Shown piece by piece: positions 1-64,000 of a stretch of DNA of 64,000 nucleotides. Under the pieces are notes generated by a model, which was not told the origin of the DNA, did not search any database, and saw only the letters and a program-made list of their open reading frames with translations. The translations under genes and the position numbers were made by a program. Within the stretch, counting starts at the first letter, position 1. The number at the start of each line of letters is the position of its first letter. The stretch is from an uncultured virus (IMG/VR IMGVR_UViG_3300030104_007230) (taxonomy: Duplodnaviria > Heunggongvirae > Uroviricota > Caudoviricetes), in the IMG/VR virus record IMGVR_UViG_3300030104_007230, positions 1 through 64,000 of that record; one strand, written 5' to 3'.

Positions 1-172
1 CGAGATAATCAGAAGATTCATCAGCACAAGGACCACACATGAAACCAGAGTATTCATCTGTTTCAGCAGGTATTCGATTAACAAATCCTTCTTTAGTGGT
101 ATCTCTTTTGATACCTTTGGCATAGCAATCTATACATAGATCGCCAATGTCTACTGGGTTATGAGTTGACAT
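1..172 (-). CDS. Partial small CxxC...CxxC (probable zinc-binding) phage protein, runs off the window
   Basis: Hand translation MSTHNPVDIGDLCIDCYAKGIKRDTTKEGFVNRIPAETDEYSGFMCGPC...; not in the ORF track; tightly packed with the upstream gene. Confidence 0.6.
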   Translation of the reverse strand, partial: MSTHNPVDIGDLCIDCYAKGIKRDTTKEGFVNRIPAETDEYSGFMCGPCADESSDYL

Positions 173-175
173 AAA

Positions 176-460
176 TTACTCCAATTTAAAAAGATCTGGA
201 TCACCAATATTGAGATTTTCAACAGGTAATCCGTCATATGTAAGTTCAAGTTGTAATTCAAACTTTTTAGCTTGAGCTACTAGAACCTGGGCAAGACCAA
301 GCATGACTCGTTTTACTTTGTCCTTGTTCCATTGGTAGTTATGTGTATTGGAACAATTACCAAGTATTCGGAGTTGATCTTTAATTTTTAATGCACGAGG
401 AGGAAACATTCTTGCGAAACGGTTTTCCTTTTCTCGTTTTTTAGTTAAATCTCCAATCAT
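176..460 (-). CDS. Hypothetical early protein
   Basis: 94-aa ORF; ATGA overlap with the previous gene in a packed minus-strand block. Confidence 0.65.
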   Translation of the reverse strand: MIGDLTKKREKENRFARMFPPRALKIKDQLRILGNCSNTHNYQWNKDKVKRVMLGLAQVLVAQAKKFELQLELTYDGLPVENLNIGDPDLFKLE

Positions 461-705
461 TTTGTTTTATCCTCCTTTGGATAATGCAAAGAAGCTATGG
501 TATCTAAAACATCCCAATTAACACCAACACTTGCATCATGTTTATGTCCACATGCATAAGATAAGACATCACTTGCTTGTTCTTTTGTTAAGTCAGGTCT
601 AATACTTAGAACATCATCAATATGCCAAGTAATAGTGTATTCTTCTTGAATTGAAGCATCGTTCATGATTTCTTTTCCTCCTTTTTTAACAAGATCTCCA
701 ATCAT
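457..705 (-). CDS. Hypothetical phage protein
   Basis: 82-aa ORF with ITWHIDDV...RPDLT.EQA..VL...HDASVGVNWD, a phage-like motif. Confidence 0.7.
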   Translation of the reverse strand: MIGDLVKKGGKEIMNDASIQEEYTITWHIDDVLSIRPDLTKEQASDVLSYACGHKHDASVGVNWDVLDTIASLHYPKEDKTK

Positions 706-995
706 TAGATGTCCTCAAAGGTTTCATCACCATTAATGGCATACTTGCTTTCAGTTTCCTGATGATTTTCTTCAAGAATTGCTTCTGCTATTTCTTTACA
801 TTCTTCAACTTCACTTTTAGTTAGAAGTGTTGCAAGTGAGTCACCAATTTCCACACATTCATCAGCAAGTTTTTGAGTTGGAGCTGTAACAGCTAAGACT
901 AAAGCTTTAACTAAAGCAGTTTTATTTTGATCCGCAACGGATCCTACAGTCGGATAAGGATCATCCGACCTAAGAAAGGTTTCTTGAGGGTTCAT
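705..995 (-). CDS. Hypothetical phage protein
   Basis: 96-aa ORF (ALVLAVTAPT...EVEECK); TAATG overlap with the next gene. Confidence 0.7.
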   Translation of the reverse strand: MNPQETFLRSDDPYPTVGSVADQNKTALVKALVLAVTAPTQKLADECVEIGDSLATLLTKSEVEECKEIAEAILEENHQETESKYAINGDETFEDI

Positions 996-1010
996 TTTAA
1001 TTAAAAAGAA

Positions 1011-1208
1011 TTAACAATAATTAAGATCATTGATCTGTGCATCTGTTGGCTCCCAATCAATAATGTTTTCAAATTTTTCAATAATTTCTTCTAATTCATC
1101 ATGATGTTCTCTTCGTAATTGTTCATCATATATATCTCTATGTTCTTCTCTTTTTAACATTAATTCAAGGTCTTTTTTCATAGCTGTAAGAATTGTTAAT
1201 TCACTCAT
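1011..1208 (-). CDS. Hypothetical acidic protein
   Basis: 65-aa ORF in the packed operon. Confidence 0.6.
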   Translation of the reverse strand: MSELTILTAMKKDLELMLKREEHRDIYDEQLRREHHDELEEIIEKFENIIDWEPTDAQINDLNYC

Positions 1209-1563
1209 TAGAGTCCTCCTTTAATGTCTCTACACATTCACTATGACATTCCTTATCATCAGTAGTGCAAGAGCTAATACAATCAAAATACTCATCAACT
1301 GGGTCGTCATCATCCCAAGAATCAGCAGTAAAAAGCGTATTAGCTTCTAATTCTGCATGGTTTTTAAGATGCATACAAAAAGTAATAAATAAATCAAATT
1401 CTCCAGGATTTTTTAATTCTTTTTGATTTATTTCATAGAGTTTCCAACCTCTACCATGAGTTTTAAATACACAATCAGAACAATCTCCCATGTAACGTAG
1501 CATTTTCATTGCACGAGCTACATAAGCACCTGGTTTATAAGTAGGAGTAAAAGTGTGTTTCAT
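1201..1563 (-). CDS. Hypothetical protein with a C-terminal four-Cys helical hairpin
   Basis: C-terminus DPVDEYFDCISSCTTDDKECHSECVETLK resembles small picocyanobacterial Cys-rich proteins. Confidence 0.6.
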   Translation of the reverse strand: MKHTFTPTYKPGAYVARAMKMLRYMGDCSDCVFKTHGRGWKLYEINQKELKNPGEFDLFITFCMHLKNHAELEANTLFTADSWDDDDPVDEYFDCISSCTTDDKECHSECVETLKEDSNE

Positions 1564-1565
1564 AT

Positions 1566-1961
1566 TTAACTATGATATTTTTGTCCTTTAGGAAAGCCTT
1601 TTAAATAAATACTTTCATAAGGACTTAATGAATAACTGCTACAGGTATAAGTTGCAGCTTTTCTTAAAGGTTCATTTGGTTCTAAACCTGTAACGTTTCT
1701 GAAAGTTTTTTCATCTCTTCCAGCTGTACAAAAGAATCCATAATGAAATAACCATTCATCATCTAATTCAGCACTTTTTAAAGCTTCAGAACGTGTCTCC
1801 AACACTTTTGAGTGATATACATCCATATCAAAAGTAGCTGTACCTAGATGAGTAGGTTGATCTCCTGATGCAAGAGGATCTTGAAAATCTACTGGCTGAT
1901 TATATTTTATATAACGAAAGACTTGCCAGTAAGCTTTTCCTAAATGTTCATCAAATGCCAT
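1566..1961 (-). CDS. Hypothetical protein
   Basis: 131-aa ORF, first gene after an intergenic hairpin. Confidence 0.65.
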   Translation of the reverse strand: MAFDEHLGKAYWQVFRYIKYNQPVDFQDPLASGDQPTHLGTATFDMDVYHSKVLETRSEALKSAELDDEWLFHYGFFCTAGRDEKTFRNVTGLEPNEPLRKAATYTCSSYSLSPYESIYLKGFPKGQKYHS

Positions 1962-2049
1962 AAGTTTTACTAAGGGACAAATAGGACTTACATCATAGAA
2001 AGCCTACTAAGTGTTACAACCTGAACTACATAAGGGTTCCCTTTAGGTA

Positions 2050-2076
2050 TATAATAAATTTGTAGCAAAGACTACA
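2050..2076 (+). promoter_or_regulatory. Sigma70-type -10 box (TATAAT, 2050-2055) followed by a perfect NtcA site TGTA-GCAAAGAC-TACA (2061-2076) over the expected transcription start
   Basis: Exact match to the cyanobacterial NtcA consensus GTA-N8-TAC with flanking T/A; position implies repression. Confidence 0.7.
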
Positions 2077-2080
2077 GAAA

Positions 2081-2140
2081 CGTTCACTTTACTTAACAGT
2101 AAAGCGCAGGTCGATTCAAGCCAGGGAACGGGGACTTGAG
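2081..2140 (+). ncRNA. Glutamine-II (Downstream-peptide) riboswitch
   Basis: P1 CGTTC/GAACG, P2 CTTTACT/AGTAAAG then CGC, pseudoknot TTCAAG/CTTGAG; directly upstream of a YRG-motif peptide, as is typical for this class. Confidence 0.88.
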
Positions 2141-2159
2141 CATTATTTACATTAGAAAA

Positions 2160-2315
2160 ATGAGTTGTTCACTTACTTATCGTGGAGTTAAGTACTCCAA
2201 AGAAGATCTTCAAGAAGCAGTTGCAAAACATGCTACAGAATTAACGTCTTCAAAATCCCACTTGATTTATAGACGTATTAATTATCGTCCTGAAATATCT
2301 GTAACTAAAGAATAA
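2160..2315 (+). CDS. DUF4278-like small protein (51 aa)
   Basis: Hand translation MSCSLTYRGVKYSKEDLQEAVAKHATELTSSKSHLIYRRINYRPEISVTKE; LTYRGVKY motif plus degenerate second copy LIYRRINY; below the ORF-track cutoff. Confidence 0.85.
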   Translation: MSCSLTYRGVKYSKEDLQEAVAKHATELTSSKSHLIYRRINYRPEISVTKE

Positions 2316-2352
2316 AAAAATAGTTTAAAATATTTATAGAAGCTTTAAATCT

Positions 2353-2616
2353 TTGTCAGATAAAAAACCAGTCTATCAGCTGGAGCTGAGAGATTTTATG
2401 AAATATTATGATCCAGGGGATCCTTATCATAATTCAGCCATAAGTGCACTCCAAGAAGCGATGCCAGAAGAATTACTTAAAAGTGATGCCCTCTGGTTCA
2501 ACACTTGGAGTCAATCTGGCATCAGGGCTGACCCTTATTATCAGAATTCAATACCAGAGTATTTTTGGCCTTATAAAGAGAATCCATTTTCTCCTGAGCC
2601 TGAGTGTTTTTCTTAA
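2353..2616 (+). CDS. Small helical-domain protein resembling the accessory domain of cyanophage endolysins/peptidases
   Basis: LRDFMKYYD...YHNSAISALQEAMPEELL...WFNTW; loosely similar to the C-terminal part of the ORF at 52952-53695. Confidence 0.55.
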   Translation: MSDKKPVYQLELRDFMKYYDPGDPYHNSAISALQEAMPEELLKSDALWFNTWSQSGIRADPYYQNSIPEYFWPYKENPFSPEPECFS

Positions 2617-2914
2617 TGCTCAATACAAATTTATTTTCTGCTTTTATAATAGTTGAAACTGAAACATTATAAATAGCAGCCCATTCTCTTCTATCTAACA
2701 TATATTTATTTTTTTTAATCATTTCACATTGATAATTATTTAAAATAAAACTATCTTTTACTAAACCAGGATTTCCAATTTTATCAGTGTAGGTTTCTTT
2801 AGTTCTGAATTTATATTTACATTCTAAACAATGACAATATCTTTTAGTAAATTCTTTTTTATGTTCAGTACAACTTACTCTTGTTTCTTTAGAACCGCAT
2901 TTAGGACATTTCAT
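2522..2914 (-). CDS. NrdR-like N-terminal zinc ribbon plus possible HTH
   Basis: MKCPKCGSKETRV...KRYCHCLECKYKFRTKE; C-terminal REWAAIYNVSVSTI; no ATP-cone. Confidence 0.7.
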   Translation of the reverse strand: MKCPKCGSKETRVSCTEHKKEFTKRYCHCLECKYKFRTKETYTDKIGNPGLVKDSFILNNYQCEMIKKNKYMLDRREWAAIYNVSVSTIIKAENKFVLSIKKNTQAQEKMDSLYKAKNTLVLNSDNKGQP

Positions 2915-3348
2915 CTATTTGCCTCTGAATAGATGTAGTCTTCACTTGGTAGTAAATAATTCATTTCCCACCAAGGATCTTCAGGATCAAATCCATTTCT
3001 TTTTAAACAGTCATATACTATTTTGTTAACAATATTTTTTTCTTCTTTTTTCAGGTGTGAATAGATACACCATTCGGTTTTAGTTGTCATAATTTGCAAA
3101 ATAGGTTTGTTTGTAATTTTGTTTTTTTAATCCGTTTTTGATAACTAAGATTTGCTTCATATGCAAATAATGTTTGCAGAATTTTACTTGATCGTTTACA
3201 AGCTATTAGAAGTTTGTTACAATAAATTTGGTGTGCAAAGGATTTGTCTATTAAACGTTTTTAATTGATAGACAGAGTTTTCTAGGAGTTAAGGGTGGTG
3301 CCTTAGCTCTTTTTTTTACCTATATTCAAACCTGGCGGTGGACTTATT

Positions 3349-3504
3349 TTAAGGTTCCGAGACCAGTTCTTTTTTATGATATACTTCAACTTCTGATTCA
3401 CATTTTGGACAAGTTAAAAACGAAATAAAATCAAAATCATCTGACACTTCACAATTAGAATCACTACCCCAGATCAATTCAGTTTGACAGTGCCAACAAT
3501 TCAT
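3349..3504 (-). CDS. Small zinc-ribbon phage protein (51 aa)
   Basis: Hand translation MNCWHCQTELIWGSD...FLTCPKCESEVEVY. Confidence 0.7.
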   Translation of the reverse strand: MNCWHCQTELIWGSDSNCEVSDDFDFISFLTCPKCESEVEVYHKKELVSEP

Positions 3505-3512
3505 TTCTTTTT

Positions 3513-3725
3513 TTAGTCTTCATTAAAATAATAAAGCTTTTTTAAATATTCGTTATAACCAAGCATGAAACATTCATTAAAAAATTCACTTGCTGCCATA
3601 TTTTTTTTAATTAATGTGTGTGCTTTTAATTCTTTTATAAAATTATTAATTTCATTAATTTCTTTTTCATCACCAAGAGCAAGAACTATATTATAACGAG
3701 ATCTATTCATAGGTTTATTCCACAA
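3513..3725 (-). CDS. Hypothetical protein
   Basis: 70-aa ORF in the operon. Confidence 0.5.
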   Translation of the reverse strand: MWNKPMNRSRYNIVLALGDEKEINEINNFIKELKAHTLIKKNMAASEFFNECFMLGYNEYLKKLYYFNED

Positions 3726-3743
3726 CTATGTCTACTCTACTCT

Positions 3744-4001
3744 TTATTCTGTAGACATTTCTTCAAACATAAGGAATCGCTTAATTTCTGTTTCAGGAGC
3801 TGTTACTATTTTCATAATTGTTTTTAATTTTTTTTCAGCTGATAAAGCTCTAGTAGACCAGTAAGCGAATAACTGTCCTTTTCTTCCTAGCTGTTGTTCT
3901 AATGCTGTTTGAAAAATCTGAGAAGGACTAATATCAAGTCCTGAGTCTGTCCAACGATCATACAATTCGTCTGGAACACTACAACTAACTACTTTTGCCA
4001 T
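3744..4001 (-). CDS. Ribbon-helix-helix-like DNA-binding protein
   Basis: MAKVVSCSVPDELYDRW...ISPSQIFQTALEQQL; extended -10 TGCTATCTT upstream. Confidence 0.55.
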   Translation of the reverse strand: MAKVVSCSVPDELYDRWTDSGLDISPSQIFQTALEQQLGRKGQLFAYWSTRALSAEKKLKTIMKIVTAPETEIKRFLMFEEMSTE

Positions 4002-4056
4002 TATAAAGAAGTTTTATATTCAACTTAAGATAGCATGATCGACTTATGTAAGCCAT

Positions 4057-5798
4057 TCAAGTGTTTTTAATTATTCTAAAAAATTCTTCTTCTAATTTTT
4101 CAGGAGAAGTGTTTTGAACAGGATAAGGCTCACTCACAACATTTCCTTCTAATGGAAGCAATGCTCGCATGTGATTAGCATACTCTTCAGCTTCATCTAA
4201 AGTTTTAAAAAAAGGAGTATAAACCTTTGTATCTTCTTTATTGCTTATATAAAAAAAAACGCAATAACAAAGAGACGATTTCATTAAAAAATTCAAATGA
4301 TAGGAACAGGACCTGACTTGTAGAATATACCAGGATTATCTTGTACAGCAAGATCTGCTGCATGACAATCTCTTACAACCTTAACGACATCAGTATTGCC
4401 ATTTGTATTTTTTGCCAAGACAGTCCAAACTAAATTGACAGGTGATTCTTTTAAAGTATCCATTGTTCTAACCAGGTAATTAATTATGAGGTATATAGAT
4501 CTATACATATGCAAAGTAATTGGAAAATACTTTACTGATGCTGACTAGAAATTTATACGTTTAACAAGCTTAAACAAGTTAAAGAAGCCAAAGATTAAAA
4601 CTTTTTAAAGGTTTGAACTAATTTAGGAATTCTTTCAATAAGTCTGGCAAGTTGCCAAGGTTGAAGTGATTTGAAAGATTTCATCTTATAAATTTTATCA
4701 AAACTTAAAAGAATAACGAGAACTGAAAGAACATCATAGAGAGCATAAACTGAATCTTTAACAGTCTTGTATCTGAATGTAGTCTTCTTCTTTTTCTTCG
4801 TTGAATAACTTGAGAACTTTTTCTGCATTGATTTCTTTTAGAAGTTCTTTTAATTGAGTAACACCTAAATTTAGATTAATATCATCAAATATTTCATCTT
4901 CTTCAGAAAATTGCAAACTATCCATACAATCTAATTGAATGTATGCTTTCATTTCATTAACAGTTAGTTTTTCTACTAAACGTTTGCTGTAAGCCTCTAC
5001 AAGCTTATTAATTTGGATAGAAGTTAGTTCGTTAGTCATGAGTAGTTTCGAAAGATTCTAAAGTTATATCGTAGCTGTTTAAATGTGTTTCAACTTCTTC
5101 TTTATCACCATCATAGTGGTCAAATATATCTTCAAGAAGTGTTGGATAATCTGGTACATGACCTTGATGTTTATAGACATGAGAAATGTATTGCTGTTTC
5201 ATGTTATCCACAGCAAAATTAAATAATTGTTTTTGACTCATGTCATTAACACGAGATTCACACCAGTCATTCCAAAGTTTTTCAACTTTTTCAGGATTTA
5301 CTTTGTTCATTTTTTTTTAATTAAGTATTTAGAATACTATTTATTTTTCATTTAACAACATATAATTTTCTATGTTACTTCTACATGTATAACAGGTTAC
5401 ACCACTATAAGAAAAATAATGAACTTGATGAAATAAAGAACAATGAGGACATTTAACTTTTCTTCCTTTTTTATCTATTTCATTTAATTTTTCAAGTGTA
5501 TTTAACCCAATCATTTTTAATAATCAGAAGCTTCATATACATTCCAGTCTAAATTCATATCTTCAAGATAAACTTTAAATTCTTCTTCATTTTCTGGATC
5601 AATATCATCTTTGTGTGGTATTTCAACAGATACCCAACAAAGACCTGGACCATACTCTTCAGGGTGAGCTTTTCCAGGAGGATTATAAACAGCGGGAAGT
5701 GTAATTACTGCATCTTCAACAATAGCTTTTACTTCATAAGTAATTGTATCGTTGTCGAGCAAAACACTTTCAAAGGATTCGATAGATAAAATTGACAT
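4057..5798 (-). other. Run of small hypothetical early genes (4057-4296, 4293-4514, 4595-4828, 4758-5039, 5032-5310, 5517-5798 and a short CxxC ORF near 5340-5515)
   Basis: Co-oriented, abutting ORFs; some track starts are probably over-extended. Confidence 0.55.
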
Positions 5799-5858
5799 TT
5801 TAATTAAGGTTTGTGGATTTTAAAATGAGGTCATAATTAATAATCTAAGTAGAAAGAA

Positions 5859-6521
5859 GTGACACTTCGTTTAGCAGGTAGTAACTCTTTACAAAGTTCA
5901 GCATTAACTTCACCTTCAGCAGTTGAAGCTTTTGGAAGAGCTTTAGGTAGAGCTGGTGAAATTATTTATCCAATGGCTAAAAAAGGGATACAAAAAATAG
6001 TAGATACAGAATACGGACCGCTTTCTTTAACAGTTGGAGATATGGGAGGAGTCAATGAATATGTAGATGCAGTTAGAACTACTTCTAAAATGCATGATTT
6101 AGTTACTCATAATCCAAATGTTTTAAATTCTTTAGAACAATTAGGCTCTAATTTAAAAGGAATAGGAAATACAATGTTTAGTTGGCATAAATCTACTGGT
6201 TATGATCCTTTAAAAGGACCAGGTAATATAGGAATTAAAGGTACTAAACATATAAAAGAAGCACTTTCTAATGCTTTTCATAAAGAAATAATTCCTGATT
6301 TGTTACATGCTAATCCTGGATCAAGTATATGGATTAGTAATGAACCAACATCGTTAAGCCGTGCTCGAACTTATGCTTCTACAAGGCTTCCAGGAGGACG
6401 TGCAATGGGTCCTTTAGATCCTACAGGTACACAGAATGCTTTAATTTTACCTTCAGGTAGAATCGCACCCTTTGAACTTATAGGTAAAGGAGTTCCTCAT
6501 CATTTGCAAAAATTTAGTTAA
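5859..6521 (+). CDS. Hypothetical protein, lone plus-strand gene inside the minus-strand block
   Basis: 220-aa ORF with phage-like codon use; CATAAT/TAATCT -10-like boxes upstream. Confidence 0.7.
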   Translation: MTLRLAGSNSLQSSALTSPSAVEAFGRALGRAGEIIYPMAKKGIQKIVDTEYGPLSLTVGDMGGVNEYVDAVRTTSKMHDLVTHNPNVLNSLEQLGSNLKGIGNTMFSWHKSTGYDPLKGPGNIGIKGTKHIKEALSNAFHKEIIPDLLHANPGSSIWISNEPTSLSRARTYASTRLPGGRAMGPLDPTGTQNALILPSGRIAPFELIGKGVPHHLQKFS

Positions 6522-6715
6522 GACCATTTTTTTTCTATTCTATTTCTAGAATTAGATGAGAGTGTTTTCTTTAGTTTTACACGATTCTTCCAAAGTTTAG
6601 TATCAAAATGTAAATCCATTCGTTTTTTTGACCAATACAAACCAATTATCCAGAAAGTAAAAAGAATACCTTCTAAATAAGTCATTGAATGCCAAGCTTG
6701 AGTTGCTCCTTCCAT
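6518..6715 (-). CDS. Small membrane protein
   Basis: One hydrophobic helix YLEGILFTFWIIGLYW and a basic tail. Confidence 0.65.
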   Translation of the reverse strand: MEGATQAWHSMTYLEGILFTFWIIGLYWSKKRMDLHFDTKLWKNRVKLKKTLSSNSRNRIEKKWS

Positions 6716-6717
6716 AA

Positions 6718-7125
6718 TTAAGTTTCTTTTTCAACTGTAACGTAAAGTTTTTCTGGTTTTCCTTCTGGAAAAAATTGATTAAATACAGGACATAACCATA
6801 TTTGCATATCAGCCCACTCTTCCCATGCATAAGGTTTGTAATTGCAACCACCATCTTTATCTTCAACATAATGAAGAGTTATATCAGCTGGTCTAGAAAG
6901 GACTGTATTACTAAAAGTTAATTTAATTTTATTAATAGAAGATTCTTGTCCGTATTTATTTTTTAATAAACGATTAACAAGCTCAGTAGCTTCTGGCATA
7001 AGAGGTTCATCTTTTACTGAAGAGCCATCTGAAAATGTGTAATCAAAGCACCAAAGATCACCCTGTTCACCAAAAGCATGATGCTTAGGTGTACATGTAA
7101 TTGAAATCATTGTGGAAGTTTGCAT
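6718..7125 (-). CDS. DUF6717-like protein
   Basis: WCFD...VKDEP...WLCPVFNQFFPEGKPEKLYV pattern. Confidence 0.6.
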   Translation of the reverse strand: MQTSTMISITCTPKHHAFGEQGDLWCFDYTFSDGSSVKDEPLMPEATELVNRLLKNKYGQESSINKIKLTFSNTVLSRPADITLHYVEDKDGGCNYKPYAWEEWADMQIWLCPVFNQFFPEGKPEKLYVTVEKET

Positions 7126-7246
7126 AATTTAAGTGTCAGCTCCAGTTAATAGAATCCAAAGCCAAGCCAATGCTAAGACTAGCGTAAGTAATTCAAAGAC
7201 AGGTGTTTCTAATTTTCCATTGTGAATTAAATATTCCATTAATGTT

Positions 7247-7420
7247 TTATGTATTTAATATCCAGATTAATCTAATAACCATACTGGTAAAGATGATGTA
7301 GTAGAGCCACATGATCCACATACCTAATTTGTTATGATGTGAACCTCGTTTATAAGGATGTACAGCTAAATGAGGAGATCTATCCCACCCATCTACCATG
7401 TAATCTTTAGTTTTAATCAT
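7247..7420 (-). CDS. Small membrane protein (57 aa)
   Basis: Hand translation MIKTKDYMVDGWDRSPHLAVHPYKRGSHHNKLGMWIMWLYYIIF... Confidence 0.65.
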   Translation of the reverse strand: MIKTKDYMVDGWDRSPHLAVHPYKRGSHHNKLGMWIMWLYYIIFTSMVIRLIWILNT

Positions 7421-7728
7421 TAGTATTCACCTTCATCATATTTAAGAGCTTTATCAGAGAAACTTGTTAGTTCCTCAATAACAGCATCAGGATGCCAATC
7501 TTTATTAATTGCATCCTCACCAAAAGCCAGATCATAAGCTTCGATTAAAAATGTCTTTACATACTCAAAGGCTTTCAAATTTTGAAAGTAGGGATGCTCT
7601 TCCCCTTCTTCTGCTTCATCCCAGTTTTCTATATCATCATCAAAGTCTTCTCTTTCTGAGTATTCTTCAACGAAATTAAAAAACTGGTTGATTGATTCGT
7701 GGATAGTAGGTTCGTCAGGATAACTCAT
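7420..7728 (-). CDS. Acidic hypothetical protein
   Basis: 102-aa ORF; C-terminal FLIEAYDLAFGEDAINKDW motif. Confidence 0.65.
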   Translation of the reverse strand: MSYPDEPTIHESINQFFNFVEEYSEREDFDDDIENWDEAEEGEEHPYFQNLKAFEYVKTFLIEAYDLAFGEDAINKDWHPDAVIEELTSFSDKALKYDEGEY

Positions 7729-7785
7729 GATTTAGGTAGTTTGCGATTGTTGTAGAACTTAATTTGGGATTCTGCGTTTTTATGT

Positions 7786-8016
7786 TTAATCATCTGGATA
7801 GTCACCAAGAGCGCCTTCTGTCATCACATCATATCCTGCTCTCCAATTTTCTTCTGAAGTAAAATAATCAGCAGTATGTGTTTGAGCAACTACATTACCT
7901 AATGTTTCTTCAATAGGTTTTGTAACTGTTTCACATTCTTTTCCTTTAACTCCTTGCACTGATTCTTTAACGTTACCGTCTTGATCAATTTTGTAGTGGA
8001 TAGTAGTTTGTTTCAT
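7786..8016 (-). CDS. DUF2997 family protein
   Basis: IHYKIDQDGNVKESVQGVKGKECETVTKPIEETLG...TADYF. Confidence 0.8.
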   Translation of the reverse strand: MKQTTIHYKIDQDGNVKESVQGVKGKECETVTKPIEETLGNVVAQTHTADYFTSEENWRAGYDVMTEGALGDYPDD

Positions 8017-9087
8017 TTTTCTATTTCTGTAATAGCGATTTGAAGTAGATTTTTATAACTTATTAATAAGGAAAGCTTGTCTTTACTGACATGAGCATCC
8101 TCTATTAATTTTGAAATAGTACGTCCGAGAACTTTTGATTCTGTTTTTGTTAGCTTTTCTTTTACAAATTGTTTCATTTGTTTATATCCATGTAGTGCTT
8201 CCACATTAAAAAATTAAATGCAAGAAGACTAACGACAGCAATGGAGCAAAAAATAAGTGGTACGTGCATTTTTAATAAGAAGTTCTTAGGACTGGTTTTT
8301 CTACTGTAGGAACAAATGTCTTGTCTTTAAACATTACAATTGAGCCTTTACATCCATTTTTAACATGGTAATAATCTAAAGTTTCAGCTTCACGAATAGC
8401 TTGTTCTTTAGAAAAGATGTGCATTGTAACGATAGGTAATTCTTTATCTTTTACATAAACACAAACCATGCGTGGTTCTTTATCATTTCTATCTATATAA
8501 GATTGATAAATGTTTTCCCACTTAGTTCTAGAGGAAGTTGTGCAATCCATTTTTTCCATAAATAATTTTTGGCATTAAAAAGCGCGATAAAAAATCACCG
8601 CGCATATTTTAAGATTAAAACTCGTTGATTCTTCCAATCAAAGGATCTTCTCGTTGCAGTTTTACATTTTCATAACCCGTCCAGTCTTCTGGATCAGTTT
8701 CATGCATAGCTGCTTGCTGTTCATCATAGTTATCAGCATAGAAAAGAGAAAGATCCACTTTTGCATCTTTAGAATAAGAGCTACACATTGTTGATGTCAT
8801 TTTATTAGGTCTTTAGCCATTTTATAAGCAGTATTCTTTATCTGATTTTGATAAGAATTAGTAGAAGCTTCTATTTCTTCTTCTCTTTCTTTTACTTTAG
8901 AAAGAATATCAGTATAAAAAGGTGTTCCAGGACCATAACGTTCAATTGTGTATTCTGGAAACGCTTTTAATATACGTTCTTTGTTTTCTGTACTTGCATA
9001 AGCAAGTGCTAGAGATAATGCTTTAACAAAAGAGCCACCAAAAGTAGCCATTCCATCACGCATTAATAATAATTCTTCAGATTTCAT
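8013..9087 (-). other. Four small hypothetical genes (8013-8204, 8272-8559, 8615-8800, 8797-9087)
   Basis: Co-oriented ORFs; 8797-9087 has the phage motif FGGSFVKAL..A..AS.EN..RI..AFPE. Confidence 0.6.
8577..8603 (-). terminator. Intrinsic terminator-like hairpin
   Basis: Minus strand GCGCGGTGAT-TTTT-TATCGCGC followed by TTTTT, just after the stop of 8615-8800. Confidence 0.55.
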
Positions 9088-9238
9088 TGGTGTGATAACA
9101 AAGAAATAAATCTAGGACTTATACATAGGGATCAAAGAACCCACTTGATGCCTAGTGTTAAATATCAAGGATGATTGATAGTGTTTTTAAGGAATATGTA
9201 TAGCAATATAACTATACATATCCAAACAATGAAAGAAG

Positions 9239-9484
9239 TCATTCCCAAATGTTAAATACATCTGTTTCACCTACTTGATAGTGGTTAACAGTTGTAGTAG
9301 AGCTACCTGTACTTAGTTGAATTACTTTATTTAAAGCAAGTTTAGTGACATGTGCAGTAAAACTACCAACAGGTGAGTTGATAATAGAAGTGCCAATAGC
9401 TCTAGCATTAAGAGGAGGAAGTTCTCCTGTCATAGGGTTGTACATTTTTAGATAGCAAAGGACAAATAAGACTTTTATAGTCAT
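9239..9484 (-). CDS. Hypothetical protein (start probably MTIKVLF rather than the track start)
   Basis: ORF 9239-9523 overlaps the upstream gene; the internal ATG fits better. Confidence 0.45.
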   Translation of the reverse strand: MTIKVLFVLCYLKMYNPMTGELPPLNARAIGTSIINSPVGSFTAHVTKLALNKVIQLSTGSSTTTVNHYQVGETDVFNIWE

Positions 9485-9498
9485 TCTCCAGGACTGGT

Positions 9499-9978
9499 TT
9501 AATGATTTATTTCGTGGTCCCAAGGATTAACTAATAAAGATACTCTTTTCCCTTGGTAATTCTCTACTGTGTGGTATTTTCCAGGAGGAAAAATCACAAG
9601 TCTATTAGTTTTTGGACTAATTATATAGTCATCTTCAATAAGTAGCTTTCCTCCTTCAAGATTTGAAACTTCTAGATAATAAACTGTTGAACAAATAGGA
9701 AAGACTAACTTCTTTTCCTTTTCAAAAAGCTTTTCATCTTTGTCATAATGCCAATTTGGTTTAGTACCATTGTGACCCCAAAATTCATAACCAACAGTTT
9801 TTGATAAATCGAAATAATTTGAGGCAATATTTAACATTTGAATACAAAAATCTTTGTATTTATGTTGATAATTAAGAGGATACCAATCTAAAGGAACAAG
9901 ATCTTCAGTTAAAAGTGAATTTAATTCTGATGGAATGTCATTTAAAACATTATCGAAAACTAATACTGAATTATTCAT
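9499..9978 (-). CDS. 2OG-Fe(II) oxygenase (prolyl-4-hydroxylase-like)
   Basis: HxD motif WHYDKDE, STVYYL...LEGGKL, PKTNRLVIFPPGKYHTV, distal R-x-S. Confidence 0.85.
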   Translation of the reverse strand: MNNSVLVFDNVLNDIPSELNSLLTEDLVPLDWYPLNYQHKYKDFCIQMLNIASNYFDLSKTVGYEFWGHNGTKPNWHYDKDEKLFEKEKKLVFPICSTVYYLEVSNLEGGKLLIEDDYIISPKTNRLVIFPPGKYHTVENYQGKRVSLLVNPWDHEINH

Positions 9979-10672
9979 CTAAATCTACCCAATTTAGTGG
10001 ATTAACTATACACATCTCATTATCTGAAGTAATACCTTCTTTACCTGTTATTAGAATGTCATATACAACTGAGTATCTTGGGAATTTTCCAAAATAAGGT
10101 TGAACACAATGGAATAAACTTGAAGGAAAGATGATAATTTTATTAACTTCTGGTGTGTAATTAATAGTTGTAAGACTTGGATAGGGAAGTTTATCTACAT
10201 AAGGTGCTAAAGGCACATACCATAAAGGATGAGTAAGAGGAGCTGTTATTTCTAATTCTCCTCCAGAAGATTCATCAACTTGAAGATAAAATATTACACT
10301 TAAATGTGAATTAAGATGGTTATGACGTTCAACAGCCTTACTAGCGTGATCTATTTTTCTTGTATCATCGCAAGCTACAATCCAAGATTTTGAAGAAAAT
10401 AGATTGAGATTGTTATAATCAACTCCAAATACCTCTAGATAGTTCTTGCAATGATTAAATACCTCTTTGTTTAACCATTTAAATTCTGGTTTATGAGCTA
10501 TTTGATAATCACCAGTAACATCTCCTGTTACATTTGCTGCGTCTTCTAATTTATCTTCATTATTTAGATGAAAATCCACTGCATATTGCAGCATTCTTTT
10601 ACTAACATTTCTTTCTGGTTCTAATGTTTCATCATAAATAACTGTAGGAAACCAAGATTTTAGTGCCATCAA
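9971..10672 (-). CDS. Putative 2OG-Fe(II) oxygenase (TIGR02466-like)
   Basis: WFPTVIY, HNHLNSHLSVIFYL, GGEL, IIIFPSSLFHCVQPY...RYSVVYD. Confidence 0.85.
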   Translation of the reverse strand: MMALKSWFPTVIYDETLEPERNVSKRMLQYAVDFHLNNEDKLEDAANVTGDVTGDYQIAHKPEFKWLNKEVFNHCKNYLEVFGVDYNNLNLFSSKSWIVACDDTRKIDHASKAVERHNHLNSHLSVIFYLQVDESSGGELEITAPLTHPLWYVPLAPYVDKLPYPSLTTINYTPEVNKIIIFPSSLFHCVQPYFGKFPRYSVVYDILITGKEGITSDNEMCIVNPLNWVDLDE

Positions 10673-10887
10673 AGATATGCTTTAGAAATATTCGTAGCAA
10701 ATCCTATTACAGTTACACCTGCAGCAATCACTGCAGCTGCACCTATCACCCATTTTTCTACTACTTTTAAACGTTCTTTTAAATCCTCTTGTTTCTCTTC
10801 TAAACGTTCAATTTTTAATTGCATTACAGTAATTTTTGTTTCCTGTGATGCATCAAGTCCTAGTTCTGTCATGGATAACACCTCCAA
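10669..10887 (-). CDS. Coiled-coil protein with C-terminal TM helix (XhlA/holin-like architecture)
   Basis: KIERLEEKQEDLKERLKVVEKWVIGAAAVIAAGVTVIGF. Confidence 0.55.
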   Translation of the reverse strand: MEVLSMTELGLDASQETKITVMQLKIERLEEKQEDLKERLKVVEKWVIGAAAVIAAGVTVIGFATNISKAYL

Positions 10888-11793
10888 GAGGTCCTCTAAA
10901 TGTTTCGTATTCTATTTGTAGTTTACCTTCTTTATAAACACGTGCTCGTGCTGTATAACGATGGCTCATTAAGCGAGCAAAACTCTGGCAACTATGCCCA
11001 TTAACAAAGCGAAAGGACTTAACAAGTGTTGATAGAGTGCACAACCATTTTCCTTCAGAAGTTTTACAAACCTTAGGAAGCAGCATTGCTATCTTGGAAT
11101 CTAATTCTTTCTTAGATTGTTTGTAATTGTAAGAACTAGCCATTGGTTTTTGATTCGTAGTATTCAGTAAGTTTGTTTTTCCAGTATTGCCTATCAGCAT
11201 CAGTAATCCAAGGATTGTGAACTTGAATACAGGCATGTTGTAACCATTCTTCTTCTTTTCTCTGATCTTTATCTGGAGTTTTAGAAGAGTCTTTCAAATT
11301 AAAAAGATTTAGGGTGAGTAACTACATCTCCTTTTATCTCTCCGATGTCATCGATGTGAGCGTGGTCAATTTGAGCATGGTCAATAGTGACATGAAAATC
11401 TTCTAAGGAATCAGCTATCCTTGTTAGAACTTTATCAAGTTTTTGCAAAGGAACTTCTTCATTAGAACTAATAGAAGAAGCTGCTTCTCGTTGTCTCATA
11501 TAATACTTAGCTGTGTAAGGAGTAATTGAGACTATTGCATAGTATTCAAAGTCATCAGGTACACCGCTATCGTTAGTATTTAGAAAGAAACAGACTTGCC
11601 AACCGCCTGTAGCAATGTCGATAGGACGACCGTGGCGCATTAACTCACATGTGGAATGACTTTTGATGTAAAGCATTTTGCTTTCTACATCAGGACTGCC
11701 TTGTGGATTAGCTACGCATAAAAATTCGGCAGCATCCTTTAGTTGTCTTTCATCAAAGCCCCACCAAATTGTGGGTTGATAGTCTAATTTCAT
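10853..11793 (-). other. Three hypothetical genes (MASSYNYK... from ~11143; a ~53-aa TTG-start ORF at ~11136-11297; 11299-11793)
   Basis: Track ORF 10853-11236 appears over-extended through a separate short ORF (KDSSKTPDKDQRKEEEWLQHAC...). Confidence 0.5.
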
Positions 11794-12245
11794 TGTTTAA
11801 TCTCCTGTTTAAATTTTTGAAGAGCGTCTTGTAAGATCATTTTTGCTACCGTAGCTTTACTTATAGAAGGACCTGGCCCTCCTGACAAAGAAAATTTAAT
11901 ATTATTAAATACAGTGCTATGTACTTTTTCATCTACAAGATCAGTAATCTCTTCTAGTAATTTATAAAATTCATAATCTAGACGTAGATTTAACTGTCTC
12001 TTTTCAGCAGCTTTTCCACGTACAATAGTTAATTGTATTTCTTCAGAAGTTATATTAAAGTCTGAAAGTAATTTACAAATTTCAAATTTCTTTATACCAA
12101 AATGTATTGATAAATCAGTTATACTTTCACCTTCGTTGAAGCGTTCTATAATTTTCTCCATATTTATAGTACGTGTAGGTGAAGGTTTCTTCATATAATC
12201 TTTTCGAAAAGCCTTAGCCAAATGTTGTTTAGTTGAGTTTTCCAT
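11790..12245 (-). CDS. Putative transcription regulator, HTH plus ribbon-helix-helix
   Basis: IIERFNEGESITDLSIHFGIKKFEICKLL (HTH); KRQLNLRLDYEFYKLL...SKATVAKMILQDAL (RHH-like). Confidence 0.6.
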   Translation of the reverse strand: MENSTKQHLAKAFRKDYMKKPSPTRTINMEKIIERFNEGESITDLSIHFGIKKFEICKLLSDFNITSEEIQLTIVRGKAAEKRQLNLRLDYEFYKLLEEITDLVDEKVHSTVFNNIKFSLSGGPGPSISKATVAKMILQDALQKFKQEIKQ

Positions 12246-12507
12246 GATTTAGTTTATAAAGCGAAGAACTAATGATAATAATCAAGGATAAATATCCTAT
12301 TAGATCTGAATAATCCATCATTTAAAGCCAAATAATAAGAATAAGGAAAGAATTATGGAGATAGATTCCATAATTGCACGTAGTAGTAGCAAGGGAACTG
12401 AGTTTGTCATAATAATGTGCAGTCACTGAAGACTGCTGAAAATCTAATAGACTTTAAGCAACCATCAAGTACCTTTTAATACTTTGGAATCATTAAGCAA
12501 AGATAAA

Positions 12508-12538
12508 GAGCCAGAGAAGAAGATCTCCCCTGGCTTTT
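12508..12538. terminator. Hairpin AGCCAGAGA...CCCCTGGCT, possible bidirectional terminator or processing stem
   Basis: Inverted repeat directly after the stop of 12542-12796, with U-rich flanks. Confidence 0.45.
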
Positions 12539-12541
12539 AAC

Positions 12542-12796
12542 TTAAGAAGTAGCGTAGCCTTTCAGATTAATTCCAATATTATTCTGAAGCTTGTACCCTT
12601 TCTTTAATAAATTAGCAACCGACATTCTAATTACCTTTAAAGGTGCTTCTAGTCGGATGTATTTAGATGTTGCAGTAGCAGGATCGATGTTAGTCATTTC
12701 TGCAAAGCAACGATTATCATCAGAACTATCACGTCTTACTGTTACCAGAAAAGCATCGTGGTCATTCTTCTGATAGATAAAAGATTCAGTAGTCAT
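12542..12796 (-). CDS. Hypothetical early protein (start MTTESF)
   Basis: The track N-terminus MRDSPSLCT is a read-through of the repeated leader element. Confidence 0.65.
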   Translation of the reverse strand: MTTESFIYQKNDHDAFLVTVRRDSSDDNRCFAEMTNIDPATATSKYIRLEAPLKVIRMSVANLLKKGYKLQNNIGINLKGYATS

Positions 12797-12810
12797 AAGA
12801 CTAATTGTAG

Positions 12811-12878
12811 GTGTACAAAGGGAGGGTGAGTCCCTCATGGAGTTAACTCTTTCGAGAATAACTCCAAGAGAAAATCAA
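12811..12878 (-). repeat. Structured leader, family I copy 1 (long hairpin plus CTTTGTACAC box)
   Basis: TGATTTTCTC-TT-GGAGTTA-TT-CTC-GAAA-GAG-T-TAACTCC-AT-GAGGGACTCA-CCCTCC-CTTTGTACAC; box ends 14 nt before ATG. Confidence 0.85.
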
Positions 12879-12892
12879 ACATTCAGCAATAA

Positions 12893-13249
12893 TTAGGGCT
12901 TCATAGGAGTATCATCAGTCCAATGATCAATCTTGTTAATATCTAATATGAACCAAAATTGGTTCTTTAATCTATTCCAAAAAGAATAAGATTTGATAGG
13001 TTTAGAAATAGATTTCCATTGGGAAGCTCTGCCTCTGGTGGATGCATACCAGAAACCTTGCTTTTCATCAAATTTGTCTGGATTAAAACCTGCTTCTCTA
13101 GCTTCGTATGGAAGAGGTTTGTTAAACATCCAATCAAATGATGTATTAATCTCTTTATTAGCCCATTTACTGAAAGCAAGAGCTTCTTCTTTCGTTTGAA
13201 ATTTGATACGTTCTCTTTCAACGAAAGTTCCGTAAACGTAATAAGACAT
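12893..13249 (-). CDS. Hypothetical early protein (start MSYYVY)
   Basis: ATG lies 14 nt after the CTTTGTACAC box, the same spacing as copy 1. Confidence 0.65.
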   Translation of the reverse strand: MSYYVYGTFVERERIKFQTKEEALAFSKWANKEINTSFDWMFNKPLPYEAREAGFNPDKFDEKQGFWYASTRGRASQWKSISKPIKSYSFWNRLKNQFWFILDINKIDHWTDDTPMKP

Positions 13250-13263
13250 TAGATAAAATTTAA

Positions 13264-13324
13264 GTGTACAAAGGGATGGTGAGTCCCTCAGTCTGCCCCC
13301 GAAGGAGCAGAGGGAGAGAATCAA
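13264..13324 (-). repeat. Structured leader, family I copy 2
   Basis: TGATTCTCTC-CC-TCTGCTCC-TTCG-GGGGCAGA-CT-GAGGGACTCA-CCATCC-CTTTGTACAC; different upper stem with a UUCG loop. Confidence 0.85.
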
Positions 13325-13467
13325 GTTTCAGTCTTAGAGATTGTATTTTGGATACGTTTCCAAATACGCTCTTTAGCTCTTTCCATTTCCACAGCATTAA
13401 GAACACGCTTTGGCAGTAAAGACCTTAAGAAATCCTCTTCAACATCTTGAAAACTACGTTTAGTCAT
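13321..13467 (-). CDS. Small basic protein (48 aa)
   Basis: Hand translation MTKRSFQDVEEDFLRSLLPKRVLNAVEMERAKERIWKRIQNTISKTET; its TGA starts the family I stem. Confidence 0.6.
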   Translation of the reverse strand: MTKRSFQDVEEDFLRSLLPKRVLNAVEMERAKERIWKRIQNTISKTET

Positions 13468-14102
13468 TTAACTTCCACAGTTTCGATACGATGTTTCATA
13501 TCTTGTAGCCAATTAGAAACTTTAGGTGCAAGATCTGCATAAACTTTCTTGGCATCAGCTACTAAATCATTCCATTCCTTACTATGTTCATCAACACGTA
13601 GTTTCAAATCGCTTTGATAACTAAGTCGTTGATTCCCAAAGAATGGAATGACTTGTGGAACTCCTTGCTTAAGAGAAGCAATATGTTCTTCTAAGTTTGT
13701 AATTTTGGCTTCTAAAGCAGCCGTCTTTTGTGCATCCATTTCGTTTAGTTTAGTCATTAGTAATTCAGCTTTCTTCTTTCCAGAATAAGCGAAGGATAGT
13801 TCAACAGCTTGTGCTGTTAATACTTTATCCTTCTCTACTAACGCTTCACTAGCAGACTTAAATGCTTTATAAAACGATAATTTAGACCCTTTCTGATACT
13901 CAGGTAGCTTATTTAGCTCTTGAGATTCAGTAAGAGGTTTCTTCTTACTATTAAATGTCTCTTCTTTAATAGTGTCTAATTCTAATACTGGACTAGGTTC
14001 TATTAAAGATGACTTTTCAGTAGTAACAGAGGTGTCAGCCACAACTGAAGCTAAAGAAGTATGTTGTCTTCTTGCTCGCTTGGAGGATGATCTTCGTGAC
14101 AT
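13464..14102 (-). CDS. Coiled-coil hypothetical early protein
   Basis: 212-aa ORF, Arg-rich N-terminus, heptad-like central region. Confidence 0.7.
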   Translation of the reverse strand: MSRRSSSKRARRQHTSLASVVADTSVTTEKSSLIEPSPVLELDTIKEETFNSKKKPLTESQELNKLPEYQKGSKLSFYKAFKSASEALVEKDKVLTAQAVELSFAYSGKKKAELLMTKLNEMDAQKTAALEAKITNLEEHIASLKQGVPQVIPFFGNQRLSYQSDLKLRVDEHSKEWNDLVADAKKVYADLAPKVSNWLQDMKHRIETVEVK

Positions 14103-14122
14103 AAGTCAGAAGGCAAAGGACA

Positions 14123-14149
14123 TGAGCAGTTTGAAGACTTGCTCAGGTC
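14123..14149 (-). ncRNA. H-type pseudoknot module (family III copy 1)
   Basis: GAC-C-TGAGCA-A-GTC-TTCAAAC-TGCTCA: S1 GAC/GTC, S2 TGAGCA/TGCTCA. Confidence 0.7.
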
Positions 14150-14152
14150 AAA

Positions 14153-14197
14153 AGTTGAGGGAGGAATTGAACCTCCCCAAAGTCACTAGACTCAACT
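14153..14197 (-). ncRNA. tRNA-like T-loop three-way junction (family II copy B)
   Basis: AGTTGA-GTC TAGT GAC-TTT-GGGGAGG TTCAATT CCTCCC-TCAACT, 5 nt after the SSB stop codon. Confidence 0.75.
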
Positions 14198-14202
14198 CAC
14201 TG

Positions 14203-14565
14203 TTATGAAACAGCAGCAGTTTCGTTAGCTTCAGCACGTTGTGCTTTGCTAACTTCACCAAGGCGTAGAGTTGTAGGAGCATCAGTTACGATAACTTCCA
14301 TACGACTACGACGTTCACCATCTTGTGACTCCCAGGTCTTATAACGAAGCCTGAAAGTTACAGCGATTGTGTCACCTTGGTTATAACGATTAAGAATGCT
14401 GTTACCAATACCGTTATATGCAGTAAGAGGTAAAGCAGATTCTTCATCTGAACTGCCAACTGGCTTAATTCGAAACTCAGTTACAGTCAAAGAACCTTTA
14501 GGATTCTTCTGTGTAATTGGTGAGACGATAGTGCCAGTGATACCACCGAAGTTGGTAGAATTCAT
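14203..14565 (-). CDS. ssb: Single-stranded DNA-binding protein (OB fold)
   Basis: N...ITGTIVSP...VTEFRI...LTAYNGIG...QGDTIAVTFRLRYKTWESQDGERRSRMEVIV; GGAG upstream of ATG 14565; lacks the acidic DDDIPF tail. Confidence 0.85.
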   Translation of the reverse strand: MNSTNFGGITGTIVSPITQKNPKGSLTVTEFRIKPVGSSDEESALPLTAYNGIGNSILNRYNQGDTIAVTFRLRYKTWESQDGERRSRMEVIVTDAPTTLRLGEVSKAQRAEANETAAVS

Positions 14566-14581
14566 GGATAAACTCCATAAG

Positions 14582-14656
14582 GTGTACAAAGGAATAGAAA
14601 ACTATTCCAAGAACTGAAGGAGGAATTGCACCTCCTTAAAGCCTCTAGGCTCAGTC
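14582..14656 (-). ncRNA. tRNA-like T-loop junction (family II copy C, 14612-14656) plus hairpin and CTTTGTACAC box
   Basis: GACTGA-GCC TAGA GGC-TTT-AAGGAGG TGCAATT CCTCCT-TCAGTT, then GGAATAG-TTTT-CTATTCC-TTTGTACAC; compensatory changes versus copy B in all three helices. Confidence 0.75.
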
Positions 14657-14658
14657 TG

Positions 14659-15093
14659 TTAATAGCCTCGATAATCATCAAGGTTATCTACAGGATTCTC
14701 GAACTCATCTAGTTCTTCTGAATACCAAGCCATGTGATAACGTACAAAACCTACAATTTGCTCCCATGTCATATGATCCATAGGAGATTGCGGAGCTGTA
14801 CCAGATGCCAAACACATAACTTCATATGTAGTCGGATCTGCTGCTAATCCAAGGTTTCCATGTATTCCACTCTTATTGGGAGGCATGGTAACGATAGATA
14901 GCTTCAAAGGACCATATTGGTATGTCAAACGATAGCGAATACAACCACTTTCGTTACAACAAGTGAAATCCGAGGGTGTTACTTCATAAATAGGCTTAGA
15001 AGTAACAGGGATCTTTTGCATGGGCATTAGATCAAGTGGACTACTCTCAGTGAGTAGTAATGCCATGCCAGGAGATTTGATCTCCCAGCTCAT
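14659..15093 (-). CDS. Hypothetical early protein
   Basis: 144-aa ORF; its TAA begins the TAACAG that precedes family II copy C. Confidence 0.65.
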   Translation of the reverse strand: MSWEIKSPGMALLLTESSPLDLMPMQKIPVTSKPIYEVTPSDFTCCNESGCIRYRLTYQYGPLKLSIVTMPPNKSGIHGNLGLAADPTTYEVMCLASGTAPQSPMDHMTWEQIVGFVRYHMAWYSEELDEFENPVDNLDDYRGY

Positions 15094-15095
15094 GC

Positions 15096-15338
15096 TTATG
15101 ACATGGCAGATTCAGTACAAGACATCTCTTCATAGAAATCTTGCATAATCAAATCAATATCTTTTATAGATAAATGACATGCTTGTTGAATAGGTTTTGT
15201 ATCTATACAAACAGGCTCACCTCTATAATTAAATCTCCAATAAGACATAAAAGTTACACCTGGTTTGACTGGATACTCAACCCAGTCTTTAACTTTAGGT
15301 CTTGGATAAGATAAAGATTTGTAAGTAACAGTTGCCAT
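15096..15338 (-). CDS. Hypothetical early protein
   Basis: 80-aa ORF downstream of family I copy 3. Confidence 0.65.
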   Translation of the reverse strand: MATVTYKSLSYPRPKVKDWVEYPVKPGVTFMSYWRFNYRGEPVCIDTKPIQQACHLSIKDIDLIMQDFYEEMSCTESAMS

Positions 15339-15346
15339 AGTAAATA

Positions 15347-15418
15347 GTGGGCAAAGAACAAGGGAGTGAATCCCTCATGGAGCCAACTCTTTCGAGAATG
15401 ACTCCAGGAGAAAGTCAA
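15347..15418 (-). repeat. Structured leader, family I copy 3
   Basis: TGACTTTCTC-CT-GGAGTCA-TT-CTC-GAAA-GAG-T-TGGCTCC-AT-GAGGGATTCA-CTCCC...CTTTGCCCAC; the TGA is the upstream stop codon. Confidence 0.85.
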
Positions 15419-15726
15419 GAAGCTACTCCAGCTGAAGTTTCTTCTGATTTATCAGCTATAAAGTCAGGCACTACAACTACATTCTGCTTTGCAGCTTTAG
15501 CAGTTGTCTTCTTAGCACGAGGCTTTCTAGTTGACGTAGCCTTTCCAGGCTTCTTCTCATCTTCAGGTCTGATTAGATCAGCAAGTTTAATCCTGCTATT
15601 TCTAATCTGAGTTTTCACAGTGGCATGTAACTTAGATTTCTCCTCTTTATCAGATTTGATATAAGCCCATGTAGCTGCTCCAACTCCTATGCTCACAGAA
15701 GCGAGCAAAACGAAAGAAGTTTTCAT
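15415..15726 (-). CDS. First early gene: N-terminal TM helix plus Lys/Ala-rich histone-H1-like tail
   Basis: MKTSFVLLASVSIGVGAATWAY...KKPGKATSTRKPRAKKTTAKAAK. Confidence 0.7.
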   Translation of the reverse strand: MKTSFVLLASVSIGVGAATWAYIKSDKEEKSKLHATVKTQIRNSRIKLADLIRPEDEKKPGKATSTRKPRAKKTTAKAAKQNVVVVPDFIADKSEETSAGVAS

Positions 15727-15746
15727 GGTGAAAGATGTAAAGAACA

Positions 15747-15826
15747 TAAATAGTTTTAAGACATATTCAGGTCAAGACCGAGTAAAGGAATCGAACCTTC
15801 CTAGTCTTTCGACTAGCCATCTCGGT
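15747..15826 (-). ncRNA. tRNA-like T-loop junction (family II copy A, 15777-15826) followed by a pseudoknot (family III copy 2, 15747-15773)
   Basis: ACCGAG-ATGG-CTAGTC GAAA GACTAG-G-AAGG TTCGATT CCTT-TA-CTCGGT, then GAC-C-TGAATA-T-GTC-TTAAAAC-TATTTA. Confidence 0.75.
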
Positions 15827-15841
15827 TACTCATTCAGGTAC

Positions 15842-16050
15842 TTTCCAGTCGTGGACTAGAAAAATAGACGCAGGCTTATTAAGTTACCTGCTACTTATGT
15901 AAGTTATACAGAAAGATCAAAAACCTAACTATCACTAGTCTTATAGGTTTTCCACACGTTCTGCCGAACATAAGACCTTTCAAGAAAGGCGACTCATCTT
16001 CAGGCGGCCCCATCCCATCTAAGATGAGAAAGTGACGAGAAGATAGGGAC
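15842..16050 (-). ncRNA. Multi-helix structured leader or ncRNA at the start of the early transcript
   Basis: Helices CTCATCTT/AAGATGAG, GCCTTTC/GAAAGGT, GTCTTAT/ATAAGAC crossing AAAACCT/AGGTTTT, GCAGG/CCTGC, TTTCTAGTC/GACTGGAAA; no ORF in the track. Confidence 0.55.
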
Positions 16051-16462
16051 ATTTAGGGGTAAAAAAGGCATAAATACCTAGTTTTATACCAAAATGAGTC
16101 ATTATTCATTCATTTGTGATGCGTTAAAACTTTCCACGATGAAGTTTTACTAATACAAAACAAATTAAAAGAGGAATAAATCCTTTACTTAAAGACTTAT
16201 TCTCTTTAGTTTTGAACGTAGTCATAATTAAAAGAATAATTACATTAAAAAAAATAGAACTCCTTCGCTTCGCTACAGGTACGGACGTTGGATGCATACC
16301 ACCGTCCTCTTTCTTTTTTTTCTCTCAGCAACACTCTTAAAGAGTATTACTCCAGATGTAAAAACGAGATTTCACCCCAAATTGGTAGTTTTAATGGAGG
16401 TTTGGGGGTAATTAGTAGGTTGGTACAACTTAAAATTAATAAATCAAGCGTTTTATAGATAG

Positions 16463-18999
16463 ATGCCCGTATCTCCACAAGAATTTTCGCTCTGGGCGAA
16501 GATGACAGGTCGTAAATATCCTAATTCTTTACAAGAAAAGGCCGAATTAGCTCCTGAAGTACATATTTTCAACCAAAATGTGGGGAAACAAGGGGGAATA
16601 GGGGTAAATGAGGTCGAAATTCCCAATACTTTCAATTCTTCTGGCACACAAACGGTAGAAACAACTTCACCGACCATGAACGATGAAAATCCTGAAAATA
16701 AAGAGAATTTAGGTTCAAATTTAGGCTCAAAATTAGCAAAGAGTGCTTTGATCGCAGGAGGACTTGCCGCGGGGGTCGCTGCCGCACGTAATCCAGGTGT
16801 ACAAGAGGTAGTGAAGAATACATCAGAAAAAATTGGCGATTTTATATCTAAATTTACTGATCCACGTGAAATAAACATCGATACTCTAGAAGCGGCGCAA
16901 GATATAACAAATTCAGCACCTTCAGATATATGGGATCAAGCAGATGTATATTCTCAAACAAGACCGTTTGATGGGGGCTTTTCTGAGCCTAATATTGATC
17001 CTTGGGCTGGTCCTGAGACAAGATCTTCTAGATTATTAAGGGGAACAGGGATTGGAGGTGCAGGAGATAAAGCAACAGCATTACTTGCTGAAATTAGTGA
17101 AAAATACCCTGAATCTGCTACATCTGGTGAATATGTACATCCATCACGTATTTCTGGGATGCCAGGGGGCGATTATCGTGGAAGAAGAATCACTTATAGC
17201 CCTGAACAAAAAGAAGCATTTAATTTAACAAAACAAGAAGCAGATACAAGAGCAATTTTAGGTAATGAAGGGGAAATTCCTCCTGGAATGCTTACTAAAG
17301 AACAACAGGCTTATTTGAAGCTTAATGAGTTAGGTGGAGAAACATTACAAGCTGGTAAAAAAAGAGATTTAGCTAATGTCGAAGCTTCAGGGGAGTCTGG
17401 GGTATCAGGGGGTTCTGGCGGAACTGGACAGAAAAATTTAAGTGGTCAAGCAGATGACTTCATTGGAAAAATGCAAGGACCAATGCCTCCTGAAATAAGT
17501 CTTAAAGAAGCTAATTCAATGCAAGAAGATAGACATAGCATGGAAAGAGAATATCGTGATAAATTTATTTTAGAAAATAGAGAAGCTATCGAGAGAGGTG
17601 ATATAGATCCTTATTCAGAACAACATTTCTTTAATCAACCTAGTTTGAGTGATATTTATCCAAATCCTTGGGCAGAAGATCATGAAGACATAATAAGAGA
17701 TGCAGTAAGGTATGAAGGAGCAACAGGATATAAAGATAGAGATCGAGTTAGTGGCTATAAATATGCAGATATTCAAGATAAGTTAAATGAACTAAGTGGA
17801 AAAGTTGATCCTGCTAGACAAGAAATACTTGACATTGTTTCAACAGGAGAATTTGCAAGAGGAAATAGAGAGGCTATGGCAAGAAATGTATGGGAAGCAA
17901 ATCTAAAAGAAAAAAGTCTAAGTGAAAAAGCTGATGCAGTAGTCGATGCAATAGTTGAATCACATTCAGATTTTGGAAATGTAACTTATAACGAACCTGA
18001 AGCCATAGAATCAGCTAAAGCACATTATGGCGAAAATCCTGTAAATACGGCACTTATCAGTCCAAATACACCTGGAAATAGTGTTGTAACGATTGATTCA
18101 ACAAATGATCCAACAACATCAACAGGACAACATCAAATCAAGTTAGATGCAGATNNNNNNNNNNAAGAGCAGAACTTGGTGCAAAAAGAGCACAAATAGC
18201 TGAAAATACTGGTTTATCAAATCCAGCTGTAGATCGTTTCTTGGGACAATACTTCCCATCTATGACAGAAACATATAGTGATGTAGATATTGCATCTGGA
18301 AGAACTCCTGAAAGAACATTTTCTAATGTTGGACCTGAAGCTGAAATAACAAAAGCTGCTAGTGGCGGAGCTATTCGAGGACGTTCAAGAGTACAGGATT
18401 ATGAAGTTAGTCAAGATCGTACAAGAGATATTTCACCAGAACCAGAAGAACTAAGAGGTACTCCTTTAGCAGAACAAAGACCTGACATTATTGGTGGAAA
18501 ATTAGCGCTTGGTGGTGTTCCTGGAGATTTAGATACAGATCAGATGTCAAAACAAGAAGTTATTCAATCAATTATTAATCCTTCAACTGTAGATCTTAGA
18601 GATAAAACTCCTATTGCAGGAACTGGAGTTTATGGGAGAGAGAAAGGATATGTTTCAGGTGCGATGAAAGCTTCAGGAGATTATTCTGATGCCGCAATGA
18701 GAAAGCCAACTGATCTTTCTCCAGCAGAAACAAGGTATGACAGCTTTATTAAAGATCCTTATGGAGGACTTTCTGATAAAGCATTAGAAACACATATACA
18801 AAGTGCTACACCTGATTCACCTTCACAGAAAGGATTAGAGCGTGAAGCCTATAAACGAAGTGGTACTGGTATTCCTATTTCTCAAAAAATGAGAGAAATT
18901 CATACAACAGGAGATCCTTTAACAAGAAGCGAACGTGCACAAACTTTTCTTGATGAACTAGATCCAACAGGAGAACTTCGTAAAAGAAATTTAGGTTAA
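16463..18999 (+). CDS. Large acidic low-complexity virion/internal protein; one gene split by the assembly gap
   Basis: After the N-run the frame ...RAELGAKRAQIAENTGLSNPAVDRFLGQY is open straight into track ORF 18241-18999. Confidence 0.7.
18155..18164. other. Assembly gap (10 N)
   Basis: nnnnnnnnnn in the sequence. Confidence 1.
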
Positions 19000-19001
19000 T
19001 T

Positions 19002-19292
19002 ATGTCTGATAAAAGAAAAAAAGCAGTTCAACTCTCTAAAGAGCATATGAAATGCAATAAACCTAAGAAAACACCTGGACACAAAACAAAATCACATGTT
19101 GTAAAAGCATGTTCTAATGGAGAAGAAAAAATAATTAGATTTGGACAACAAGGAGTAAAGGGAGCTGGTAAAAATCCTACAACTGAAAAAGAAAAAGCTA
19201 GAAAAAAATCTTACTATGCTCGACATAATGCACAAGATGCTAAGCCTAGTAAGATGTCTGCACGATATTGGTCACATAAAGTGAAGTGGTAA
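19002..19292 (+). CDS. Conserved basic phage protein
   Basis: KSHVVKAC...KIIRFGQQG...RKKSYYARH...SARYWSHKVKW. Confidence 0.8.
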   Translation: MSDKRKKAVQLSKEHMKCNKPKKTPGHKTKSHVVKACSNGEEKIIRFGQQGVKGAGKNPTTEKEKARKKSYYARHNAQDAKPSKMSARYWSHKVKW

Positions 19293-19344
19293 TTCAATAA
19301 TAAAGTTAGACGTTGGTAGAATTACTTTTAGTTAAACATTTATC

Positions 19345-19788
19345 ATGACTGCTCTGGAACCTATCCTTGCTATTTTACTTGGCGCAGGATTAAGTGCAGT
19401 AGTTGCTTGGATGGCTAAAATTTTAGACAACCAAAAAGCTATTCAGTATGGGGAAATCCTTGGGAAAGCTTACGACATTATCGATCCTCTTTTAGAGAAA
19501 AATTTAAAATCTTGGAAAGGTTCTGATGTTGAATATGCTATGGAGTTAGCTATAGCTTCCGTTTCTGATAATGAATTAACTGCTGAAGAATTGAAAGATA
19601 TAACTAAAGAAGCAGCTGAAAGATGGCTACCTGCAAAAGCAGTTGATAAAGTTCGTGGTTACTTATCTTTAGAAGAACAACCTTCTGAAATTAAAGCAGC
19701 TGATCTTTTATCTAAAGCAGTTGAGGGAGTCCTCTCAACACAACAAGCAATAAGTGCAGCTAAAGAGGAATTGAACAATGTCAGATAA
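19345..19788 (+). CDS. Membrane-anchored protein (holin-like architecture)
   Basis: N-terminal TM helix then a helical domain; extended -10 TGGTAGAAT at 19314-19322. Confidence 0.6.
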   Translation: MTALEPILAILLGAGLSAVVAWMAKILDNQKAIQYGEILGKAYDIIDPLLEKNLKSWKGSDVEYAMELAIASVSDNELTAEELKDITKEAAERWLPAKAVDKVRGYLSLEEQPSEIKAADLLSKAVEGVLSTQQAISAAKEELNNVR

Positions 19789-19972
19789 ATGGATTCAAGA
19801 TGCAATAAAAAGGCCAGGTGCTTTTACAAAAAAAGCGGACAAGCGTGATATGACAGTAAAACAGTTTGCAGAACAAGTAACAAGTAATCCTACTAAGTAC
19901 AATAGTAGAACAGTAAAACAAGCAAATCTTGCTAAAACTTTAGCTGGTTTACACAAAAACAAAAAGAGTTAA
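19778..19972 (+). CDS. Small basic phage protein
   Basis: WIQDAIKRPGAF...QANLAKTL motif. Confidence 0.75.
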   Translation: MSDKWIQDAIKRPGAFTKKADKRDMTVKQFAEQVTSNPTKYNSRTVKQANLAKTLAGLHKNKKS

Positions 19973-19974
19973 TT

Positions 19975-22367
19975 ATGGCTTTTCCTTATAAGAGAGATTT
20001 AAGAGAACAGAATGTACAAAAGAATAAAAAAATTGATAATAATGTCGATTTCAAAGGAAAGCCTACTAATTTTAGGAATGCGTTTGTGTCAAAAATGAAG
20101 GATACAAATAAATCATTTAGAAGAGAAGATCCAGGTACTTTTAGTGAGGAGGCTGCTATGAATTTTTTCAATACTAGACAAGTTCTTTTAGATGGATATC
20201 CTGATTTTGTAGATGAAAACAAACAAATAGAAGCGTCATACTGGATGCCTAAATATGATCGTTCAACATATCTACCAGATGAAGAAAAAGCTTTCTATAC
20301 AAATAAGCTACAATATATACAAGACCCTGCTAATTCTAATTTAGCAAATAATATTGGATATGCAGGAAGTGAAGGAGTAAAACCAACATGAATTATGCAA
20401 GTATAGGAAATAAAATAGCATCAAAATTTATACCAGCAGCCGCACAAGCTGTAAGAATGGCTCAACAAAGATTAGGACAAGTTGCAACTAATCCAGCTGT
20501 AGTGGAAGGTGCAAAAAGAATAGGAAGAGATACCGCTTTTTTAGTAGGTGCAGAACAAATAGTACCTCGTATGTTTGGTGGAGAAGCACCTGATATTAGA
20601 GAATCTTTATTAAGACAGGGAGCAGGAAATATTATTGCTGAAGGTGTTACTGGAGGTTTAAATACAGCCTTTCCTGGAAAGGTAGAATTAAAAGCGCTAC
20701 ACACTTCAGGACCTGATCACAAAGTATTTTTTCATCCTGAAAAAGTAGGAGGAATAAAACCAACTGTATCTAGAACCGTAGGTGAATTAACAGGACAGTT
20801 CACTGGACAAGCGATTGCAGACGCTGTTTTACCTGGAAAACAAGAGTATCCTTTTGTCAATCCTCCTGAACAAGTTACCAATCTTCAACCTGTTTCTGCT
20901 ACAGGTGCAGTAATAGTTCCTACTGAGCCTGAATCTGCTCAAGTAGAACGTAGAACAACAGAAGATTTAATGCAGCAAAAACTTCTTGATGCGCAAATCG
21001 AACAACAACGTTATGAAAATAAAATTGAATTAGCTAAAGCACAAAATCAACCAAGTATTGTTATGCATCAAAAACGAGGTGATGCACGTGCGATTGCACT
21101 TGATGCTTTACGACAGACTTCTAAAGTTAACTATTAAAGAATGAGATATCACGTTCCTAATTATTTATCAAATAGTGTTAGAGCTGCTAAACGTTTTGGT
21201 GGCGATGTTTGGCAAGAAGTAAAGAAAACTGATTGGGCTAATTTACCTAAAGATGTTGTAGAAAATGTAGGAGAAGGCGTTCATAGAAAAACATATAAAG
21301 GTGGTGGAGGAAGACAAGCGTATACTTCTTCTGGTGTAGGAGGTGTATCTGGACTTGCTAGTGATTTTCTTGGAAAAACAGTTGGTTCAGATGAATGGAG
21401 ACAACGTTATGTTTGGCCATATACAAATCCTTATAGGTTAATTAGCGATACTGTTGGAAAAGTAAGTGAAAAGATTCCTTTAAGTAAAGGTGCACAAGCT
21501 GCAGTCGCAGTTGGAACTCCTATTCTTTATCACCAGCTTACTGAAAGTTCTGGACCTCTTTCTCAAGGAATGCGTCCAAAAGGATGGAAGGCAGCTGTTC
21601 CAGCATCAAAAGAAAAAGATCCAACAGGTAAAACACCAATAAGTCTTCCAGAAGAAGCAGCAGCTCGTTGGGTGCTTGGTCAAAAAAGTCAACTCTTACC
21701 TTACGACGAATTTAGAAAAGAACGTCCTGATGTAATGCCATCAACGCTTGCTAATTATCGTGGATATATGAATAAAAAACCTAAGCCAGGTGAACGTATT
21801 AATGTTGATACAGATAAAGGATCTTTTACAGCACTAGGTGGTGCAGTACGTGGAACTAGCCGTGGACTACATGATCCTGAAGTAAGACTTAAAGGTGTGC
21901 CTATCAGCCTTAATGCAACACTTGGGACAGGTGCAGGATTAGCAACTATTGCAGCAGGTTCCAAATATTTAAATCCACAAAATGAAGGTTTAGATGCAGC
22001 AGTTAAAGTTACAGAACAAATGGTAAATAAGGCAACAGGAAAAGAAGTAGGGTATGCAAAAGATCTTTATAATGAAGCAAAAAAAGCAAAGGAACAATGG
22101 GTAGGAGAACTACCTAAAGCTGCACAAGAATTTCAAAAATTAGGTGCATATAAAGAACCTGCTTTATTGTTAGGAGGTGCTTTAGCAGCTGTTGGTACTG
22201 CAGCTACAGCTAGAAAGTTATTCCAAAAAGCAGAGGAAAGAAGAATCAAAAAAGAAGCCCCTGTAGAATACTTAAAATATAAACATGGAAATTTTGAGGA
22301 GACAAAAGAAGCTTTAGGAAAACCAGAAGCTTCGACTTGGAAAGATCTTACTCAAACTGTTATTTAA
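19975..22367 (+). other. Three probable virion-associated genes (19975-20391, 20388-21137, 21141-22367)
   Basis: Abutting plus-strand ORFs with Gly/Ala-rich hydrophobic patches, upstream of the terminase. Confidence 0.65.
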
Positions 22368-22369
22368 CT

Positions 22370-22747
22370 ATGGCTAAAATTACACCAGGTCAATTTTTAA
22401 AAGGTTTTGCTGAACAATACAATAAAGATCAAGGAATGGTCCAAGACAAATCAGGAAGTTGGAGTCGTGGAACACATACTGCACAAGCTAAATCAACAAG
22501 TGGTCAAGGAGGAGCAGGAGGAATAACTATAAACCAAGGAGGCGGAGGAGGCGGCGGAATGTCATCCCTAGCTACTGATGTAAAATTTAAACAAGGTGAT
22601 GATTTAGAAAGAGCAGGACATAGAATTCCAGGAGATCCAGGAAGTAAAGGATTCCTTGGAACAGCAGTTAGATTTGGATCTAATTTCTTGCCAGGAGTTG
22701 GTCCTATGGTAGGGCAAGCAGTAGCTCCTCATCTTGATTATGTTTAA
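22370..22747 (+). CDS. Gly-rich virion protein, paralog 1
   Basis: C-terminus IPGDPGSKGFLGTAVRFGSNFLPGVGPMVGQAVAPHLDYV shared with the next gene. Confidence 0.7.
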   Translation: MAKITPGQFLKGFAEQYNKDQGMVQDKSGSWSRGTHTAQAKSTSGQGGAGGITINQGGGGGGGMSSLATDVKFKQGDDLERAGHRIPGDPGSKGFLGTAVRFGSNFLPGVGPMVGQAVAPHLDYV

Positions 22748-22785
22748 AGTTAAAAGTGTTAATTTACTTTCTGTATAATTAAATT

Positions 22786-23214
22786 ATGAATTTCCTTAAA
22801 AACTTTAATCCGTTTTCTTACGAAACAACTCCAGGGACATCAGGTTGGGGTCCAGTGGCAGATGGAGCAGTTTACGGTAGAAATCTTCAAAAACAAGATG
22901 CCGCAAAAAAGTTCTTAAACGCCTTCACCGATTATATGGGCGATGGGCGAAGCGGTAATACACAACAAGCAAAAGATTTTGGAGGACTTACTCCTTTTGG
23001 AGGAGCAGGTCAAATGAGTGCAAAAACATCACAATTAGCTCCTGATGTTTTCCTTAAAGAAGGAGATGATTTAAGTAAGCATGATCATGTAATTCCAGGA
23101 GATCCAGGCAAGAAAGGGTTCCTTGGATCTGCGATTAGTATTGGATCTAGTTTCTTACCAGGAGTAGGCCCAATGATAGGGCAGGCAGTAGCTCCACATT
23201 TTGATTATGTCTAA
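22786..23214 (+). CDS. Gly-rich virion protein, paralog 2
   Basis: C-terminus IPGDPGKKGFLGSAISIGSSFLPGVGPMIGQAVAPHFDYV. Confidence 0.7.
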   Translation: MNFLKNFNPFSYETTPGTSGWGPVADGAVYGRNLQKQDAAKKFLNAFTDYMGDGRSGNTQQAKDFGGLTPFGGAGQMSAKTSQLAPDVFLKEGDDLSKHDHVIPGDPGKKGFLGSAISIGSSFLPGVGPMIGQAVAPHFDYV

Positions 23215-23278
23215 ATTTAGAGGAAGTAAAATATTTTTTAAGAGAATCAATTTTTACAAGAGAAAAAGAGGATAAATT

Positions 23279-23944
23279 ATGGCATTTTGGATTCCTGCGA
23301 TAGGTGGAGCATTAGGTGCCATCGAAGGATATAGAAGAGGTGGAATAGGAGGAGCAATAACAGGAGGTGCTTTAGGTGCAGTAGTTCCTAAAGGATTAAG
23401 AATGGCAGGTGTTGCTTTAGGAGGAACTAAACTTGGAGCAGGTATAGCTTCTGGAATTGGAAAAGGAAGAAACTTAATTGGACTACAAGGACCAGCAGCT
23501 TCAGGAAGTACAGTATTAGGAGGTCTATTACCAGCTGTAGGACTCGGTTTAAATGTTCCTGGTGTAGTAGGAGGAGCAGCTGGAGGGGCAGTCGGTGGAA
23601 AAGGAGTAGCCAATCAGTATCCAGGAAGCTCTACTGGTCCAGTTTCAGGAGTATATGATTATCTCAGTCCTATTAGTTCTAGAAATTTACAACTTGGATG
23701 GACACAAAAAGAACTTGATCAACAAAGACAAGCTGTAGTAGATCAAGCTATTGCATTAAGACCAATAATGGAAGCAGCAAAAGAAGAAGAACTAAGAAGA
23801 AATATGGCTGCAGCTAACTACAGAACAGCACTTGGAACAGAACAAGGACTTACTCTACAAAGTCAATTAGGTGCACAACAATTAGGTCGTGTAGGTGCTG
23901 ACAAAGTATTAGGTGCTTTAGCAGCTAACTACCAGTATCAATAA
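23279..23944 (+). CDS. Candidate DNA pilot/ejection protein
   Basis: Glycine-zipper hydrophobic N-half, Gln/Ala-rich helical C-half. Confidence 0.55.
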   Translation: MAFWIPAIGGALGAIEGYRRGGIGGAITGGALGAVVPKGLRMAGVALGGTKLGAGIASGIGKGRNLIGLQGPAASGSTVLGGLLPAVGLGLNVPGVVGGAAGGAVGGKGVANQYPGSSTGPVSGVYDYLSPISSRNLQLGWTQKELDQQRQAVVDQAIALRPIMEAAKEEELRRNMAAANYRTALGTEQGLTLQSQLGAQQLGRVGADKVLGALAANYQYQ

Positions 23945-23956
23945 AAGGAGTTTTTT

Positions 23957-24775
23957 ATGTCAACATTTGATCCTTATATACAAGATGCGGCTACAAGTTT
24001 CATTGATAATTTATTGAGAGAAAGAGGTCTTGCAGCTCCTGCTAATTCTTTGAGAGTTTTATTAGGACAAACAGAATCACCTATTACTCCTCCTGCTAAT
24101 GTTTTTGAGCCAAATTTAAATCAAACTCAAGTAGTTACTGAGAATCGCATGGCGAATCCACAACTTCTTAATGATCTAGCCAATAAGGTAGGAAGTAGTT
24201 ATACAAATGTTACTCCTAATCAAAAAGTTGTTAAATACGATGGAGAAGATTACGTTATTGGTAAAGATCAACGCTTAGTTGGAAATAAAGTTATATCAAA
24301 AAAAGCTCCAGTATTTGGAAAAGGTCAAGCAAGAATAGGCAAAGGGATAATTGATTTCTTTACAGGAAATAAATGGGATTTAGATAAAAGAAATGAAGCA
24401 GTTAATGTATTAGATCAAGAAGTTGCTCAACAACAGACTCCTGCTGAGAAATTACAAACTCAAATTAAATTAAATCAAGAAGTAAGTAAAGCGCAAAATG
24501 AACTAGCTCAACAAAGACAACAACAGACTTGGGATTTAGCAAAGCAAGCTCAAGTAAATTTCATGAAGGAAACATATCCATTAGCACAAGCTGCAGCATG
24601 GGATGCAACAAGACGGAGCTTATATGGTGATAAGTATTCTCTTAGTGCACAACAAAGAAGAGCAGCACAGGCATTTGGTGCAGAAGCAGATATGTCAAGA
24701 GCTATTGCAGCACAAGCACAAGCAGCAGCGGCCTTACGAGGTAAGTACACAGGCAGAAATGTCGCTATAAGCTAA
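23957..24775 (+). CDS. Candidate ejection/internal virion protein
   Basis: Long Gln/Ala-rich helical C-terminus. Confidence 0.55.
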   Translation: MSTFDPYIQDAATSFIDNLLRERGLAAPANSLRVLLGQTESPITPPANVFEPNLNQTQVVTENRMANPQLLNDLANKVGSSYTNVTPNQKVVKYDGEDYVIGKDQRLVGNKVISKKAPVFGKGQARIGKGIIDFFTGNKWDLDKRNEAVNVLDQEVAQQQTPAEKLQTQIKLNQEVSKAQNELAQQRQQQTWDLAKQAQVNFMKETYPLAQAAAWDATRRSLYGDKYSLSAQQRRAAQAFGAEADMSRAIAAQAQAAAALRGKYTGRNVAIS

Positions 24776-24823
24776 AGCTTGGTTGCTTTAAAATTAAAAA
24801 ATAGCTTTTAATGAAGTAAAGAC

Positions 24824-26392
24824 ATGGGAAAGAAAAAATCTAGTGCGCCTAAAGTTGAATATAGAGATCCACCAGCTACCGAAACAAAAGAAGTTGAATC
24901 TACGGCGTTAGAAACGCAAACTGCGTTATCTCAGTTAGGACATGAACAACAACTAGGAGCAATGGAATACGGTGCCGAAATGGACCGTACTAATGAAGAA
25001 TTTTTTGCAGGACAAGATATTCGTAGAGCGCAAGCAGCAGGAGCAGAAGATCGTTTAGGTATACAAGAAAGAGGTTATCAAGAACGTGAAGGAACAAAAG
25101 AAACAGGTGCACAACAACGTTTAACTCAGGCAGATTTGCTTGCAGGACAGGAAAGACAAATAGGTGCAAGAGGTGAAGAAGAACGTCTAACACAAGCTGA
25201 AAGATACGCAGGAGAAAGTGGCTTAGTTAGTGATAGAGGAGCACAAGATCGTTTAACCCAAAGTGACTTACTTGCAGGTCAAGAAAGACAGATCGGTAGA
25301 AGAGGAGAAGAAGAAAGGTTAACAGTTGGAACAAGAGGAGAACAAGAACGTTTAACTCAAAGTGATTTACTTGCAGGCCAAGAAAGACAAATTGGTGCAA
25401 GAGGTGAACAAGAGCGGTTAACCCAAAGTGACTTACTTGCAGGTCAAGAAAGACAGATCGATGCAAGAGGTGAACAGGAACGACTAACACAATCAGATTT
25501 ATTAGCAGGTCAAGAAAGACAAATAGGAAGAAGAGGAGAGGAAGAACGTTTAGGAATAAGAGCAACGGGCGAAGAAGAACGTTTGGGAGTTAGAGCCAGA
25601 GCAGAAGAAGCTCGATTAACTCAAGCTGATTTGTTAGCTGGACAAGAAAGACAAATAGGAAGAAGAGGGGAAGAAGAGCGTTTAGGAATGAGAACTAGAG
25701 GAGAGGAAGATCGTATAACTCAAGAAGCATTATTAGCTGGACAGGAGAGACAGATCGGTAGAAGAGGAGAAGAAGAACGTTTAACACAAGCCGAAAGATA
25801 CGCAGGAGAACGAGATCTGGTTTCTGATAGAGGAACACAAGAACGTTTAACTCAATCAGATTTACTTTCTGGACAAGAAAGACAAATCGACAGGAGAGGA
25901 GAACAGGAACGTTTGACTCAATCAGAGAGATATGCAGGGGAAAGTGGCTTAGTTAGTGACAGAGGAACACAAGAACGACTAACTCAGGCAGAGTTATTAG
26001 CTGGACAAGAAAGACAGATAGGTAGAAGAGGAGAGGAAGAGCGATTAACACAAGCAGAAAGATATGCAGGAGAAAGTGGATTAGTTAAAGATAGAGGTTC
26101 CGAAGAACGTATGACTCAAGCTGAAAGATATGCTGGAGAAAGTGGTCTAGTTGGTGATAGAGGTTCTGAAGAAAGAAAAACACAAGCAGACTTATTATCA
26201 GGACAAGAAAGACAAATTGCTAGAAGAGGAGAGCAAGAACGTCTAACAGTTGGAACAAGAGGAAGAGAACAAAGAGCAAGTATTGGTAAAACAGGAGAAG
26301 AAACACGTAAAACTGCAGGACAAGCTGAAGAATTCCGTCGTTATAAGGAGAATAGAGACTATGATCAGTCTCGTTCTGCTTATAGATCATGA
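24824..26392 (+). CDS. 11/22-residue repeat coiled-coil protein (candidate ejection tube)
   Basis: Units ERLTQSDLLAGQERQIGARGEQ and ERLTQAERYAGESGLVSDRGTQ (22 aa) and ERLTVGTRGEQ (11 aa). Confidence 0.75.
   Translation: MGKKKSSAPKVEYRDPPATETKEVESTALETQTALSQLGHEQQLGAMEYGAEMDRTNEEFFAGQDIRRAQAAGAEDRLGIQERGYQEREGTKETGAQQRLTQADLLAGQERQIGARGEEERLTQAERYAGESGLVSDRGAQDRLTQSDLLAGQERQIGRRGEEERLTVGTRGEQERLTQSDLLAGQERQIGARGEQERLTQSDLLAGQERQIDARGEQERLTQSDLLAGQERQIGRRGEEERLGIRATGEEERLGVRARAEEARLTQADLLAGQERQIGRRGEEERLGMRTRGEEDRITQEALLAGQERQIGRRGEEERLTQAERYAGERDLVSDRGTQERLTQSDLLSGQERQIDRRGEQERLTQSERYAGESGLVSDRGTQERLTQAELLAGQERQIGRRGEEERLTQAERYAGESGLVKDRGSEERMTQAERYAGESGLVGDRGSEERKTQADLLSGQERQIARRGEQERLTVGTRGREQRASIGKTGEETRKTAGQAEEFRRYKENRDYDQSRSAYRS
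25105..26310 (+). repeat. Degenerate 33/66-nt coding tandem repeats
   Basis: Recurring CAAGAAAGACAAAT / AGAGGAGAAGAAGAACG units with synonymous variation. Confidence 0.85.
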
Positions 26393-26874
26393 TCGAATGG
26401 TTAAGTACTTTAACTTCCAAAGACAAAGAAACTTACTTAGCCTTTTGTAAACAAACAAGTTCTCCTATACAGATGTATCTTTATGCTCGTTTTTTAGGGT
26501 ATAAAGGTGCAATTTCTTCTTGTGATGAATGGTCTAAAGATCAATTTAAAAAACGAAATTTTAATTCTATTCTTGAAATAGAAATTGATGCTATGCAACA
26601 AGACATAGCCAAACTTCGTGATGGAATTGATTTAGGAGTAGTTAAACAAGATATGGGAGCTGCACGTATTGCCATGTTGCAAAAAGAATTGCGAGGTGCG
26701 ATAAAGCAGTTAACAGATGAAAAACATTTATTAGATAAACAAGGTTTAATTCTTGCAGGTGCAGATAGAGCTTTACGTGAAATGTTATCTATTTTTAGAG
26801 ATGATCCTATAGAAGGTCCATTAACTGAAGCTTCAATGGGAGTCTGGACAAAAATTCTTCAAGAAGAATCTTAA
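26389..26874 (+). CDS. Probable terminase small subunit
   Basis: 161-aa helical protein immediately upstream of TerL (positional inference). Confidence 0.5.
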   Translation: MIEWLSTLTSKDKETYLAFCKQTSSPIQMYLYARFLGYKGAISSCDEWSKDQFKKRNFNSILEIEIDAMQQDIAKLRDGIDLGVVKQDMGAARIAMLQKELRGAIKQLTDEKHLLDKQGLILAGADRALREMLSIFRDDPIEGPLTEASMGVWTKILQEES

Positions 26875-26898
26875 GAGTTAATGAGGTATCCTTAATGC

Positions 26899-28422
26899 AT
26901 GGCAGGAACAAGCATTTATTCTGTTTATCGAAGAACTGCACGTGCTGCAGCTAAACAGCAAATAGTTAAAAAAACATCAGATATTGATGTAGATAGAGCA
27001 CGAGTAGATTTTGCTTATTTTTGTGATGTTGTAGGAGATAAACCACCAGCAAAACATATGGAGTTATGGCATGAGCATCTTTATACGCATGAAGATAGTG
27101 AATGTTTAGTAGGAATCGCTGGGCCTAATGTTGATATTCTTGCTCCAAGAGGTTCTGCAAAATCAACAGTTTTAGGTTTATTCACAGCATGGGCTATAGG
27201 TATTCATGCATTACATCGAAAGCCTTTAAAAATACTATATATTTCTTATACAGTTGATGTTGCACGTCCTAAAAGTGCAGCTATTAAAAGAATTATTGAA
27301 GAAAGTAAGAGATATAAAGAAATCTTTCCAATGGTTAAAATTGCAAAAGGAATTAATTCTAATGAATATTGGAGTATTGATTGGAAATTTGCAGGTATTA
27401 GATCAACAGGTGAAGAAGAATTTAGTTTATGTTGTGCAGGTCTTAAAGGTGCAGTGACTTCTAAACGTTCACATCTTTGTATTATTGATGACGCAATTAA
27501 ATCCGCTGACGATATTAAAAATAGAGATATACGTGTAGCTATGGAAGAGAACTGGAACTCAGTCATTGTTCCAACAATGTTTGAAGGAGGTCGAGCAATA
27601 TGTCTAGGCACACGTTTTCGTCATGATGATATACATCAAACAACTTTTACACCTGATAATGATTGGATACAAATTGTTCAATCTGCATTAATTACAGATG
27701 GAGAAGAAGGTGAAAAATCTTATTGGCCAGATATGTGGTCTGTTGAATATTTAAATGATAGAAAAAGACAAGCTCCTGTAAGTTTTAGTTTTCAATATCA
27801 AAATCAAATAGTAAGAACAAGTGAAATGTCAATTTCACCTGATTTAATTATTAAAGGGCAAATACCTACTGAATTTGATTGTTTAGGTGTAGGTGTTGAT
27901 TTATCTGCAGGAATTAGGGAAAGAAATGATTATACAGTTTTTGTAATGGGTGGAAGAGTCGGTGACAAAATTCATATCATTGACTGTAAACGATTGCGAA
28001 TTATGGGTAACGTAGAAAAATTAGAAGCCATTATGGATATGATGTATGAATGGGGGGTTGTACATAAAGATGGGGATCAATTTTATCCAACAGGAAGCAC
28101 GGTAGATATATGGTCAGAAGCTGTTGCTTATCAGGCTTCTTTAGAAGCAGACTTTAAAAGAATATGCTTAGAAGAACAAGGTTTACATAATCTTCTATGG
28201 CATCCTGTTAAAGGTTTTCGTGGAGATAAAGTTGCACGTTTTAGAGGTATTATGGGTTTATTTGAACGACATAAAATTAGATTTAATAAGTATCGAAAAT
28301 TTCAAGCATTAACAGATGAAATAGTTAATTTTGGAGTTAGTTCACATGATGACTGTGTAGATGCATTAGTTTGGCTTTGCAATGGTTTAATGTCTAGAGG
28401 AAAACTAGAGTTAGAGTATTGA
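26899..28422 (+). CDS. terL: Terminase large subunit
   Basis: Walker A APRGSAKST, Walker B LCIIDD, coupling motif GTR, RNase H-like nuclease GVDLS...HDDCVDAL. Confidence 0.95.
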   Translation: MAGTSIYSVYRRTARAAAKQQIVKKTSDIDVDRARVDFAYFCDVVGDKPPAKHMELWHEHLYTHEDSECLVGIAGPNVDILAPRGSAKSTVLGLFTAWAIGIHALHRKPLKILYISYTVDVARPKSAAIKRIIEESKRYKEIFPMVKIAKGINSNEYWSIDWKFAGIRSTGEEEFSLCCAGLKGAVTSKRSHLCIIDDAIKSADDIKNRDIRVAMEENWNSVIVPTMFEGGRAICLGTRFRHDDIHQTTFTPDNDWIQIVQSALITDGEEGEKSYWPDMWSVEYLNDRKRQAPVSFSFQYQNQIVRTSEMSISPDLIIKGQIPTEFDCLGVGVDLSAGIRERNDYTVFVMGGRVGDKIHIIDCKRLRIMGNVEKLEAIMDMMYEWGVVHKDGDQFYPTGSTVDIWSEAVAYQASLEADFKRICLEEQGLHNLLWHPVKGFRGDKVARFRGIMGLFERHKIRFNKYRKFQALTDEIVNFGVSSHDDCVDALVWLCNGLMSRGKLELEY

Positions 28423-28449
28423 CGATTTAGACTGTTTAAAGCACTTAAC

Positions 28450-28638
28450 ATGGCCTCTAATTTTTATTACGAAGGAATTGAACTTGAGCAAGATGCTTAT
28501 GGTTCAGCAATTATTAATCTTCCAGATGAATTGTGTCACGATCTTGGTCTTCAACCTGGCGAACGATTTAACATCGAAGCTGATGAAGATAATCTTATTT
28601 TCAAGAGAATGGCAGCTGGGTATGAAGTTGAGGCATAG
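28450..28638 (+). CDS. AbrB/MazE/SpoVT-family DNA-binding protein
   Basis: GSAIINLPDELCHDLGLQPGERFNIEADEDNLIFKR. Confidence 0.8.
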   Translation: MASNFYYEGIELEQDAYGSAIINLPDELCHDLGLQPGERFNIEADEDNLIFKRMAAGYEVEA

Positions 28639-28659
28639 TAAAACTACTGATTTTAACTG

Positions 28660-30885
28660 ATGAGTAAAACAAATCCAGCTTTTGAAGCAATGCTTGATTC
28701 AGTCATAAACCGTGAAAATACGGGTGCTGCTGATTCAATGCTAATTAATGCTCATCTAGCTCAAATGAAGATGTTTGGGATTAGACAAGGTGTTGAATTT
28801 TTTCCTGAACAAGATAATTACGGAACACAAAGATATGATCTTATTCAACAAGTTATAAAATTCAATCAATTAGATGCAAGATTAGATGCTATTTGGGATC
28901 ATTTTTTAGCATTAGGAAAAGGATTGTTTTATATACGCCCAACTAAAAAAACATATCGAATTTATTGGTTTGATAAGAATTCGTATCGTACTTATTATTC
29001 ACCAGAAGGTGAATTAGAAGAAGTCATTATTATTTATCCTTACAAAGTTAGATCTTCAAAAGGATTTGCTGCTAGTCAAATTGGTTTAAGTACAGATAAA
29101 AGATACATGCGTCTGCGTATTACAGCTGAAACTATTGAAGAGATGCATAGTGAGCAAGAACTTAGTTTTGATACTCCACAAGAATTTTCAACTTTACAAA
29201 CGAAAGAGTTAGTAAATACGATGCAATTTATTCCTTGTGTTGAGGTTTTTAATAATCCAGATGCATTTGGTACAGAAGGACGAGGTGATTTCGATTGGAT
29301 AGCTAATCAAATTGTTGCACATGATGAAATGGTTAAAAATATTAGAGCAAACTTATCTTTCTTTGGGAATCCAACATTACTTTCTTCTAGACCTAAGCAA
29401 GATATTGTTGAAAGCAATAATCAAGATAATCCACCACAACGTCCAAGTATTTCGAGCCAATCTGGTTTTACTTCTGATTTAAGTATTCTTCAATCAACTT
29501 ATAAACAAGATCCTGTAACGAGAAATCCAGCTGGTTATATAGGAAGCCCTGGAGCAGGAATGCGTGTTCCGCGTGTTATAGCAAATTTAGAACCTTCAGA
29601 TCGTGTTGGTTTTATTACTCCTAATGCAGTTAGTACTGACCAAGCTAGATTTGCTGAACAATTACGTAATGAGATACGACTTGCTTTGGGAGGTATTGAC
29701 GATCTTTCTATTAGCAATGTAACAGCAACAGAAATTAAATCTCAATATGGACGAGTTAGTGCAACAGCTAAAAAGAAATGTCTACAACTTTATAATTATG
29801 GAATTTGTAAATGCTTTGAATTAATTATTTTTCAGGAAGAAGAGATTTTTAAGAAGACACTTGCACAAGCAATTGGTCTTAAAACTGTTGAACTTCCATT
29901 AGATGATTCACCTGAAGAACAAGCTAGATACGACAAACAACAAGCTAGATATGAAAGAAGATTTAGTAAAGCAGTTGCTGAAGTAGAAGAAACAAAAGTG
30001 ATACCACCAGGGGTTTTAGGGCTTGCACCTGATGGAACAAGAAATGTTGAATGGCGATGGATGGGACCTGTTTATGAGGATACAACTCAAGATAAATTAA
30101 ACCAATCTATCTTCACTAGAAACCTTCAAGAATTAGGGGTAGATAGTATAGAAGCACTGAAGTACTTATTTCCTTCTAAAACCGATGACGAAGTAGCTGG
30201 AATGTTATCTGGCTTTCCCTTCCGAATGGTGGGACAAGTGCAAAAGGCTTATTCCACATTTATTGATCTAATCAATCAAGAAATGAGGACGCCTCATCCA
30301 CAACAGCCTGACTTACCTATGTCGGCTGATCCGAGATTCGATCTCACCCCGTATTTATACAGAACACTCGAAAGCTTACAAAAAGAACTGACCTATGCAG
30401 GACGTTTCCGTAGCGCCGACCCAATCGGCACCCCAACCCTCCCAGACCCAGCCGATAAGCTACGCGGCTCCAGTGGCGGCGGCTCCTTCACAGGCACCGC
30501 AGGTGGTTTCAACGACCAACCAATGGGCGGCAGCTCCTACAGGAGCGGTAGCACCAGCACCACAGGTAGCGGCCCAGATAGGAGTGACTCCAACCCAAGC
30601 GACCCCTACCCAGTACTACCCCCAGACCAGCCCCTCTCAAGCACCAACCCAGGAGAATCCTTACAAGGACGCCTTCAACAGGGTGGTAGGACTCCTGAGT
30701 TCGCCAGTGCAAGTCCCCTTCCTGGGTCAACAATCCAGTCAGACATCAGAAGTAAGCCAGGCCAATTACAATTCGCCACAACTAACCCCTTACAACAATC
30801 AGGTTCAGCAGACATCGCAGCCTGGGATGCAGAACAGCCAGGTATCCTCAAACGCTTATTCCCCAACTTCGGAAGGAATAACTGA
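28660..30885 (+). CDS. Portal protein with a long low-complexity C-terminal extension
   Basis: Position between terL and scaffold/MCP, size, helical core; last ~160 aa are Pro/Ser/Gly-rich and overlap the next gene. Confidence 0.8.
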   Translation: MSKTNPAFEAMLDSVINRENTGAADSMLINAHLAQMKMFGIRQGVEFFPEQDNYGTQRYDLIQQVIKFNQLDARLDAIWDHFLALGKGLFYIRPTKKTYRIYWFDKNSYRTYYSPEGELEEVIIIYPYKVRSSKGFAASQIGLSTDKRYMRLRITAETIEEMHSEQELSFDTPQEFSTLQTKELVNTMQFIPCVEVFNNPDAFGTEGRGDFDWIANQIVAHDEMVKNIRANLSFFGNPTLLSSRPKQDIVESNNQDNPPQRPSISSQSGFTSDLSILQSTYKQDPVTRNPAGYIGSPGAGMRVPRVIANLEPSDRVGFITPNAVSTDQARFAEQLRNEIRLALGGIDDLSISNVTATEIKSQYGRVSATAKKKCLQLYNYGICKCFELIIFQEEEIFKKTLAQAIGLKTVELPLDDSPEEQARYDKQQARYERRFSKAVAEVEETKVIPPGVLGLAPDGTRNVEWRWMGPVYEDTTQDKLNQSIFTRNLQELGVDSIEALKYLFPSKTDDEVAGMLSGFPFRMVGQVQKAYSTFIDLINQEMRTPHPQQPDLPMSADPRFDLTPYLYRTLESLQKELTYAGRFRSADPIGTPTLPDPADKLRGSSGGGSFTGTAGGFNDQPMGGSSYRSGSTSTTGSGPDRSDSNPSDPYPVLPPDQPLSSTNPGESLQGRLQQGGRTPEFASASPLPGSTIQSDIRSKPGQLQFATTNPLQQSGSADIAAWDAEQPGILKRLFPNFGRNN

Positions 30886-31417
30886 TGAACAGCTTTTAGC
30901 CAATGGAGTAAGTCAGCAAAGTCTTAAGGTAATTGATCATTTTGGTCCTGATGCAGCAGCAGTTTTAAATAACTATTCTTGCAAGATAGAAGATGCACTT
31001 ATCCATACCGATTCTCAGTTAAGAGAGTCAGTAGGACTTTTACAGGAACTAAATAATGAGCATAAAATTTATGAAAAGATTTTGACTGATCCAGACGTTC
31101 TTGCTGATTATACTTGCCAGTTCTTTGGAGAAAATGGTCCTTATCCTGTACAAGGGCAAGAAAAAATACAGCCTACATATCAGCAAGTTGGTCAACAGAC
31201 TATTCAGAATGCACCTCAAGTTGTTCCTGATCCACAAGCAGCACAATATAGACGTCCTGAAATGCCTGTTCCTCCACAGCCTCAAGCTCCTGAGAATGCA
31301 GGTGATTTCTGGAATAACTTTGGAAACATCGCTGAAAGAGATCCACAAAATGCATGGCGTTATTTGAATACTCAGACTCCTGAGACATTCAGACAAAAAA
31401 TGCTTGTAATGGAATAA
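30395..31417 (+). CDS. Probable capsid scaffolding protein
   Basis: Pro/Gln/Ala-rich N-half, central coiled coil, short C-terminal helical domain; between portal and MCP; followed by a terminator. Confidence 0.65.
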   Translation: MQDVSVAPTQSAPQPSQTQPISYAAPVAAAPSQAPQVVSTTNQWAAAPTGAVAPAPQVAAQIGVTPTQATPTQYYPQTSPSQAPTQENPYKDAFNRVVGLLSSPVQVPFLGQQSSQTSEVSQANYNSPQLTPYNNQVQQTSQPGMQNSQVSSNAYSPTSEGITDEQLLANGVSQQSLKVIDHFGPDAAAVLNNYSCKIEDALIHTDSQLRESVGLLQELNNEHKIYEKILTDPDVLADYTCQFFGENGPYPVQGQEKIQPTYQQVGQQTIQNAPQVVPDPQAAQYRRPEMPVPPQPQAPENAGDFWNNFGNIAERDPQNAWRYLNTQTPETFRQKMLVME

Positions 31418-31441
31418 CCGTAAACTTATTAAATGTAAAAT

Positions 31442-31469
31442 AAAGGGTAGTAAATAACTGCCCTTTTTT
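31442..31469 (+). terminator. Intrinsic terminator
   Basis: AAAGGGTAG-TAAATAA-CTGCCCTTT-TTT. Confidence 0.75.
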
Positions 31470-31490
31470 ATTATTCAGAATTAAAATATT

Positions 31491-32347
31491 ATGGCATATG
31501 CAGCAGCAGCACAAGTAATACCGAGGATGGCAGGACTATTAGCCAAACTTAAAGGTGCAGCACAAGGAGTAAAAGGTGTTGCCCAAGGTGTAGGAGCCGT
31601 AGGTAAAGGCGGAGCGCTTTCAACTATGATGCAACCAGCTTATGTTCCATTAGGAACAACTTTTACACCTAATGCACTTGGTAAAGCTGCAATGCTTGGA
31701 GTAGCAGCAGCTCCTGGAGTTCTTGGTTATACACACGGAAGAGATACTGGATATCATGATCCTGATCGTAGTGGAATAGGAGGCACACTTGGTTACAGTC
31801 TTTTACATCCTTTGGCAGGTTTAGGATATGCAGTAGGACATTCACAAGGACATGACTCAAGTCAGTCATCTGAGGATAAAAAAATTAAGGCACAAGTAGA
31901 AAAAATATTAAAACAAAGAGAAGCACAAAAGAAACTTCAAGATAATCTTAGATCTATACTTATGCCTACAACTATTGGAGGGAATATTTAATCATGGCTA
32001 ACTCACCTGAAAAAGCTGTTGCACTTGCTAAAGAAGCAATGCTTTTAAGATCTTTACAAGCAGAAATACAAAAACAAGGAAGTCAGGTTAATCCTGAAGT
32101 TGAAGCTCCTCAAACTTCAATGCAACCAGGAGTAGTTAATCCTAATCCAAAACCTAATGGAGAACGTGTAACACCTCCTAATGTTTGGTCTACAAGTAAC
32201 TTAATTCCAGGACCATCAGGAGAATCTAAACTTGCATCAACATGGAATCCAGCAATGGATCCAGATAACGAAACAGAACGAGAAGTCAATAGGGGCTTAG
32301 GTTCGAACGGATTTAATTATGCAACACAAGATCCTTGGAGTAGATAA
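31491..32347 (+). other. Two hypothetical virion-region genes (31491-31991, 31994-32347)
   Basis: Abutting ORFs between scaffold and MCP. Confidence 0.65.
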
Positions 32348-32376
32348 TTAATAACGTACATAAGTAAGTCTGAGTT

Positions 32377-32476
32377 ATAATTACTTTTAATGGGACTTTT
32401 GTTCCAGGAGTGATAACAGCTTGTCTGTTATTGAGATTAATTTAATCTCTAATATCAGCACAATTTCTTTAGCTGA
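32377..32476 (+). promoter_or_regulatory. MCP promoter (-10 TATAAT) and a leader with four tandem hairpins
   Basis: TGGGAC/GTTCCA, ATAACAG/CTGTTAT, GAGATTA/TAATCTC, TCAGC/GCTGA. Confidence 0.55.
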
Positions 32477-32483
32477 ATAGACA

Positions 32484-33635
32484 ATGTTTATTGATAACGA
32501 TTTCCCTAAACTGCTCGGTGCCGAACTTTATCGTCCGCACCCAGCCTATATCGTGGAGATGGCTTGCGAGCCAATAGTGGTCCACGATTTTACGAAGCAA
32601 CCAGGTCAGACTGTTCAGTTAGACCGTTACAGGTTCTTCGGCGCTCCAGGGACAAAATCCAACCGTGAGCGTACACAAGATCAAACAATAGGTACAGCTA
32701 ATAGTCGTTCGATTGTTAAGGACAAAGTTCTAGTTTCTCTTCGTGAGTACACTGGTCCTGCAGATCCTAACAATGCGAATCTTCCTAGTACTTTCAAGAT
32801 TGCCCGTGAAACCTTGATGACAGCGCAGCGTTTGCTGCTTGACACAGGGAATCTCAACATGTTCCATCAGTCAATAGGTAGCTTAACCCTGCTTGATGAC
32901 TACAGAAGATGGAGAGATAGAGTCTTCCTTGACGAATTATTCAAGGCAGAATCACGTGGTAAGTCTTCTGATACTCAAGGTGGTTACTACTATCCTGAGA
33001 ATCCTACTAAGGCTACTAGCACTTCTCTACCTGCTTATAGTGCATCTCAGTATGCATCTGAGCGTTTCAAATTTAACGTTAAAACTGACCTTCTAGAAGT
33101 AGTTAAAGGTTTGCGTAAGCGTAACGTACCTGTCTTTGCAGATGGCTACTATCGCTGTATTGCTGACCCTTCATTCATGAAGGACATGAGAGCTGATTCT
33201 GGCTTCCGTGAAGTTGCTCGTTACCCTGGCATGGGACAGCCAAATCCTCTTATGAGTGCACAGGCTCCCAACGCAGCTGTTTATGGCGGTGGTCAGTTCG
33301 GGCAAGCACAGTTTGTAGGCGGTGAGCCAGTTATGCCATCAGGATTCGTCTTTGAAGGTGTAAGGTTCTTCGAATCTACTAACATGCCTAGCAAAACCAT
33401 TTCGGTCGATATTGGTGATGGAAACGGTGCACAAACACGTGACACCCCTCCTGCTCTTTTCTTTGGTCCTCAGTCCGTTGGCGTCGGCATTGGTGGTCCT
33501 AATGCTCAAGTTTTGATTAATAACAATGATGACTTCTCAAGATTTATCATTCTTATATGGCAGCTTTATGCTGGTTTTGCGAACTTGAACAAGGACTTCA
33601 CAACAGTCGGTTTCACCGTTACTGAAGCTTATTAA
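32484..33635 (+). CDS. Major capsid protein
   Basis: 383 aa, HDFTKQPGQTVQLDRY, C-terminal DFSRFIILIWQLYAGF; codon use typical of a highly expressed gene; position in the head module. Confidence 0.85.
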   Translation: MFIDNDFPKLLGAELYRPHPAYIVEMACEPIVVHDFTKQPGQTVQLDRYRFFGAPGTKSNRERTQDQTIGTANSRSIVKDKVLVSLREYTGPADPNNANLPSTFKIARETLMTAQRLLLDTGNLNMFHQSIGSLTLLDDYRRWRDRVFLDELFKAESRGKSSDTQGGYYYPENPTKATSTSLPAYSASQYASERFKFNVKTDLLEVVKGLRKRNVPVFADGYYRCIADPSFMKDMRADSGFREVARYPGMGQPNPLMSAQAPNAAVYGGGQFGQAQFVGGEPVMPSGFVFEGVRFFESTNMPSKTISVDIGDGNGAQTRDTPPALFFGPQSVGVGIGGPNAQVLINNNDDFSRFIILIWQLYAGFANLNKDFTTVGFTVTEAY

Positions 33636-33656
33636 ATAGGAGGTAATTAATTTAAA

Positions 33657-34475
33657 ATGGCAACTTACAAAGCTGACGCTGGGGCAATTCTTAATCCTGG
33701 CAACCAAATCAACAGGCTATCCTCCTATAACACAGAAGGTGTTTATGCATGGCCTGGTATTGAAGCGTTCGAATTAATTGGATACGTTAAAGTTTCCAAT
33801 TTAGCTGCTGATAAAGCTAGTTATAAGAGTTTCAATATAACTATTCCTTCTCCTGATCGTCGAGTAGATGATCGTGTAAGGAATGATCGTACAAGTTTAG
33901 TTGTACAAGCAAGTGCGGCTCGTCCTGCGTATGTATATGGTGCTTCCATATCTATTGCACAGGATATTCCTTCTGGTGGATTAGCAACTTTCCCTGCTTC
34001 TCCTGTAACCGCTGATTTAGGCGCTACATCTACAGAACTTCTGCTTCTTGGACCTGATAATAGTGGTGCACCAATTGGTGTTCCTGCTACACAGGCTCTT
34101 GGTAATGCAGGTGCATCTTCTTATATAACTGCAGCTAGTTCTGCATTTGCACAAGGTGCAGCGGCTACAACAGTAGCTGGCGTTCCTTTCTGGACAGCTG
34201 TTACAACTGCTGGTATTGACGATCAGGATGCTGCAAACTCTATGCTATATAAAGTTGTAGCTGATACTACCTTTAAGGTGTATAACGTTGATGCTGTTAC
34301 TGGAACAACTGTTTCAGGTGATGGTGTATACATTAGCCAAGCTGATTCAGATGCTGGCCGTGCTGGTTATATTCTCTGTAGAGTTAACTACATTCGTCCT
34401 GCATACAACGTTAGTTGGAATGATATACAAGGTTTTATTGACTTTGCATCTCAGGTCGGAGGAAACGACGAATAA
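33657..34475 (+). CDS. Abundant structural protein (capsid decoration or minor capsid)
   Basis: Strong AGGAGG RBS, co-transcribed with MCP, Ala/Gly/Ser-rich beta character, followed by a terminator. Confidence 0.6.
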   Translation: MATYKADAGAILNPGNQINRLSSYNTEGVYAWPGIEAFELIGYVKVSNLAADKASYKSFNITIPSPDRRVDDRVRNDRTSLVVQASAARPAYVYGASISIAQDIPSGGLATFPASPVTADLGATSTELLLLGPDNSGAPIGVPATQALGNAGASSYITAASSAFAQGAAATTVAGVPFWTAVTTAGIDDQDAANSMLYKVVADTTFKVYNVDAVTGTTVSGDGVYISQADSDAGRAGYILCRVNYIRPAYNVSWNDIQGFIDFASQVGGNDE

Positions 34476-34497
34476 TTATATTTTTCGTTTAATAATT

Positions 34498-34525
34498 AAG
34501 ACTGGTGTAATAGCCAGTCTTTTTT
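34498..34525 (+). terminator. Intrinsic terminator
   Basis: AAGACTGG-TGTAATAG-CCAGTCTT-TTTT. Confidence 0.85.
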
Positions 34526-34582
34526 ATGTTTTTCAAGTATTAAGCAATGTATTCTATTGATAGTTAATTTAAAAATTTAGAA

Positions 34583-35023
34583 ATGCTCTACCAATACAAA
34601 CCAACTGGTTCACTTGTAGAGAAAATATCTCAACATGGTGACGGTGTTGTTATGTGCATAGATTCTCAAGATGAAGTTTTATATGTTGAAGAAGAAGATC
34701 TTATTCCACATTTAGATGCAACAACAGAACAAATTAAAACTGAAGAACGTTTAACAGAACAATTAAAAGCAGAAGGAGTTAAACCTTCAAAACCAACAAA
34801 AAAAGAAACATTTCCTGTTGATATTAGACTTAATCTCAATACAGCAAGTCCTCGTCAAATCGCTGATGCGTTGCCTGGTGTAGGATTAAAGACAGCCAGA
34901 GATATTAAGGATTTACAATCCACGATGCTTGGTGAAAAGTTCATTAAATTAGAACAACTTAAATCAATTAAGCGTGTCGATTGGGATGAACTAATAAAAG
35001 AGAATCTTATTCGCGTTGAATAA
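34583..35023 (+). CDS. Helix-hairpin-helix (ComEA-like) DNA-binding protein
   Basis: RLNLNTASPRQIADALPGVGLKTARDI...F..LEQLKSIKRV. Confidence 0.85.
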   Translation: MLYQYKPTGSLVEKISQHGDGVVMCIDSQDEVLYVEEEDLIPHLDATTEQIKTEERLTEQLKAEGVKPSKPTKKETFPVDIRLNLNTASPRQIADALPGVGLKTARDIKDLQSTMLGEKFIKLEQLKSIKRVDWDELIKENLIRVE

Positions 35024-35502
35024 TGCAACTTGACACCTTTTTAAAGTCTAAAATTCGTTGGCACTTAGGTTATAACCAAACTTCTGTACCAGCTGGTGAT
35101 TTAGCAAGATTAGAAGAAGCTTGTGAAAATGTACAAGATACTTATTGGTATTCGAAGATAACTGAACAAGTTACCCGATGTGATGAAGCTGAAAAACGTA
35201 CAGATATGACAGGTAGTGCTAATAATTTTGCTGTTCCAGCAGGAAGAAAAGAAAATATAGCTGGTGACGTAGACCGTACAATTAGCACAACAGATTATAA
35301 AGATACATTAAAAACATGGAATACTATTTATCTTTACGAATGTGATAGGCTTGCTCAACATTTATATGTTCCAAATTATCGTAATCCAGAACAAGCTAGA
35401 TATCGTTTTGAAAGAGAAGGTGCAGAATTTATACAAGCTTTACCTGGACCTGCTGACGTTGCAGTAGGTACACGTCTTTTATTTGCCACTGAACTTAGAT
35501 AA
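35023..35502 (+). CDS. Probable head-completion/adaptor protein
   Basis: 159 aa, KIRWHLGY N-terminus, position after the capsid genes. Confidence 0.5.
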   Translation: MQLDTFLKSKIRWHLGYNQTSVPAGDLARLEEACENVQDTYWYSKITEQVTRCDEAEKRTDMTGSANNFAVPAGRKENIAGDVDRTISTTDYKDTLKTWNTIYLYECDRLAQHLYVPNYRNPEQARYRFEREGAEFIQALPGPADVAVGTRLLFATELR

Positions 35503-35802
35503 TGTCTAAAAAGAAAATGCCACCTGAGCTTCTTGAGCATTTCAAGAGTAAATTGGCTAAAAATACAGAAAATAAAGAAACATCAGACTCTTCTAAGCGT
35601 TCAGAAGCATTATCTAAAGCTAAAAATAAAATAGAAGAAAAAAATACTAAAGTACGTGCTGAAAAACAAAAAACTAATTAAAAAAGCTTTAAAACAATCT
35701 AATTTATATAGCGAAGCTGAAATAAACTATTTTAAATTATGGAAATCAGAAAAAAAGCGTCAAAAAAAGATTAAAAAAAAGGATAAATCTAAGTTAGGTT
35801 AG
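35502..35802 (+). other. Two small Lys-rich ORFs below the track cutoff (35502-35681 MSKKKMPPELLEHFK...; 35656-35802 ...KKLIKKALKQSNLYSEAEINYFKLW)
   Basis: Hand translation; they fill the gap with start/stop overlaps. Confidence 0.6.
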
Positions 35803-35829
35803 AATAAAGAATAATAAGCGCAAAAGAAA

Positions 35830-36612
35830 TTGGCATCGACCTCAACAAATAAACAACCAATGATGCTGGATAGACCAGCAACTTCTAGTACATTGGTTAC
35901 TGTTGCATCAGGACAGTTATTTTCTACTAGTTTAATTCCTACAGCGATTGGTAACTCTACAAAAGTATTTGATGTTGATTCTGCATTAACAGATAGTTCT
36001 ATTGGTGGTGCATATGTTGATGAAATATGGATTAGGTATTCCAGAGATGTAAATGATTATATAGAAGCACTTTCACCTATTACTGCAACTTATTCTATAA
36101 ACAATGGTTCAGGTGGAGCAGGAACAATACTAGAGGTTGCTTCATCTAGTCATAATTTAAAAGTAGGTCAAAAAGTTTATTTAAACTTTACGAGTGGAAC
36201 TGGAGTTGATGGTACTTTTAGCGTCACAGCTGTTACAGGTGCCACCTTTACTGCAACACATGGTACTTCTTTAAATACAAGTGGAGCTGTTTCTGTTTAT
36301 GAGCCTACTGATATTTGTTTTTACTTAGTTAAAGTAGGGACAATTACTAATACCAATCAATTCTTTCCTTTATTTGTAGCAAATGTAGAATCTATTCCTA
36401 GTAATGCAACTTATAGCATGACTTTGAAAGAGAGATTACCTTTTATTAATAATCCTGTTCCTCATGCAGGAGCTAATTTTACAGGTTTAGATGTATCTCC
36501 TAAAACTCGTGGACTAATACTTCCATCAGGATCTGCTTTATATGCATCTGTAAGTGGGGCAACTTCCTTAACTAATGGATTCTATATAAATGTTCAAGGA
36601 GGATACTATTAA
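35830..36612 (+). CDS. Virion structural protein with a beta-rich HxL.xG module
   Basis: SSHNLKVGQKVYLNFTSG module, Thr/Ser-rich, TTG start. Confidence 0.7.
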   Translation: MASTSTNKQPMMLDRPATSSTLVTVASGQLFSTSLIPTAIGNSTKVFDVDSALTDSSIGGAYVDEIWIRYSRDVNDYIEALSPITATYSINNGSGGAGTILEVASSSHNLKVGQKVYLNFTSGTGVDGTFSVTAVTGATFTATHGTSLNTSGAVSVYEPTDICFYLVKVGTITNTNQFFPLFVANVESIPSNATYSMTLKERLPFINNPVPHAGANFTGLDVSPKTRGLILPSGSALYASVSGATSLTNGFYINVQGGYY

Positions 36613-36614
36613 AA

Positions 36615-36821
36615 ATGACACAAAGTTTAGAAGAATTTAGAAAAGAATTTGGTTATGACGACTTAAGTTCTTCTTATCCAGATAAGTGCGCTTCTATAGG
36701 TGTTAAAAATATGAAAGCTATGAATTGGTGTCGAGCAAATGAAATGGCTACTCTTTGGTCAAAAGGAACAATGTGGGGACCAAGAACACAATATCCTAAT
36801 CCTGCTCAGAAACATAAGTAG
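36615..36821 (+). CDS. Hypothetical protein
   Basis: 68-aa ORF between structural genes. Confidence 0.5.
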   Translation: MTQSLEEFRKEFGYDDLSSSYPDKCASIGVKNMKAMNWCRANEMATLWSKGTMWGPRTQYPNPAQKHK

Positions 36822-36824
36822 TAA

Positions 36825-39140
36825 ATGATCCAAAGAGTTTCTAGCTTTGGAGGCGCTTTTGATGCAGGCTTTAAAGATCCATCAGGAGGATTTGATAAAA
36901 GAGAAAGAGATTATCAAAAAAAGATTGAAATAGAATTAACTAATCCGTATCAATTTTTTCCACCTGGAACAAGACCTGACTATAGCGAAATACGTTTTTA
37001 TGATATTGATAGTTCTTGGAGTCGTTGGAGACGTGGGTATGAATTATATTGCATAACACAAAGTTATTTAGGTTCACGTAAGAAAGAAAGAAATAGCCGT
37101 GGAGATTTTAGAATGTATATGTCATTCCAATTATTTCCAGGTCTTTTTATTCCCGCTAGGATTTTTACTTTTCCAAGTAGTGGTACAGAAACAGGAGAAC
37201 ATACAGTAGCAATTAGGGACACAAATGGATTTAACTTTTTTGATTTTGGAATACCTATTGAAGAAATTAGATATTTAGGTCCTTTAAAAACTGCAACTTA
37301 CAATAAAAGCGGAACAACTGTTACAGTTTCTTTAATTGATCATGGTTATTTTTTAGGTGAAACTATCTTTTTAGATTACACATCTGGTACAGCAGTAGAT
37401 GAAACTCTTTCTATTGTTTCAAAAACAAATAATACTTTTACTTGTACAAGCAGTGTTTCAGTTACTACTTCTGGAACTCTAAATGTAAGACAACATTTTG
37501 CTGATACTGCTGAAGGATTTGCAGATACTAGGTGGATTGAACAAAGAGTTAAAATCCGTTTTATGCCTACACCTGTAACTTTATTTAAAGGAGAAAGATT
37601 AGCTGATCGTGTAATTGAAAGAGATCCTGGAATTGCTTTTACTTATTCTCAATCAACTTATACAATTACTGTTACATGTAGTTCTGATCATGGATTATCT
37701 ACAGGTAATAAAGTATTTTTAAATATAACAAGTGGAAATAGTCCAACAGGACTTTATGACATTACAGTCACTAGTTCGACACAGTTTACAGTTATTGCAA
37801 TTAGTAGCACAACTACAAGTGGTGCAGGAATACTTAAAAGAAGAATTAAAGGATATGATTATAACAATTATGTAGGTTATACAGTCACTGGAGTTGATTT
37901 AGCAACAAATGAAATTTTATTTCAACGTGATGATAGTTATGGAACAAAAATAGTTAATGATAAAGCTGCTACTGTTGTTCCAGCACACCGTGGCTTTATA
38001 GCTTCTTCTGATAGATTTCTAACAACTGAAATCAGATATCAATGTAATTGTGCTGATTTTATGAAAAGAAAAACTTATAATTTATATGAAGAAAGCGCTA
38101 AAGAGAGATTTCCTAGAACATCTATTGATAGTGTTGTTCCTGGTGAAAGAAAAAACAGAGAAGGAACCGTAATTGATAGTAGAGATAATATAGGAGTTTT
38201 TAATGATTTTGGTTATTCACCTGTAAGTAATTTTTATCAATTACCTAGTTATGAAGATGGTACTGATGCTTCTTTTATGAGTTTGTTATATTATCAAACT
38301 CGATGGTGTAAACATATTTATGCAGCAATGTTTTCAATTGTACATGATGAAGGAAATGACCCAATAAATATTGAAGCTACTTATACGCAATCAGGCCCAA
38401 ATGTTACTATTAATGCAACAAATCATGGTCTTTTAGCTAACACTAAAATTCAAGTTGACTTTACAAGTGGAAATTTATTGAAAGGTGAATACACAATAAC
38501 TTCAGTTATTGATGTTAATAACTTTAAAATTGTTTATCCTTTTTCAGAAACTTCAAATGGATACTGTGTAGTTACTAATTTAAAACCGCATGAATATGCA
38601 AATACCTGGCTTCTTGAACCAAATGACCAACCAGCTGGAGATGCTCTTAATAGATTTCATGAACGCTTTGAAAAAGAACAAGAAAGAACTAAAAAAGCAG
38701 CAGAAAGAATGTCAATGATGGGTTATGGTTTACCTTGGAAAGGAAATGAAACAATTGAAAGAGGAGCTGGCACTTTACCTGAAGATGTTTCAGTTTTCAA
38801 ACCAAATCTAGTAACAATGAAATTATTAGATGCTGTTAAACGTGATGGAAAAGAATTAACTCGTGATGGAGTCTTAGTGAATAAGGCTGCCACTACATTA
38901 ATGAATATGCAAAAAGTATTGAACTTAGATTTTAATTTATTAGATGATGTTCGTATAGGAATGTTAGATCAACCTTTAAGTGATTACACTTCTGATTTTC
39001 AATTTGGTTTAGTAGACGGTGCAACTTATTTAAATGGATCTCCTATTGACGGTGAAGGAGTAAGTAATATGGATTGTTCGACTTATAATCCAGGAGTTTC
39101 ACAAGACATAAATGTAGATGCTGGACCTTACATTAATTAA
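36825..39140 (+). CDS. Large virion protein with three HG-type beta modules and a split SWIM-like zinc finger
   Basis: DHGYFLGETI, DHGLSTGNKV, NHGLLANTKI repeats; YQCNCADF...WCKHIYAAM. Confidence 0.7.
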   Translation: MIQRVSSFGGAFDAGFKDPSGGFDKRERDYQKKIEIELTNPYQFFPPGTRPDYSEIRFYDIDSSWSRWRRGYELYCITQSYLGSRKKERNSRGDFRMYMSFQLFPGLFIPARIFTFPSSGTETGEHTVAIRDTNGFNFFDFGIPIEEIRYLGPLKTATYNKSGTTVTVSLIDHGYFLGETIFLDYTSGTAVDETLSIVSKTNNTFTCTSSVSVTTSGTLNVRQHFADTAEGFADTRWIEQRVKIRFMPTPVTLFKGERLADRVIERDPGIAFTYSQSTYTITVTCSSDHGLSTGNKVFLNITSGNSPTGLYDITVTSSTQFTVIAISSTTTSGAGILKRRIKGYDYNNYVGYTVTGVDLATNEILFQRDDSYGTKIVNDKAATVVPAHRGFIASSDRFLTTEIRYQCNCADFMKRKTYNLYEESAKERFPRTSIDSVVPGERKNREGTVIDSRDNIGVFNDFGYSPVSNFYQLPSYEDGTDASFMSLLYYQTRWCKHIYAAMFSIVHDEGNDPINIEATYTQSGPNVTINATNHGLLANTKIQVDFTSGNLLKGEYTITSVIDVNNFKIVYPFSETSNGYCVVTNLKPHEYANTWLLEPNDQPAGDALNRFHERFEKEQERTKKAAERMSMMGYGLPWKGNETIERGAGTLPEDVSVFKPNLVTMKLLDAVKRDGKELTRDGVLVNKAATTLMNMQKVLNLDFNLLDDVRIGMLDQPLSDYTSDFQFGLVDGATYLNGSPIDGEGVSNMDCSTYNPGVSQDINVDAGPYIN

Positions 39141-39143
39141 AAA

Positions 39144-39578
39144 ATGACAATTCAAATTCTTTCTAGAAGATCTAGTCTTTTAAATGACAGGCCAGTTCCC
39201 ACAAGAATTGCAGCTGGAGAAATCTGTCTTAATCAAAATCCAGGAGATCCTGGTTTATATTTTGCAGACAGCACTGCTTCACCTAGTACGGGTTTAATAA
39301 AAGTCGGACCTGTGCATATAGGTTCAACACAACCTAATAATTCTCCAGCAGGTTTTACAAGTTTTTCAAAAGGAGAACAATGGCTTGATACTGCAAGTAC
39401 ACAAGTTTTAAAAATACACAATGGAACAGCTTGGCAAACTGTAAAAGCAGTAGCTTCAATAGATCCAAATGCAGGAGTCTATCCTTCTAATCCAGTAAAT
39501 GGACAACTACATTACACTGAATCGAATACTACTTTATATATTTATCGAACAAGTACATCTAGTTGGCAAGCTATTTAG
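39144..39578 (+). CDS. Tail fibre/spike-associated protein
   Basis: IQILSRRSS...AGEICLN; GEQWLDT...LKIHNGTAW repeats. Confidence 0.65.
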   Translation: MTIQILSRRSSLLNDRPVPTRIAAGEICLNQNPGDPGLYFADSTASPSTGLIKVGPVHIGSTQPNNSPAGFTSFSKGEQWLDTASTQVLKIHNGTAWQTVKAVASIDPNAGVYPSNPVNGQLHYTESNTTLYIYRTSTSSWQAI

Positions 39579-39834
39579 TTCTTTGAGAAATTAAATAAGC
39601 ATTTAAGAATTCCCAAATTTTATCTAATTTTTGATTAACACTATTCATTTCACGAATTAAATCTTGTTTCATAACGTAATCTCGAAGCATATTATCTTCA
39701 ACTCGATCAATTTCATTTTGTAATCTATCAAATTTTTTTTGAAGTTTGTCATTGAAACCATTTAATGATTTTACAACGCCTGCAAAGGCAGCAATTGCAC
39801 TTGTAATGGCAATAAGAATTACTTCTGCATTCAT
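39571..39834 (-). CDS. TM plus coiled-coil small protein (lysis-accessory-like)
   Basis: N-terminal TM helix, ...RDYVMKQDL...QKLDKI. Confidence 0.65.
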   Translation of the reverse strand: MNAEVILIAITSAIAAFAGVVKSLNGFNDKLQKKFDRLQNEIDRVEDNMLRDYVMKQDLIREMNSVNQKLDKIWEFLNAYLISQRTK

Positions 39835-39890
39835 TTTTCTATTCTAAAGGACTTAACAACTTAGAATGATTAATACGTATAGGAAATTAT

Positions 39891-40418
39891 ATGGCAACAT
39901 ATAAGCCAAATGTAGAAGGAGCTATTAATGCGCTTGTAGATTTGATGACTGCAAATGCATTTACTATGACACGTAAGCCTTATGCATTAAATTATCGTGG
40001 ATTAGTAGATGCAATTATAGATTTAAAAGAAGGATTTCCTACTTTTGCTCCAATTCGTGTTGGATTTGATGCAACTACTTTTGAAGCAGTTTCAAATGGT
40101 GACGCTCTTTATATGAGAACTGCTGATGGTCAAGTAGGTAAAGCTACAGCTGCTAATGGAAATTCTGAAGCTGCTAGTGTTGTAGGTTTTGCAGATAGTG
40201 CTGTAGGTTCTTCTAATACTGTAAAAGTTGTTGTTGTAGGTATTAAAACTCTTTCTGGATTGGATGCAGGTGATCTTTATTATTTGTCTCCATCTACAGC
40301 TGGAGCAATTACAAAAACTCCTCCTTCAGGTTCAGGACAATCGATAACTCGTTTAGGAGAGGCAGCAACAACTGCCGATTTTAGTATTCAAATTGAACCT
40401 CCAATTTTATTAGTATAA
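39891..40418 (+). CDS. Structural protein, tandem paralog 1
   Basis: FEAVSNGDALY...DGQVGKA.A...GLDAGDLYYLS...GAIT.TPPS...IEPPILL. Confidence 0.75.
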   Translation: MATYKPNVEGAINALVDLMTANAFTMTRKPYALNYRGLVDAIIDLKEGFPTFAPIRVGFDATTFEAVSNGDALYMRTADGQVGKATAANGNSEAASVVGFADSAVGSSNTVKVVVVGIKTLSGLDAGDLYYLSPSTAGAITKTPPSGSGQSITRLGEAATTADFSIQIEPPILLV

Positions 40419-40888
40419 TGCCAAATCCTGGAGTAATAGATCATGAACCATATGATGCTAACGATGTAGGTCTTGTTGGTGTATTAAAAGATTTGAAAGA
40501 AACAATGGCAAATCAGCAAGTTTATACTGTCGTTGGGTATCGCTGTGAAGCTTTTGAAAATGTAACTCAAGGTGATGCACTTTATTGTCGTGAAAGTGAT
40601 GGAAAAGTAGGAAAAGCAATTGCTAATGATACTTTGGATAAAGCTTTAGTTGCTGGTTTTGCGCAAACAACTAAGTCAACTGGTCAAATAGTTCAAGTTG
40701 TAATTAGAGGATTACTTGCAACTTCTGGTTTAGATGAGGGAAATGATTATTATCTTTCAGCTGCTTCTTCTGGTGCTATTACTAAAACAGCACCTTCTAC
40801 TGCTAGTCAGTACCTAACAAGAATTGGAGAAGCTGCAAATTCTGCACAATTAATTATTAAAATAGAACCTCCTATTCTTTTGCGCTAA
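40418..40888 (+). CDS. Structural protein, tandem paralog 2
   Basis: Same motif series as the previous gene. Confidence 0.75.
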   Translation: MPNPGVIDHEPYDANDVGLVGVLKDLKETMANQQVYTVVGYRCEAFENVTQGDALYCRESDGKVGKAIANDTLDKALVAGFAQTTKSTGQIVQVVIRGLLATSGLDEGNDYYLSAASSGAITKTAPSTASQYLTRIGEAANSAQLIIKIEPPILLR

Positions 40889-40965
40889 TGAAACTTTAGT
40901 CATCGTAAGATAGAAACAATGAGTAGTTCTATACCTATGAAGAACTCGGAAGATTTAATTAGAAC

Positions 40966-42624
40966 ATGGCAGTAAGAAATCCACTTATAATTGTTTCTGG
41001 ATTATTTCAGGAATTAAATACTTCTTCAGATAAATTAAATTTTGCTGGTAATACTACAGCTGATTTAACTGAAAATACAAATCTTTATTACACAGATGCT
41101 AGAGCAAGAGCTTCTGTTTCAGTAACAGATAGTGGGGGAGATGGAAGTCTTGCATATAACAGTTCGACAGGTGTAATTACATATACAGGACCTTCTGCTT
41201 CTGAAGTCAGAGCGCATATTAGTGTTGCTTCTGGTTCAGGATTAACTTATTCCTCTGGAGAGATAGGAACAAGTGCTATTCCTAATTCACAACTTGCAAA
41301 TGATTCACTCACTATAGGTAGCACTGAAATTGATTTAGGAGCAACGCAAGGAACTTTAGTTGGCTTAACTTCTTTAGCATCTGGAACTTTAATAGCAGGA
41401 GTAGAAGATGCTGCTAATGCTATTGAAATCGGAAGTGGAAATATTATTTTTGAAGGATCAACAGCTGATGCCTATGAAGTAACGCTAACTTCAGCAGATG
41501 CAACAAGCTCTGACAAAACAATTACATTGCCAGATGCAACAGGAACAGTTGCGCTTCTTTCTACATTAAGTGTTGCAGGAAGTTCAGGACTTACTTACAA
41601 CTCAGGAACAGGACAATTTGGAACAAGTGCTATTCCAAATGCTCAGTTAGCAAATAGTGCAGTAACGATTGGAAGTACTTCTGTTTCTCTTGGTGCTACT
41701 GTTACTGCTTTTACAGGTCTTTCAGCATTAACATCAACAACTCTTACAGGAACAACACTTATTGCAGGTGTTGCTGATGCTGCTAATGCAATTTCTATTA
41801 CAGCTGGAAATATTACATTTGAAGGATCTACAGCAGATAGTTACGAAATAATTTTAACTGCAGCAGATGCAGCAAGTTCAGATAAAACAATTACTCTTCC
41901 TAATGAAACAGGAACTGTCTTAACAAATGCTTCTTCTATTGCTAATAGCAATCTTGCAAACAGTTCATTAACTATTGGTTCTACAGCTATAGCACTTGGA
42001 GCAACAGCGGCATCCATTGCAGGAGTTACTTCTATAACCTCAGCAGCTGTTGTTACTGATGATGATGGATTTAGAGTACGTGATAATTCAGATGCTACTA
42101 AACAATTAGCTTTTGAATGTTCAGGCATTAGTGGAAGTACAACACGTACTATGACTATCCCTGATTCAGACGGAACTATAGCTACGCAAGCATATGTTAA
42201 TGCTCAGATAACAGCAGAAGATCTTGATATTAGTGATGGAAGCTCTGCAATTTCTATTGATTTAAACTCAGAGACTTTAACACTTGCAGGTGGTACTGGA
42301 GTAACAAGTACAGCAGCTACTAATACAGTTACATTTGCTATTGATGCGACAGTTGCAACATTAGCTGGATCACAAACCTTAACAAATAAAACACTTACAA
42401 GTCCTACAATTAATGCAGCTACACTAACAGGAGTATTAGACTTAACAGCTGGAGTCTTATCAGGAGCTAGTCCTTTAATTTTTGAAGGCTCTACTGCTGA
42501 TGGCAATGAAACTACGTTTGCTTTTGTAGATCCAACCGCAGATCGGACAATTACTTTCCCAGATGAATCAGGAACTATGTCTACTCAAAGTTTTGCTACT
42601 GCAATAGCAGTTGCATTAGGATAG
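40966..42624 (+). CDS. Tail fibre protein with internal repeats
   Basis: Repeated IPNxQLANxxxTIGST and FEGSTAD...DKTITLP modules; ends AIAVALG. Confidence 0.85.
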   Translation: MAVRNPLIIVSGLFQELNTSSDKLNFAGNTTADLTENTNLYYTDARARASVSVTDSGGDGSLAYNSSTGVITYTGPSASEVRAHISVASGSGLTYSSGEIGTSAIPNSQLANDSLTIGSTEIDLGATQGTLVGLTSLASGTLIAGVEDAANAIEIGSGNIIFEGSTADAYEVTLTSADATSSDKTITLPDATGTVALLSTLSVAGSSGLTYNSGTGQFGTSAIPNAQLANSAVTIGSTSVSLGATVTAFTGLSALTSTTLTGTTLIAGVADAANAISITAGNITFEGSTADSYEIILTAADAASSDKTITLPNETGTVLTNASSIANSNLANSSLTIGSTAIALGATAASIAGVTSITSAAVVTDDDGFRVRDNSDATKQLAFECSGISGSTTRTMTIPDSDGTIATQAYVNAQITAEDLDISDGSSAISIDLNSETLTLAGGTGVTSTAATNTVTFAIDATVATLAGSQTLTNKTLTSPTINAATLTGVLDLTAGVLSGASPLIFEGSTADGNETTFAFVDPTADRTITFPDESGTMSTQSFATAIAVALG

Positions 42625-42628
42625 AATT

Positions 42629-43030
42629 ATGGCTACCCAAGTACAATTTAGAAGAGGTTCTACACCTGAAAATAACGCCTTTAAAGGTGCACAAGGTGAA
42701 ATTACTGTTGATACTAGTGAAAGAACACTTCGTGTTCATGATGGATCCTTAACAGGAGGCTATCCACTCCTTAAAAGAGACGGGACTAATTCAGAATTAG
42801 CAGCAGGAAATTTATCAAGCTGTGCTTTAAAATTTGCCAACGATTCCAATACTGGTATCAATCGTCCAGGAGCTGATCAATTAGCTTTCGTAACTGGAGG
42901 AGTTGCTAGGCTTACAATAGACTCATCTGGTGCGGCTACATTTTCAGGAAATGTTTCTGTTAATGGAAATTTAACAGCTACCACTACCAGTTTTTCTGAT
43001 CAAATCGCTCTTATTCTCGCTCTAGGCTGA
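42629..43030 (+). CDS. Tail fibre protein with an Mtd-N/hyaluronidase-N-like domain
   Basis: QVQFRRGST...GAQGEITVDT...LRVHDG...GGYPL. Confidence 0.75.
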   Translation: MATQVQFRRGSTPENNAFKGAQGEITVDTSERTLRVHDGSLTGGYPLLKRDGTNSELAAGNLSSCALKFANDSNTGINRPGADQLAFVTGGVARLTIDSSGAATFSGNVSVNGNLTATTTSFSDQIALILALG

Positions 43031-43031
43031 T

Positions 43032-43373
43032 ATGGCAAATACCTTCAAAATCGATACTAAATCAAGTGTAGTAAATGATGCTATTACTAACTCGAACTGT
43101 AACGTAGTCACGGCAGGAGGGTCAGCAACATTAATTCTTTTAAGTTGTTTAATTTCAAATAAATCTGGAACAAGTGTTGATGTGGATGTGTACTTAGTTA
43201 CAAGCGCAGGAGATGATGTTTATTTATTGAATACTGTACCTATCCCTGCAGGTTCTTCTTTAGAAGTGATAGGGGGTTCAAAAATAGTTTTAGAATCAAA
43301 TGATGTTTTACGAATACGTGCAGAGACAGCCTCTGCTGTTGATGCTTCAGTAAGTTACTTAGAACAAACTTAA
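43032..43373 (+). CDS. Small tail structural protein
   Basis: MANTFK...IPAGSSLEV..GSKIVLESND.L....D.SVSYLE. Confidence 0.75.
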   Translation: MANTFKIDTKSSVVNDAITNSNCNVVTAGGSATLILLSCLISNKSGTSVDVDVYLVTSAGDDVYLLNTVPIPAGSSLEVIGGSKIVLESNDVLRIRAETASAVDASVSYLEQT

Positions 43374-43385
43374 GGAGGATTAATA

Positions 43386-44498
43386 ATGGCTCTTACTAAA
43401 CTTGACGGATCAGCTTTAGGACCTACTGCTCAGGATCTTTTAGGATCAAGAAATTTGATAATTAATGGAGCATTTCAAGTTGCTCAAAGAGGAACGTCGT
43501 CTACAGCTACTGGTTATCAAACAGTTGATAGATGGGGTGTGAGCTTTAGTGGAACAGATGAAGCACCTACTCAATCACAACATGATTTAACTTCTAGTGA
43601 TACTGGGCCTTGGGCTGCTGGATTTAGAAAGTCATTTCATATAACCAACGGCAATCAAACTGGTGGAGCTGGTGCAGCCGATGCTATAGAAATGTATATG
43701 ACTCTAGAAGCTCAAGATATAGCAAACTCTAGTTGGGATTACACATCAAGTTCTAGTTATATAACATTTTCATTCTGGGTTAAATCAAGTGTTGCTCAAA
43801 ACTTTTATGGTTGGTGGAAAACATCTGATGGAACCTCTCAACTTTATGCTTTTGAGACTGGTTCATTAACTGCTGATACTTGGAAAAAAGTAACTGTAGA
43901 AATTCCTGGTAATTCTAATCTTCAGTTTGATAATAATAATGAAGCTGGTTTTCATGTCAGAATTATTCCTTTTAATGGTACAGATGAAACTGGCTCAATG
44001 AGTTTGAATACTTGGGCTGCTTATAATAGTTCAGTAAGAAACCCAGATCAAACTTCAACTTGGTACACAACCAATAATGCAACCTTTGAGATTACAGGAG
44101 TTCAGTTAGAAGTAGGAAATAGTGCAACAGAATTCGAACATAGATCCCTTGCTGATGAATTAGCTAAGTGCCAAAGATATTACTATGTACATGCTAATGG
44201 TAATGATAAACCAGTTATGACTAGTGCCAATTATAGTACTACTGCTATTTTTGGTCTGATTCCGTTCCCCGTTGAAATGAGAACATATCCAACACTTGAG
44301 GCTACAACAGGGACAAATTATTTTAGAGTTTATGCAAATTCAACAAATGATCTTTTTGATAATTTAGGTCTGCAAGGCAGCTCTACTACTGGGTATATTC
44401 TGCAAGGTGATACAAATCTAAGTGTAACAGCAGGTCAAGGTTCTTGGGTGCAAACTGCAAATGCAAGTGCTAAAATAGCTTTTAAAGCAGAGCTTTAG
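43386..44498 (+). CDS. Tail fibre/receptor-binding protein with a carbohydrate-binding-like domain
   Basis: RNLIINGAFQVAQRGTS...DRW...ITGVQLEVG..ATEFEHRS..DELAKCQRYY. Confidence 0.85.
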   Translation: MALTKLDGSALGPTAQDLLGSRNLIINGAFQVAQRGTSSTATGYQTVDRWGVSFSGTDEAPTQSQHDLTSSDTGPWAAGFRKSFHITNGNQTGGAGAADAIEMYMTLEAQDIANSSWDYTSSSSYITFSFWVKSSVAQNFYGWWKTSDGTSQLYAFETGSLTADTWKKVTVEIPGNSNLQFDNNNEAGFHVRIIPFNGTDETGSMSLNTWAAYNSSVRNPDQTSTWYTTNNATFEITGVQLEVGNSATEFEHRSLADELAKCQRYYYVHANGNDKPVMTSANYSTTAIFGLIPFPVEMRTYPTLEATTGTNYFRVYANSTNDLFDNLGLQGSSTTGYILQGDTNLSVTAGQGSWVQTANASAKIAFKAEL

Positions 44499-44500
44499 TT

Positions 44501-44893
44501 ATGGCAGTTTATAAACTAATTAGGAATTCTGATGGTGAAATTAATAGTGTTACTAAAGATTTAGGTACTGTTGGTACCTCTAAACACTCATTAGATATTC
44601 CACTTGTAGATGATAATATCGATTATCAAGAGTATCTAGAATGGGTAAATGAAGGAAATAAAGCTGAAGAACCAAGTGTTGAAGATGATTGGGAACAAGT
44701 AAGAAGTAGAAGAGATGGATTATTAGCAGGATCTGATTGGACAATGACAACAGGTGCAACTATTGATCAAGCTCAATGGTCTGCTTATCGTGAGAAATTA
44801 AGAGATATTCCACAAACATATAAAAATGTTTCTCATCCTTTAACAGAAGTCGTTTGGCCTACTACTCCTTCAACTAAAGGACCTAATAGTTAA
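44501..44893 (+). CDS. Tail fibre assembly chaperone
   Basis: N.DYQEYLEW...WEQVRSRRDGLLAGSDWT...WSAYREKLRDIPQ...WPTTP. Confidence 0.85.
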   Translation: MAVYKLIRNSDGEINSVTKDLGTVGTSKHSLDIPLVDDNIDYQEYLEWVNEGNKAEEPSVEDDWEQVRSRRDGLLAGSDWTMTTGATIDQAQWSAYREKLRDIPQTYKNVSHPLTEVVWPTTPSTKGPNS

Positions 44894-44955
44894 TCGTCTT
44901 AGTATAAGTAACTGTAAAATACTAATAAGCGCAAGCCACTCTTAGTGTATAAACT

Positions 44956-46722
44956 ATGCCATATCTTGGGAATAATTTAGAAGCAGCCTTTAAGAACTAT
45001 AAATCTATTGATGATATTAGTAGTAGCTTTAATGGTTCAACAACTTCTTTTGCTTTACAAGTAAACAGTCTTACTCCAGTTCCTTTTCCTAGAGATGCGC
45101 AAAATTGTTTAATCTCTATTGGTGGTGTAATACAAAAACCTGATACAACAGGAACTACTGGATTTAAACTTTCAGGAACAAATATAGTTTTTAGTTCTGC
45201 TCCTGCAATAGGAGAATCTTTCTTTGGAGTAATTCTTGCAGGTGCAGATTATGTTAATGCAGGTGTTAATTATCCAGACGGCACTGCAGGTGCACCCTCA
45301 ATAACATGGTCTGACGATACAGACACAGGATTCTACCGATCAGGTGCTGGAACTACATCTGCTACTGCTAATGGATCTCAAGTATTAGAATTTCCTTCTA
45401 GTACGTCAGGTACTTTTTCTGTTTTAAGTAAATTAGCTATAGGTACAACAACTGCAACAGGAAAATTAACTATCCATAACAGTGATGATGCAAATGTAAA
45501 TGTACTTGAGGTATTTAACGATAATGGTAATAATAGTGGTGGTTTTTCCCAAGCTTCTGATGGTGATGGAACGATATTTGCAAAGAAGAATGATGGAACA
45601 TTAAGTATATTTTTAAGATCTGATGGTATTTCTTATTTTAATGGTGGAAATTTAAGTATAGGCACAAGTGCGGCTGACACTTTGCTTCATTTAGAGGCAA
45701 CAAATACATCAAGTAGCATTAATAATGCTATTAGGATTTCTGATGCAGATACGGCAGTTGTCGCTGATCAAGTTTGTGGAAGAATTGAATTTGAAACGGC
45801 TGATACAGGCAACCCAGGTGTTAATTGTCAAATTGATGCTATTTATAGTGGAAATGGTGGAGGAGGTGAACTCCAAATAAGAACAGGTTTCGCTGGATCG
45901 TTAGTAGATGCTTTAAGAATAGACGATACTGGAAACGTAGGTATAGGTGCAGCTCCTAGTGTTGCACATTCTTCTGGTAGCCAATTAGTTATAGGTACTG
46001 GGTCAGGAGAAAGAGGCATGACTATCTACTCAGGAAGTACTTCAGGAGGTGTTCTTAACTTTGCTAAAGGTACTTCTAGTACTGATAGATATGACGGAAG
46101 AGTTTATTACACGCATCATGCCTCTGCTTCTCACATGCGCTTTATGGTTGGGAATGGTGGAGAAAGAATGAAAATAAAGGAGGATGGTGATGTAGAGATA
46201 ACAGACGGCAACCTAGTTGTAGCAAACGGTCACGGTGTTGACTTTAGTGCTGTTACTAATGATACAACCAATGCAACTTCTACTAGTGCCACTTTAAGTG
46301 ATTATGAAGAAGGTACTTTTAGTCCTACTTTAAAAAGTAATGGAGCAGCTAATACATATCCAACACAAAGCTATACTGTTAATACTGGTTATTATACAAG
46401 AGTAGGAAGAATTTGCCATGTTACTTTTGATATTCAAATGGCTAGTAGTGGTATAACTTCAGGATCTAATTATTGTAATATTGCTAATTTACCTTTTAAA
46501 ATTTATAATTCAAATAATGCTAGAGGTGTAACATTTAACAATTCTTTTTGGGACAATTGGACTTCTGACAACACTCCAACAACTGCTTATGGTTATAAAG
46601 ATGATTACTGGGTTTATCTTTTAGCTTTAGATGAAAGTAAAAACAGTAAGGAATATGTAGGAGCTAGTCAAGTTACAAATAACACTAGAATAATGGGTTC
46701 TATTACTTACACGTGTCAATAG
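44956..46722 (+). CDS. Tail fibre protein
   Basis: MPYLGN...DDISSSFNG..T.F.L; GNVGIG repeats; DYEEGTFSP...GYYTRVGR C-terminal module. Confidence 0.85.
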   Translation: MPYLGNNLEAAFKNYKSIDDISSSFNGSTTSFALQVNSLTPVPFPRDAQNCLISIGGVIQKPDTTGTTGFKLSGTNIVFSSAPAIGESFFGVILAGADYVNAGVNYPDGTAGAPSITWSDDTDTGFYRSGAGTTSATANGSQVLEFPSSTSGTFSVLSKLAIGTTTATGKLTIHNSDDANVNVLEVFNDNGNNSGGFSQASDGDGTIFAKKNDGTLSIFLRSDGISYFNGGNLSIGTSAADTLLHLEATNTSSSINNAIRISDADTAVVADQVCGRIEFETADTGNPGVNCQIDAIYSGNGGGGELQIRTGFAGSLVDALRIDDTGNVGIGAAPSVAHSSGSQLVIGTGSGERGMTIYSGSTSGGVLNFAKGTSSTDRYDGRVYYTHHASASHMRFMVGNGGERMKIKEDGDVEITDGNLVVANGHGVDFSAVTNDTTNATSTSATLSDYEEGTFSPTLKSNGAANTYPTQSYTVNTGYYTRVGRICHVTFDIQMASSGITSGSNYCNIANLPFKIYNSNNARGVTFNNSFWDNWTSDNTPTTAYGYKDDYWVYLLALDESKNSKEYVGASQVTNNTRIMGSITYTCQ

Positions 46723-46728
46723 ATCTTT

Positions 46729-46783
46729 AGACCGTTAGCACGTCTCAAAACTACGCCATAAACCTGTTTTAATCGGAGATTAA
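46729..46783 (+). ncRNA. Pseudoknot-like leader (family III-like copy 3) plus hairpin over the RBS
   Basis: AGAC-CGTTAGCAC-GTCT-CAAAA-CTACG; TTAATC-GGA-GATTAA just before ATG 46790. Confidence 0.5.
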
Positions 46784-46789
46784 TCCTAA

Positions 46790-47083
46790 ATGGCTACACT
46801 CACAGAAACACAAGAGAACGATAAGATTGAAGTTCTAAAATGGGACATACAGGTAAGAAACGCAACAATCATTAAAAAAGATGGTGTGGAACTTACCCGT
46901 ACCTTTTATAGAAAAGTATTACAACCAGGAACACTTGATGAAAGTGATAACCTAGTTGAGACAGATATCAGTGGAGAAGATGCAGACGTACAAGCAATAT
47001 GTAACGCTGTATGGACCACACAAATCAAAGCAGATTACAAAGCTTTTTTAATTGCTAATAAGAATACAACTCCTGCTAGTTAA
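46790..47083 (+). CDS. Tail-fibre-associated small protein
   Basis: DKIEV...IQVR.ATIIKKDGVELTRTF.R.VL.PG...DISGEDADVQAICNAVWT. Confidence 0.75.
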   Translation: MATLTETQENDKIEVLKWDIQVRNATIIKKDGVELTRTFYRKVLQPGTLDESDNLVETDISGEDADVQAICNAVWTTQIKADYKAFLIANKNTTPAS

Positions 47084-47085
47084 AA

Positions 47086-47583
47086 ATGAAACCACCGAGT
47101 ACAAATAATTGTTATAATTTTCGAGTTATTTCTGTTGATCGTATTGTAGATGGTGACACAATAGATGTTACTTTTGATTTAGGTTTTGGCATTTGCAAAT
47201 CAGAAAGAATCAGAGTAGCTGGTATCGACACTCCAGAAAAAAGAACACGTAACCTTGAAGAAAAAGAGTTAGGAATACATGCAAGTGAATGGCTTGAATG
47301 TCAATTAGAAGGTGCTATAGCAGGAGAAGAAGATTTAGTTATTAAAACTGAATTAGAAGGAGGTAAAGGTAAATTTGGAAGACTTTTAGGTTGGCTTTAT
47401 ATTGGCTATCCTGAATGTGAAGATAATGGTGATTGTACTTGTTTATGTCATAAGCAAACATCTATCAACGAAGAAATGGTTAAGAAAGGATATGCATGGG
47501 AGTATGATGGCGGTACAAAATCCAAAGATCTCGAAGAATTAAGACAAATTCGACGAGATTTAGGAACTTTAATTTCAGAATAA
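47086..47583 (+). CDS. Thermonuclease (SNase-like)
   Basis: IVDGDTIDV, RVAGIDTPE, GKFGRLLG, INEEMVKKGYA. Confidence 0.9.
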   Translation: MKPPSTNNCYNFRVISVDRIVDGDTIDVTFDLGFGICKSERIRVAGIDTPEKRTRNLEEKELGIHASEWLECQLEGAIAGEEDLVIKTELEGGKGKFGRLLGWLYIGYPECEDNGDCTCLCHKQTSINEEMVKKGYAWEYDGGTKSKDLEELRQIRRDLGTLISE

Positions 47584-47586
47584 GCC

Positions 47587-48599
47587 ATGTCTTGTAAGGT
47601 TCAAAAAATTGTCAACTTCGTTGCTCTTGCGTCTGGTGCTGTATCTCTCGCTGTTGTCGGGAGTGGTTTATTTATATACGTACAAAGAGATCAACTTATT
47701 GATAAAGTTAAATCTCAAGTTCTTAAATCAGTTACTGGATCATTACCTTCTTTAGTAGATACTAAACTTCCAAACCTAACTGGACCAGCACAACCGAGTA
47801 AAGGAATAGGATTACCAAATATAGGTCTTCCTAGATAGTGGAACAAATACCTGATATTGATATTCAGGTTACTCAAATAGGTGTACCACAAATTCAAATA
47901 TGGAGTTTACCTGTAAAACCTACAGCTCCTGAAACTCCACCAGTTACTGTACTTATTGGTACTCCTGTAGTTGATATTCCAGGTTGTGTTGAGTTCCATC
48001 CTGATGATAAAAGAGCACAAAATTTACCAATAGAAGATGACAATGGTTTAAAAACCTTTTGTCCTAATGGGCAATATCCTAGTTTTAATGCTATGGATTA
48101 TAGTCCTGAAGATTTAATTTATACAACTGCAGCAAAACCTCCTGTTTATGCAGCTCCACCTGATCCTGAAGCTCCAGAAACAAAAGTTCCTGAAGTACCA
48201 AAGGAAGAGGTGCCCTGTCCTGGACCTAATTCTCCTCGCATTGGAGACGTAGCTCAAAATCAAAAAGAGAAGGTATCAGGTTTTAAATTAAATGAAGATA
48301 AGACAATTTGTATAACATTATATGAGGATATTGGATTTACTGAACAATATTTACCTTCACCACAACTTGCTAGTACTACTGCAATTATTGCATCTACCGC
48401 TGTTGTTTCTAGTGTTCTTGCAAAACCTTTAGCTGATTTACTTTTAAAGACTGTAAAACCTATTATTAAAAAAGTTATTACAGCAGTTCAAAAAAAACTT
48501 GGTAAAACTCCAAGGAAATTAACTACTTCTGAGATTCGTTCAAATCAATACCGAGAGAAAAGGAGTCTCCCTCCTTTAAAGGAGCCGAAGAAGAAATAG
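47587..48599 (+). other. Two cyanophage-type membrane proteins (47587-47838; Pro-rich 47838-48599)
   Basis: TM segments; PVVDIPGCVE.H...CP...PSFNAMDY.P motif. Confidence 0.7.
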
Positions 48600-49410
48600 A
48601 ATGCGTATGAGGTCCAACTACACCTGGAGGATTGACCAACATAACATCGGAACAAATCACTGCTGATTTTGATTTAGGATGAAAAACCACTCCTGATTTT
48701 AATAGCTCTCCACAATTTTTTAAACGTGCAATTTCAAAGTCTAATCTTTTATTAGCTATAAGTTGATTTCGCATTCTAAGTCGTGTATCCACAGCCCTTT
48801 TACATCTGGCTTGCAATCCTTTATCAAGGGGTATGGAAATGGTTGCGGAAATTCCCAAGGAGAAATTGAATTGGTCTTTTTGACCTGTTCTTGTTGGCAC
48901 GTGGTATAGAATCGCTCCTGGATTGTCGATGATTCCATCATCATCGGAGTCAGAGACATCATATACAGGATCATCATAATAATATTCTCTAGGTTTTTGA
49001 AAACTGTGTGCGTCGGTAACAAAAGGTGTGATATTTAAAGTAGGACCTTGGCATGAGATTCCATCTCCATATGTATTTGTAATATAAGGTCCTTGTAAAA
49101 CTTGGATGGCCTGATTTGTAACACTACCACTGCTGTTAGCTACAGGATTAGCAGTTGCACTTACCCCACCAACATCCGAAGCATTTATTTTTGTAGGAAA
49201 AAATACATTTACATTCAATAAAACTAATAAAAAATAGCTTAGTTGCTGAAAGTTGAAGTCGTGTCGGTCACACTTTGTATCTCGGTCACTCTTTGTATGA
49301 TGGTCTGGTTGACCATCCCAGGAGAGCGATATGTTTCGGTAAATTGAAAGCTGCCACCAGGATTTACTATTGTCCAATCTGGTTTGTTTGCAGCATCTAG
49401 ACCCGTCCAT
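48523..49410 (-). CDS. Cyanophage-type exported protein (start uncertain)
   Basis: VSATANPVANSSGSVTNQAIQVLQG...CQGPTLNITPF...RLDFEIARLKNCGEL. Confidence 0.7.
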   Translation of the reverse strand: MDGSRCCKQTRLDNSKSWWQLSIYRNISLSWDGQPDHHTKSDRDTKCDRHDFNFQQLSYFLLVLLNVNVFFPTKINASDVGGVSATANPVANSSGSVTNQAIQVLQGPYITNTYGDGISCQGPTLNITPFVTDAHSFQKPREYYYDDPVYDVSDSDDDGIIDNPGAILYHVPTRTGQKDQFNFSLGISATISIPLDKGLQARCKRAVDTRLRMRNQLIANKRLDFEIARLKNCGELLKSGVVFHPKSKSAVICSDVMLVNPPGVVGPHTHSISSSAPLKEGDSFSLGIDLNESQK

Positions 49411-49670
49411 GTAGAAGTTACACCTTGAAGGGTATTTGTATCACCTGTTATCGCATCTGGTGAAATACTTATTCCAGAATGCTCGACATTAGTACCCGTC
49501 ACAGTATACTGCCACCCTGTTTGATAATCAATTGAATTTATCGTCTCCGTTACCTTAGATGTCGTTTCTGTATGGGACGTCATTCCACCTTGAGTGAAAT
49601 TTGGAATAACAGGAACTGCCCCAGCTTCAGATACAAACAATAATGATAAGAAGGTTAATAAGCGTTTCAT
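49239..49670 (-). CDS. Signal-peptide beta-rich protein
   Basis: MKRLLTFLSLLFVSEAGA-VPVIPNFTQG...FQFTETY..PG. Confidence 0.8.
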   Translation of the reverse strand: MKRLLTFLSLLFVSEAGAVPVIPNFTQGGMTSHTETTSKVTETINSIDYQTGWQYTVTGTNVEHSGISISPDAITGDTNTLQGVTSTWTGLDAANKPDWTIVNPGGSFQFTETYRSPGMVNQTIIQRVTEIQSVTDTTSTFSN

Positions 49671-49680
49671 CGTGGCTTAT

Positions 49681-50187
49681 TTAATCTCCTATAACAACCT
49701 CACTTACAAATTGGCCAGTGGCAGTCGTACCAGCGCCTCCAGCGGTTAAAGTAACTACCCCAGCACTGGTAATTGTCCCTGCAAGAGTACCTGCAACACC
49801 ACCAGATTGAGTTGTAGTATTACCAAAAGCTGGCATATCAGCTACCACTCCAGAAGTAACATCAACTCCAGCTCCTATTGCTGGAACTCCATCTCCTTGG
49901 GTCCATGATTCGCTGAACGAAAAAGCCGATCCAGAAGTATTCATCTCGTAAGCACCAACGTCTAGAGTAGCTGCAGTTGTTGCTGTCCCAGCTGTTAATT
50001 TTCCAAAGTGATTGTCAGTTGCCACTTTGATATTTGAACCTGAGACGGCGTAAGTTGAGCCGATTCTTTCTGCACTTGTTGCTGCGCCCGTGACCGATAG
50101 TTGAGTTGACGTTGATAGCCTATGAACCAGATCTGCTTTTACAGAAGGTGCAATAAAGAAAATTAGTAAAGGGATTACTTTCCACAT
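49681..50187 (-). CDS. Signal-peptide Gly/Thr-rich protein
   Basis: MWKVIPLLIFFIAPSVKA-DLVHRLSTSTQL...AGGAGTTATGQFVSE. Confidence 0.8.
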   Translation of the reverse strand: MWKVIPLLIFFIAPSVKADLVHRLSTSTQLSVTGAATSAERIGSTYAVSGSNIKVATDNHFGKLTAGTATTAATLDVGAYEMNTSGSAFSFSESWTQGDGVPAIGAGVDVTSGVVADMPAFGNTTTQSGGVAGTLAGTITSAGVVTLTAGGAGTTATGQFVSEVVIGD

Positions 50188-50258
50188 AATAATCTTTAGT
50201 GATCTTTATAAACATAAGTTTACATGAAGGTAAACTTATAAAATAATACTTATTAATC

Positions 50259-50720
50259 ATGACTGAAAATTTAGAAAAAAATCCTATCAAAACCGATCCT
50301 ATAAAAAAGAAGAGCGTACTTAATAAAGTTAAAGATGCCTTGCTTCCTGATCAAGAAGAACAAGCTGCAATCATCTCCACAGCTGTCAGAATTGTAGTAC
50401 TTGGGTGGTCGGGTGCGATCTTAACTTTGAATTACGTTTCTATTCCAGGAATACCACAACAAAAAATAGATCCGACATTTATAGCTTCAGTTTTTACAGG
50501 GGTACTTGCTAGTTTTGGCATTGCTACAGCATCTAAAAAAGGAGATGGAACAATGAAAATGAACGGTGAAAATAATAATCAAGTTAGTAAAGAAGATATG
50601 GAAAAAATGATTGAAAAGGCTGCAGCTACTTCTGCTGTTCAAACAATAAGAATTGAACAAGCTCCTTTAGTGATAAAAACAGAAAATAATAAAAAAGAAG
50701 ATAAAAAATATACTTTATAA
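50259..50720 (+). CDS. Two-TM cyanophage membrane protein
   Basis: VRIVVLGWSGAILTLNY...KIDPTFIASVFTGVLASFG. Confidence 0.8.
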   Translation: MTENLEKNPIKTDPIKKKSVLNKVKDALLPDQEEQAAIISTAVRIVVLGWSGAILTLNYVSIPGIPQQKIDPTFIASVFTGVLASFGIATASKKGDGTMKMNGENNNQVSKEDMEKMIEKAAATSAVQTIRIEQAPLVIKTENNKKEDKKYTL

Positions 50721-50761
50721 AAGTTAGGTGACATAATATTCTTGTAGTTTAAAATTTTCAA

Positions 50762-51401
50762 GTGGACATTCCTAATCTTCAATCTCAAGTACAAGCGCAG
50801 CTAGATGAATTAGCAGGAAAAATAAGAGAAGCAGAAGAATCTCTTATGCGCCTTAAAGAAAACTTTTTAAAAGTTCAAGGAGCAAAAGAAATGTTGAATA
50901 TAGTTGCTGCTGAAGAAAATAAAACCTTAACAGATCAAGAAGTAAGTCCAGATCAAACTTCTTCCGCTACTGCAGACTAATGATCAATCAATTTACGAAA
51001 GGACGTTATAAAGCTTTAGAGTTATTATCTCAATATTTAAAAACTCCTTCTCGTCAATTGAAATTAGATGCAATCATTACGGATATTCCAGAAGAAGACC
51101 TTCGTTGGGTTACAGAGCATTTTCATTACTATGCTTTAAAACTTTTGGAAGAAGTAGAAGACAAAGTGCAAAGACAAGCTGAGATTTGATTTCTATAGAT
51201 TGAAACGAGATATAATAAGCATATATTATATGAAAGTTTGTGGAATACGATTCTGATCCAATAGCACCTAAAGATTTTTTAGATAAAAAAGTTAAAGAAT
51301 TAAGTTCTTTTGAACAAGATGAAATAACAAAAGATTTAATGGATCAAAGAGATTTAGAGCAACAGCTAAGTTCTGATGAAAAATATCAAGATTATTTATA
51401 A
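50762..51401 (+). other. Three small genes (50762-50980 coiled coil; 50980-51189; 51240-51401 hand-translated)
   Basis: Abutting ORFs with TATAAT/CATAAT boxes upstream. Confidence 0.6.
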
Positions 51402-51403
51402 AC

Positions 51404-51862
51404 ATGACTAAAAAACAATCAAAAGAAATTTGTTATTGTCATCTAGTACAGCTTTTACGTTGTACTTCTCATCTTTTAAATCAAACTTATATTGTTCATT
51501 GGAATCTTATAGGATCTAAGTTTTACAGTATGCATCTTTTAACTGAAGATATTTATAAAGAAATGCAAAAAGGACTAGATGTTGTTGCTGAACATATACG
51601 TTCTTTAGATATTAGTATTCCTTTTTGTGTTATGGATTTAAATGAAGCAAAAGAATTAAATCCTTTACCGCATGATTGTTTTGCACAAGAAGAAATGATT
51701 CATGTTTTATCAATGAACTACAATAAACTTGCTGAATCTTTCTCAAAACTTTCAGAAGAAGCCGAAGCTATTGGAGATCAATTAACAATGGATCTTGCAG
51801 CTGAAAGAGGACGCACACATAAGAAACAACAATGGCTATTAAAGTCAAATCTTCCAGTATAA
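51404..51862 (+). CDS. dps: Dps/ferritin-like protein
   Basis: HWNLIGSKFYSMHLLTEDIY.E....LDVVAEHIRSL signature; C-terminal HKKQQWLLKS. Confidence 0.9.
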   Translation: MTKKQSKEICYCHLVQLLRCTSHLLNQTYIVHWNLIGSKFYSMHLLTEDIYKEMQKGLDVVAEHIRSLDISIPFCVMDLNEAKELNPLPHDCFAQEEMIHVLSMNYNKLAESFSKLSEEAEAIGDQLTMDLAAERGRTHKKQQWLLKSNLPV

Positions 51863-51886
51863 TTACTTAATCTAATACAATTTAAA

Positions 51887-52150
51887 ATGTTTGCTGCTAA
51901 AGCTATTTTCTCTCATGGAAATATGGAGCCATTTTCTCCTGAACTGCAATTAGTAATAATTATTTGTGTAATACTTTTTTCATCTGTAGGTTATGGACTT
52001 TATGCTACTTTTGGAGAAGGAGCTGAAGAGCTTAGAGATACTATTGACGAACATGCAAAATTACATGAATTAGGAATAGCACATGGACATAATACAAAAG
52101 GATTATATGCAAAAAATGGAGCAGATGATTACCCAAAACATAAGCACTAA
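51887..52150 (+). CDS. psbN: PsbN-like photosystem II assembly protein with a His-rich tail (start may be 51923)
   Basis: TM helix plus GYGLYATFG.GAEELRD.IDEH, then AKLHELGIAHGH. Confidence 0.8.
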   Translation: MFAAKAIFSHGNMEPFSPELQLVIIICVILFSSVGYGLYATFGEGAEELRDTIDEHAKLHELGIAHGHNTKGLYAKNGADDYPKHKH

Positions 52151-52391
52151 TAAATTAAGAAAGTTTAATTAAATTCTTGAAATTGTTTATTTGTTTTAAG
52201 ATAAACAAGTAAATCAAATTAACAAGTGGAAGGAATTTTTCTTACTTCAGTGCTTGTTTTCTATACTGTTTATATCGGTAGCTCTTACGTCTTTGCTCAT
52301 TCTTACAGAGAAAAAAAGAGGAAATAAACTCTTAGTTACTGTTGTCACATGGTTACTGCTGTTAAGATGATTAAATAACGGCAGGACTCTT

Positions 52392-52610
52392 TTGGATTCC
52401 ATGTTAGAGCTATCAGTGGATCAGCAGTTTGCAATTCACGCTGCAGCAGTCGCAATCAAGGAACTTGATCGAGATGAGCTAGAAGAAGCTTTTATTGACA
52501 TGCTTCATCAAAAGGCTACCGAGCGTCAGATTTTTCTGAACATATTAAAGGAACATGGTATCGATGCAGATATCAGTTTCAAATTCTTAAAAGCTAACCA
52601 GAGACCTTAA
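52392..52610 (+). CDS. nblA: NblA-like phycobilisome degradation adaptor
   Basis: ELSVDQQFAI...IKELDRDELEEAFIDMLHQK...FLNILK matches the NblA LSLEQQF helix-loop-helix pattern. Confidence 0.75.
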   Translation: MDSMLELSVDQQFAIHAAAVAIKELDRDELEEAFIDMLHQKATERQIFLNILKEHGIDADISFKFLKANQRP

Positions 52611-52614
52611 TCCA

Positions 52615-52998
52615 ATGGCAACTAGAACTATTAAAGGAACCTTAGACACGCTAGAAGTGGATGCTGGTTCAGAAATTACGTATAAAGGAGGCTCTTTAAC
52701 AGGCAGTCCTAGTAACAATAAACGTGCTTTTCAGGTTAATCCAGGAGGAACGGGTTCTTTAATTGTCGATCTTGATAAAGCAGTAGGTGTTAAAACACTT
52801 GAAATTTTTCAAGAAGATGCTTATACAGGATCTGCACGTGCTACAGGTTATCAAACAATTACTAACATTGGAAAAGATGGTAAAGGCAAAGGCGCTGTTG
52901 CAGTAACAGTAACAAATGCAGCAAAGAATTATATTGTTATGCTTACCTTAAGTGGTTATTCAGAAGTTGCCTACAGCGGATCCGTTACTATCCCGTAA
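52615..52998 (+). CDS. Beta-rich probable structural protein
   Basis: 127 aa, Thr/Gly-rich, Ig/PPC-like pattern. Confidence 0.6.
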   Translation: MATRTIKGTLDTLEVDAGSEITYKGGSLTGSPSNNKRAFQVNPGGTGSLIVDLDKAVGVKTLEIFQEDAYTGSARATGYQTITNIGKDGKGKGAVAVTVTNAAKNYIVMLTLSGYSEVAYSGSVTIP

Positions 52999-53695
52999 AT
53001 TAGATACTTCGTATGCAAATAAATATGCTTATAAAATAATTTCTTGGTATGCCATTCCAAGAACCTATAAAGGATTTGACTCTTTTGCTTCATATAAAAA
53101 AGAAGGTGAATCGATATGGCGAATAGGTTATAACAGTACAGAGATAAGAGATAGAGTTATATCAGGAAGAACTAAAGCCACTAGAGAAGAAATAGAAGAA
53201 CAACTTCAAAGAGATTTAGAAAAACTTTCTTATAAAATAGCAAGATTAATTATCTGGCCTTTAAATGCTAAGAAAAAAGCAGCAATTTTAAGTTATGCAT
53301 TTAGCATAGGTTTTCCTGCTTTTAAAGATTCTGATTTACTAAAAATAATAAATAAAGGCGCTAAAAGAAAAGAAATTATTAAGATTTGGTCTCCTTATAT
53401 CAATAAAGAATGGATTCATTATGGACAAAATTTTATTGATCAACGTAGATCAGAACTAAATTTATTCTTGGAACCTGCTAAACAAATTCCTACTTTAGTT
53501 CCACATAAATGTAAACTTAAAGAGTGCCTTTTAAATATAAGTACTACATATAATGGAAATATCAACCAGATTAAGGCAATCACTTATCTGGAAAAGAAAC
53601 TTTTAGAATTTGATCCGTCTGGAGAGGTTCTTCGCAGGTTTTTTCGATACTGGAATCAATCTCCAGGAGGTCTGGGATCTCCAAATTGCCTTTAG
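52952..53695 (+). CDS. GH24 phage-lysozyme-like protein with a degenerate active site and a C-terminal helical domain
   Basis: WRIGY, T.EE....L..DL, AAILSYAFSIG..AF..S.LLK.IN.G, RR.E..LF. Confidence 0.75.
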   Translation: MVIQKLPTADPLLSRKLDTSYANKYAYKIISWYAIPRTYKGFDSFASYKKEGESIWRIGYNSTEIRDRVISGRTKATREEIEEQLQRDLEKLSYKIARLIIWPLNAKKKAAILSYAFSIGFPAFKDSDLLKIINKGAKRKEIIKIWSPYINKEWIHYGQNFIDQRRSELNLFLEPAKQIPTLVPHKCKLKECLLNISTTYNGNINQIKAITYLEKKLLEFDPSGEVLRRFFRYWNQSPGGLGSPNCL

Positions 53696-53757
53696 TATCT
53701 TGAAGCCAATCTAGACAGTCAATGATCTTCCACTCTTCGCTACATTCGTCAAGAAGT

Positions 53758-54081
53758 TCATTTATTTTCATTAATTTCTTTCCAAACTTTTAAGAGAATT
53801 AAGTAACCAATTAGATCTTGCAGAACATCTTCGTCATCTAGACAATTTGTTCCTTGCTTTATTCTATTCAATTTATCATCAATACGAACCAAGATCTGTT
53901 CATTACTACTTGCCTTACTGAATATACGTATTGGTTCCAATGCAGAATTCCCGTAAGCTTGATTTTTTTGTATTAAAAGATCTCGAATATCATCACAACT
54001 CTTGGCAATTAAAGCAACCGTCTCGTTCCTTTCCGAACCATTTAAAACCTTATGATCTGAAGAATTTGTTTTTTTAATCAT
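53758..54081 (-). CDS. Nucleotide-modification-associated domain 1 / DUF1599-like protein
   Basis: LLIQKNQAYGNS...VRIDDKLNRI...EDVLQDLIGYLIL. Confidence 0.8.
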   Translation of the reverse strand: MIKKTNSSDHKVLNGSERNETVALIAKSCDDIRDLLIQKNQAYGNSALEPIRIFSKASSNEQILVRIDDKLNRIKQGTNCLDDEDVLQDLIGYLILLKVWKEINENK

Positions 54082-54109
54082 TACTATTTAGTTTCGGTAG
54101 AATGTTACT

Positions 54110-54406
54110 ATGGCAAGAATAAGATCACAAGACTACGACGTAGATAATCGTTATAGTCAAACACAATTAAAATTAACTGGACAATCAGCAGGAGATAATT
54201 CTTCTGGCAAACAATATCTTAAAAATTATATTGAAAAAGATAGATTACGTGCATTAAAACCTATTGCTCCAGATAATCGAGATGAAAATAAATTTATTAT
54301 TCCAGCTTTAGGTGGGTTAGTTCCTCCTTCAGGAAATATAAGTAATACAGATGCAAAAGGAAGTTATAGAAATCAATTTAAAGCATCACAGAAACATTCT
54401 AGTTAA
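54110..54406 (+). CDS. Hypothetical late protein
   Basis: 98 aa; TAGAAT box 6 nt before ATG. Confidence 0.65.
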   Translation: MARIRSQDYDVDNRYSQTQLKLTGQSAGDNSSGKQYLKNYIEKDRLRALKPIAPDNRDENKFIIPALGGLVPPSGNISNTDAKGSYRNQFKASQKHSS

Positions 54407-55028
54407 TAATGTGACCTATATTAGAAAATATTTCTCTAAATCTCTCACTTGATTGAAAATCTAAACTAGGTTGTGGCAAATAAACAAAAAAGCCCCAAGT
54501 AAAAGGTGTTTTAAATCTATAATATTTTTTTCCTTGAATTAAATTTGCTCTTTTAGAAGGAATACAGATCGGATAATTCCACATTTCAGGACAAGCTCTG
54601 AACATCTCATGGTTACAAGAAAATAATAAACCTTCAAAAACATTACGAAGTTTCCATTCTTTTTCTAATCTTTTAAACCAAGCTATAGAGGGACTTGTTG
54701 AATTGGTTCCTCCATGTAATCCCCATTTCCATGTACCTCTTTGTTTATTAAATGAGCAACGTCCATAAGTAGGAGGAAAACAATAAACTTTTCCACTCCA
54801 AGGAATATCAATATTCAGACCATCATCTTCTTTTTCATAGAAACTTCTTGCATGTATAAAATCTTTATTTGCTTGTTTTGTACTACAAGGATCTAAATCT
54901 ATTTCATATTCAAATAAAGCAGCTATATAAGGTAAATATTCAGCAGGTGTAATCCAATCCTCTTCTATTCTCCATATTCGTTTTGCGTTCTCAAATTTTT
55001 TACGTGATTCTGCGTAACTTTTTTTCAT
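54399..55028 (-). CDS. Phage Dam-like DNA adenine methyltransferase with a non-canonical motif IV
   Basis: DWITP, IDLDPCS, Y...DDGL...W.GKVYCFPPTYG (NPPY expected). Confidence 0.75.
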   Translation of the reverse strand: MKKSYAESRKKFENAKRIWRIEEDWITPAEYLPYIAALFEYEIDLDPCSTKQANKDFIHARSFYEKEDDGLNIDIPWSGKVYCFPPTYGRCSFNKQRGTWKWGLHGGTNSTSPSIAWFKRLEKEWKLRNVFEGLLFSCNHEMFRACPEMWNYPICIPSKRANLIQGKKYYRFKTPFTWGFFVYLPQPSLDFQSSERFREIFSNIGHIIN

Positions 55029-56307
55029 CCATCTTGAATAGTTTTCTTTTCATTTTTATCGTAATGAATAAGAGATAGATAATTAGGATCTTGAAGTATA
55101 AAGAGCGCTTCTATTTTCGGATTGATTGTCTCAGCTTTTACTATAGCTTTACGCATGATATCAGCTAATTCTTTCATATCTCTGCTGCTCATATCTTCTA
55201 TTGCATTTGCTAAATGTTCAACTGTTAAATAAAACATTGTATTATCTTCTGATTTAGGAGCATAAACTATTGCACCAGCGCCTTCTGCATTATAAAATTT
55301 TTCATAAAATTCAGCCATATCTATAGTTATCCTTTCGATAACTAAATTAAGCATTTTTTGTTCTTCTTCAGACGGATTTGCTTTTAGTAGTTTGTTTAGG
55401 ATTTTCTTTCTGCGTTCTGTCATTTTTTATGTATTTAAAAAGATCGGAATTTTTTAGTGTGTTATGAAGTTTAGGTAAGCCGCGATAAAGAACAACTGGT
55501 TTACCTGCATTACCAATTTTCTTTACTAACTTACCACTAGAATCTCTAACTTTGATTAACTCTTCCTGTCTTAAAAGGTACTCTGCAACACAACGATAGC
55601 GACGTTTTGAATTTAAATCAATATCTGGAAAACGATCGCAAATTGTAGCTGCTTTCATATCACTGAAAGCTATGCGTATCTGATCTGCTAGTGATAAACC
55701 TAAAACCATATCATTAGTGGACGTTTCATAGCTTTGAATTAATTCTAAATATCTTCTTAGATCAGCATTTTCAAAACTACCTGAAGGAGGTATAAACATT
55801 TCAACTTGTGTTGCCAAAGAAGAAACTAATTTTTTTTCATAGTTTTTAATAGTTACACTATCAATATCTAATTCTCTAAAACGATAACTTTTATATTTTC
55901 TAACTGGTTCTAATTGTGCAATATTATCTTTATCTTCTGTAAGACACCAATCTACAAAATCCATATATAACCATTTTAATATTTTTATCTTAACGTTTTT
56001 CTAGGTATTTGCACCATTGTTTTTCATGTTCAATTTTTAAAACCCATTCTAAATAATTTCTTTTAGGTTCTATATCTTTAAAATTACCTGGTTTAGGTTT
56101 ACCACCATAATTGGCTGCTTCCCATAAAGCTTTTGCAATTTGCCTTTGTTGTTGAGTAGAAAGTTCTTTAAAAAGTAATTCTTCTGGCATTGATTTTAGA
56201 AGTTTGCTAAACTCTTCACTATCAGGAGAACATTTTTCATTATGAATAGAGCTATCACTTGGGCTGAATTGTTGCTTATTTTGTTTCTTGTTCCTATCGG
56301 ATTCCAT
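55025..56307 (-). other. Three hypothetical genes (55025-55423, 55368-55964, 55990-56307)
   Basis: Co-oriented ORFs; 55368-55964 may end in a winged-helix-like region. Confidence 0.65.
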
Positions 56308-56377
56308 GGAGTAACGAAAGGTTATGAGTATTTAACTGATAAAATTAGTATAGAGATTAAATTATTAGAGAAGTAAC

Positions 56378-57583
56378 ATGGGCGGAAAAGCACCAAAAGC
56401 ACCTACAATTGTCAAGTATAAGCCAAAAGCAGATACAATTATAAAAACTGTACAAAGTCAAAAAGGATATGATGATATAGCTAACTATACGCAAACTTTA
56501 AAAGATGAAAGGCTTGCAAAAAAAGCTGAACAAAAAAGTTATTTAGATGAGCATAAAGCAGGCATGTATGCAAAAGAAGCAGCAAACTATGCGGCAGCTA
56601 TGCCTTTATCAAGAGAAGCAGCAAGAAGCACAACAGGAGAAAATTTAACAGATTATCAACAGCTTTTAAATCAAACAGGACAACCAAATGATACAGGACA
56701 ACAAACAGGGGGTTTAGGTTTAATAGGAGCAGTTATTGGCGGTTTACGAGATGCAGGAAAATTGCCTAAATTTACAGGAGAAAAACCAGGACAAACTGCT
56801 CCAAAGAAAGAAGAAGGACCCCCAGAAGTTGCAGGAACAGATTATATGAATTTTCTTCAATCAGGAAAAGCAACTGTAGGTAGTGAAAATTATAAAGATC
56901 CAAAAGAAAATCTTGGCAATTACGTTAAATCAGAATTTAAAAAAGATGCTGATTATGGAAATCTTGATAAACTAGGTGATTCTAATTTTGGTGAAGATTT
57001 TAAAGAAGAGACAAGAACAAAAGAAATGACAGATAGAGAATGGTTAGCTGATGCTTCAGAAAGAATATTAGGTAGACAGTTAAATCAAGAAGATAATGAT
57101 CAGTCAGGAGAACATTCTGCAGGAGGAATTTGGAGATCACAATTAGCTAGTGGATCATCTAGAGATGACATCATGGATCAGATGATTAAATCTGATGAAT
57201 ATCAAGCTAGAGACGCTGCTGTTAAACAATATAGAGTAGATAATAAAGGAGAAAACCCTGATGAATCTTGGCTAGACGCTAAAGTTGGGGCAAAAGGATG
57301 GTTAGATAAAAGTGATAGTGAAAAAGCAACATCAGCAAAACAAGGAAAAGCAAGTGCTGATGTGTCATTTGCTGCGGGTCAACAAGCTGCTAAACAAGGT
57401 ATCACTTTGCCTAAAGGTGCAAAAGATAACGTCCATTTTAGTGTAGGTCATGATACAGCTTCTAAAGAGAAAGTAATGGGTCCTGTTAATGAAAAAGAAA
57501 CTGATCATTATCTTATTAAAGATAAAAATGAGCCTTATAAAATAACCATATCAAATGATAAATCACCTTATAAAGTAACTTAA
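56378..57583 (+). CDS. Probable virion protein containing a DUF4214-like segment
   Basis: MGGKAPKAP N-terminus; RILGRQL...WRSQLASGSSRDDIMDQMIKSDEY. Confidence 0.6.
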   Translation: MGGKAPKAPTIVKYKPKADTIIKTVQSQKGYDDIANYTQTLKDERLAKKAEQKSYLDEHKAGMYAKEAANYAAAMPLSREAARSTTGENLTDYQQLLNQTGQPNDTGQQTGGLGLIGAVIGGLRDAGKLPKFTGEKPGQTAPKKEEGPPEVAGTDYMNFLQSGKATVGSENYKDPKENLGNYVKSEFKKDADYGNLDKLGDSNFGEDFKEETRTKEMTDREWLADASERILGRQLNQEDNDQSGEHSAGGIWRSQLASGSSRDDIMDQMIKSDEYQARDAAVKQYRVDNKGENPDESWLDAKVGAKGWLDKSDSEKATSAKQGKASADVSFAAGQQAAKQGITLPKGAKDNVHFSVGHDTASKEKVMGPVNEKETDHYLIKDKNEPYKITISNDKSPYKVT

Positions 57584-57605
57584 ATAAGTTAATAAGAGTA
57601 TTAAA

Positions 57606-57860
57606 TCAATCTATTTCGGTAAGAGGAAAACCATTTTCTTGTAGCCATTCTGTATAGATTTCTCGCATTACATTATAATCTTCTTCTGGCAGCATAACTA
57701 TAGATTTTTGTTCCCATTGACTAGTAGTACAAGGATCATTATCAGTATTTGCACAAGTAACAAATGAAATAGAAACTGAATAATGTTCTTGTTGATCTAA
57801 AACATCATCAAGAATTCGATCTAAATCACGTTCTAGTTGCTGAATACTGACAACTTTCAT
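57606..57860 (-). CDS. Phd/YefM antitoxin-like protein
   Basis: MKVVSIQQLERDLDRILDDV...EHYSV...SIVMLPEEDYNVMRE, with a ~20-aa insertion. Confidence 0.7.
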   Translation of the reverse strand: MKVVSIQQLERDLDRILDDVLDQQEHYSVSISFVTCANTDNDPCTTSQWEQKSIVMLPEEDYNVMREIYTEWLQENGFPLTEID

Positions 57861-57904
57861 ACGTTTTTATTTTTTAAGATCATTTAAGATTAGCAGTATT
57901 AATA

Positions 57905-58570
57905 CTAAACAATTCCTAAATCTAAGGCAGCATCAACATCTCCAGTTACCTGTCCAATATCTAAATATTCTTCTGCTGCTTCGTTTACAAAACGCCAATC
58001 AATATTAAATGTTCTAAGAGTTATTGCAAATTCTGTTTCTAAATAACGGAAATCATTTGTTATACAGCAAAGATATTTACCACGTTTTAATTGTTGAACA
58101 GGATAATCTTCGTATTTTAAATTCACATCATCTGTATCTATACTTGCAGGATCTATGACATAGCCTTGATTATTTACAACTAATTCTTGACGAAAACCAT
58201 CTCTATCAGTTCTATAAAAAGAAACTAACGTATTCCTATTTGTTTTTTTAGTTAAAGCTGTCTCACTATAAGTTTGATTAATTTGAATAGATCTTTCTTG
58301 ATGTAATTCTAATGAATAAAAAGTAGAAACTTTTCTTGATACTCCACCATGTGTACCTTTTATTGGGATTTCTCTAAATGTTTCAGTGAAACTGCCCAAA
58401 TTAATAGCATTATTAATGCTATCTCCGCCAGACGCAGGTCTTGGATGAGATCCGAAGTATGTTGTAGGTCCATAAGCTGTAGGTCCTGTACCTCCTGTTG
58501 GATATGCTTGTACATTACCCAGGTTTACAAAACCAATATTAACTGGGATTGTTGTCAGGAATCTCGCCAT
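57905..58570 (-). CDS. Probable structural protein (PPC-like beta domain)
   Basis: GGDSINNAINLG...STFYSLEL...LKRGKYL. Confidence 0.55.
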   Translation of the reverse strand: MARFLTTIPVNIGFVNLGNVQAYPTGGTGPTAYGPTTYFGSHPRPASGGDSINNAINLGSFTETFREIPIKGTHGGVSRKVSTFYSLELHQERSIQINQTYSETALTKKTNRNTLVSFYRTDRDGFRQELVVNNQGYVIDPASIDTDDVNLKYEDYPVQQLKRGKYLCCITNDFRYLETEFAITLRTFNIDWRFVNEAAEEYLDIGQVTGDVDAALDLGIV

Positions 58571-58886
58571 ATTCTTTTGTTATTCCAGTAAATAGGCCGT
58601 GCATAGGATGATCTTTAGCATCCCTGCCTAATTCTTTATATCTTTCATTCATAATTTTAGCACGCTCAGGATAGCAACCTTCGTCTTGAAGAGTTTCTAT
58701 AGTGTCATATGAATGCTTATAAGCTAATTTTTCTAATGCAAAAGTAGCTTCTTCTTTTGTTTTAAAACAATCAGTATAAAACAAGTCGTTATCTATACTT
58801 ATGTAACCTCTATAATCAGGATTATCAACATGCCAAGCAGTTGGAATTACGTCTTTACGTTTGCAGGTTGGCTTTCGCGTGCTCAT
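58539..58886 (-). CDS. AP2-like DNA-binding domain protein
   Basis: YRGYISIDNDLFYTDCFKTKEEATFALEKL. Confidence 0.5.
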   Translation of the reverse strand: MSTRKPTCKRKDVIPTAWHVDNPDYRGYISIDNDLFYTDCFKTKEEATFALEKLAYKHSYDTIETLQDEGCYPERAKIMNERYKELGRDAKDHPMHGLFTGITKEYGEIPDNNPS

Positions 58887-59448
58887 GAATTGTTTTTCCT
58901 TTAAGTTCTAAATTAATGGCCGAAATATTTTCGGGATTTTCTAACTGTACTCCCATTATTCTTAAATGTAATGGATTACAGCAAGTGTAATGACAGTCTT
59001 TTTTATGTGTAATTCTTAATTTACCTGTATAACCTCTGGATAACCAAAATGCTACACGTGCAGCTGAGTGCGTTTTAGCTTTATGAAAAGGACTTATCAT
59101 GTATGCAACTGTTTCATATTTATCCTTTCGAATAGAACCTTTCCAAGGCCAGCATTCATTGTCTCCTCTTATATCAACTTTTGACCAGAATGATCTGAAA
59201 TAATAGAACATATCAATATCAAATTTTTCAATATCAATCAAACACTGCCCTTTTTCTATTTCTTTCATACAATCAAGACACTCACCATCAGGTCCAAAAT
59301 TTCCTGAATGTTTTTTACTATTGCCAACATGCCATAAACATAATTGAGATTTACTTGCTTCTTTTTCTTTTAAAAGTTTTTGTTGAAGCACTTCATTACC
59401 AAAAGATTTAATTAATTTTTTGGGAAGTTCAGGATCAATTTCTTTCAT
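58855..59448 (-). CDS. HNH/His-Cys-box endonuclease-like protein
   Basis: FWSKVDIRGDNECWPWKG...AARVAFWLSRG...THKKDC...CCNPLHL. Confidence 0.75.
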   Translation of the reverse strand: MKEIDPELPKKLIKSFGNEVLQQKLLKEKEASKSQLCLWHVGNSKKHSGNFGPDGECLDCMKEIEKGQCLIDIEKFDIDMFYYFRSFWSKVDIRGDNECWPWKGSIRKDKYETVAYMISPFHKAKTHSAARVAFWLSRGYTGKLRITHKKDCHYTCCNPLHLRIMGVQLENPENISAINLELKGKTIHEHAKANLQT

Positions 59449-59965
59449 GGTTACAGATCGATCTTACAGTGTTATAAGTTAAATTGAATTCTTTAGCAAT
59501 TTCTCTATAACAAATATTATTTTTATTTTGTTTATATTTCCATAAAATTTGACCAAATTTATACTTATCAATATCAATACCATTACGTTGCCACTTTTCT
59601 ATTTTTAAGTCAATTTTATCTCCATAATAAAAATGACGAGGATTAATACAATGATGGTTATTGCAACTACCTTTTCTAATTAAAATAGTTGCATCTTTTT
59701 TTGGATTAGGAAAAATATTATAGACTGCAAGAATCAAAGGATTCGCATTTTTACCTTTATAGCGAGCACAATATTGATTAGAAGAAGTAAAACCACGTTC
59801 TAAATGGCGACTGGCTTCAATATCCCAACATTGTGTTGGACCATAACATTTCTCTAATTTGTTTAAGCAATTAGCAATTTTATAAATATCTTCTCCGTTT
59901 AAACCTTGTGCACGAAAGACTTTTCTTACTTTTTCTACATAACATTCATAGTTTGGAGAGAGCAT
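59435..59965 (-). CDS. Degenerate HNH-like protein with a C-terminal HTH
   Basis: QCW...SCNNHHCINPRHFYYG; YREIAKEFNLTYNTVRSI. Confidence 0.7.
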   Translation of the reverse strand: MLSPNYECYVEKVRKVFRAQGLNGEDIYKIANCLNKLEKCYGPTQCWDIEASRHLERGFTSSNQYCARYKGKNANPLILAVYNIFPNPKKDATILIRKGSCNNHHCINPRHFYYGDKIDLKIEKWQRNGIDIDKYKFGQILWKYKQNKNNICYREIAKEFNLTYNTVRSICNHERN

Positions 59966-60266
59966 AAAAATAAAGGATAGTTTACTTATTCTATCTGTGG
60001 CTTCCTGCAGAACACTAATAATTTGACAGAACGTAACCCTTCTAATAATTACCTTTGAACTAACTAGGGGTTATGAATGACACAGACCCCCTCTGTAACA
60101 TTCACAACCCGTAGCCAATTTCCAAGGAATTCTTTTACTATATCTATTATCTCTTAGTGTTTTGAAGGACTTTACAACACCTTGCAGTACAAGGGTTTGT
60201 ATAAGCCTGCACAACACAAACTAAAAATTCCCGATGATATAATTAATAAAAATAGTCAATAAAATA

Positions 60267-60692
60267 ATGGGCGGTGCAGGTTTTGATCCTTCAGGTTTAA
60301 GTATGGATAACTTAGGTGATCCTCGTCGCCAAGAAGGTTTACCAGGAGGTTATGCAACACAAGGCCAAGCTGTTAGCGCTCCATATGCGCAAGCAAATAT
60401 AAGAGCTGCTGAAAAAACTAATCCTGATAATGCAAAATCACAGGCACCAGTAAGTGATCGTGTTGATTCTTTTCTTAGTCAATATCAAGGTTAGTATTTA
60501 ATTATGGGTGATAACGATTTTCCTACAATTATGGCAAATGGAGGAGGTGAAGACTTTCTTCGAAAATATACAAAAGGTTTCAGTCAATATAGTCAAGCAG
60601 GTACAGGTTTAATTCCTGTTACTTTACAAAACAAACACGCTCAAGTAAATGATGGACCAATTATTGGTTCAAAGAAAATAATTCTTGGATAA
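60267..60692 (+). other. Two small low-complexity late genes (60267-60494, 60504-60692)
   Basis: TGATATAAT extended -10 upstream; Gly/Pro-rich. Confidence 0.65.
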
Positions 60693-60751
60693 AATAAAAA
60701 AATCAATAAGTAACTGGTGCGATAATTAAGAAAGATAACTGAAAAGAGTAA

Positions 60752-62392
60752 ATGTCACAGACTAAAGCAGAACTAGTAAATGGTTTAAGTATAAACGCAG
60801 CAGCAGCTGATTCTTTAACAATTGATAGTGATGGGAATATTCAAATTTCTGATAATGATGAATTACGGATAGGAACAGGATCAGATTTAAAAATATTTCA
60901 TGACGGGTCGAACTCATACATACAAGATGCTGGTGTAGGTAATTTAATTATTAAAGGAAGTACTAATTTAGATATAACATCTGCTGGTGACGAATTAAAA
61001 GCAAGATTTATCACAAATGGTGCATCAGAATTGTACTACGACAATGATCGTAAATTAAAAACAACTAGTACAGGCATAGAGGTTGAGTCAGTATCTGGAG
61101 GTGCAAAATGCCTTGTACATGCAGAACATGATGACAGCGGTTCTCATGCACAGCTTCACGCTTATACACAAAATAACCAAGCAAATTGTTATTTAATGTT
61201 TGGTGATGCTGATGATAGTTTTGTAGGAGGTTTGAAATATGAAAATAATGGAGATCAATTAATTATTTATACCAACAATAATGCTCAATGGTATCTAACT
61301 TCAGATGGTCATCTTAGAAATAATAGCGATTCAAATAAAATACAAGTCGGAGCAGGTGAAGATTTAGAAATCTACCATGATGGAAACCACTCATTAATTT
61401 CAGATGCTGGTACAGGAGACTTAAAAATACTTACAAGTAAATTAAAAGTTATAAACAACCCTTCTTCTGCTGATGAATTAATGATTCAAGCAACAGAAAG
61501 CGGATCCGTAGAATTATATCACGCTGGCAATAAGAAACTACAAACCCTTAGCGATGGAATAGAAATTACATCAGAAGAAGCTGGTGATGCCATAATTTAC
61601 TTAACTGCTGATGAAGGAGATGATAATAGCGATAAATGGAGGACAGCTGCTTATGGCTCTACGTATTACTATGCTATTGCTAATAAAAAGTCTGGTAGTT
61701 GGGTAGATAAATTTAAGGTATTCGATAATGGAAACGCAGAAATCAGGTCAGATGTAGGTGGTAATTATGGGCTCTATGTATTTAATGATGGTAATAATAT
61801 TAACAGATATGGTGTATTAGTTCAATGTGGTGAAGATACTCCTTCTACGTCTACCAGTTACGCTATGGGTTTTGCCGATGGTAATGGTACTACCCTGGGT
61901 TATGTAAAATTCAACTCATCCTCAGGATTAGTATACGACCCATTTACTGCTGCTCACCATTGTATTGTTCCAGATGCTGATAATCCATCAGATAGCTCGA
62001 TGGCTTATCCTTATGGAACATTACTAGAAACTACTGAAGTTGTAAATATTGATAGAGGTTTACAATATAAAGTTCAAAAGACTCAAACAGCTAACTCTAG
62101 GAAAGTCTTAGGTGCTTATGGTGGTTCAATGAATGGTGGACCAAGTGGTGAAACCAACCTACATGATGCTCTTATATTAGGTGACGGTCATATCCTTGTT
62201 AATAATGCTGGTGGAAACATTGAGGTAGGTGATGGTATTTGTTCTTCTGCAACAGCAGGTATAGGACAAAAAGCTACTGCTAACCCTTCAATGATTATAG
62301 GTATAGCTCAAGAAGCCGTTACCTTTACTGGTACTGAAACTAAACTTGTAGCTGTTCAATATGGATTGCAACAGTTCACTCCTTGGTCTTAG
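60752..62392 (+). CDS. Tail fibre protein with a C-terminal peptidase-G2/autochaperone-like domain
   Basis: Repeated G.G.DL.I.HDG..S.I.DAG.G.L module; FTAAH...GDGHILV...GNIEVGDGICSS. Confidence 0.8.
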   Translation: MSQTKAELVNGLSINAAAADSLTIDSDGNIQISDNDELRIGTGSDLKIFHDGSNSYIQDAGVGNLIIKGSTNLDITSAGDELKARFITNGASELYYDNDRKLKTTSTGIEVESVSGGAKCLVHAEHDDSGSHAQLHAYTQNNQANCYLMFGDADDSFVGGLKYENNGDQLIIYTNNNAQWYLTSDGHLRNNSDSNKIQVGAGEDLEIYHDGNHSLISDAGTGDLKILTSKLKVINNPSSADELMIQATESGSVELYHAGNKKLQTLSDGIEITSEEAGDAIIYLTADEGDDNSDKWRTAAYGSTYYYAIANKKSGSWVDKFKVFDNGNAEIRSDVGGNYGLYVFNDGNNINRYGVLVQCGEDTPSTSTSYAMGFADGNGTTLGYVKFNSSSGLVYDPFTAAHHCIVPDADNPSDSSMAYPYGTLLETTEVVNIDRGLQYKVQKTQTANSRKVLGAYGGSMNGGPSGETNLHDALILGDGHILVNNAGGNIEVGDGICSSATAGIGQKATANPSMIIGIAQEAVTFTGTETKLVAVQYGLQQFTPWS

Positions 62393-62459
62393 TTTTTTCT
62401 GCACTTGCAAATTCATAATAAAAATAGAAGTATTAAAATACTTTTAAAAGGTTTTTAAA

Positions 62460-62783
62460 ATGGCTTATTCCTATACATGGGAAATTAACGAAAAAAACAT
62501 GATTTCTGATGTTTCTGATGGTTTTATTACCACTATTGTTTACAGAGTAAAAGGAATGGATGGAAGTAATGAAAAAGCTAGAGCAACTGGACAAATTGAA
62601 TTAACAAAACCTTCTTCCTTGCCTAGTGATTTTATTGCTTTCAAGGATGTAACAAAAGAAAAATGCTTAGAGTGGGTTAAAGCTAATGCATCTATTGATG
62701 TAACAAAGATAGAAGAAAATTTAAAAAATAAAATAGATATAATTAATTCACCCATTGAAAAAATAGGTGCACCTTGGGATTAA
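62460..62783 (+). CDS. Tail-fibre-associated small protein
   Basis: YTWEI...DGFITTIVYRV...FIAFKDVTKE..LEWVK...PW. Confidence 0.7.
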   Translation: MAYSYTWEINEKNMISDVSDGFITTIVYRVKGMDGSNEKARATGQIELTKPSSLPSDFIAFKDVTKEKCLEWVKANASIDVTKIEENLKNKIDIINSPIEKIGAPWD

Positions 62784-62830
62784 AGCGTTAGTCATTTTAA
62801 ACTAGATGAATATCATAGTTAAAGTTTAAA

Positions 62831-64000
62831 ATGCCATACGTAGGAAGAGAAATAGTTAAAGGACAGAATCGAGAACTTGATGATATTTCAAGTAGTTTTA
62901 ATTCTGGCAACACTGCTTTTACTATGCAGGTAGGAGGTGTTACAACTTCAGCTGCAAGTGTAAATCAAGTTTTTATAAGCCTTGGGGGTGTTATGCAACA
63001 TCCTGGAACAGATTATACAGTTTCTTCTAGTACACTAACTTTTACAACTGCACCTGATAGTGGACTAGCTTTTTGGGGTTTAATACAAGGTAATCAAGTT
63101 GATACAGGAACACCATCAGATGGAACGGTTGGTTCTTCTAAATTTGCAAGCGGCGATCTTACTTTCCCAAGTGATATAATTATTCCTGACAAGATTGTTC
63201 ATACTGGTGATACAAATACATCAATTAGATTTCCTGCTGCCGATACAATTACAGGAGAAACAGGTGGTACTGAAAGACTTCGCATCGACTCAAGTGGACG
63301 AATTCTTGTAGGAACAACTTCATATAAAACAAACTTAAACTCTTCTGCAGATGTATCAGGACAGCTTGCACAGTTTGTAGGAGCTGCAGATGATACTAAT
63401 AAATGTGTTGGTATATTTGCATATTCAGGAACTTCAAACCCTACAGCAAGAGGTGCAAAATTACAGTTAAACAGAGCTAGATCTACTGATGGAAGTACGA
63501 ATACTGCTCTAGCTAATAATGATCTTATTGGAACAATTGAATTTAAAGGTAATGATGGCACTAACTTTTCATCAGCAGCAAAAATTAATTGTTTTGTAGA
63601 GGATACTAGTGTTGCTGCTGATCATATGGGTGGCAGATTGGCCTTTAGTACCAGTGCTGATGGTTCTGCTGTACCAACAGAAAGACTCCGCATCGATTCA
63701 AGTGGAAACGTAAAAATACTTGACGGCGATCTAGTAATAGGAACTGCTGGTCACGGTATTGACTTTAGTGCTACTTCAGGTACAGGTACTTCAGAACTTT
63801 TGGCAGATTATGAAGAAGGAACTTTTACGCCTACTTGGGGTGGTGCTGAGGTTAGTAGCATAACTTATAGTACTCAATTCGGTAAGTATACGAAAATCGG
63901 TAATCGTGTATTTGGTGGATTAAGACTTACTGCCACCAGCTTTACTGGGTCTGGAGGTATTGCTCAAATAAATGGGTTTCCTTTTACAGCATTTAACAAT
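62831..64000 (+). CDS. Tail fibre protein, paralog of 44956-46722, truncated by the window end
   Basis: Hand translation MPYVGREIVKGQNRELDDISSSFNSG...ERLRIDSSG repeats...GHGIDFSA...DYEEGTFTP...GKYTKIGNRV; absent from the track because there is no stop. Confidence 0.85.
   Translation, partial: MPYVGREIVKGQNRELDDISSSFNSGNTAFTMQVGGVTTSAASVNQVFISLGGVMQHPGTDYTVSSSTLTFTTAPDSGLAFWGLIQGNQVDTGTPSDGTVGSSKFASGDLTFPSDIIIPDKIVHTGDTNTSIRFPAADTITGETGGTERLRIDSSGRILVGTTSYKTNLNSSADVSGQLAQFVGAADDTNKCVGIFAYSGTSNPTARGAKLQLNRARSTDGSTNTALANNDLIGTIEFKGNDGTNFSSAAKINCFVEDTSVAADHMGGRLAFSTSADGSAVPTERLRIDSSGNVKILDGDLVIGTAGHGIDFSATSGTGTSELLADYEEGTFTPTWGGAEVSSITYSTQFGKYTKIGNRVFGGLRLTATSFTGSGGIAQINGFPFTAFNN

Follow-up and report, generated by a model that had tools for sequence, protein, structure and literature searches.

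In the early transcript of phage T7, RNase III cuts irregular intercistronic hairpins of ~20 bp, and the upstream mRNA keeps a hairpin at its 3' end. In plant mitochondria, t-elements are associated with mRNA ends and, in the part of the report available to us, are taken as likely signals for RNase Z and/or RNase P (PMC1920247). It has also been described, in the available portion of another report, that a folded viral RNA is able to halt bacterial RNase J1 (PMC5760640).

The window (the whole stretch of 64,000 nt that was analysed) derives from an 86-kb S-EIV1-like marine cyanophage; a psbA gene and a glutamine-II riboswitch are present and point to a cyanobacterial host. The first leftward unit lies on the minus strand from ~16100 to 12509 and has six spacers made of repeated modules. 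We interpret these spacers as RNA elements that punctuate, in cis, a single polycistronic message of the phage, which would be cleaved and protected at them; the chances that this interpretation is right appear to us evenly balanced. The structures, their conservation, order and spacing, and the mosaicism of relatives at them are directly observed. An initial annotation had described six minus-strand spacers built from reusable modules, and all four of its module classes were found where it had placed them, confirming the observation; its overall interpretation is partly supported, cleavage being a model-based element. The unit contains:

15890-15748, minus strand, spacer S1 of the first leftward unit
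15414-15339, minus strand, spacer S2 of the same unit
14658-14566, minus strand, spacer S3 of the same unit
14202-14103, minus strand, spacer S4 of the same unit
13320-13250, minus strand, spacer S5 of the same unit
12892-12797, minus strand, spacer S6 of the same unit
12509..12535, minus strand, terminator-like hairpin of 12 pairs followed by a T-rich tail, closing the unit

The modules were absent from all other minus-arm spacers of at least 35 nt in 1-12540 and are confined to this unit. No sigma-70-like consensus was detected in any spacer (5 kb scanned; 6 sites vs 14.1 expected). Because the spacers lack this promoter consensus and a terminator-like hairpin is located at 12535-12509, the unit looks like a single transcript. 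Among sequencing runs recorded as RNA, none contained this stretch. It is presumably early, judging by gene size and position. PHROGs and Pfam were blank for nine of its ten scanned ORFs; the ORF starting at 14565 matched the SSB family.

Four tRNA-like three-way junctions were identified, T1, T3 and T4 in spacers and T2 across a gene boundary:

15777..15826, minus strand, T1: 6-bp acceptor-like stem, 6-bp arm with GAAA loop, T arm, loop UUCGAUU (folding)
15062..15107, minus strand, T2: 8-bp closing stem, 14-nt connector, T-like arm, loop AUCAAAU (folding, relatives)
14611..14657, minus strand, T3 in spacer S3, T loop UGCAAUU (folding, relatives)
14582..14608, minus strand, plain 7-bp hairpin (14608-14591), then box CTTTGTACAC (14591-14582)
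14152..14198, minus strand, T4 in spacer S4, T loop UUCAAUU (folding, relatives)

The three spacer junctions had been annotated initially; with T2 (15107-15062), whose connector contains the stop TAA (15098-15096) and the ATG of the next gene (15093), the count becomes four. Folded alone, T1 formed a three-way junction at -19.1 kcal/mol (z -2.64); T2 reached -20.7 kcal/mol (z -3.42; 0/200 shuffles as good) and T4 -18.6 kcal/mol (z -2.66). Compensatory changes in relatives bear out the earlier statement that pairing is kept despite differences in sequence. All of 117 cells (100%) were paired in the T2 family, with three pairs double-changed (nine distinct rows, close relatives), and 97.7% of 128 cells in the T4 family, with four double-changed pairs over all three helices (eight distinct rows); slid controls for both families gave at most 61%. 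The acceptor strand was paired at 7/7 positions in 35 of 48 distinct tRNA-like copies, compared to one of 48 for a neighbouring control 7-mer. The covariation in this family and in the long hairpins represents few independent events among close relatives. The motif GGTTCRATTCC, with up to one mismatch, occurs six times in the window vs 1.38 expected (0/100 shuffles reach 6), and three of the six matches are the tRNA-like spacers.

In these look-alikes the acceptor/T-arm stack measures 11-13 bp, CCA is not encoded, a D arm and an elbow are missing, and two of the four T loops are off-consensus. ARAGORN called no tRNA at the modules. In the Rfam search suggested by the annotation, no module of the unit reached threshold; the best match, T1 to tRNA-Sec, scored 25.2 bits (E 0.077), under the gathering score of 47. 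This weak match, together with T arms near the tRNA consensus, would fit decayed tRNA genes or attP (integration-site) fragments. Such an origin has, in our opinion, a very slim chance of being correct: there are four paralogous copies and many in relatives, compensatory changes keep the acceptor strands paired though D and anticodon arms are missing, and every copy is found at a gene boundary on the sense strand, most being followed by the same 28-nt element.

Two copies of that element were found in the unit:

15748..15775, minus strand, P1: TTGACCT, 5-nt stem, NGTCNNNAAAC, 5-nt stem, directly 3' of T1
14124..14151, minus strand, P2: second 28-nt copy, directly 3' of T4

The element follows 35 of 47 distinct tRNA-like copies, its GAC beginning 3-4 nt (30 copies) or 7-8 nt (5 copies) past the 12-nt 3' strand; the plain hairpin at 14608-14591 sits where relatives have it. 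The search pattern excluded the 3' stem strand, and across the 90 distinct copies 92% of the cells of the 5-bp stem are paired. Double-changed stem cells number 49, compared to 16.2 +/- 3.3 in shuffles (0/500 reach 49). One pair is U-G in 34 of 90 rows, which favours the minus strand. For the element to be a knot, GAC would have to pair with GUC; this pairing is invariant, and a scan for a GAG variant gave 23 matches, none with at least four of five stem pairs; the GAC/GUC letters are themselves constrained, and the knot is predicted. Both copies annotated as 'pseudoknots' are present (15775-15748 and 14151-14124), but this phage is not the only one to carry the element, whose family is very widespread among phages of great diversity. 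In other phages, 22 of 83 copies are located 8-45 nt ahead of an ORF start vs 61 of 415 random positions, and tRNAs stand beside the element at five of 60 loci. With so few copies near ORF starts or tRNAs, it is not simply a leader cap.

TTGACC shares five of six letters with the -35 hexamer TTGACA, and the modules have to be considered as transcription signals, i.e., promoters with TTGACC as -35 box, terminators/attenuators or antitermination RNAs. The position of the hairpins after stop codons and, in other phages, of the 28-nt element ahead of tRNA arrays and a ROOL RNA would agree with such roles. We regard them as very unlikely. Besides the lack of a promoter-like consensus in the spacers, the letters 17 nt past TTGACC form the covarying stem and -11 there is mostly G, the hairpins have no following T run, and on the other strand the U-G pairs become A-C mismatches.

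The remaining spacers carry long hairpins and a small hairpin 2 with a box:

15367..15417, minus strand, H1: 20 bp (structure A), stop UGA paired with UCA at the base, GAAA loop (folding)
15360..15376, minus strand, alternative hairpin 2 (GAGGGA/UCCCU) and box TGTTCTTTGC at 15360-15351 (folding, box match)
13280..13323, minus strand, H2: 17 bp, stop UGA in the base, UUCG loop (folding)
13264..13289, minus strand, hairpin 2 (13289-13271) and box CTTTGTACAC (13273-13264); start codon 13249
12827..12877, minus strand, H3: 20 bp, GAAA loop (folding)
12811..12836, minus strand, hairpin 2 (12836-12818) and box CTTTGTACAC (12820-12811); start codon 12796

As annotated, S2, S5 and S6 each hold a long hairpin: the MFE fold including the stop codon is one irregular hairpin of 17-20 bp, with UGA at the base paired to UCA of the next loop and with loops GAAA, UUCG and GAAA, respectively. 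The single hairpin has -24.4 to -24.6 kcal/mol vs -20.5 to -22.6 for the two-hairpin alternative; for H2 the z-score is -3.58 (0/200 shuffles as good). In size, the long hairpins match T7-type RNase III sites. Their base is paired in 87% of cells vs 34-56% in slid controls, with double changes in five cells at two pairs, four of them from the two-row L005/L394 lineage. One pair is U-G in 32 of 33 rows, again favouring the minus strand, and S2, S5 and S6 fold better on that strand (-22.6, -22.0 and -25.1 vs -16.0, -17.3 and -24.1 on the plus strand). The claimed preference of the folds for minus-strand RNA therefore holds for the G-U pairs and the three hairpin spacers but not for S3 and S4, where both strands are about equal in stability. 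Two relatives have hairpin 2 and the box without the long hairpin, which we count against the cleavage reading.

In S2, S3, S4 and S5 (four of six) the structure starts no more than 5 nt from the upstream stop codon, in agreement with the annotation; in S6 it starts ~16 nt past it. Between the second-half structures and the AUG lie unstructured, pyrimidine-rich leaders of ~20 nt that lack a Shine-Dalgarno sequence:

14100..14123, minus strand, 21-nt leader holding box TGTCCTTTGC; start codon 14102
15724..15747, minus strand, pyrimidine-rich leader with TGTTCTTTAC box and likely start codon 15726-15724 (sequence reading, box match)

In the first gene, relatives' proteins align from the second Met, and its true start is probably 15726, not 15747. 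The ATG at 15747 directly adjoins P1. The box reported 8-16 nt before ATG codons was recovered: CTTTGTACAC occurs exactly three times in the window vs 0.11 expected (0/100 shuffles reach 3), each time 14-16 nt upstream of an ATG, and CTTTGCCCAC of S2 lies 8 nt upstream of its own. In the window, both 28-nt elements end 21 nt upstream of what is probably the AUG, and the same gap separates each of the three small hairpins from its own AUG, hairpin 2 of S2 ending 21 nt upstream of the ATG at 15338.

Such spacing might indicate that the modules govern translation, not cleavage. A ribosome terminating at a stop codon in the base of a long hairpin must melt that hairpin, and GAGGGA could then re-pair with downstream UCCCU; structure ~20 nt before the AUG could be a platform or insulator setting initiation of Shine-Dalgarno-less cistrons or, alternatively, an operator for a phage RNA-binding protein. 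The stop codon is indeed paired in the MFE folds of S2 and S5, the gap remains 18-21 nt in seven H spacers of the window and relatives (read by eye), and the central segment can pair with either of two partners but not with both at once; the two partners change with it in the L005/L394 lineage (TCTTGCA / TGCAGGA / TCCTGCA) and again in L004 (CTCTGT / ACAGGG / CCCTGT). Coremin RNA blocks scanning ribosomes and stimulates frameshifting, according to the available parts of two reports (PMC10520033, PMC10321173). However, -20 to AUG is single-stranded in both folds, so that the switch would not obviously gate initiation; the UGA in the S6 hairpin base is not the gene's stop, which is TAA at 12895-12893; the tRNA-like modules have no evident translational role; and PHROGs and Pfam revealed no candidate RNA-binding regulator, most scanned ORFs being blank. 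Translational control is, on this evidence, an unlikely main function.

The annotation also suggested that the repeats act as recombination points for gene shuffling, and relatives do show mosaic recombination exactly at the modules. Upstream of SSB, four junction types occur, one of them a chimera whose joint falls inside the T arm; between the same two flanking gene families, at least four unrelated upper hairpins are found; and the interval bounded exactly by T2 and the following module either contains a 144-aa gene or lacks it. The modules could thus be mainly recombination cassettes, moving or swapping accessory genes with RNA folds secondary, as promoter-early stem-loops (PeSLs) do in T4-type phages in the available part of that study (PMC2839356). 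As the sole function this appears improbable, somewhat more so than translational control: recombination alone leaves compensatory changes, one-strand G-U pairs, tetraloops and fixed start-codon spacing unexplained, and the 28-nt element is conserved far beyond this phage group. It is otherwise compatible with punctuation, and sequence comparisons support the view that the conserved module cores also provide homology for recombination swapping genes and hairpins among related phages.

Under mRNA punctuation, the first half of each spacer (stop-codon hairpin of 17-20 bp or tRNA-like acceptor/T-arm junction) would serve the upstream cistron, and the second half (GAGGGA/UCCCU hairpin, 28-nt TTGACC element or plain hairpin) the downstream cistron. 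Host RNase Z, possibly RNase P, may cut the CCA-less tRNA look-alikes, and RNase III or RNase E the long hairpins. After cleavage, the upstream piece would terminate in a folded 3' structure and the downstream structure would stand at the extreme 5' end of the next piece, where it could block decay that depends on the 5' end (by RNase J as exonuclease or by RNase E through 5' sensing); in hairpin spacers the cut might release GAGGGA to refold with downstream UCCCU. No RNase III or metallo-beta-lactamase nuclease domain was detected among the phage proteins, whereas both were found in a Synechococcus control genome; processing would therefore depend on enzymes of the host. If this is true, one long message is cut by host enzymes into protected single-gene pieces.

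The long hairpins share with T7 RNase III sites the irregular ~20-bp form between cistrons of one early transcript. They differ in being anchored on the stop codon, in combining a conserved lower stem with a freely exchanged upper stem, in a lower-stem 3' half that can refold into a second hairpin, and in that, this phage encoding no RNase III, the candidate nuclease comes from the host. Like t-elements in the accessible part of Forner et al. (2007; PMC1920247), the tRNA-like modules are non-decoding tRNA-like structures at mRNA boundaries; however, they sit in a DNA phage of bacteria as putative cleavage sites, retain only an acceptor/T-arm junction plus a short additional arm, and are usually followed directly by the conserved 28-nt element. 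The core of this element resembles the plant-virus coremin exonuclease-blocking RNA. As far as the available parts of the coremin reports describe (PMC6546385, PMC10321173, PMC10520033), coremin (xrRNA-C) and its Watson-Crick variant share with it a 3-bp G/U/C stem, a linker ending in AAAC (commonest phage variant GUUAAAC or AUUAAAC), pairing of the hairpin loop with letters immediately 3' of AAAC, and a total of ~28 nt. By the same sources, the phage stem is GAC/GUC instead of GUC/GAC, its 8-nt loop fails the coremin rule (YGAD or YGNNAD), its second stem has 5 bp vs 3, no conserved second hairpin (hp2) is seen after it, and the putative nuclease, for a resistance that is itself putative, is host RNase J, not Xrn1. 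PeSLs, in the available text of Arbiol et al. (2010; PMC2839356), likewise recur as small cassettes between accessory early genes, and it is at these cassettes that related phages have whole genes inserted, deleted or replaced relative to one another. A PeSL, by that account, consists of a sigma-70 promoter and a terminator, whereas the modules described here, without promoter consensus or T tract, are tRNA-like, knot-like and long-hairpin RNA folds.

The viral record comprises 86,161 bases, is rated complete (CheckV), and has the window as its first 64 kb. It encodes a large terminase, a portal-like protein of 741 aa, a major head protein, tail fibres, and two 2OG-Fe(II) oxygenases. Among 50,697 phage records the portal had a single match, Synechococcus phage S-EIVl, at 52% identity; blastn of the module region against 50,697 phage records returned zero matches. 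The closest DNA relatives of the record come from ocean metagenomes. A psbA-type photosynthetic reaction-centre gene (L423; Photo_RC 290.6 bits, 367-aa open frame) supports a cyanobacterial host. Based on this gene, the portal identity, and a glutamine-II riboswitch (Rfam 68 bits, E 2.7e-14), the record was assigned to an S-EIV1-like cyanophage. The riboswitch aptamer, on the plus strand, lies inside a 560-nt piece of the leftward arm without a leftward ORF. A context of ~50 nt is common to positions 593-601 of the window and 85433-85441 of the whole record (G000), i.e., near both record ends, which suggests a terminal repeat or a circularly permuted assembly, though the IMG/VR class is linear without end repeats. 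Short N runs occur at ~18170 of the window (inside a 578-aa ORF, 16463-18199) and at ~85130 of G000. Genes are directed leftward from ~16300 and rightward from 16463.

Features of the leftward unit and of the record (window positions unless stated)
65414-66313 of G000, outside the window, minus strand: psbA-type photosynthetic reaction-centre gene
2078-2140, plus strand: glutamine-II riboswitch aptamer
15890-15748, minus strand: spacer S1, with tRNA-like module T1 (15826-15777)
15775-15748, minus strand: 28-nt element P1, directly after T1
15747 or 15726 to 15415, minus strand: ORF, 110-aa membrane-like protein
15414-15339, minus strand: spacer S2, with a long hairpin
15338-15096, minus strand: ORF, 80-aa protein
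15107-15062, minus strand: tRNA-like module T2
15093-14659, minus strand: ORF, 144-aa protein
14658-14566, minus strand: spacer S3, with tRNA-like module T3 (14657-14611)
14565-14203, minus strand: SSB (Pfam SSB 28.7 bits, PHROG 44)
14202-14103, minus strand: spacer S4, with tRNA-like module T4 (14198-14152)
14151-14124, minus strand: 28-nt element P2, directly after T4
14102-13464, minus strand: ORF, 212-aa protein
13467-13321, minus strand: 48-aa ORF
13320-13250, minus strand: spacer S5, with a long hairpin
13249-12893, minus strand: ORF, 118-aa protein
12892-12797, minus strand: spacer S6, with a long hairpin
12796-12542, minus strand: ORF, 84-aa protein

A scan of 12000-17000 for sigma-70-like consensus sites detected six, versus 14.1 +/- 4.0 in shuffles, and none within the spacers. 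Terminator-like hairpins on the strand of the unit, within it or at its end, were found at 12535-12509 (12 pairs, directly 3' of the last gene) and 12436-12419 only, neither of them in a spacer. Below 12535-12509 the leftward arm has other kinds of spacer, none with these modules. Because no sigma-70-like site lies in a spacer, a terminator-like hairpin stands at the end, and the spacers beyond are module-free, the simplest reading is a single polycistronic leftward unit of ~3.6 kb; we infer that it is expressed early. A search of sequencing data for positions 12500-16400 returned none recorded as RNA, and one contig set of unspecified kind that contains 0.25 of the sampled words.

The minus-strand spacers had been described in the initial annotation as assembled from repeated structured RNA modules. 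The spacers are indeed connected in pairs by direct repeats (76 nt at 78% identity, 47 nt at 83%, 46 nt at 78%, and 37 nt at 78%), and the long hairpins, tRNA-like modules, 28-nt elements, and a box are all present. The box CTTTGTACAC, proposed to precede the ATG, has exactly three occurrences in 64 kb, against 0.11 expected. With Rfam 15 at gathering score, the sole match in the whole window was Glutamine-II at 2078-2140 and none fell on the modules. In 20 related or motif-bearing loci only tRNA, tmRNA, and ROOL matches were detected, none overlapping modules.

Three tRNA-like junctions had been proposed. Folds confirmed those in S1, S3, and S4, and the count rises with a fourth at 15107-15062. 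Folded in isolation, each module has a closing stem (6-8 bp) and a T-like arm whose loop is 7 nt long, with a short connector or arm between them; energies range from -16.3 to -20.7 kcal/mol, and z from -1.4 to -3.4. The closing stem stacked on the T stem gives 11-13 bp, in keeping with the tRNA acceptor/T-stem stack of about 12 bp. T1 and T4 have canonical T loops of the UUCRANY type; those of T3 (UGCAAUU) and T2 (AUCAAAU) are off-consensus. The folds contain no D arm and no anticodon arm, and so form no cloverleaf. ARAGORN detected no tRNA genes in the window; Rfam at E <= 10 returned, on the modules, only tRNA-Sec for T1 (25.2 bits, against a gathering score of 47). An encoded CCA is absent from all four window copies.

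Relatives were sampled with the SSB protein, which retrieved three close viral contigs and 22 metagenome loci. A single MAFFT alignment of all tRNA-like types placed the 5' strands out of register; pairs were counted on two homogeneous families instead. In the T2 family (nine distinct rows) 117/117 cells were paired, compared to 34-55% in slid controls, and both sides had changed at three pairs (G-C to A-U, U-A to A-U, and G-C to A-U). The S3/S4 family (eight distinct rows) had 97.7% of 128 cells paired, with slid controls at 45-61%; four pairs were changed on both sides, at least one in each of three helices. The seven letters after the T stem had a fully complementary upstream partner in 35 of 48 distinct T-arm-anchored copies; the next 7-mer had one in 1/48 and the reversed 7-mer in 16/48, so this measure is noisy with G-U pairs allowed. 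The relatives thus show, in samples that are small, related, and short of R-scape-grade statistics, that module pairing is retained.

The 28-nt element consists of TTGACCT, a 5-nt stem strand, a core, and the second 5-nt stem strand. It had been listed as a pseudoknot family in two copies, and both were recovered, directly after T1 and T4. Our search pattern held TTGACCT, GTC, and AAAC constant, along with three letters in the 5' strand of the stem, and thereby imposes the invariance of AAAC. It matched at least 118 very diverse viral contigs, including 40-kb prophage-like records and phage tRNA arrays. No Rfam family for the element was found in the window or in 20 loci. Among the matches listed, the five letters after AAAC, which are outside the pattern, pair 5/5 with the 5' strand in 63 of 88 distinct copies and 4/5 in 19 more, and the letter after AAAC, also not in the pattern, is U in at least 90% of 90 copies. 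In a 90-row alignment of the matches listed, 92% of the cells of the 5-bp stem were paired; 49 cells were changed on both sides, versus 16.2 +/- 3.3 in shuffles (0/500) and 13 in the top slid control. One stem pair is U-G in 34 of 90 rows among the matches listed and would be A-C on the other strand, which argues that the folded molecule is the sense RNA. A reading of TTGACC as a promoter was rejected: no spacer holds a sigma-70-like site, and the element has a covarying stem instead. Its T-R-A is a stop codon (UGA/UAA) in all collected copies, with R and A forced by the pattern.

The other, putative pairing of the element, GAC with GUC, which would make it a knot, is invariant on both sides. 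A scan for GAG variants gave 23 matches, none with at least four of five pairs in the other stem, i.e., chance matches. A copy with GAG/CTC instead of GAC/GTC was observed in L082 (minus strand, ~2461), where a standard copy follows ~50 nt downstream; no other candidate for a compensatory change in the GAC/GUC pairing was seen.

In the window and its relatives, the 28-nt element follows the tRNA-like module in 35 of 47 distinct copies, and the gap from the 12-nt 3' strand of the module to GAC is 3-4 nt in 30 copies and 7-8 nt in five. Of the remaining copies, eight have a plain hairpin in the same place and four have something else, including the 144-aa gene. A pattern joining the T arm to TTGACCT matched 117 loci, two with the full element, both from one already sampled relative. 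In other phages, among the matches listed, an ORF start lies 8-45 nt after the element in 22 of 83 copies (16 at 19-26 nt), compared to 61/415 at random positions, and tRNA genes stand beside it in only five of 60 loci, where it sits between tRNAs. A shield for the 5' end of a message makes little sense there. The general job of the element may therefore be broader; it might, for example, mark a boundary or form a roadblock in either direction. In records of ~40 kb (L039, L046, L051, L058, L059, L065, and others) the element lies mid-genome with no ORF start nearby and is followed by a conserved stretch, a T run and then GTATGCCCTTATGAGAGGCGAACTCG, which may be another RNA or a packaging-region signal.

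The long hairpins (H1-H3, in S2, S5, and S6) share one order. A pyrimidine run (consensus GAYTCTCTCC) begins at or right after a UGA and leads into a stable hairpin of variable sequence, looped by GAAA or UUCG; the 3' part is (A)CTGAGGGAYTCA, a short loop remainder, TCCCT, and the box, TGTYCTTTGC or CTTTGTACAC. Including the stop codon, the minimum-energy fold of each spacer is a single irregular hairpin of 17-20 bp with small internal loops, in which GAGGGAYUCA is the partner of the UGA and its pyrimidine run (-24.4, -24.6, and -24.5 kcal/mol). The alternative fold, a small hairpin of GAGGGA with downstream UCCCU, is 1.8-4.1 kcal/mol less favourable; the small hairpin stands 21 nt before the AUG in the three window spacers and 18-20 nt, by eye, in four spacers of relatives. 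A 33-row alignment of the base helix, in which eight rows are pattern matches from other phage groups that share the architecture and one variant row is misaligned, had 87% of cells paired versus 34-56% in slid controls. Both-side changes were confined to five cells at two pairs, four of them from a two-row TGCAGGA lineage (L005/L394). The pattern TCTCTCCC...TGAGGGA matched at least 114 loci, with the whole architecture in eight among the matches listed; generic descriptors, one of a hairpin pair preceding an ATG and one of triple complementarity, matched mostly by chance in this AT-rich DNA and yield candidate lists only. Two other readings were rejected: GAGGGA as a Shine-Dalgarno site, because both folds pair it and its distance to the AUG is ~32-38 nt, and a pyrimidine-purine-pyrimidine triple helix, because the variants in L005 and L004 are not homopurine.

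In the window, 21 nt separate each 28-nt element from its start codon (15726 for P1, 14102 for P2), and the leaders after them open with the same box as those after the small hairpins. Leaders to the AUG are ~20 nt, unstructured, and Shine-Dalgarno-less. Judging from module order and spacing, each cistron is preceded by a small hairpin, a 28-nt element, or a plain hairpin, and then a leader; 3' of each cistron is a different structure class, a long hairpin or a tRNA look-alike. The 5' leader upstream of T1 (16052-15891) shares a conserved block, GGCC..GATCAGTCGC..CTTTC..GGCAGAAG..TGTGGA, with a distant relative (L005:1440-1868); the 53-aa ORF called in this leader is probably not a gene but a piece of the folded leader. 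Long first-gene leaders of relatives (L003:3000-3248 and L004:836-1304) carry three or four copies of a further short repeat of the type AGCTGGAC-GTTAAAC-GTAGC, which has the GTTAAAC core of the 28-nt element but is nested, not knotted. The first-gene leader of the window is without this repeat.

It had also been suggested that the modules serve as recombination points for gene shuffling, and the relatives agree with this. Four arrangements were found upstream of the same SSB leader: T3 with a plain hairpin, after the 144-aa gene; T2 with the 28-nt element, after the 80-aa gene; T2 with a plain hairpin; and a chimera of a T4-type 5' half and a T3-type 3' half, joined in the common T arm. The 144-aa gene starts within T2, and its presence or absence between relatives breaks exactly there. 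Where the flanking genes are the same, at least four unrelated sequences occur as the upper part of the long hairpin, on a constant lower stem. In relatives without the 144-aa gene, the ATG in T2 starts an ORF of 13 codons whose stop is the UGA in the 28-nt element (L003:3912-3960, TTGACCTGA). In the more distant relatives L005 (4388-4536) and L394-L397, with SSB 63-65% identical, SSB is followed by a GC-rich terminator-like hairpin and a T run, which replace the tRNA look-alike and the 28-nt element.

The layout is as expected for endonuclease cleavage between the halves of every spacer. Structure at a 5' terminus is the classical shield against 5'-end-dependent decay (RNase E, RNase J). In our favoured reading, whose chances we consider evenly balanced, host nucleases would cut within the spacers and the downstream structure would shield the resulting 5' end. 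If the 3' side of the long hairpin were cut, GAGGGA could pair with UCCCU at the new 5' end, and RNase Z cutting behind the CCA-less tRNA look-alike would make the 28-nt element the 5' terminus of the following piece. Neither an RNase III nor a metallo-beta-lactamase nuclease domain was detected in the phage, so the cuts would depend on host enzymes; both domains are present in the Synechococcus control genome. Bacterial RNase J1 can be stopped in vitro by a folded viral RNA (PMC5760640). The surroundings of the 28-nt element in other phages, described above, complicate this reading, and so do the look-alikes, which are without the D-loop/T-loop elbow that is read by RNase P and of which two in four have off-consensus T loops.

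A more specific version, in which host RNase Z cuts the CCA-less look-alikes and a coremin-like 28-nt knot forms the exact 5' end and stops RNase J, seems to us rather doubtful. If it is true, an exoribonuclease-resistant RNA and a tRNA-punctuated mRNA would each be described for the first time among bacteria and their viruses, and the knot would be a universal phage device found in hundreds of unrelated phages.

No report of this toolkit combination in a bacterial virus, or of the 28-nt family, was found in the literature covered, largely open-access, and the letters of the motif led only to unrelated eukaryotic papers; the initial annotation likewise knew of no system with the combination. 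If the general proposal of cutting and shielding is true, phages split and stabilise multi-gene messages with portable RNA parts, borrowing host tRNA-processing and decay enzymes, and the 28-nt element would be small enough for a practical mRNA-stabilising part. The modules also mark swap sites of accessory genes, which ties message organisation to genome evolution.

Known analogues exist for all the ingredients: t-elements and tRNA punctuation, T7 RNase III sites, coremin, and PeSLs. As with t-elements and tRNA punctuation, a tRNA-like fold stands at a cistron boundary, all four modules lying between or across a stop and the next start. H1-H3 resemble T7-type RNase III sites in being intercistronic irregular hairpins of about two helical turns. 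PeSLs mediate gene shuffling in T4-type phages (PMC2839356), and here too gene gain, loss, and replacement between relatives are bounded by cassettes; however, the strong sigma-70-like promoter and terminating stem-loop of PeSL cassettes are absent from the phage spacers. Coremin is described as a hairpin of 3-4 bp with a YGAD loop, a 10-nt spacer with essential A16-A20, and a required second hairpin (PMC6546385); the loop rule is YGAD or YGNNAD (PMC6546385, PMC10520033), and in a Watson-Crick variant loop letters 6-8 pair with spacer letters 18-20 (PMC10321173). The phage element shares a putative 3-bp G/U/C stem, a RUUAAAC-U linker whose AAACU region corresponds to the essential A16-A20, and loop-to-tail pairing like that of the Watson-Crick variant, with a stem of 5 bp versus 3 bp in the viral RNA. 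Its loop of 8 nt (CU, five stem letters, and N) on that 3-bp stem breaks the loop rule, and no second hairpin was evident by eye downstream of the two window copies. Because loop rule, stem polarity, stem length, and the apparent absence of a second hairpin set it apart, the phage element is not a member of the coremin family; we hypothesise that it may nevertheless work like coremin. The principle of such message division and stabilisation has precedents in the tRNA punctuation of mitochondria, the RNase III sites of T7, and the exonuclease-resistant RNAs of eukaryotic RNA viruses, and the 28-nt element would, if the proposal is true, carry exonuclease-blocking RNAs over to bacteria.

Follow-up and report, generated by a model that had tools for sequence, protein, structure and literature searches.

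A two-state RNA element repeated between early genes of marine cyanophages, a possible RNase III-type processing signal

An uncatalogued two-state RNA element was found in three copies between the small early genes of an 86-kb, S-EIV1-like cyanophage carrying psbA, of which a 64-kb stretch (the window) was analyzed. All three copies lie on the minus strand, the sense strand of the genes, and each consists of a long hairpin (P1) followed in the RNA by AC-N-UCCCUU. The whole element, including the downstream UCCCUU, extends from 12877 to 12818 in copy 1, from 13323 to 13271 in copy 2 and from 15417 to 15360 in copy 3. GAGGGA, within the 3' strand of P1, can alternatively pair with UCCCUU to form a short hairpin (P2), and both helices exist in the gene-sense RNA and are under selection. 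Our preferred reading, to which we give about an even chance, is that the copies would be processing signals for a host RNase III-type enzyme, like the early sites of phage T7, with a hand-over from one hairpin to the other upon cleavage. The element most likely marks sites at which the early mRNA of marine picocyanobacterial phages would be cut and the new message ends protected.

Folding confirmed three hairpins where the preliminary description of this DNA had placed them, with MFE values of -24.4 to -24.6 kcal/mol and z-scores of -2.3 to -3.6. P1 of copy 1 (12827..12877) has 20 pairs, U.C and U.U mismatches, a 2x1 internal loop and a GAAA tetraloop (MFE -24.5 kcal/mol, z -2.92 versus dinucleotide shuffles, 52.7 bits with covariance model R1). 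P1 of copy 2 (13280..13323) has 17 pairs and a UUCG tetraloop (-24.6 kcal/mol, z -3.62 versus the same kind of shuffles, 69.3 bits), and P1 of copy 3 (15367..15417) has 20 pairs, a C.U mismatch and a GAAA tetraloop (-24.4 kcal/mol, z -2.34, likewise versus dinucleotide shuffles, 45.9 bits). These stems of 17–20 pairs are broken by two fixed mismatches. The lower stem, in which UGA-Y-U(U/C)UCUC pairs with GAGGGA-Y-UCA, is common to the three copies, and its pyrimidine mismatch flips as had been described, being U.C in copies 1 and 2 and C.U in copy 3. The reported replacement of the upper stem in copy 2 was also found, its UUCG-capped top being wholly unlike those of copies 1 and 3, which are related to each other by their GAAA loop and compensatory C-G to U-A changes. 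The 12-mer core TGAGGGAYTCAC occurred three times, always on the minus strand, against 0.01 occurrences expected, and 0/100 shuffles reached three. With filters off, covariance model R1 returned exactly these three sites in the window and nothing in the other 22 kb of the genome. Rfam gave no match to the hairpins when E values as high as 10 were allowed, and the element did not turn up in a full-text literature search, which also yielded no published mapping of transcript ends; it has no Rfam family.

P2 comprises six pairs, including one G.U, in all three copies, and is thus longer than the GGGA/TCCC alternative originally claimed. On the minus strand, it spans 12818..12836 in copy 1 (GAGGGA 12836-12831 with UCCCUU 12823-12818), where a five-pair register, GAGGG/CCCUC, is also possible, 13271..13289 in copy 2 (13289-13284 with 13276-13271) and 15360..15376 in copy 3 (15376-15371 with 15365-15360). 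Among relatives, the 5' arm, 3' arm and downstream hexamer covary as UCUCUC/GAGGGA/UCCCUU, UCUUUC/GAAGGA/UCCUUC, UCACUC/GAGUGA/UCGCUC, UUAAUC/GAUUGA/UCAAUC and GCUCUC/GAGGGU/ACCCUC, a clear natural case of one RNA strand kept fit for two partners. P2 was paired in 97.1% of cells, with changes on both sides at 3/6 and 2/6 pairs, and its covariation score was reached by 0/500 shuffles. These counts were made on 17 segments with 6-nt loops and 17 with 7-nt loops, the other 14 being tabulated only; they were kept separate by loop length because MAFFT failed to register P2 across loop lengths in alignment A4, which held 45 of the 48 distinct segments (L086:1210, L082:1824 and L015:1061 omitted). 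An arm-swap test on non-consensus elements, with G.U allowed, gave 5.61 pairs for the element's own 3' arm versus 5.48 for the consensus arm, a weak difference because the pyrimidine strand pairs with most purine strands via G.U. The two states were nearly isoenergetic, with a median difference of 2.0 kcal/mol over 69 elements (range -2.4 to +8.4).

The long hairpin was likewise supported across the family. In an alignment of 41 sequences, 94.5% of P1 cells were paired, seven pairs had compensatory change, and the covariation score of 0.382, versus 0.123 in shuffles, was reached by 0/500 of them. When 72 hits (68 distinct rows) were aligned by fitting to the model, compensatory change appeared at 14 of 17 pairs. 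One U.G pair was retained in 63/68 rows, and R1 scored sense hits at 24–77 bits and antisense hits at no more than 22.5 bits, which points to RNA rather than duplex DNA. Mismatch 1 was unpaired in 67/68 distinct rows, though both of its sides vary, and mismatch 2 was C.U or U.U in 65/68, its 3' member always being U. Family arms were mostly 18–19 nt long with 16–17 pairs, and the loops of 64 distinct hairpins included 29 UNCG and 4 GNRA tetraloops. Of 51 distinct pattern hits, eight were omitted from alignment A1: L007, L021 and L039 were chance matches without a hairpin, the pattern site of L024 was a 3' half only, and L005, L013, L030 and L031 were real copies with upper-stem inserts of 86–123 nt. 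Alignment A2 additionally omitted L032 and L052, which have a long upper stem.

The element also occurred in contigs of T7-like cyanopodoviruses and in the cultured cyanophage 9515-10a (positions 5567-5620), whose host is Prochlorococcus MIT9515. In 7/7 T7-like genomes checked, elements preceded the phage RNA polymerase gene by 0.9–4.3 kb and were co-oriented with it, and contig G033 held up to four sense copies within 1.1 kb. P-SSP7, searched over its first 10 kb, and S-EIV1 were without it, so the element is not essential to either lineage. A tblastn search of 12 window proteins against loci L004–L093 found nothing at an E value of 1e-3 or below. The element is common to two unrelated phage lineages with different flanking genes, and its transfer along with those genes was rejected. 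An origin as a copy in a host genome was rejected as well: in 596 Gb of cell genomes, the core pattern had 38 hits, none cyanobacterial and the best at 28.8 bits with R1, nothing beyond chance.

In the window, all three copies fall within the first ~4 kb of a leftward gene array, ahead of a canonical terminator-like hairpin and U run (12509..12535, minus strand) located directly 3' of the gene following copy 1. This hairpin is likely the end of the early transcription unit containing all three elements, and the corresponding transcript would be polycistronic. The genes downstream of copies 1, 2 and 3, of 84, 118 and 80 codons, begin with minus-strand AUGs at 12794..12796, 13247..13249 and 15336..15338, each 21 nt past UCCCUU, and in most copies of the family the start codon lies 17–27 nt beyond P2. 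Upstream, the UGA in the stem base was, as previously noted, the stop codon of the preceding ORF in copy 2 (13323-13321, ORF 13321..13467) and in copy 3 (15417-15415, ORF 15415..15747), both on the minus strand. The ORF upstream of copy 1 ends at a minus-strand UAA (12893..12895) 15 nt before the stem, and the stem UGA (12877-12875) is in frame, six codons after it. ARAGORN called 0 tRNAs. The operon's three other intergenic spacers contained tRNA-like minihelices, and behind each of these came a small hairpin, ~20 nt ahead of the start. As these spacers also have a hairpin at that distance, each processed downstream message would start with a hairpin.

In the preferred, cut-and-refold reading, the nascent RNA would first fold into P1, about 17–20 bp with the upstream stop in its base and the two fixed mismatches, a hairpin that matches a bacterial RNase III substrate in size and layout. 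The 3' strand would then be cut at or near the invariant unpaired U between the upper stem and GAGGGA, by the RNase III of the host or a different host nuclease specific for double strands. The upstream mRNA would retain the tetraloop-capped upper stem as a protective 3' hairpin, and the freed GAGGGA would join UCCCUU to place P2 at the new 5' end of the downstream mRNA, ~20 nt before the start. Consistent with this, the product of a cut just 5' of GAGGGA was predicted to begin directly with P2 in 3/3 copies. Cleavage itself, the nuclease responsible, the position of the cut and any protection of the ends are all putative here. A six-frame search of the phage found no RNase III domain, so a host enzyme would be needed. 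Cyanobacteria have one to three RNase III genes plus Mini-III, according to a review (PMC10989914). For E. coli, Pertzev and Nicholson (PMC1540722) describe RNase III substrates as typically spanning two helical turns, the minimal one being 34 nt, and note that internal loops may confine the enzyme to a single bond, so that a protective 3' hairpin remains. The window stems, at 20, 17 and 20 pairs, are about two turns long by this E. coli measure, which may not be that of cyanobacterial RNase III. The mismatches, at their fixed places, may likewise confine cutting to one strand. Against processing, many family hairpins have only 16–17 pairs, less than two full turns.

The closest known parallels are the early RNase III signals of T7 (R0.3, R0.5, R1, R1.1 and R1.3), which are likewise ~20-pair imperfect hairpins with a conserved stem and variable tops, placed between sense-strand cistrons upstream of or around the phage RNA polymerase gene. 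Their stems are also interrupted by an internal loop or mismatch, folding places the upstream UGA in the base of R0.5 and R1, and T7 too relies on the host enzyme. The RNase III-like character first ascribed to the hairpins is supported as regards size and layout: they are real RNA structures that agree with the T7 signals in length, interruption by two fixed mismatches, position between early cistrons and stop in the stem base. The T7 sites differ in having a larger internal loop instead of single pyrimidine mismatches, and their folds showed no counterpart of P2 as a second covarying partner for the 3' arm; cleavage is proven at T7 sites and only inferred here. When R1 was run against T7 positions 400–8000, the best score at a known intergenic site was 6.6 bits (E 1.7), no sequence homology, and the likeness is best described as architectural. 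The T7 site positions used are those attributed to Dunn and Studier (1983); the T7 record carries no such annotations.

Simple processing requires neither a stop in the stem base nor folds of near-equal energy; a ribosome-operated switch accommodates both no less readily. Here, a ribosome terminating in the stem base would melt the lower stem and let GAGGGA join UCCCUU, gating cleavage, decay or re-initiation, a possibility we regard as rather doubtful. Of the 61 elements whose upstream ORF was clear, 52 had its stop overlapping the P1 base, where frame alone predicts one-third; among the 71 distinct elements counted, 10 had no upstream ORF of at least 30 codons, four of these being cut by locus ends. 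Forcing the positions through stop+6 to stop+9 to be unpaired changed the MFE fold to the upper stem plus P2 in 3/3 copies, so the earlier suggestion that a terminating ribosome would favor the alternative fold agrees with prediction. The near-equal energies and the preservation of both folds by three-way covariation are further points for such a switch. As in attenuators and riboswitches, one strand has two partners between which a ribosome could choose; unlike them, the element has no terminator helix, hidden ribosome-binding site, ligand pocket or leader peptide logic. Over 69 elements, the start region was predicted to be as accessible with P1 formed (0.549) as with P2 formed (0.559), and only 4/69 differed by more than 0.15, which argues against the proposed control of downstream initiation by occlusion. 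Neither state forms a terminator, and with the start so far beyond P2 and no U run after it, the switch has no visible output. In addition, the ORF ends 2–26 nt ahead of the stem in 9/61 elements, window copy 1 included, and T7 R0.5 and R1 also hold a stop in the base without any known switch. Of the switch as originally conceived, the existence of two states is borne out, but the downstream start is predicted to be occluded in neither.

A further scheme, which we find unlikely, is processing timed by the ribosome: translation would keep the lower stem open and P2 formed, preventing the cut, and once translation stopped P1 would close and a host double-strand nuclease would separate the messages. 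Together with the tRNA-like minihelices, this would make a fully punctuated early operon, with marks exchanged between unrelated lineages of the same hosts. If so, cutting of the operon would take place at tRNA-like and hairpin marks, in the manner of mitochondrial transcripts.

It is similarly improbable, in our estimation, that the element acts as a passive stabilizer or insulator independent of a specific endonuclease, with the tetraloop hairpin stopping 3' exonucleases after any cut or decay event upstream of a leader, P2 stopping the 5'-end-dependent RNases E and J, and the cistrons kept from misfolding with one another. The E. coli ompA leader is a 5'-terminal stem-loop that stabilizes its mRNA, and P2 would resemble it as a short hairpin at the extreme 5' end of a processed message. 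Unlike the ompA type, P2 could form only once its strand leaves P1, and its protection is putative. UNCG and GNRA tetraloops are enriched (33/64), the upper stems are very stable, and the lack of sequence resemblance to any proven RNase III site is compatible with a passive role, as is the presence in cyanobacteria of RNase E and RNase J, the former induced during P-SSP7 infection (PMC10989914). However, a plain barrier needs no conserved mismatches, no invariant junction U and no lower stem sharing a strand with P2, and P2 would stand at a 5' end only if a cut fell just before it.

A DNA- or transcription-level cassette, combining a terminator or pause hairpin with a promoter and serving as a recombination hot spot through which early genes are shuffled, appears very unlikely. 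The PeSLs (promoter-early stem-loops) of T4-type phages are described (PMC4122927) as composite terminator/promoter motifs mediating gene exchange. They too are short, conserved intergenic stem-loop motifs repeated among small early genes and found beside unrelated genes, and the sharing of our element, but not its flanking genes, between two lineages and its clustering in contig G033 are in keeping with such exchange. A PeSL, however, joins a terminator to an early promoter; no U run follows the hairpins here, no sigma-70-like hexamer pair overlaps any copy, and conservation is explained by the two RNA pairings. The retained G.U pair and strand-specific scores favor RNA, and the 3' arm, unlike a promoter box, is free to change provided that both pairings are preserved. 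T7-like phages, moreover, transcribe their early region from a few left-end promoters. Finally, an operator for a phage or host RNA-binding protein reading the lower stem and mismatches would account for their strong conservation across lineages, but is scarcely credible, given that the GAAGGA, GAGUGA and GAUUGA variants alter the sequence and keep the pairing, and that the two lineages have no flanking genes in common, so a shared phage-encoded binder is not evident.

Several other readings were rejected. An intrinsic terminator was dismissed, as no terminator was called at the three sites and P1 is followed by AC-N-UCCCUU and not by a U run; canonical terminators exist elsewhere in the phage genome. 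For a sigma-70 promoter, 0/5 promoter-like sites in 12400–16600 overlapped a copy, a GGGACU-like -35 would lie 19 nt from the best -10 (UACAAU, copy 1), and the implied start in relatives would fall within the Shine-Dalgarno sequence. GAGGGA as a Shine-Dalgarno mimic, with the downstream strand as a putative mimic of the 16S rRNA tail, does not fit GAGUGA and GAUUGA, which keep both pairings and are not Shine-Dalgarno-like. In a pyrimidine-purine-pyrimidine triple helix, the downstream strand would not be expected as found, antiparallel to the purine strand and covarying as Watson-Crick. The upper stem starts 8 nt past the stop codon; a read-through or frameshift stimulator was rejected since copy 2 meets an in-frame UGA after ten codons and the upper stem is not of constant length. 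The ACC^U preference of B. subtilis Mini-III has no corresponding conserved tetranucleotide in the stem.

The phages that infect Prochlorococcus and marine Synechococcus rank with the most abundant viruses of the sea, and a compact, strongly covarying RNA signal, absent from Rfam, is common to the T7-like podoviruses among them and to the unrelated 86-kb lineage. Since one copy resides in a cultured pair, cyanophage 9515-10a and Prochlorococcus MIT9515, the idea is directly testable. Its three-way covariation helps in understanding how RNase III-type sites are designed in organisms other than E. coli, and the element might serve as a cistron insulator in cyanobacterial engineering. In other searches, blastn of window positions 12500–16000 against the phage collection returned no match, and the sole Rfam match at gathering score in the window was a Glutamine-II riboswitch at 2078-2140.

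The IMG/VR record whose first 64 kb form the window was 86,161 bp long and rated complete, and its large terminase shared 64% identity with that of Synechococcus phage S-EIV1. The genome encoded psbA, a family A DNA polymerase, a primase-polymerase and 2OG-Fe(II) oxygenases; a scan of 49 ORFs revealed no RNA polymerase gene. psbA lay outside the window, on the minus strand at 65315–66400 of this S-EIV1-like genome (G000; 1315–2400 of locus L132; Photo_RC, E 1.5e-86). A Glutamine-II riboswitch aptamer (2078–2140, plus strand; 68 bits against a gathering score of 33) overlapped the beginning of an ORF on the plus strand (2136–2315; 59 codons) surrounded by minus-strand genes. From about 9.5 to 16.4 kb the genes were on the minus strand, in an array that started around 16.4 kb, opposite the structural genes, and a canonical hairpin-plus-U-run terminator (12535–12509, minus strand) stood directly past the gene following copy 1. 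The three hairpins therefore appear to lie within a first transcription unit, about 4 kb long, whose genes are small and have no known function.

The long imperfect hairpin (P1) was located in three intergenic spacers, on the minus strand at 12877–12827 (copy 1; z-score -2.9, GAAA loop), 13323–13280 (copy 2; -3.6, UUCG loop) and 15417–15367 (copy 3; -2.3, GAAA loop), with a predicted energy of about -24.5 kcal/mol for each copy and z-scores calculated against dinucleotide shuffles. From the base upward, P1 consisted of UGA, a Y.Y mismatch, a six-pair stem U(U/C)UCUC/GAGGGA, a second mismatch, a variable upper stem and a tetraloop, and was followed 3' by AC, 0–2 bases, UCCCUU and 21 nt before the next AUG. 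The 12-base core occurred three times in the window, against 0.01 expected. A covariance model of the element (R1), run with filters off, recovered exactly copies 1–3 in the window and no site in the 22 kb of genome beyond it. The sequence details listed in the preliminary description (three hairpins, conserved lower stem, Y.Y mismatch and alternative pairing) were all confirmed, and the alternative helix (P2), given there as GGGA with TCCC, comprises six pairs, GAGGGA/UCCCUU, rather than four. In copy 1 (12875–12895, minus strand), the actual stop was a UAA six codons ahead of the stem UGA and in the same frame; the upstream ORF looks as if it once reached into the stem, like those of copies 2 and 3, before being shortened. 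An exact 11-mer, CCUUUGUACAC, was present on the minus strand at 12811–12821, 13264–13274 and 14582–14592, where it came after the small hairpin of copy 1, of copy 2 and of a tRNA-like spacer, respectively. Relatives of the element had UGUUUAC, UGUUCAC or UGUACAC a few bases past UCCCUU, and such sequences possibly serve as a conserved leader or as a standby motif for ribosomes.

A pattern of core, spacer and UCCCUU matched 53 IMG/VR loci, nearly all of which, when inspected with their flanks, had a stop codon, GAYUCUCUC and a differing upper stem. R1, built on 41 sequences, detected sense-strand copies in 48 of 48 viral records searched, including four inside 1.1 kb of one contig (G033). True copies scored 24–77 bits, all but three at 33 or more. 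Across 596 Gb of genome sequence from bacteria and archaea, the pattern had 38 matches in unrelated taxa; none was cyanobacterial and none exceeded 28.8 bits. CheckV sizes indicated genomes of about 45 kb, G011 was a T7-like cyanopodovirus, and the contigs were nearest to P-SSP7, P-SSP3 and P-SSP2; host identity was inferred from such phage relatives. In 7 of 7 T7-like genomes checked, the element was 0.9–4.3 kb upstream of, and co-oriented with, the phage RNA polymerase gene. The cultured cyanophage 9515-10a had one copy (5567–5620, minus strand of NC_016657; 48.6 bits), and P-SSP10 and P-SSP6 gave blastn matches. The element was absent from all of S-EIV1 and from P-SSP7 over its first 10 kb. 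Genes beside the window copies had no relatives in the podovirus loci, so the element is common to both lineages without its neighbours. In 9515-10a (5616–5693, minus strand), an unannotated 25-codon ORF with a GGAGG box, a UUG start and a hydrophobic peptide stopped at the UGA in the base of the element, and in four other loci (L005, L013, L030 and L031) the lower stem and P2 were kept while the upper stem was replaced by branched inserts of 86–123 nt.

On a MAFFT alignment, 94.5% of P1 cells were paired, with both-side changes in seven pairs, and the covariation score of 0.382 was reached by none of 500 shuffles (0.123 in shuffles); sliding the partner by one column brought pairing down to 44–60%. 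Fitting 72 hits to the model, a procedure biased toward the structure, gave compensatory changes in 14 of 17 P1 pairs. One U.G pair was retained in 63 of 68 rows and antisense R1 matches did not exceed 22.5 bits, indicating that the P1 structure is that of gene-sense RNA, not DNA.

P2 is likewise a real pairing. In divergent copies the 5' arm, the 3' arm and the downstream hexamer varied jointly: UCUCUC, GAGGGA and UCCCUU in 35 copies; UCUUUC, GAAGGA and UCCUUC or CCCUUC in 12; and, in one copy each, UCACUC, GAGUGA and UCGCUC; UUACUC, GAGUGA and UCACUC; UUAAUC, GAUUGA and UCAAUC; and GCUCUC, GAGGGU and ACCCUC. In gap-free subsets, 97.1% of P2 cells were paired, with both-side changes in 3/6 and 2/6 pairs; because the pattern first used to gather the family held the 3' arm constant, the case for covariation in P2 and the lower stem depends on the 20-odd divergent copies that R1 detected, and these may stem from few events, since cells count sequences and not events. 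None of 500 shuffles reached the P2 covariation score, and slid controls were 47–66% paired. The loop between the P2 strands was conserved only in the part belonging to P1, so the two pairings explain the whole conserved block. In the window copies, P1 was predicted to be favoured over the P2 fold by 1.8–4.1 kcal/mol, and across 69 elements the predicted gap had a median of 2.0 kcal/mol (range -2.4 to +8.4).

Upstream ORFs 30 or more codons long ended near 61 of 71 distinct elements. The stop codon overlapped the base of P1 in 52 of the 61 (33 UGA, 18 UAG, 1 UAA), and in the other 9, including copy 1, the ORF ended 2–26 nt ahead of the stem. It had been proposed that a terminating ribosome favours the alternative fold and thereby operates a translation-coupled switch. 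The first step agreed with the folding model: with bases through 6–9 nt past the stop forced unpaired, the predicted minimum free energy structure was the upper stem plus P2 in 3/3 copies. Gating of the downstream start was not seen in the predictions: openness of the start region, with start codons assigned by a simple rule, was 0.549 and 0.559 in the two states and differed by more than 0.15 in only 4 of 69 elements. A ribosome-operated switch gives the best account of the stop-codon anchoring and the fine energy balance, but it has no visible output and is possible rather than probable.

We infer that the element is a cut-and-refold signal processed by a host RNase III-type nuclease, a proposal with about an even chance of being correct, the cleavage itself, the enzyme responsible, the cut position and any protective effect being putative. 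By analogy with known RNase III substrates, cutting at the invariant junction U would let the upstream message keep the tetraloop hairpin and would free GAGGGA to pair with UCCCUU; the downstream message would then open exactly with the P2 hairpin. The enzyme would have to be the host's; a six-frame search found no RNase III domain in the phage. The element resembles the RNase III signals of T7 early mRNA in size, mismatches, position and orientation. Folded from the T7 record, which does not annotate these sites, the T7 signals formed a hairpin family with a conserved stem and variable tops, and with an upstream UGA in the base at two sites, but R1 gave no match to them. According to Pertzev and Nicholson (PMC1540722), E. 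coli RNase III substrates typically span two helical turns, and internal loops can confine cutting to one bond, leaving a protective 3' hairpin; PMC10989914 credits cyanobacteria with Mini-III and between one and three RNase III genes. Rfam had no match at the hairpins, and the non-subscription full-text literature covered, on cyanophages, S-EIV1, PeSL and T7 R1.1, described no such element in cyanophages. The switch and processing readings can be combined into one.

Among 64 distinct hairpins, 29 had UNCG and 4 GNRA loops, and a passive exonuclease barrier or insulator would account for such tetraloops. This is nevertheless rather unlikely, as it leaves the shared strand and the mismatches unexplained: the lower mismatch was unpaired in 67 of 68 rows despite variation on both sides (U.U 19, C.C 17, U.C 15, A.C 12, C.U 4), and the upper was C.U or U.U in 65 of 68, with an invariant U on its 3' side. 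A promoter/terminator cassette like the promoter-early stem-loop (PeSL) of T4-type phages is consistent with spread between lineages, but the U run and promoter boxes are missing and the G.U pairs contradict it, making it very improbable. That the element is an operator bound by a protein is a remote possibility.

The three remaining spacers of the hairpin operon each folded, right after a UAA stop, into a tRNA-like minihelix (14124–14196, 14591–14656 and 15747–15835, minus strand). A small hairpin also followed in these spacers, about 20 nt before the start, consistent with a shared requirement, under the cut-and-refold proposal, that every processed message carry a 5' hairpin. The minihelices lacked D and anticodon arms; they were made up of a stem resembling that of an acceptor, a small hairpin and a T-arm whose loop read UUCAAUU, UGCAAUU or UUCGAUU. 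ARAGORN called none of the three as tRNA, and one scored 25.2 bits on Rfam tRNA-Sec, below the gathering score of 47; they may be punctuation marks for RNase P or RNase Z. Their T-arm pattern was found in at least 120 viral loci (L134–L253), with an ARAGORN tRNA in only 28 among the 120 listed. Two large non-tRNA families among these loci combined the T-arm with a stop codon and with a short acceptor-like stem that covaried (GGUAAG/CUUACC versus GGCA(A)G/CCUGCC, for example). A second small hairpin, at 14124–14146 and 15747–15769 (minus strand), recurred in the large family of these loci; its 11-nt loop, AGUCUUNAAAC, was conserved, and its stems covaried (UGAGCA/UGCUCA and UGAAUA/UAUUUA, with GCCA/UGGU in relatives).

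What the first reader, a model, noticed from the sequence alone, without database searches (positions are those of the whole stretch)
14153..15826. Three mini tRNA mimics (closing stem, small hairpin, perfect T-arm), two placed right after stop codons
Copies at 14153-14197, 14612-14656 and 15777-15826 each have a ~6-bp closing stem, a short hairpin, and a T-arm with a 7-nt T-loop (GG-TTCAATT-CC, GG-TGCAATT-CC, GG-TTCGATT-CC). B and C share TAACAG...hairpin(TAGW loop)-TTT-T-arm, with compensatory changes in all three helices (AGTTGA/TCAACT vs ACTGA/TCAGT; GTC/GAC vs GCC/GGC). There is no anticodon arm and no CCA, so these are not tRNA genes. An acceptor-like stem stacked on a T-arm is the established recognition unit of RNase P and RNase Z. 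Inferred roles: processing signals, or released decoys for tRNA-targeting defence nucleases.
Basis: partly seen in the sequence, partly recalled or inferred. Interest (0 to 1): 0.8.

Follow-up and report, generated by a model that had tools for sequence, protein, structure and literature searches.

The report
Anticodon-less tRNA mimics between cyanophage genes
An uncultured marine cyanophage and its relatives carry a family of about 45-60-base RNA folds that copy only the top half of a tRNA, placed at gene boundaries of the early genes, most likely as signals that shape the ends of the phage's early messages.

Summary
All three copies are at the stated coordinates, on the minus (gene-sense) strand. 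A fourth copy lies outside the window at 76126-76179 of the 86-kb phage record.

Each copy has a 6-7-bp closing stem, a variable linker and a T-arm. ARAGORN calls no tRNA. The family recurs in two IMG/VR relatives, in 13 of 19 marine metagenome loci searched, and as two divergent copies in the cultured Synechococcus phage S-EIVl.

Across 19 distinct full-length metagenome variants:
- T54, C56, A58, T60 and the G52-C62 and G53-C61 pairs are invariant.
- The remaining stem pairs covary (94% of cells paired against 84% in shuffles).

Every copy is sense to its flanking genes. Eighteen of 22 directly abut a conserved 23-nt promoter-like motif. A close relative lacks exactly "144-aa gene + copy B". 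One contig carries an A/B chimera with the crossover inside the T-arm.

Best reading (0.45): tRNA top-half mimics mark the 3' boundaries of early transcription units. They are probably read by host RNase P/RNase Z, as plant mitochondrial t-elements are, and are often fused to the next promoter-like motif as portable cassettes, as T4 PeSLs are.

Cleavage, termination and promoter activity are untested. The decoy idea has no support.

The parts
14153..14197 (-). Element A. 7-bp closing stem (AGTTGAG/CTCAACT), 14-nt linker with a 2-3-bp hairpin (loop TAGT), T-arm GGAGG-TTCAATT-CCTCC. Starts 5 nt after the SSB stop codon.
   Evidence: MFE equals this fold, -17.2 kcal/mol, z -2.3. Conserved in G001, G002 and 10 metagenome loci.
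14129..14151 (-). 23-nt promoter-like motif TTGACCTGAGCAAGTCTTCAAAC, 1 nt after element A and 49 nt before the ATG of the 212-aa gene.
   Evidence: Promoter activity is inferred, not shown. The candidate -10 is non-canonical (one search does not list it).
14612..14656 (-). Element B. Closing stem GACTGAG/TTCAGTT (two G-U pairs), linker hairpin with loop TAGA, T-arm GGAGG-TGCAATT-CCTCC. Starts 2 nt after the stop of the 144-aa gene.
   Evidence: Present only where the 144-aa gene is present (window, L173). Absent together with that gene in L174, G001 and G002.
14591..14608 (-). Perfect hairpin GGAATAG-TTTT-CTATTCC directly after element B. It takes the place of the 23-nt motif that G001 and G002 have before the SSB gene.
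14659..15093 (-). 144-aa gene of unknown function, the cargo of the indel cassette [gene + element B].
   Evidence: no Pfam family; no relative found in viral contigs; indel boundaries.
15062..15107 (-). Plain hairpin spanning the stop of the 80-aa gene and the start of the 144-aa gene. It forms the left boundary of the indel. In G001, G002 and L174 the inner stem carries a compensatory change.
15776..15827 (-). Element C. 6-bp closing stem ACCGAG/CTCGGT, linker ATGG plus a 6-bp hairpin with GAAA loop, T-arm GAAGG-TTCGATT-CCTTT, 1-nt bulge. Heads the leftward early gene block.
   Evidence: z -2.75. Rfam tRNA-Sec 25.2 bits, below the gathering score of 47, aligned with the D and anticodon arms deleted.
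15753..15775 (-). 23-nt promoter-like motif TTGACCTGAATATGTCTTAAAAC directly after element C, upstream of the 110-aa first gene.
14203..14565 (-). 120-aa SSB-family gene lying between elements B and A. Used as the anchor to find relatives.
   Evidence: (PF00436).

Best explanation
The elements are RNA-level mimics of the top half of a tRNA, that is, an acceptor-like closing stem stacked on a true T-arm.

**What they do.** They are carried on the sense strand of the phage's early transcripts. They mark the 3' boundary of a gene or small transcription unit.

**How.** The invariant T-loop on a coaxial helix is the part of a tRNA that RNase P and RNase Z recognise. The most likely mechanism is therefore that the host's tRNA end-processing enzymes cut beside the element. 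This would give defined, structure-capped mRNA ends, as plant mitochondrial t-elements do. Some transcription attenuation by the same stable fold is possible.

**How they spread.** In the marine lineage the element is usually fused, with 0-2 nt between, to a conserved 23-nt promoter-like motif that serves the next gene. The pair behaves as a portable boundary-plus-promoter cassette. Its conserved T-arm also serves as a homology patch for gene gain, loss and duplication, as T4 PeSLs do.

**Shown:** the structure, the selection on it, strand, position, the fusion to the motif, the indel and the chimera.

**Inferred:** that it acts as RNA, that RNase P/RNase Z are the readers, and that the motif is a promoter.
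For: **Structure under selection.**
- In alignment A7 (29 hits, 20 distinct rows), 94.1% of cells pair, against 84.3% in shuffles (0 of 500 reach it) and 53-64% in slid controls.
- Nine of 14 pairs change on both sides. The smaller set gives the same picture.

**T-loop identity is kept while the stems diverge.**
- T54, C56, A58, T60 and the G52-C62 and G53-C61 pairs are present in 19 of 19 distinct full-length variants and in 10 of 10 copies of the three genomes.
- A and C fit the GGTTCRANYCC motif that was used to find t-elements (PMC1920247, passages read).

**Strand and position.**
- All 29 metagenome hits lie on the SSB strand. All 4 copies in the genome are on the minus strand.
- A and B start 5 and 2 nt after stop codons.
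- The two S-EIVl copies lie between small minus-strand CDS. One overlaps the stop codon.

**Long persistence.** S-EIVl shares only 64% TerL identity. Its two copies differ at 6 of 7 T-stem pairs, and all six differences are compensated.

**A boundary role.** In the more distant relative G003/L004, a canonical hairpin plus T-run terminator occupies the place of A after the SSB gene.

**Cassette behaviour.**
- 18 of 22 elements abut the motif.
- L174 (96.6% nt identity) lacks exactly the 144-aa gene plus B.
- L175 has two tandem SSB genes joined by an element whose 5' half is A and whose 3' half is B.

**No intact tRNA to decay from.** ARAGORN finds 0 tRNA or tmRNA genes in the phage or in 32 related sequences.
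Against: **No expression or end-mapping data.** Cleavage is untested.

**Geometry is not strictly tRNA-like.**
- The stack of closing stem plus T-stem is 12 bp only in A and B.
- It is 11 bp plus a bulge in C and D, 13-14 bp in three relatives' copies, and 10-11 bp in S-EIVl.
- The enzymes' ruler would therefore cut at varying distances.

**Position 55 is G in many copies.** It is G in 6 of 10 and 7 of 19 copies, whereas it is U in real tRNAs (recalled).

**No constant base 5' of the stem.**

**Weak folds.** The fold z-scores of D, D' and E' are only -0.6 to -0.9.

**C may not be transcribed.** C lies upstream of the only motif that serves the first gene, and I found no motif further upstream in the window. 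Its transcription is therefore not assured.

**The motif is not a canonical promoter.** Its candidate -10 does not fit TATAAT or TAnnnT, and the consensus scan does not list it. It could be an operator or part of the RNA.

**The chimera has a caveat.** It comes from one short metagenome contig. The shared identical stretch is only 17 nt, so misassembly is unlikely but not excluded.
Confidence: 0.45

Rival explanations
1. The elements are ordinary 3'-end structures: terminators, attenuators or exonuclease blocks. They work by stability alone, with no tRNA enzyme involved. The tRNA likeness would then be only ancestry from a phage tRNA gene.
For: - They sit between a stop codon and the next promoter-like motif.
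- A canonical terminator occupies the same place in G003/L004.
- A is followed by TTTT.
- PeSL stem-loops in this kind of position are effective terminators (PMC2839356, passages read).
Against: - A stability-only hairpin does not explain why six T-loop and closure positions are invariant in 19 of 19 variants while the stems change freely.
- The T-runs are short (2-4 T), and none of A, B or C passes the terminator scan.
- In the window, B precedes the SSB gene with no motif between them. An efficient terminator there would cut off SSB expression.
Confidence: 0.2
2. The elements are excised and accumulate as 45-60-nt stable RNAs, possibly CCA-tailed, that act in trans. They would work as sponges or decoys for a host tRNA-binding factor, such as a defence nuclease, a tRNA-modifying enzyme or SmpB.
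For: - Several copies per genome lie in the earliest-expressed region.
- In G002, L183 and L185, one copy (E') starts about 11 nt after the end of one motif and ends 2-4 nt before the next. This is the layout of a tiny stand-alone gene.
- Mycobacteriophage DS6A carries little more than a tmRNA tRNA-like domain, and such a molecule inhibits tmRNA (PMC4131195, passages read).
- t-elements can give stable RNAs carrying non-templated C/A (PMC1920247).
Against: - There is no anticodon arm, which is the usual target of tRNA-cleaving defences.
- No G3:U70 pair occurs in any of the 10 copies.
- No tmRNA family match was found at E up to 10.
- ARAGORN finds no tmRNA.
- Closing-stem sequences differ between paralogues, so there is no single tRNA identity.
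- There is no evidence that a small RNA accumulates.
Confidence: 0.12
3. The T-arm hairpin is the binding site of a phage or host protein that regulates early transcription or translation, for example an antitermination (nut/put-like) site or a translational operator. It would not be a substrate of tRNA enzymes.
For: - Loop sequence is conserved while the stems covary, which is typical of protein-binding hairpins.
- The elements always lie 17-55 nt upstream of the next start codon and beside a conserved 23-nt motif that has an internal inverted repeat.
- Most early proteins of the phage have no known family.
Against: - The conserved positions are precisely those of the universal T-loop, together with its G53-C61 closure and a stacked closing stem.
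- That match would be a coincidence for an unrelated protein site.
- No candidate RNA-binding protein was identified.
Confidence: 0.1
4. The elements are decaying remnants of phage tRNA genes, or leftover att-site fragments of host tRNA genes, with no present function.
For: - They look like tRNAs with the D and anticodon arms deleted. Rfam aligns C to tRNA-Sec in that way.
- tRNA-like attP sites are known in other viruses (PMC8707807, passage read).
Against: - Compensatory changes and an invariant T-loop are seen across 19 variants and across the distance to S-EIVl.
- Both strands of the closing stem are present, unlike a 3'-half att fragment.
- No integrase was found among the 115 of 157 ORFs scanned with Pfam or the 23 scanned with PHROGs.
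- The T-arm plus 3' strand of A/B matches no cyanobacterial genome among one genome for each of 185,579 species. The 2 hits were unrelated.
Confidence: 0.05

Closest known systems
Plant mitochondrial t-elements (tRNA-like processing signals; Forner et al. 2007, PMC1920247; wheat, Hanic-Joyce 1990 as cited there)
   Same: - Non-decoding tRNA-like folds built around the GGTTCRANYCC T-arm motif and an acceptor-like stem.
- Located on the sense strand beside mRNA ends.
- Proposed, and in part shown there, to direct RNase P and RNase Z cuts.
   Different: - Here the setting is a bacteriophage of cyanobacteria.
- The fold is much reduced: only a closing stem, a short linker and the T-arm, 41-61 nt.
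- Position 55 is often G.
- The element is usually fused to a promoter-like motif.
- It behaves as a recombining cassette.
- Cleavage is not shown.
PeSLs, promoter-early stem-loop cassettes of T4-like phages (Arbiol et al. 2010, PMC2839356; Comeau et al. 2014, PMC4122927)
   Same: - A composite intergenic unit of a stable structure plus an early promoter-like sequence.
- Clustered among small genes of unknown function.
- Marks indel boundaries.
- Chimeric copies arise by recombination between units.
   Different: - In PeSLs the structure is a plain G/C-rich stem-loop shown to terminate, and the promoter is a tested sigma-70-type promoter.
- Here the structure is a tRNA top-half mimic with an invariant T-loop.
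- The motif has no canonical -10.
- Neither function is tested here.
- The phage lineage (S-EIV1-like) is unrelated.
mascRNA/menRNA-type tRNA-like 3'-end modules and model RNase P minihelix substrates (recalled from general knowledge; named in earlier scan notes e1-3290562 and e1-6096598)
   Same: An acceptor/T-arm mimic inside a longer transcript is used as a handle for RNase P/RNase Z, so that a transcript end is made by tRNA enzymes.
   Different: - Those are eukaryotic cloverleaf-like modules or artificial substrates.
- None is a natural multi-copy family of a phage.
TLD-only (tag-less) tmRNA of mycobacteriophage DS6A (Hudson, Lau and Williams 2014, PMC4131195)
   Same: A phage-borne tRNA-like RNA without an anticodon arm, consisting of little more than an acceptor stem and a T-arm.
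   Different: - The tmRNA features are absent here: no G3:U70 pair, and no tmRNA call by ARAGORN or Rfam.
- There are several divergent copies per genome, not one gene.

Membership tests
Canonical tRNA gene | Cloverleaf with a D-arm and an anticodon arm, detectable by a tRNA finder | tested here: not met
   ARAGORN finds 0 genes in the window, the whole genome and 32 related sequences. The Rfam tRNA clan match is only 25.2 and 17 bits against a gathering score of 47, with the D and anticodon arms deleted.
Canonical tRNA gene | T-arm: 5-bp stem closed by G53-C61, 7-nt loop T54-(U55)-C56-R57-A58 | tested here: met
   Present in 10 of 10 and 19 of 19 copies, except that position 55 is G in 6 of 10 and 7 of 19.
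t-element-like tRNA processing signal | Acceptor-like stem plus T-arm carrying GGTTCRANYCC | tested here: met
   A and C match the motif exactly. B and D have G at the fourth base. The closing stem covaries.
t-element-like tRNA processing signal | Lies on the transcribed strand at mRNA boundaries | tested here: met
   All copies are sense to their flanking genes. They lie 2-5 nt after stop codons or between small genes. The true mRNA ends are unknown.
t-element-like tRNA processing signal | Cut by RNase P at the 5' end and/or by RNase Z after the discriminator | not testable with these tools
   No cleavage assay or end-mapping data are available.
PeSL-type regulatory cassette | Composite of a stable structure and an early promoter in one intergenic spacer | tested here: inconclusive
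   18 of 22 elements abut the 23-nt motif, and the motif lies 48-54 nt from the start codon. The -35-like TTGACC is present, but the -10 is non-canonical and is not listed by the scan. Promoter activity is untested.
PeSL-type regulatory cassette | Marks indels of small ORFs; recombination between copies gives chimeric copies | tested here: met
   The indel of [144-aa gene + B] is bounded by a hairpin and by B. An A/B chimera joins two tandem SSB genes in L175. This is a single contig.
PeSL-type regulatory cassette | The stem-loop acts as a transcription terminator | not testable with these tools
   No reporter or 3'-end data. T-runs are only 2-4 nt.
tmRNA tRNA-like domain (TLD-only) | G3:U70 alanine identity pair; recognisable tmRNA TLD | tested here: not met
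   The third pair is T-A, C-G or T-G in all 10 copies. There is no tmRNA family match at E up to 10. ARAGORN finds 0 tmRNA.
attP / tRNA-gene fragment | Identity to the 3' end of a host tRNA gene, with an integrase nearby | tested here: not met
   The pattern for the A/B T-arm plus 3' strand gives 2 unrelated hits and no cyanobacterium. No integrase was found in the ORFs scanned. The C and D types were not tested against host genomes.
Intrinsic terminator | G+C-rich hairpin followed at once by a T-run (at least 5 of 8) | tested here: not met
   None of the 6 terminator-like sites listed in 12500-16600 is A, B or C.

The most novel reading that the evidence does not exclude
A bacteriophage lineage has replaced ordinary terminators and RNase III-type sites with tRNA punctuation. 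Anticodon-less mini-tRNAs at early gene boundaries would be cut out by host RNase P and RNase Z. The cuts would define the phage's early mRNAs. The released 45-60-nt T-arm minihelices would then accumulate, perhaps CCA-tailed, and act on a host tRNA-binding factor. The same modules, fused to promoters, would serve as the homology blocks that shuffle early genes.
Probability: 0.3. Interest if true: 0.8.

Novelty: new variant of a known kind. Interest (0 to 1): 0.62.

Why it matters
tRNA punctuation of mRNAs is textbook for mitochondria and known for a few eukaryotic long RNAs. I found no description of it for phages.

If these elements are cut by RNase P/RNase Z, a phage lineage would be using the host's essential, hard-to-evade tRNA enzymes to organise its early gene expression. 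Anticodon-less tRNA mimics would then be a new class of phage regulatory RNA to annotate.

The fusion to a promoter-like motif, the indel and the chimera also point to a PeSL-like mechanism of gene shuffling outside the T4-like phages.

The family is present in a cultured phage-host pair: S-EIVl on Synechococcus PCCC-A2c. The question is therefore directly testable.

Earlier unchecked notes of this scan report similar modules in other phages, so the phenomenon may be wide.

Tried and rejected
**Searches that gave nothing useful**
- Rfam at gathering thresholds finds only a Glutamine-II riboswitch in the window.
- blastn of the 3-kb region against 50,697 phage records gave no match.
- The first IMG/VR pattern (ATTCC..TTGACCTGA) was too loose. 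It gave more than 118 stretches, none of them real.
- Two tighter patterns gave 7 and 16 loci. Only 3 and 1 of these were real, all from the two relatives already known. The rest lack the closing stem and the 23-nt motif.
- The 144-aa protein has no relative in viral contigs.
- The 578-aa neighbour is too poorly conserved to serve as an anchor.
- The SSB profile found the same three contigs in IMG/VR.

**RNA model limits**
- Models R1 and R2 match D and D' only in the T-arm.
- S-EIVl scored only 12-15 bits. Its second copy was found by eye and by a hairpin scan.

**Descriptors and expression**
- My loose descriptor (any 6-bp closing stem plus a T-like hairpin) is useless. It gives 7-16 hits per shuffled genome.
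- Sequencing runs: no RNA holder was listed. Read laying was not used, because only contigs were on offer.

**Steps that could not be done**
- Host relatives cannot be drawn for a virus record. The C and D types were therefore not compared with host tRNAs.
- The S-EIV1 genome paper (Chenard et al. 2015) is not held. I could not check whether it mentions these repeats.

**Readings rejected**
- tmRNA TLD.
- attP fragment.
- Readthrough signal: the in-frame codon after the next one following the SSB stop is again a stop.
Full report
**What the window is.**
- The window is the first 64 kb of an 86,161-bp IMG/VR virus record, rated 100% complete.
- It is a cyanophage. Its large terminase is 64% identical to that of Synechococcus phage S-EIVl.
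- It carries a Glutamine-II riboswitch, 2OG-Fe(II) oxygenases, an hli-like gene and a cyanophage outer-membrane-protein gene.
- Genes from about 16.1 kb down to 1 are on the minus strand. So are the genes in the last 22 kb. The finding therefore has to be read on the minus strand.

**The observation.**
I call them A (14153-14197), B (14612-14656) and C (15777-15826).
- On the minus strand each has a 6-7-bp closing stem, a linker and a T-arm whose 3' strand runs straight into the 3' strand of the closing stem.
- A starts 5 nt after the TAA of a 120-aa SSB-family gene. B starts 2 nt after the TAA of a 144-aa gene. C lies upstream of the first gene of the leftward block.
- ARAGORN calls nothing in the window or in the genome.
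- Rfam sees C only as a sub-threshold tRNA-Sec match (25.2 bits, gathering score 47) with the D and anticodon arms deleted.
- GGTKCRATTCC occurs 3 times against 0.07 expected.
- A strict T-arm hairpin filter finds 4 in the whole genome against a mean of 0.01 in 100 shuffles. All four are on the minus strand.
- The fourth copy, D, is at 76126-76179, outside the window. It lies between a 232-aa SSB-family gene and a DUF5895 gene.

**The family.**
- Two IMG/VR relatives carry the elements. G001 (22.6 kb) keeps A and a C-type copy. G002 (74 kb) keeps A, a C-type copy, D and a further copy, E'.
- An SSB profile search of metagenome contigs gave 20 loci. Model R2 found 29 elements in 13 of the 19 loci searched, all on the SSB strand. 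It found none in the six most distant or shortest loci.
- On that alignment (20 distinct rows), 94.1% of cells pair, against 84.3% in shuffles (0 of 500 reach it) and 53-64% when partners are slid. Nine of 14 pairs change on both sides. The alignment is fitted to the model, which favours the structure.
- The coordinate-based table of ten copies and the thermodynamic folds (z from -1.9 to -3.7 for five copies, but only -0.6 to -0.9 for D, D' and E') agree.
- In 19 distinct full-length variants, T54, C56, A58, T60, G52-C62 and G53-C61 are invariant. Position 57 is a purine and position 59 a pyrimidine. Position 55 is T in 12 and G in 7.
- The linker is free. It runs from 9 to 33 nt, with a hairpin of 0 to 7 bp and insertions.
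- The cultured phage S-EIVl has two copies on its minus strand, with T-loops at 43767 and 43473. They share the 5' linker. Their 7-bp T-stems differ at 6 of 7 pairs, all compensated, and the outer closing pair covaries as well. Both lie between small annotated CDS, and one overlaps the stop codon.
- No relative carries an intact tRNA or tmRNA gene.

**Context.**
- In the marine lineage, 18 of 22 elements are followed within 0-3 nt by a 23-nt motif, WWGACCTRA-N3-WGTC-NNW-AAAC.
- The motif starts with a -35-like TTGACC and sits 48-54 nt before start codons.
- It occurs only in the first 2.5 kb of the leftward block, and forms tandem arrays in G002, L183 and L185.
- I read it as an early promoter. 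However, its candidate -10 is not canonical and the consensus scan does not list it. This remains an inference.
- In the window, B has no such motif behind it. A perfect hairpin follows instead. D and both S-EIVl copies also lack the motif. The constant association across the whole lineage is therefore 'sense strand, between genes', not 'next to a promoter'.
- In the more distant G003/L004, a canonical hairpin plus T-run terminator stands after the SSB gene where A stands here.

**Cassette behaviour.**
- L174 is 96.6% identical in nucleotides around the SSB gene. It lacks exactly the body of the 144-aa gene plus B.
- That deletion runs from the end of a conserved hairpin, which holds the gene's start codon, to the last base of B. 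G001 and G002 lack the gene and B as well.
- L175 begins with the 3' end of one SSB gene, followed by an element whose 5' half is A and whose 3' half is B, then a second SSB gene and a normal A.
- This is what unequal crossing-over inside the shared 17-nt T-arm would give. It rests on one short contig.
- Gene content between the C-type copy and the SSB gene differs among relatives.

**Mechanism.**
- The combination of an invariant T-loop, covarying stems, sense orientation and boundary position argues for an RNA element read by something that recognises the tRNA top half.
- From established knowledge (recalled), RNase P and RNase Z accept acceptor/T-arm minihelices. Also recalled: cyanobacterial tRNA genes generally do not encode CCA, which fits the absence of CCA here.
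- Plant mitochondrial t-elements are the documented precedent. They were found with the motif GGTTCRANYCC, and their ends coincide with mRNA ends (PMC1920247, passages read).
- I therefore favour processing and end-definition by tRNA enzymes (0.45).
- Against a strict mimic: the helix stack is 10-14 bp, not always 12, and position 55 is often G.
- The rivals are stability-only terminators (0.2), trans-acting released RNAs (0.12), a protein-binding regulatory hairpin (0.1) and functionless remnants or att fragments (0.05).
- The att idea fails on three counts. Both strands of the closing stem are present. No integrase was found in the ORFs scanned (115 of 157 with Pfam, 23 with PHROGs). The A/B T-arm plus 3' strand matches no cyanobacterial genome.
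- The tmRNA-TLD idea (PMC4131195) also fails. There is no G3:U70 pair and no tmRNA match.

**Comparison and novelty.**
- The elements work most like t-elements and are packaged most like PeSLs (PMC2839356, passages read; PMC4122927, abstract). They are members of neither family.
- Full-text searches for tRNA-like elements in phages returned no description of such a family. The large survey of viral structured RNAs mentions tRNA-like candidates only in general terms (PMC10690425, passages read). Its supplements were not examined.
- Earlier unchecked notes of this scan describe similar modules in other phages. They agree with this reading but are not independent evidence.

Noticed in passing
window 2078-2140 (+) and ORF 2136-2312 (+): A Glutamine-II riboswitch (68 bits, gathering score 33) sits directly upstream of a 59-aa ORF with a weak DUF4278 match. 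Both lie on the strand opposite to the surrounding phage genes.
   Followed up: no
G002 73690, 73610, 73359 and 72949 (minus strand); L183 390-1153; L185 910-1671: Tandem array of three to four copies of the 23-nt promoter-like motif upstream of the first early gene. The motif holds an inverted repeat (AGAC-N8-GTCT) whose outer pair covaries (TGAC..GTCA against AGAC..GTCT), so it might be an operator or an RNA hairpin.
   Followed up: partly
L002 2000-2190 (G001); also L003 880-960: Four copies of a roughly 20-nt repeat (..AGCTGGA.GTTAAACGTAGC) in the non-coding stretch upstream of the C-type element. Function unknown.
   Followed up: no
L175 1-700: Two tandem SSB genes are joined by a chimeric A/B element. 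This is either a duplication by unequal crossover or, less likely, an assembly artefact.
   Followed up: partly
window 15062-15107 (-): A hairpin spans the stop of the 80-aa gene and the start codon of the 144-aa gene. Relatives carry a compensatory change in its inner stem (GGGAGAT/ATCTCC against GGGGGAT/ATCCCC). In G001 and G002 it takes the place of a tRNA-like element in front of the 23-nt motif.
   Followed up: partly
window 15345-15400 (-); L002 2600-2670: Conserved hairpins are followed by a leader TGTYCTTTGC upstream of the 80-aa gene. The same leader words recur after the 23-nt motifs.
   Followed up: no
KJ410740.1 54080-56620 (L125): The S-EIVl terminase CDS is 2541 nt, against 1524 nt here, and it matches in two pieces. 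This suggests an insertion of about 1 kb (intein or intron?). Model R2 gives a weak T-arm-like hit inside it at 55348-55380.
   Followed up: no
genome 76126-76179 (outside the window; L124 9965-10018): Copy D follows a second, 232-aa SSB-family gene, and copy A follows the 120-aa SSB gene. The link between SSB genes and elements may be coincidence.
   Followed up: no
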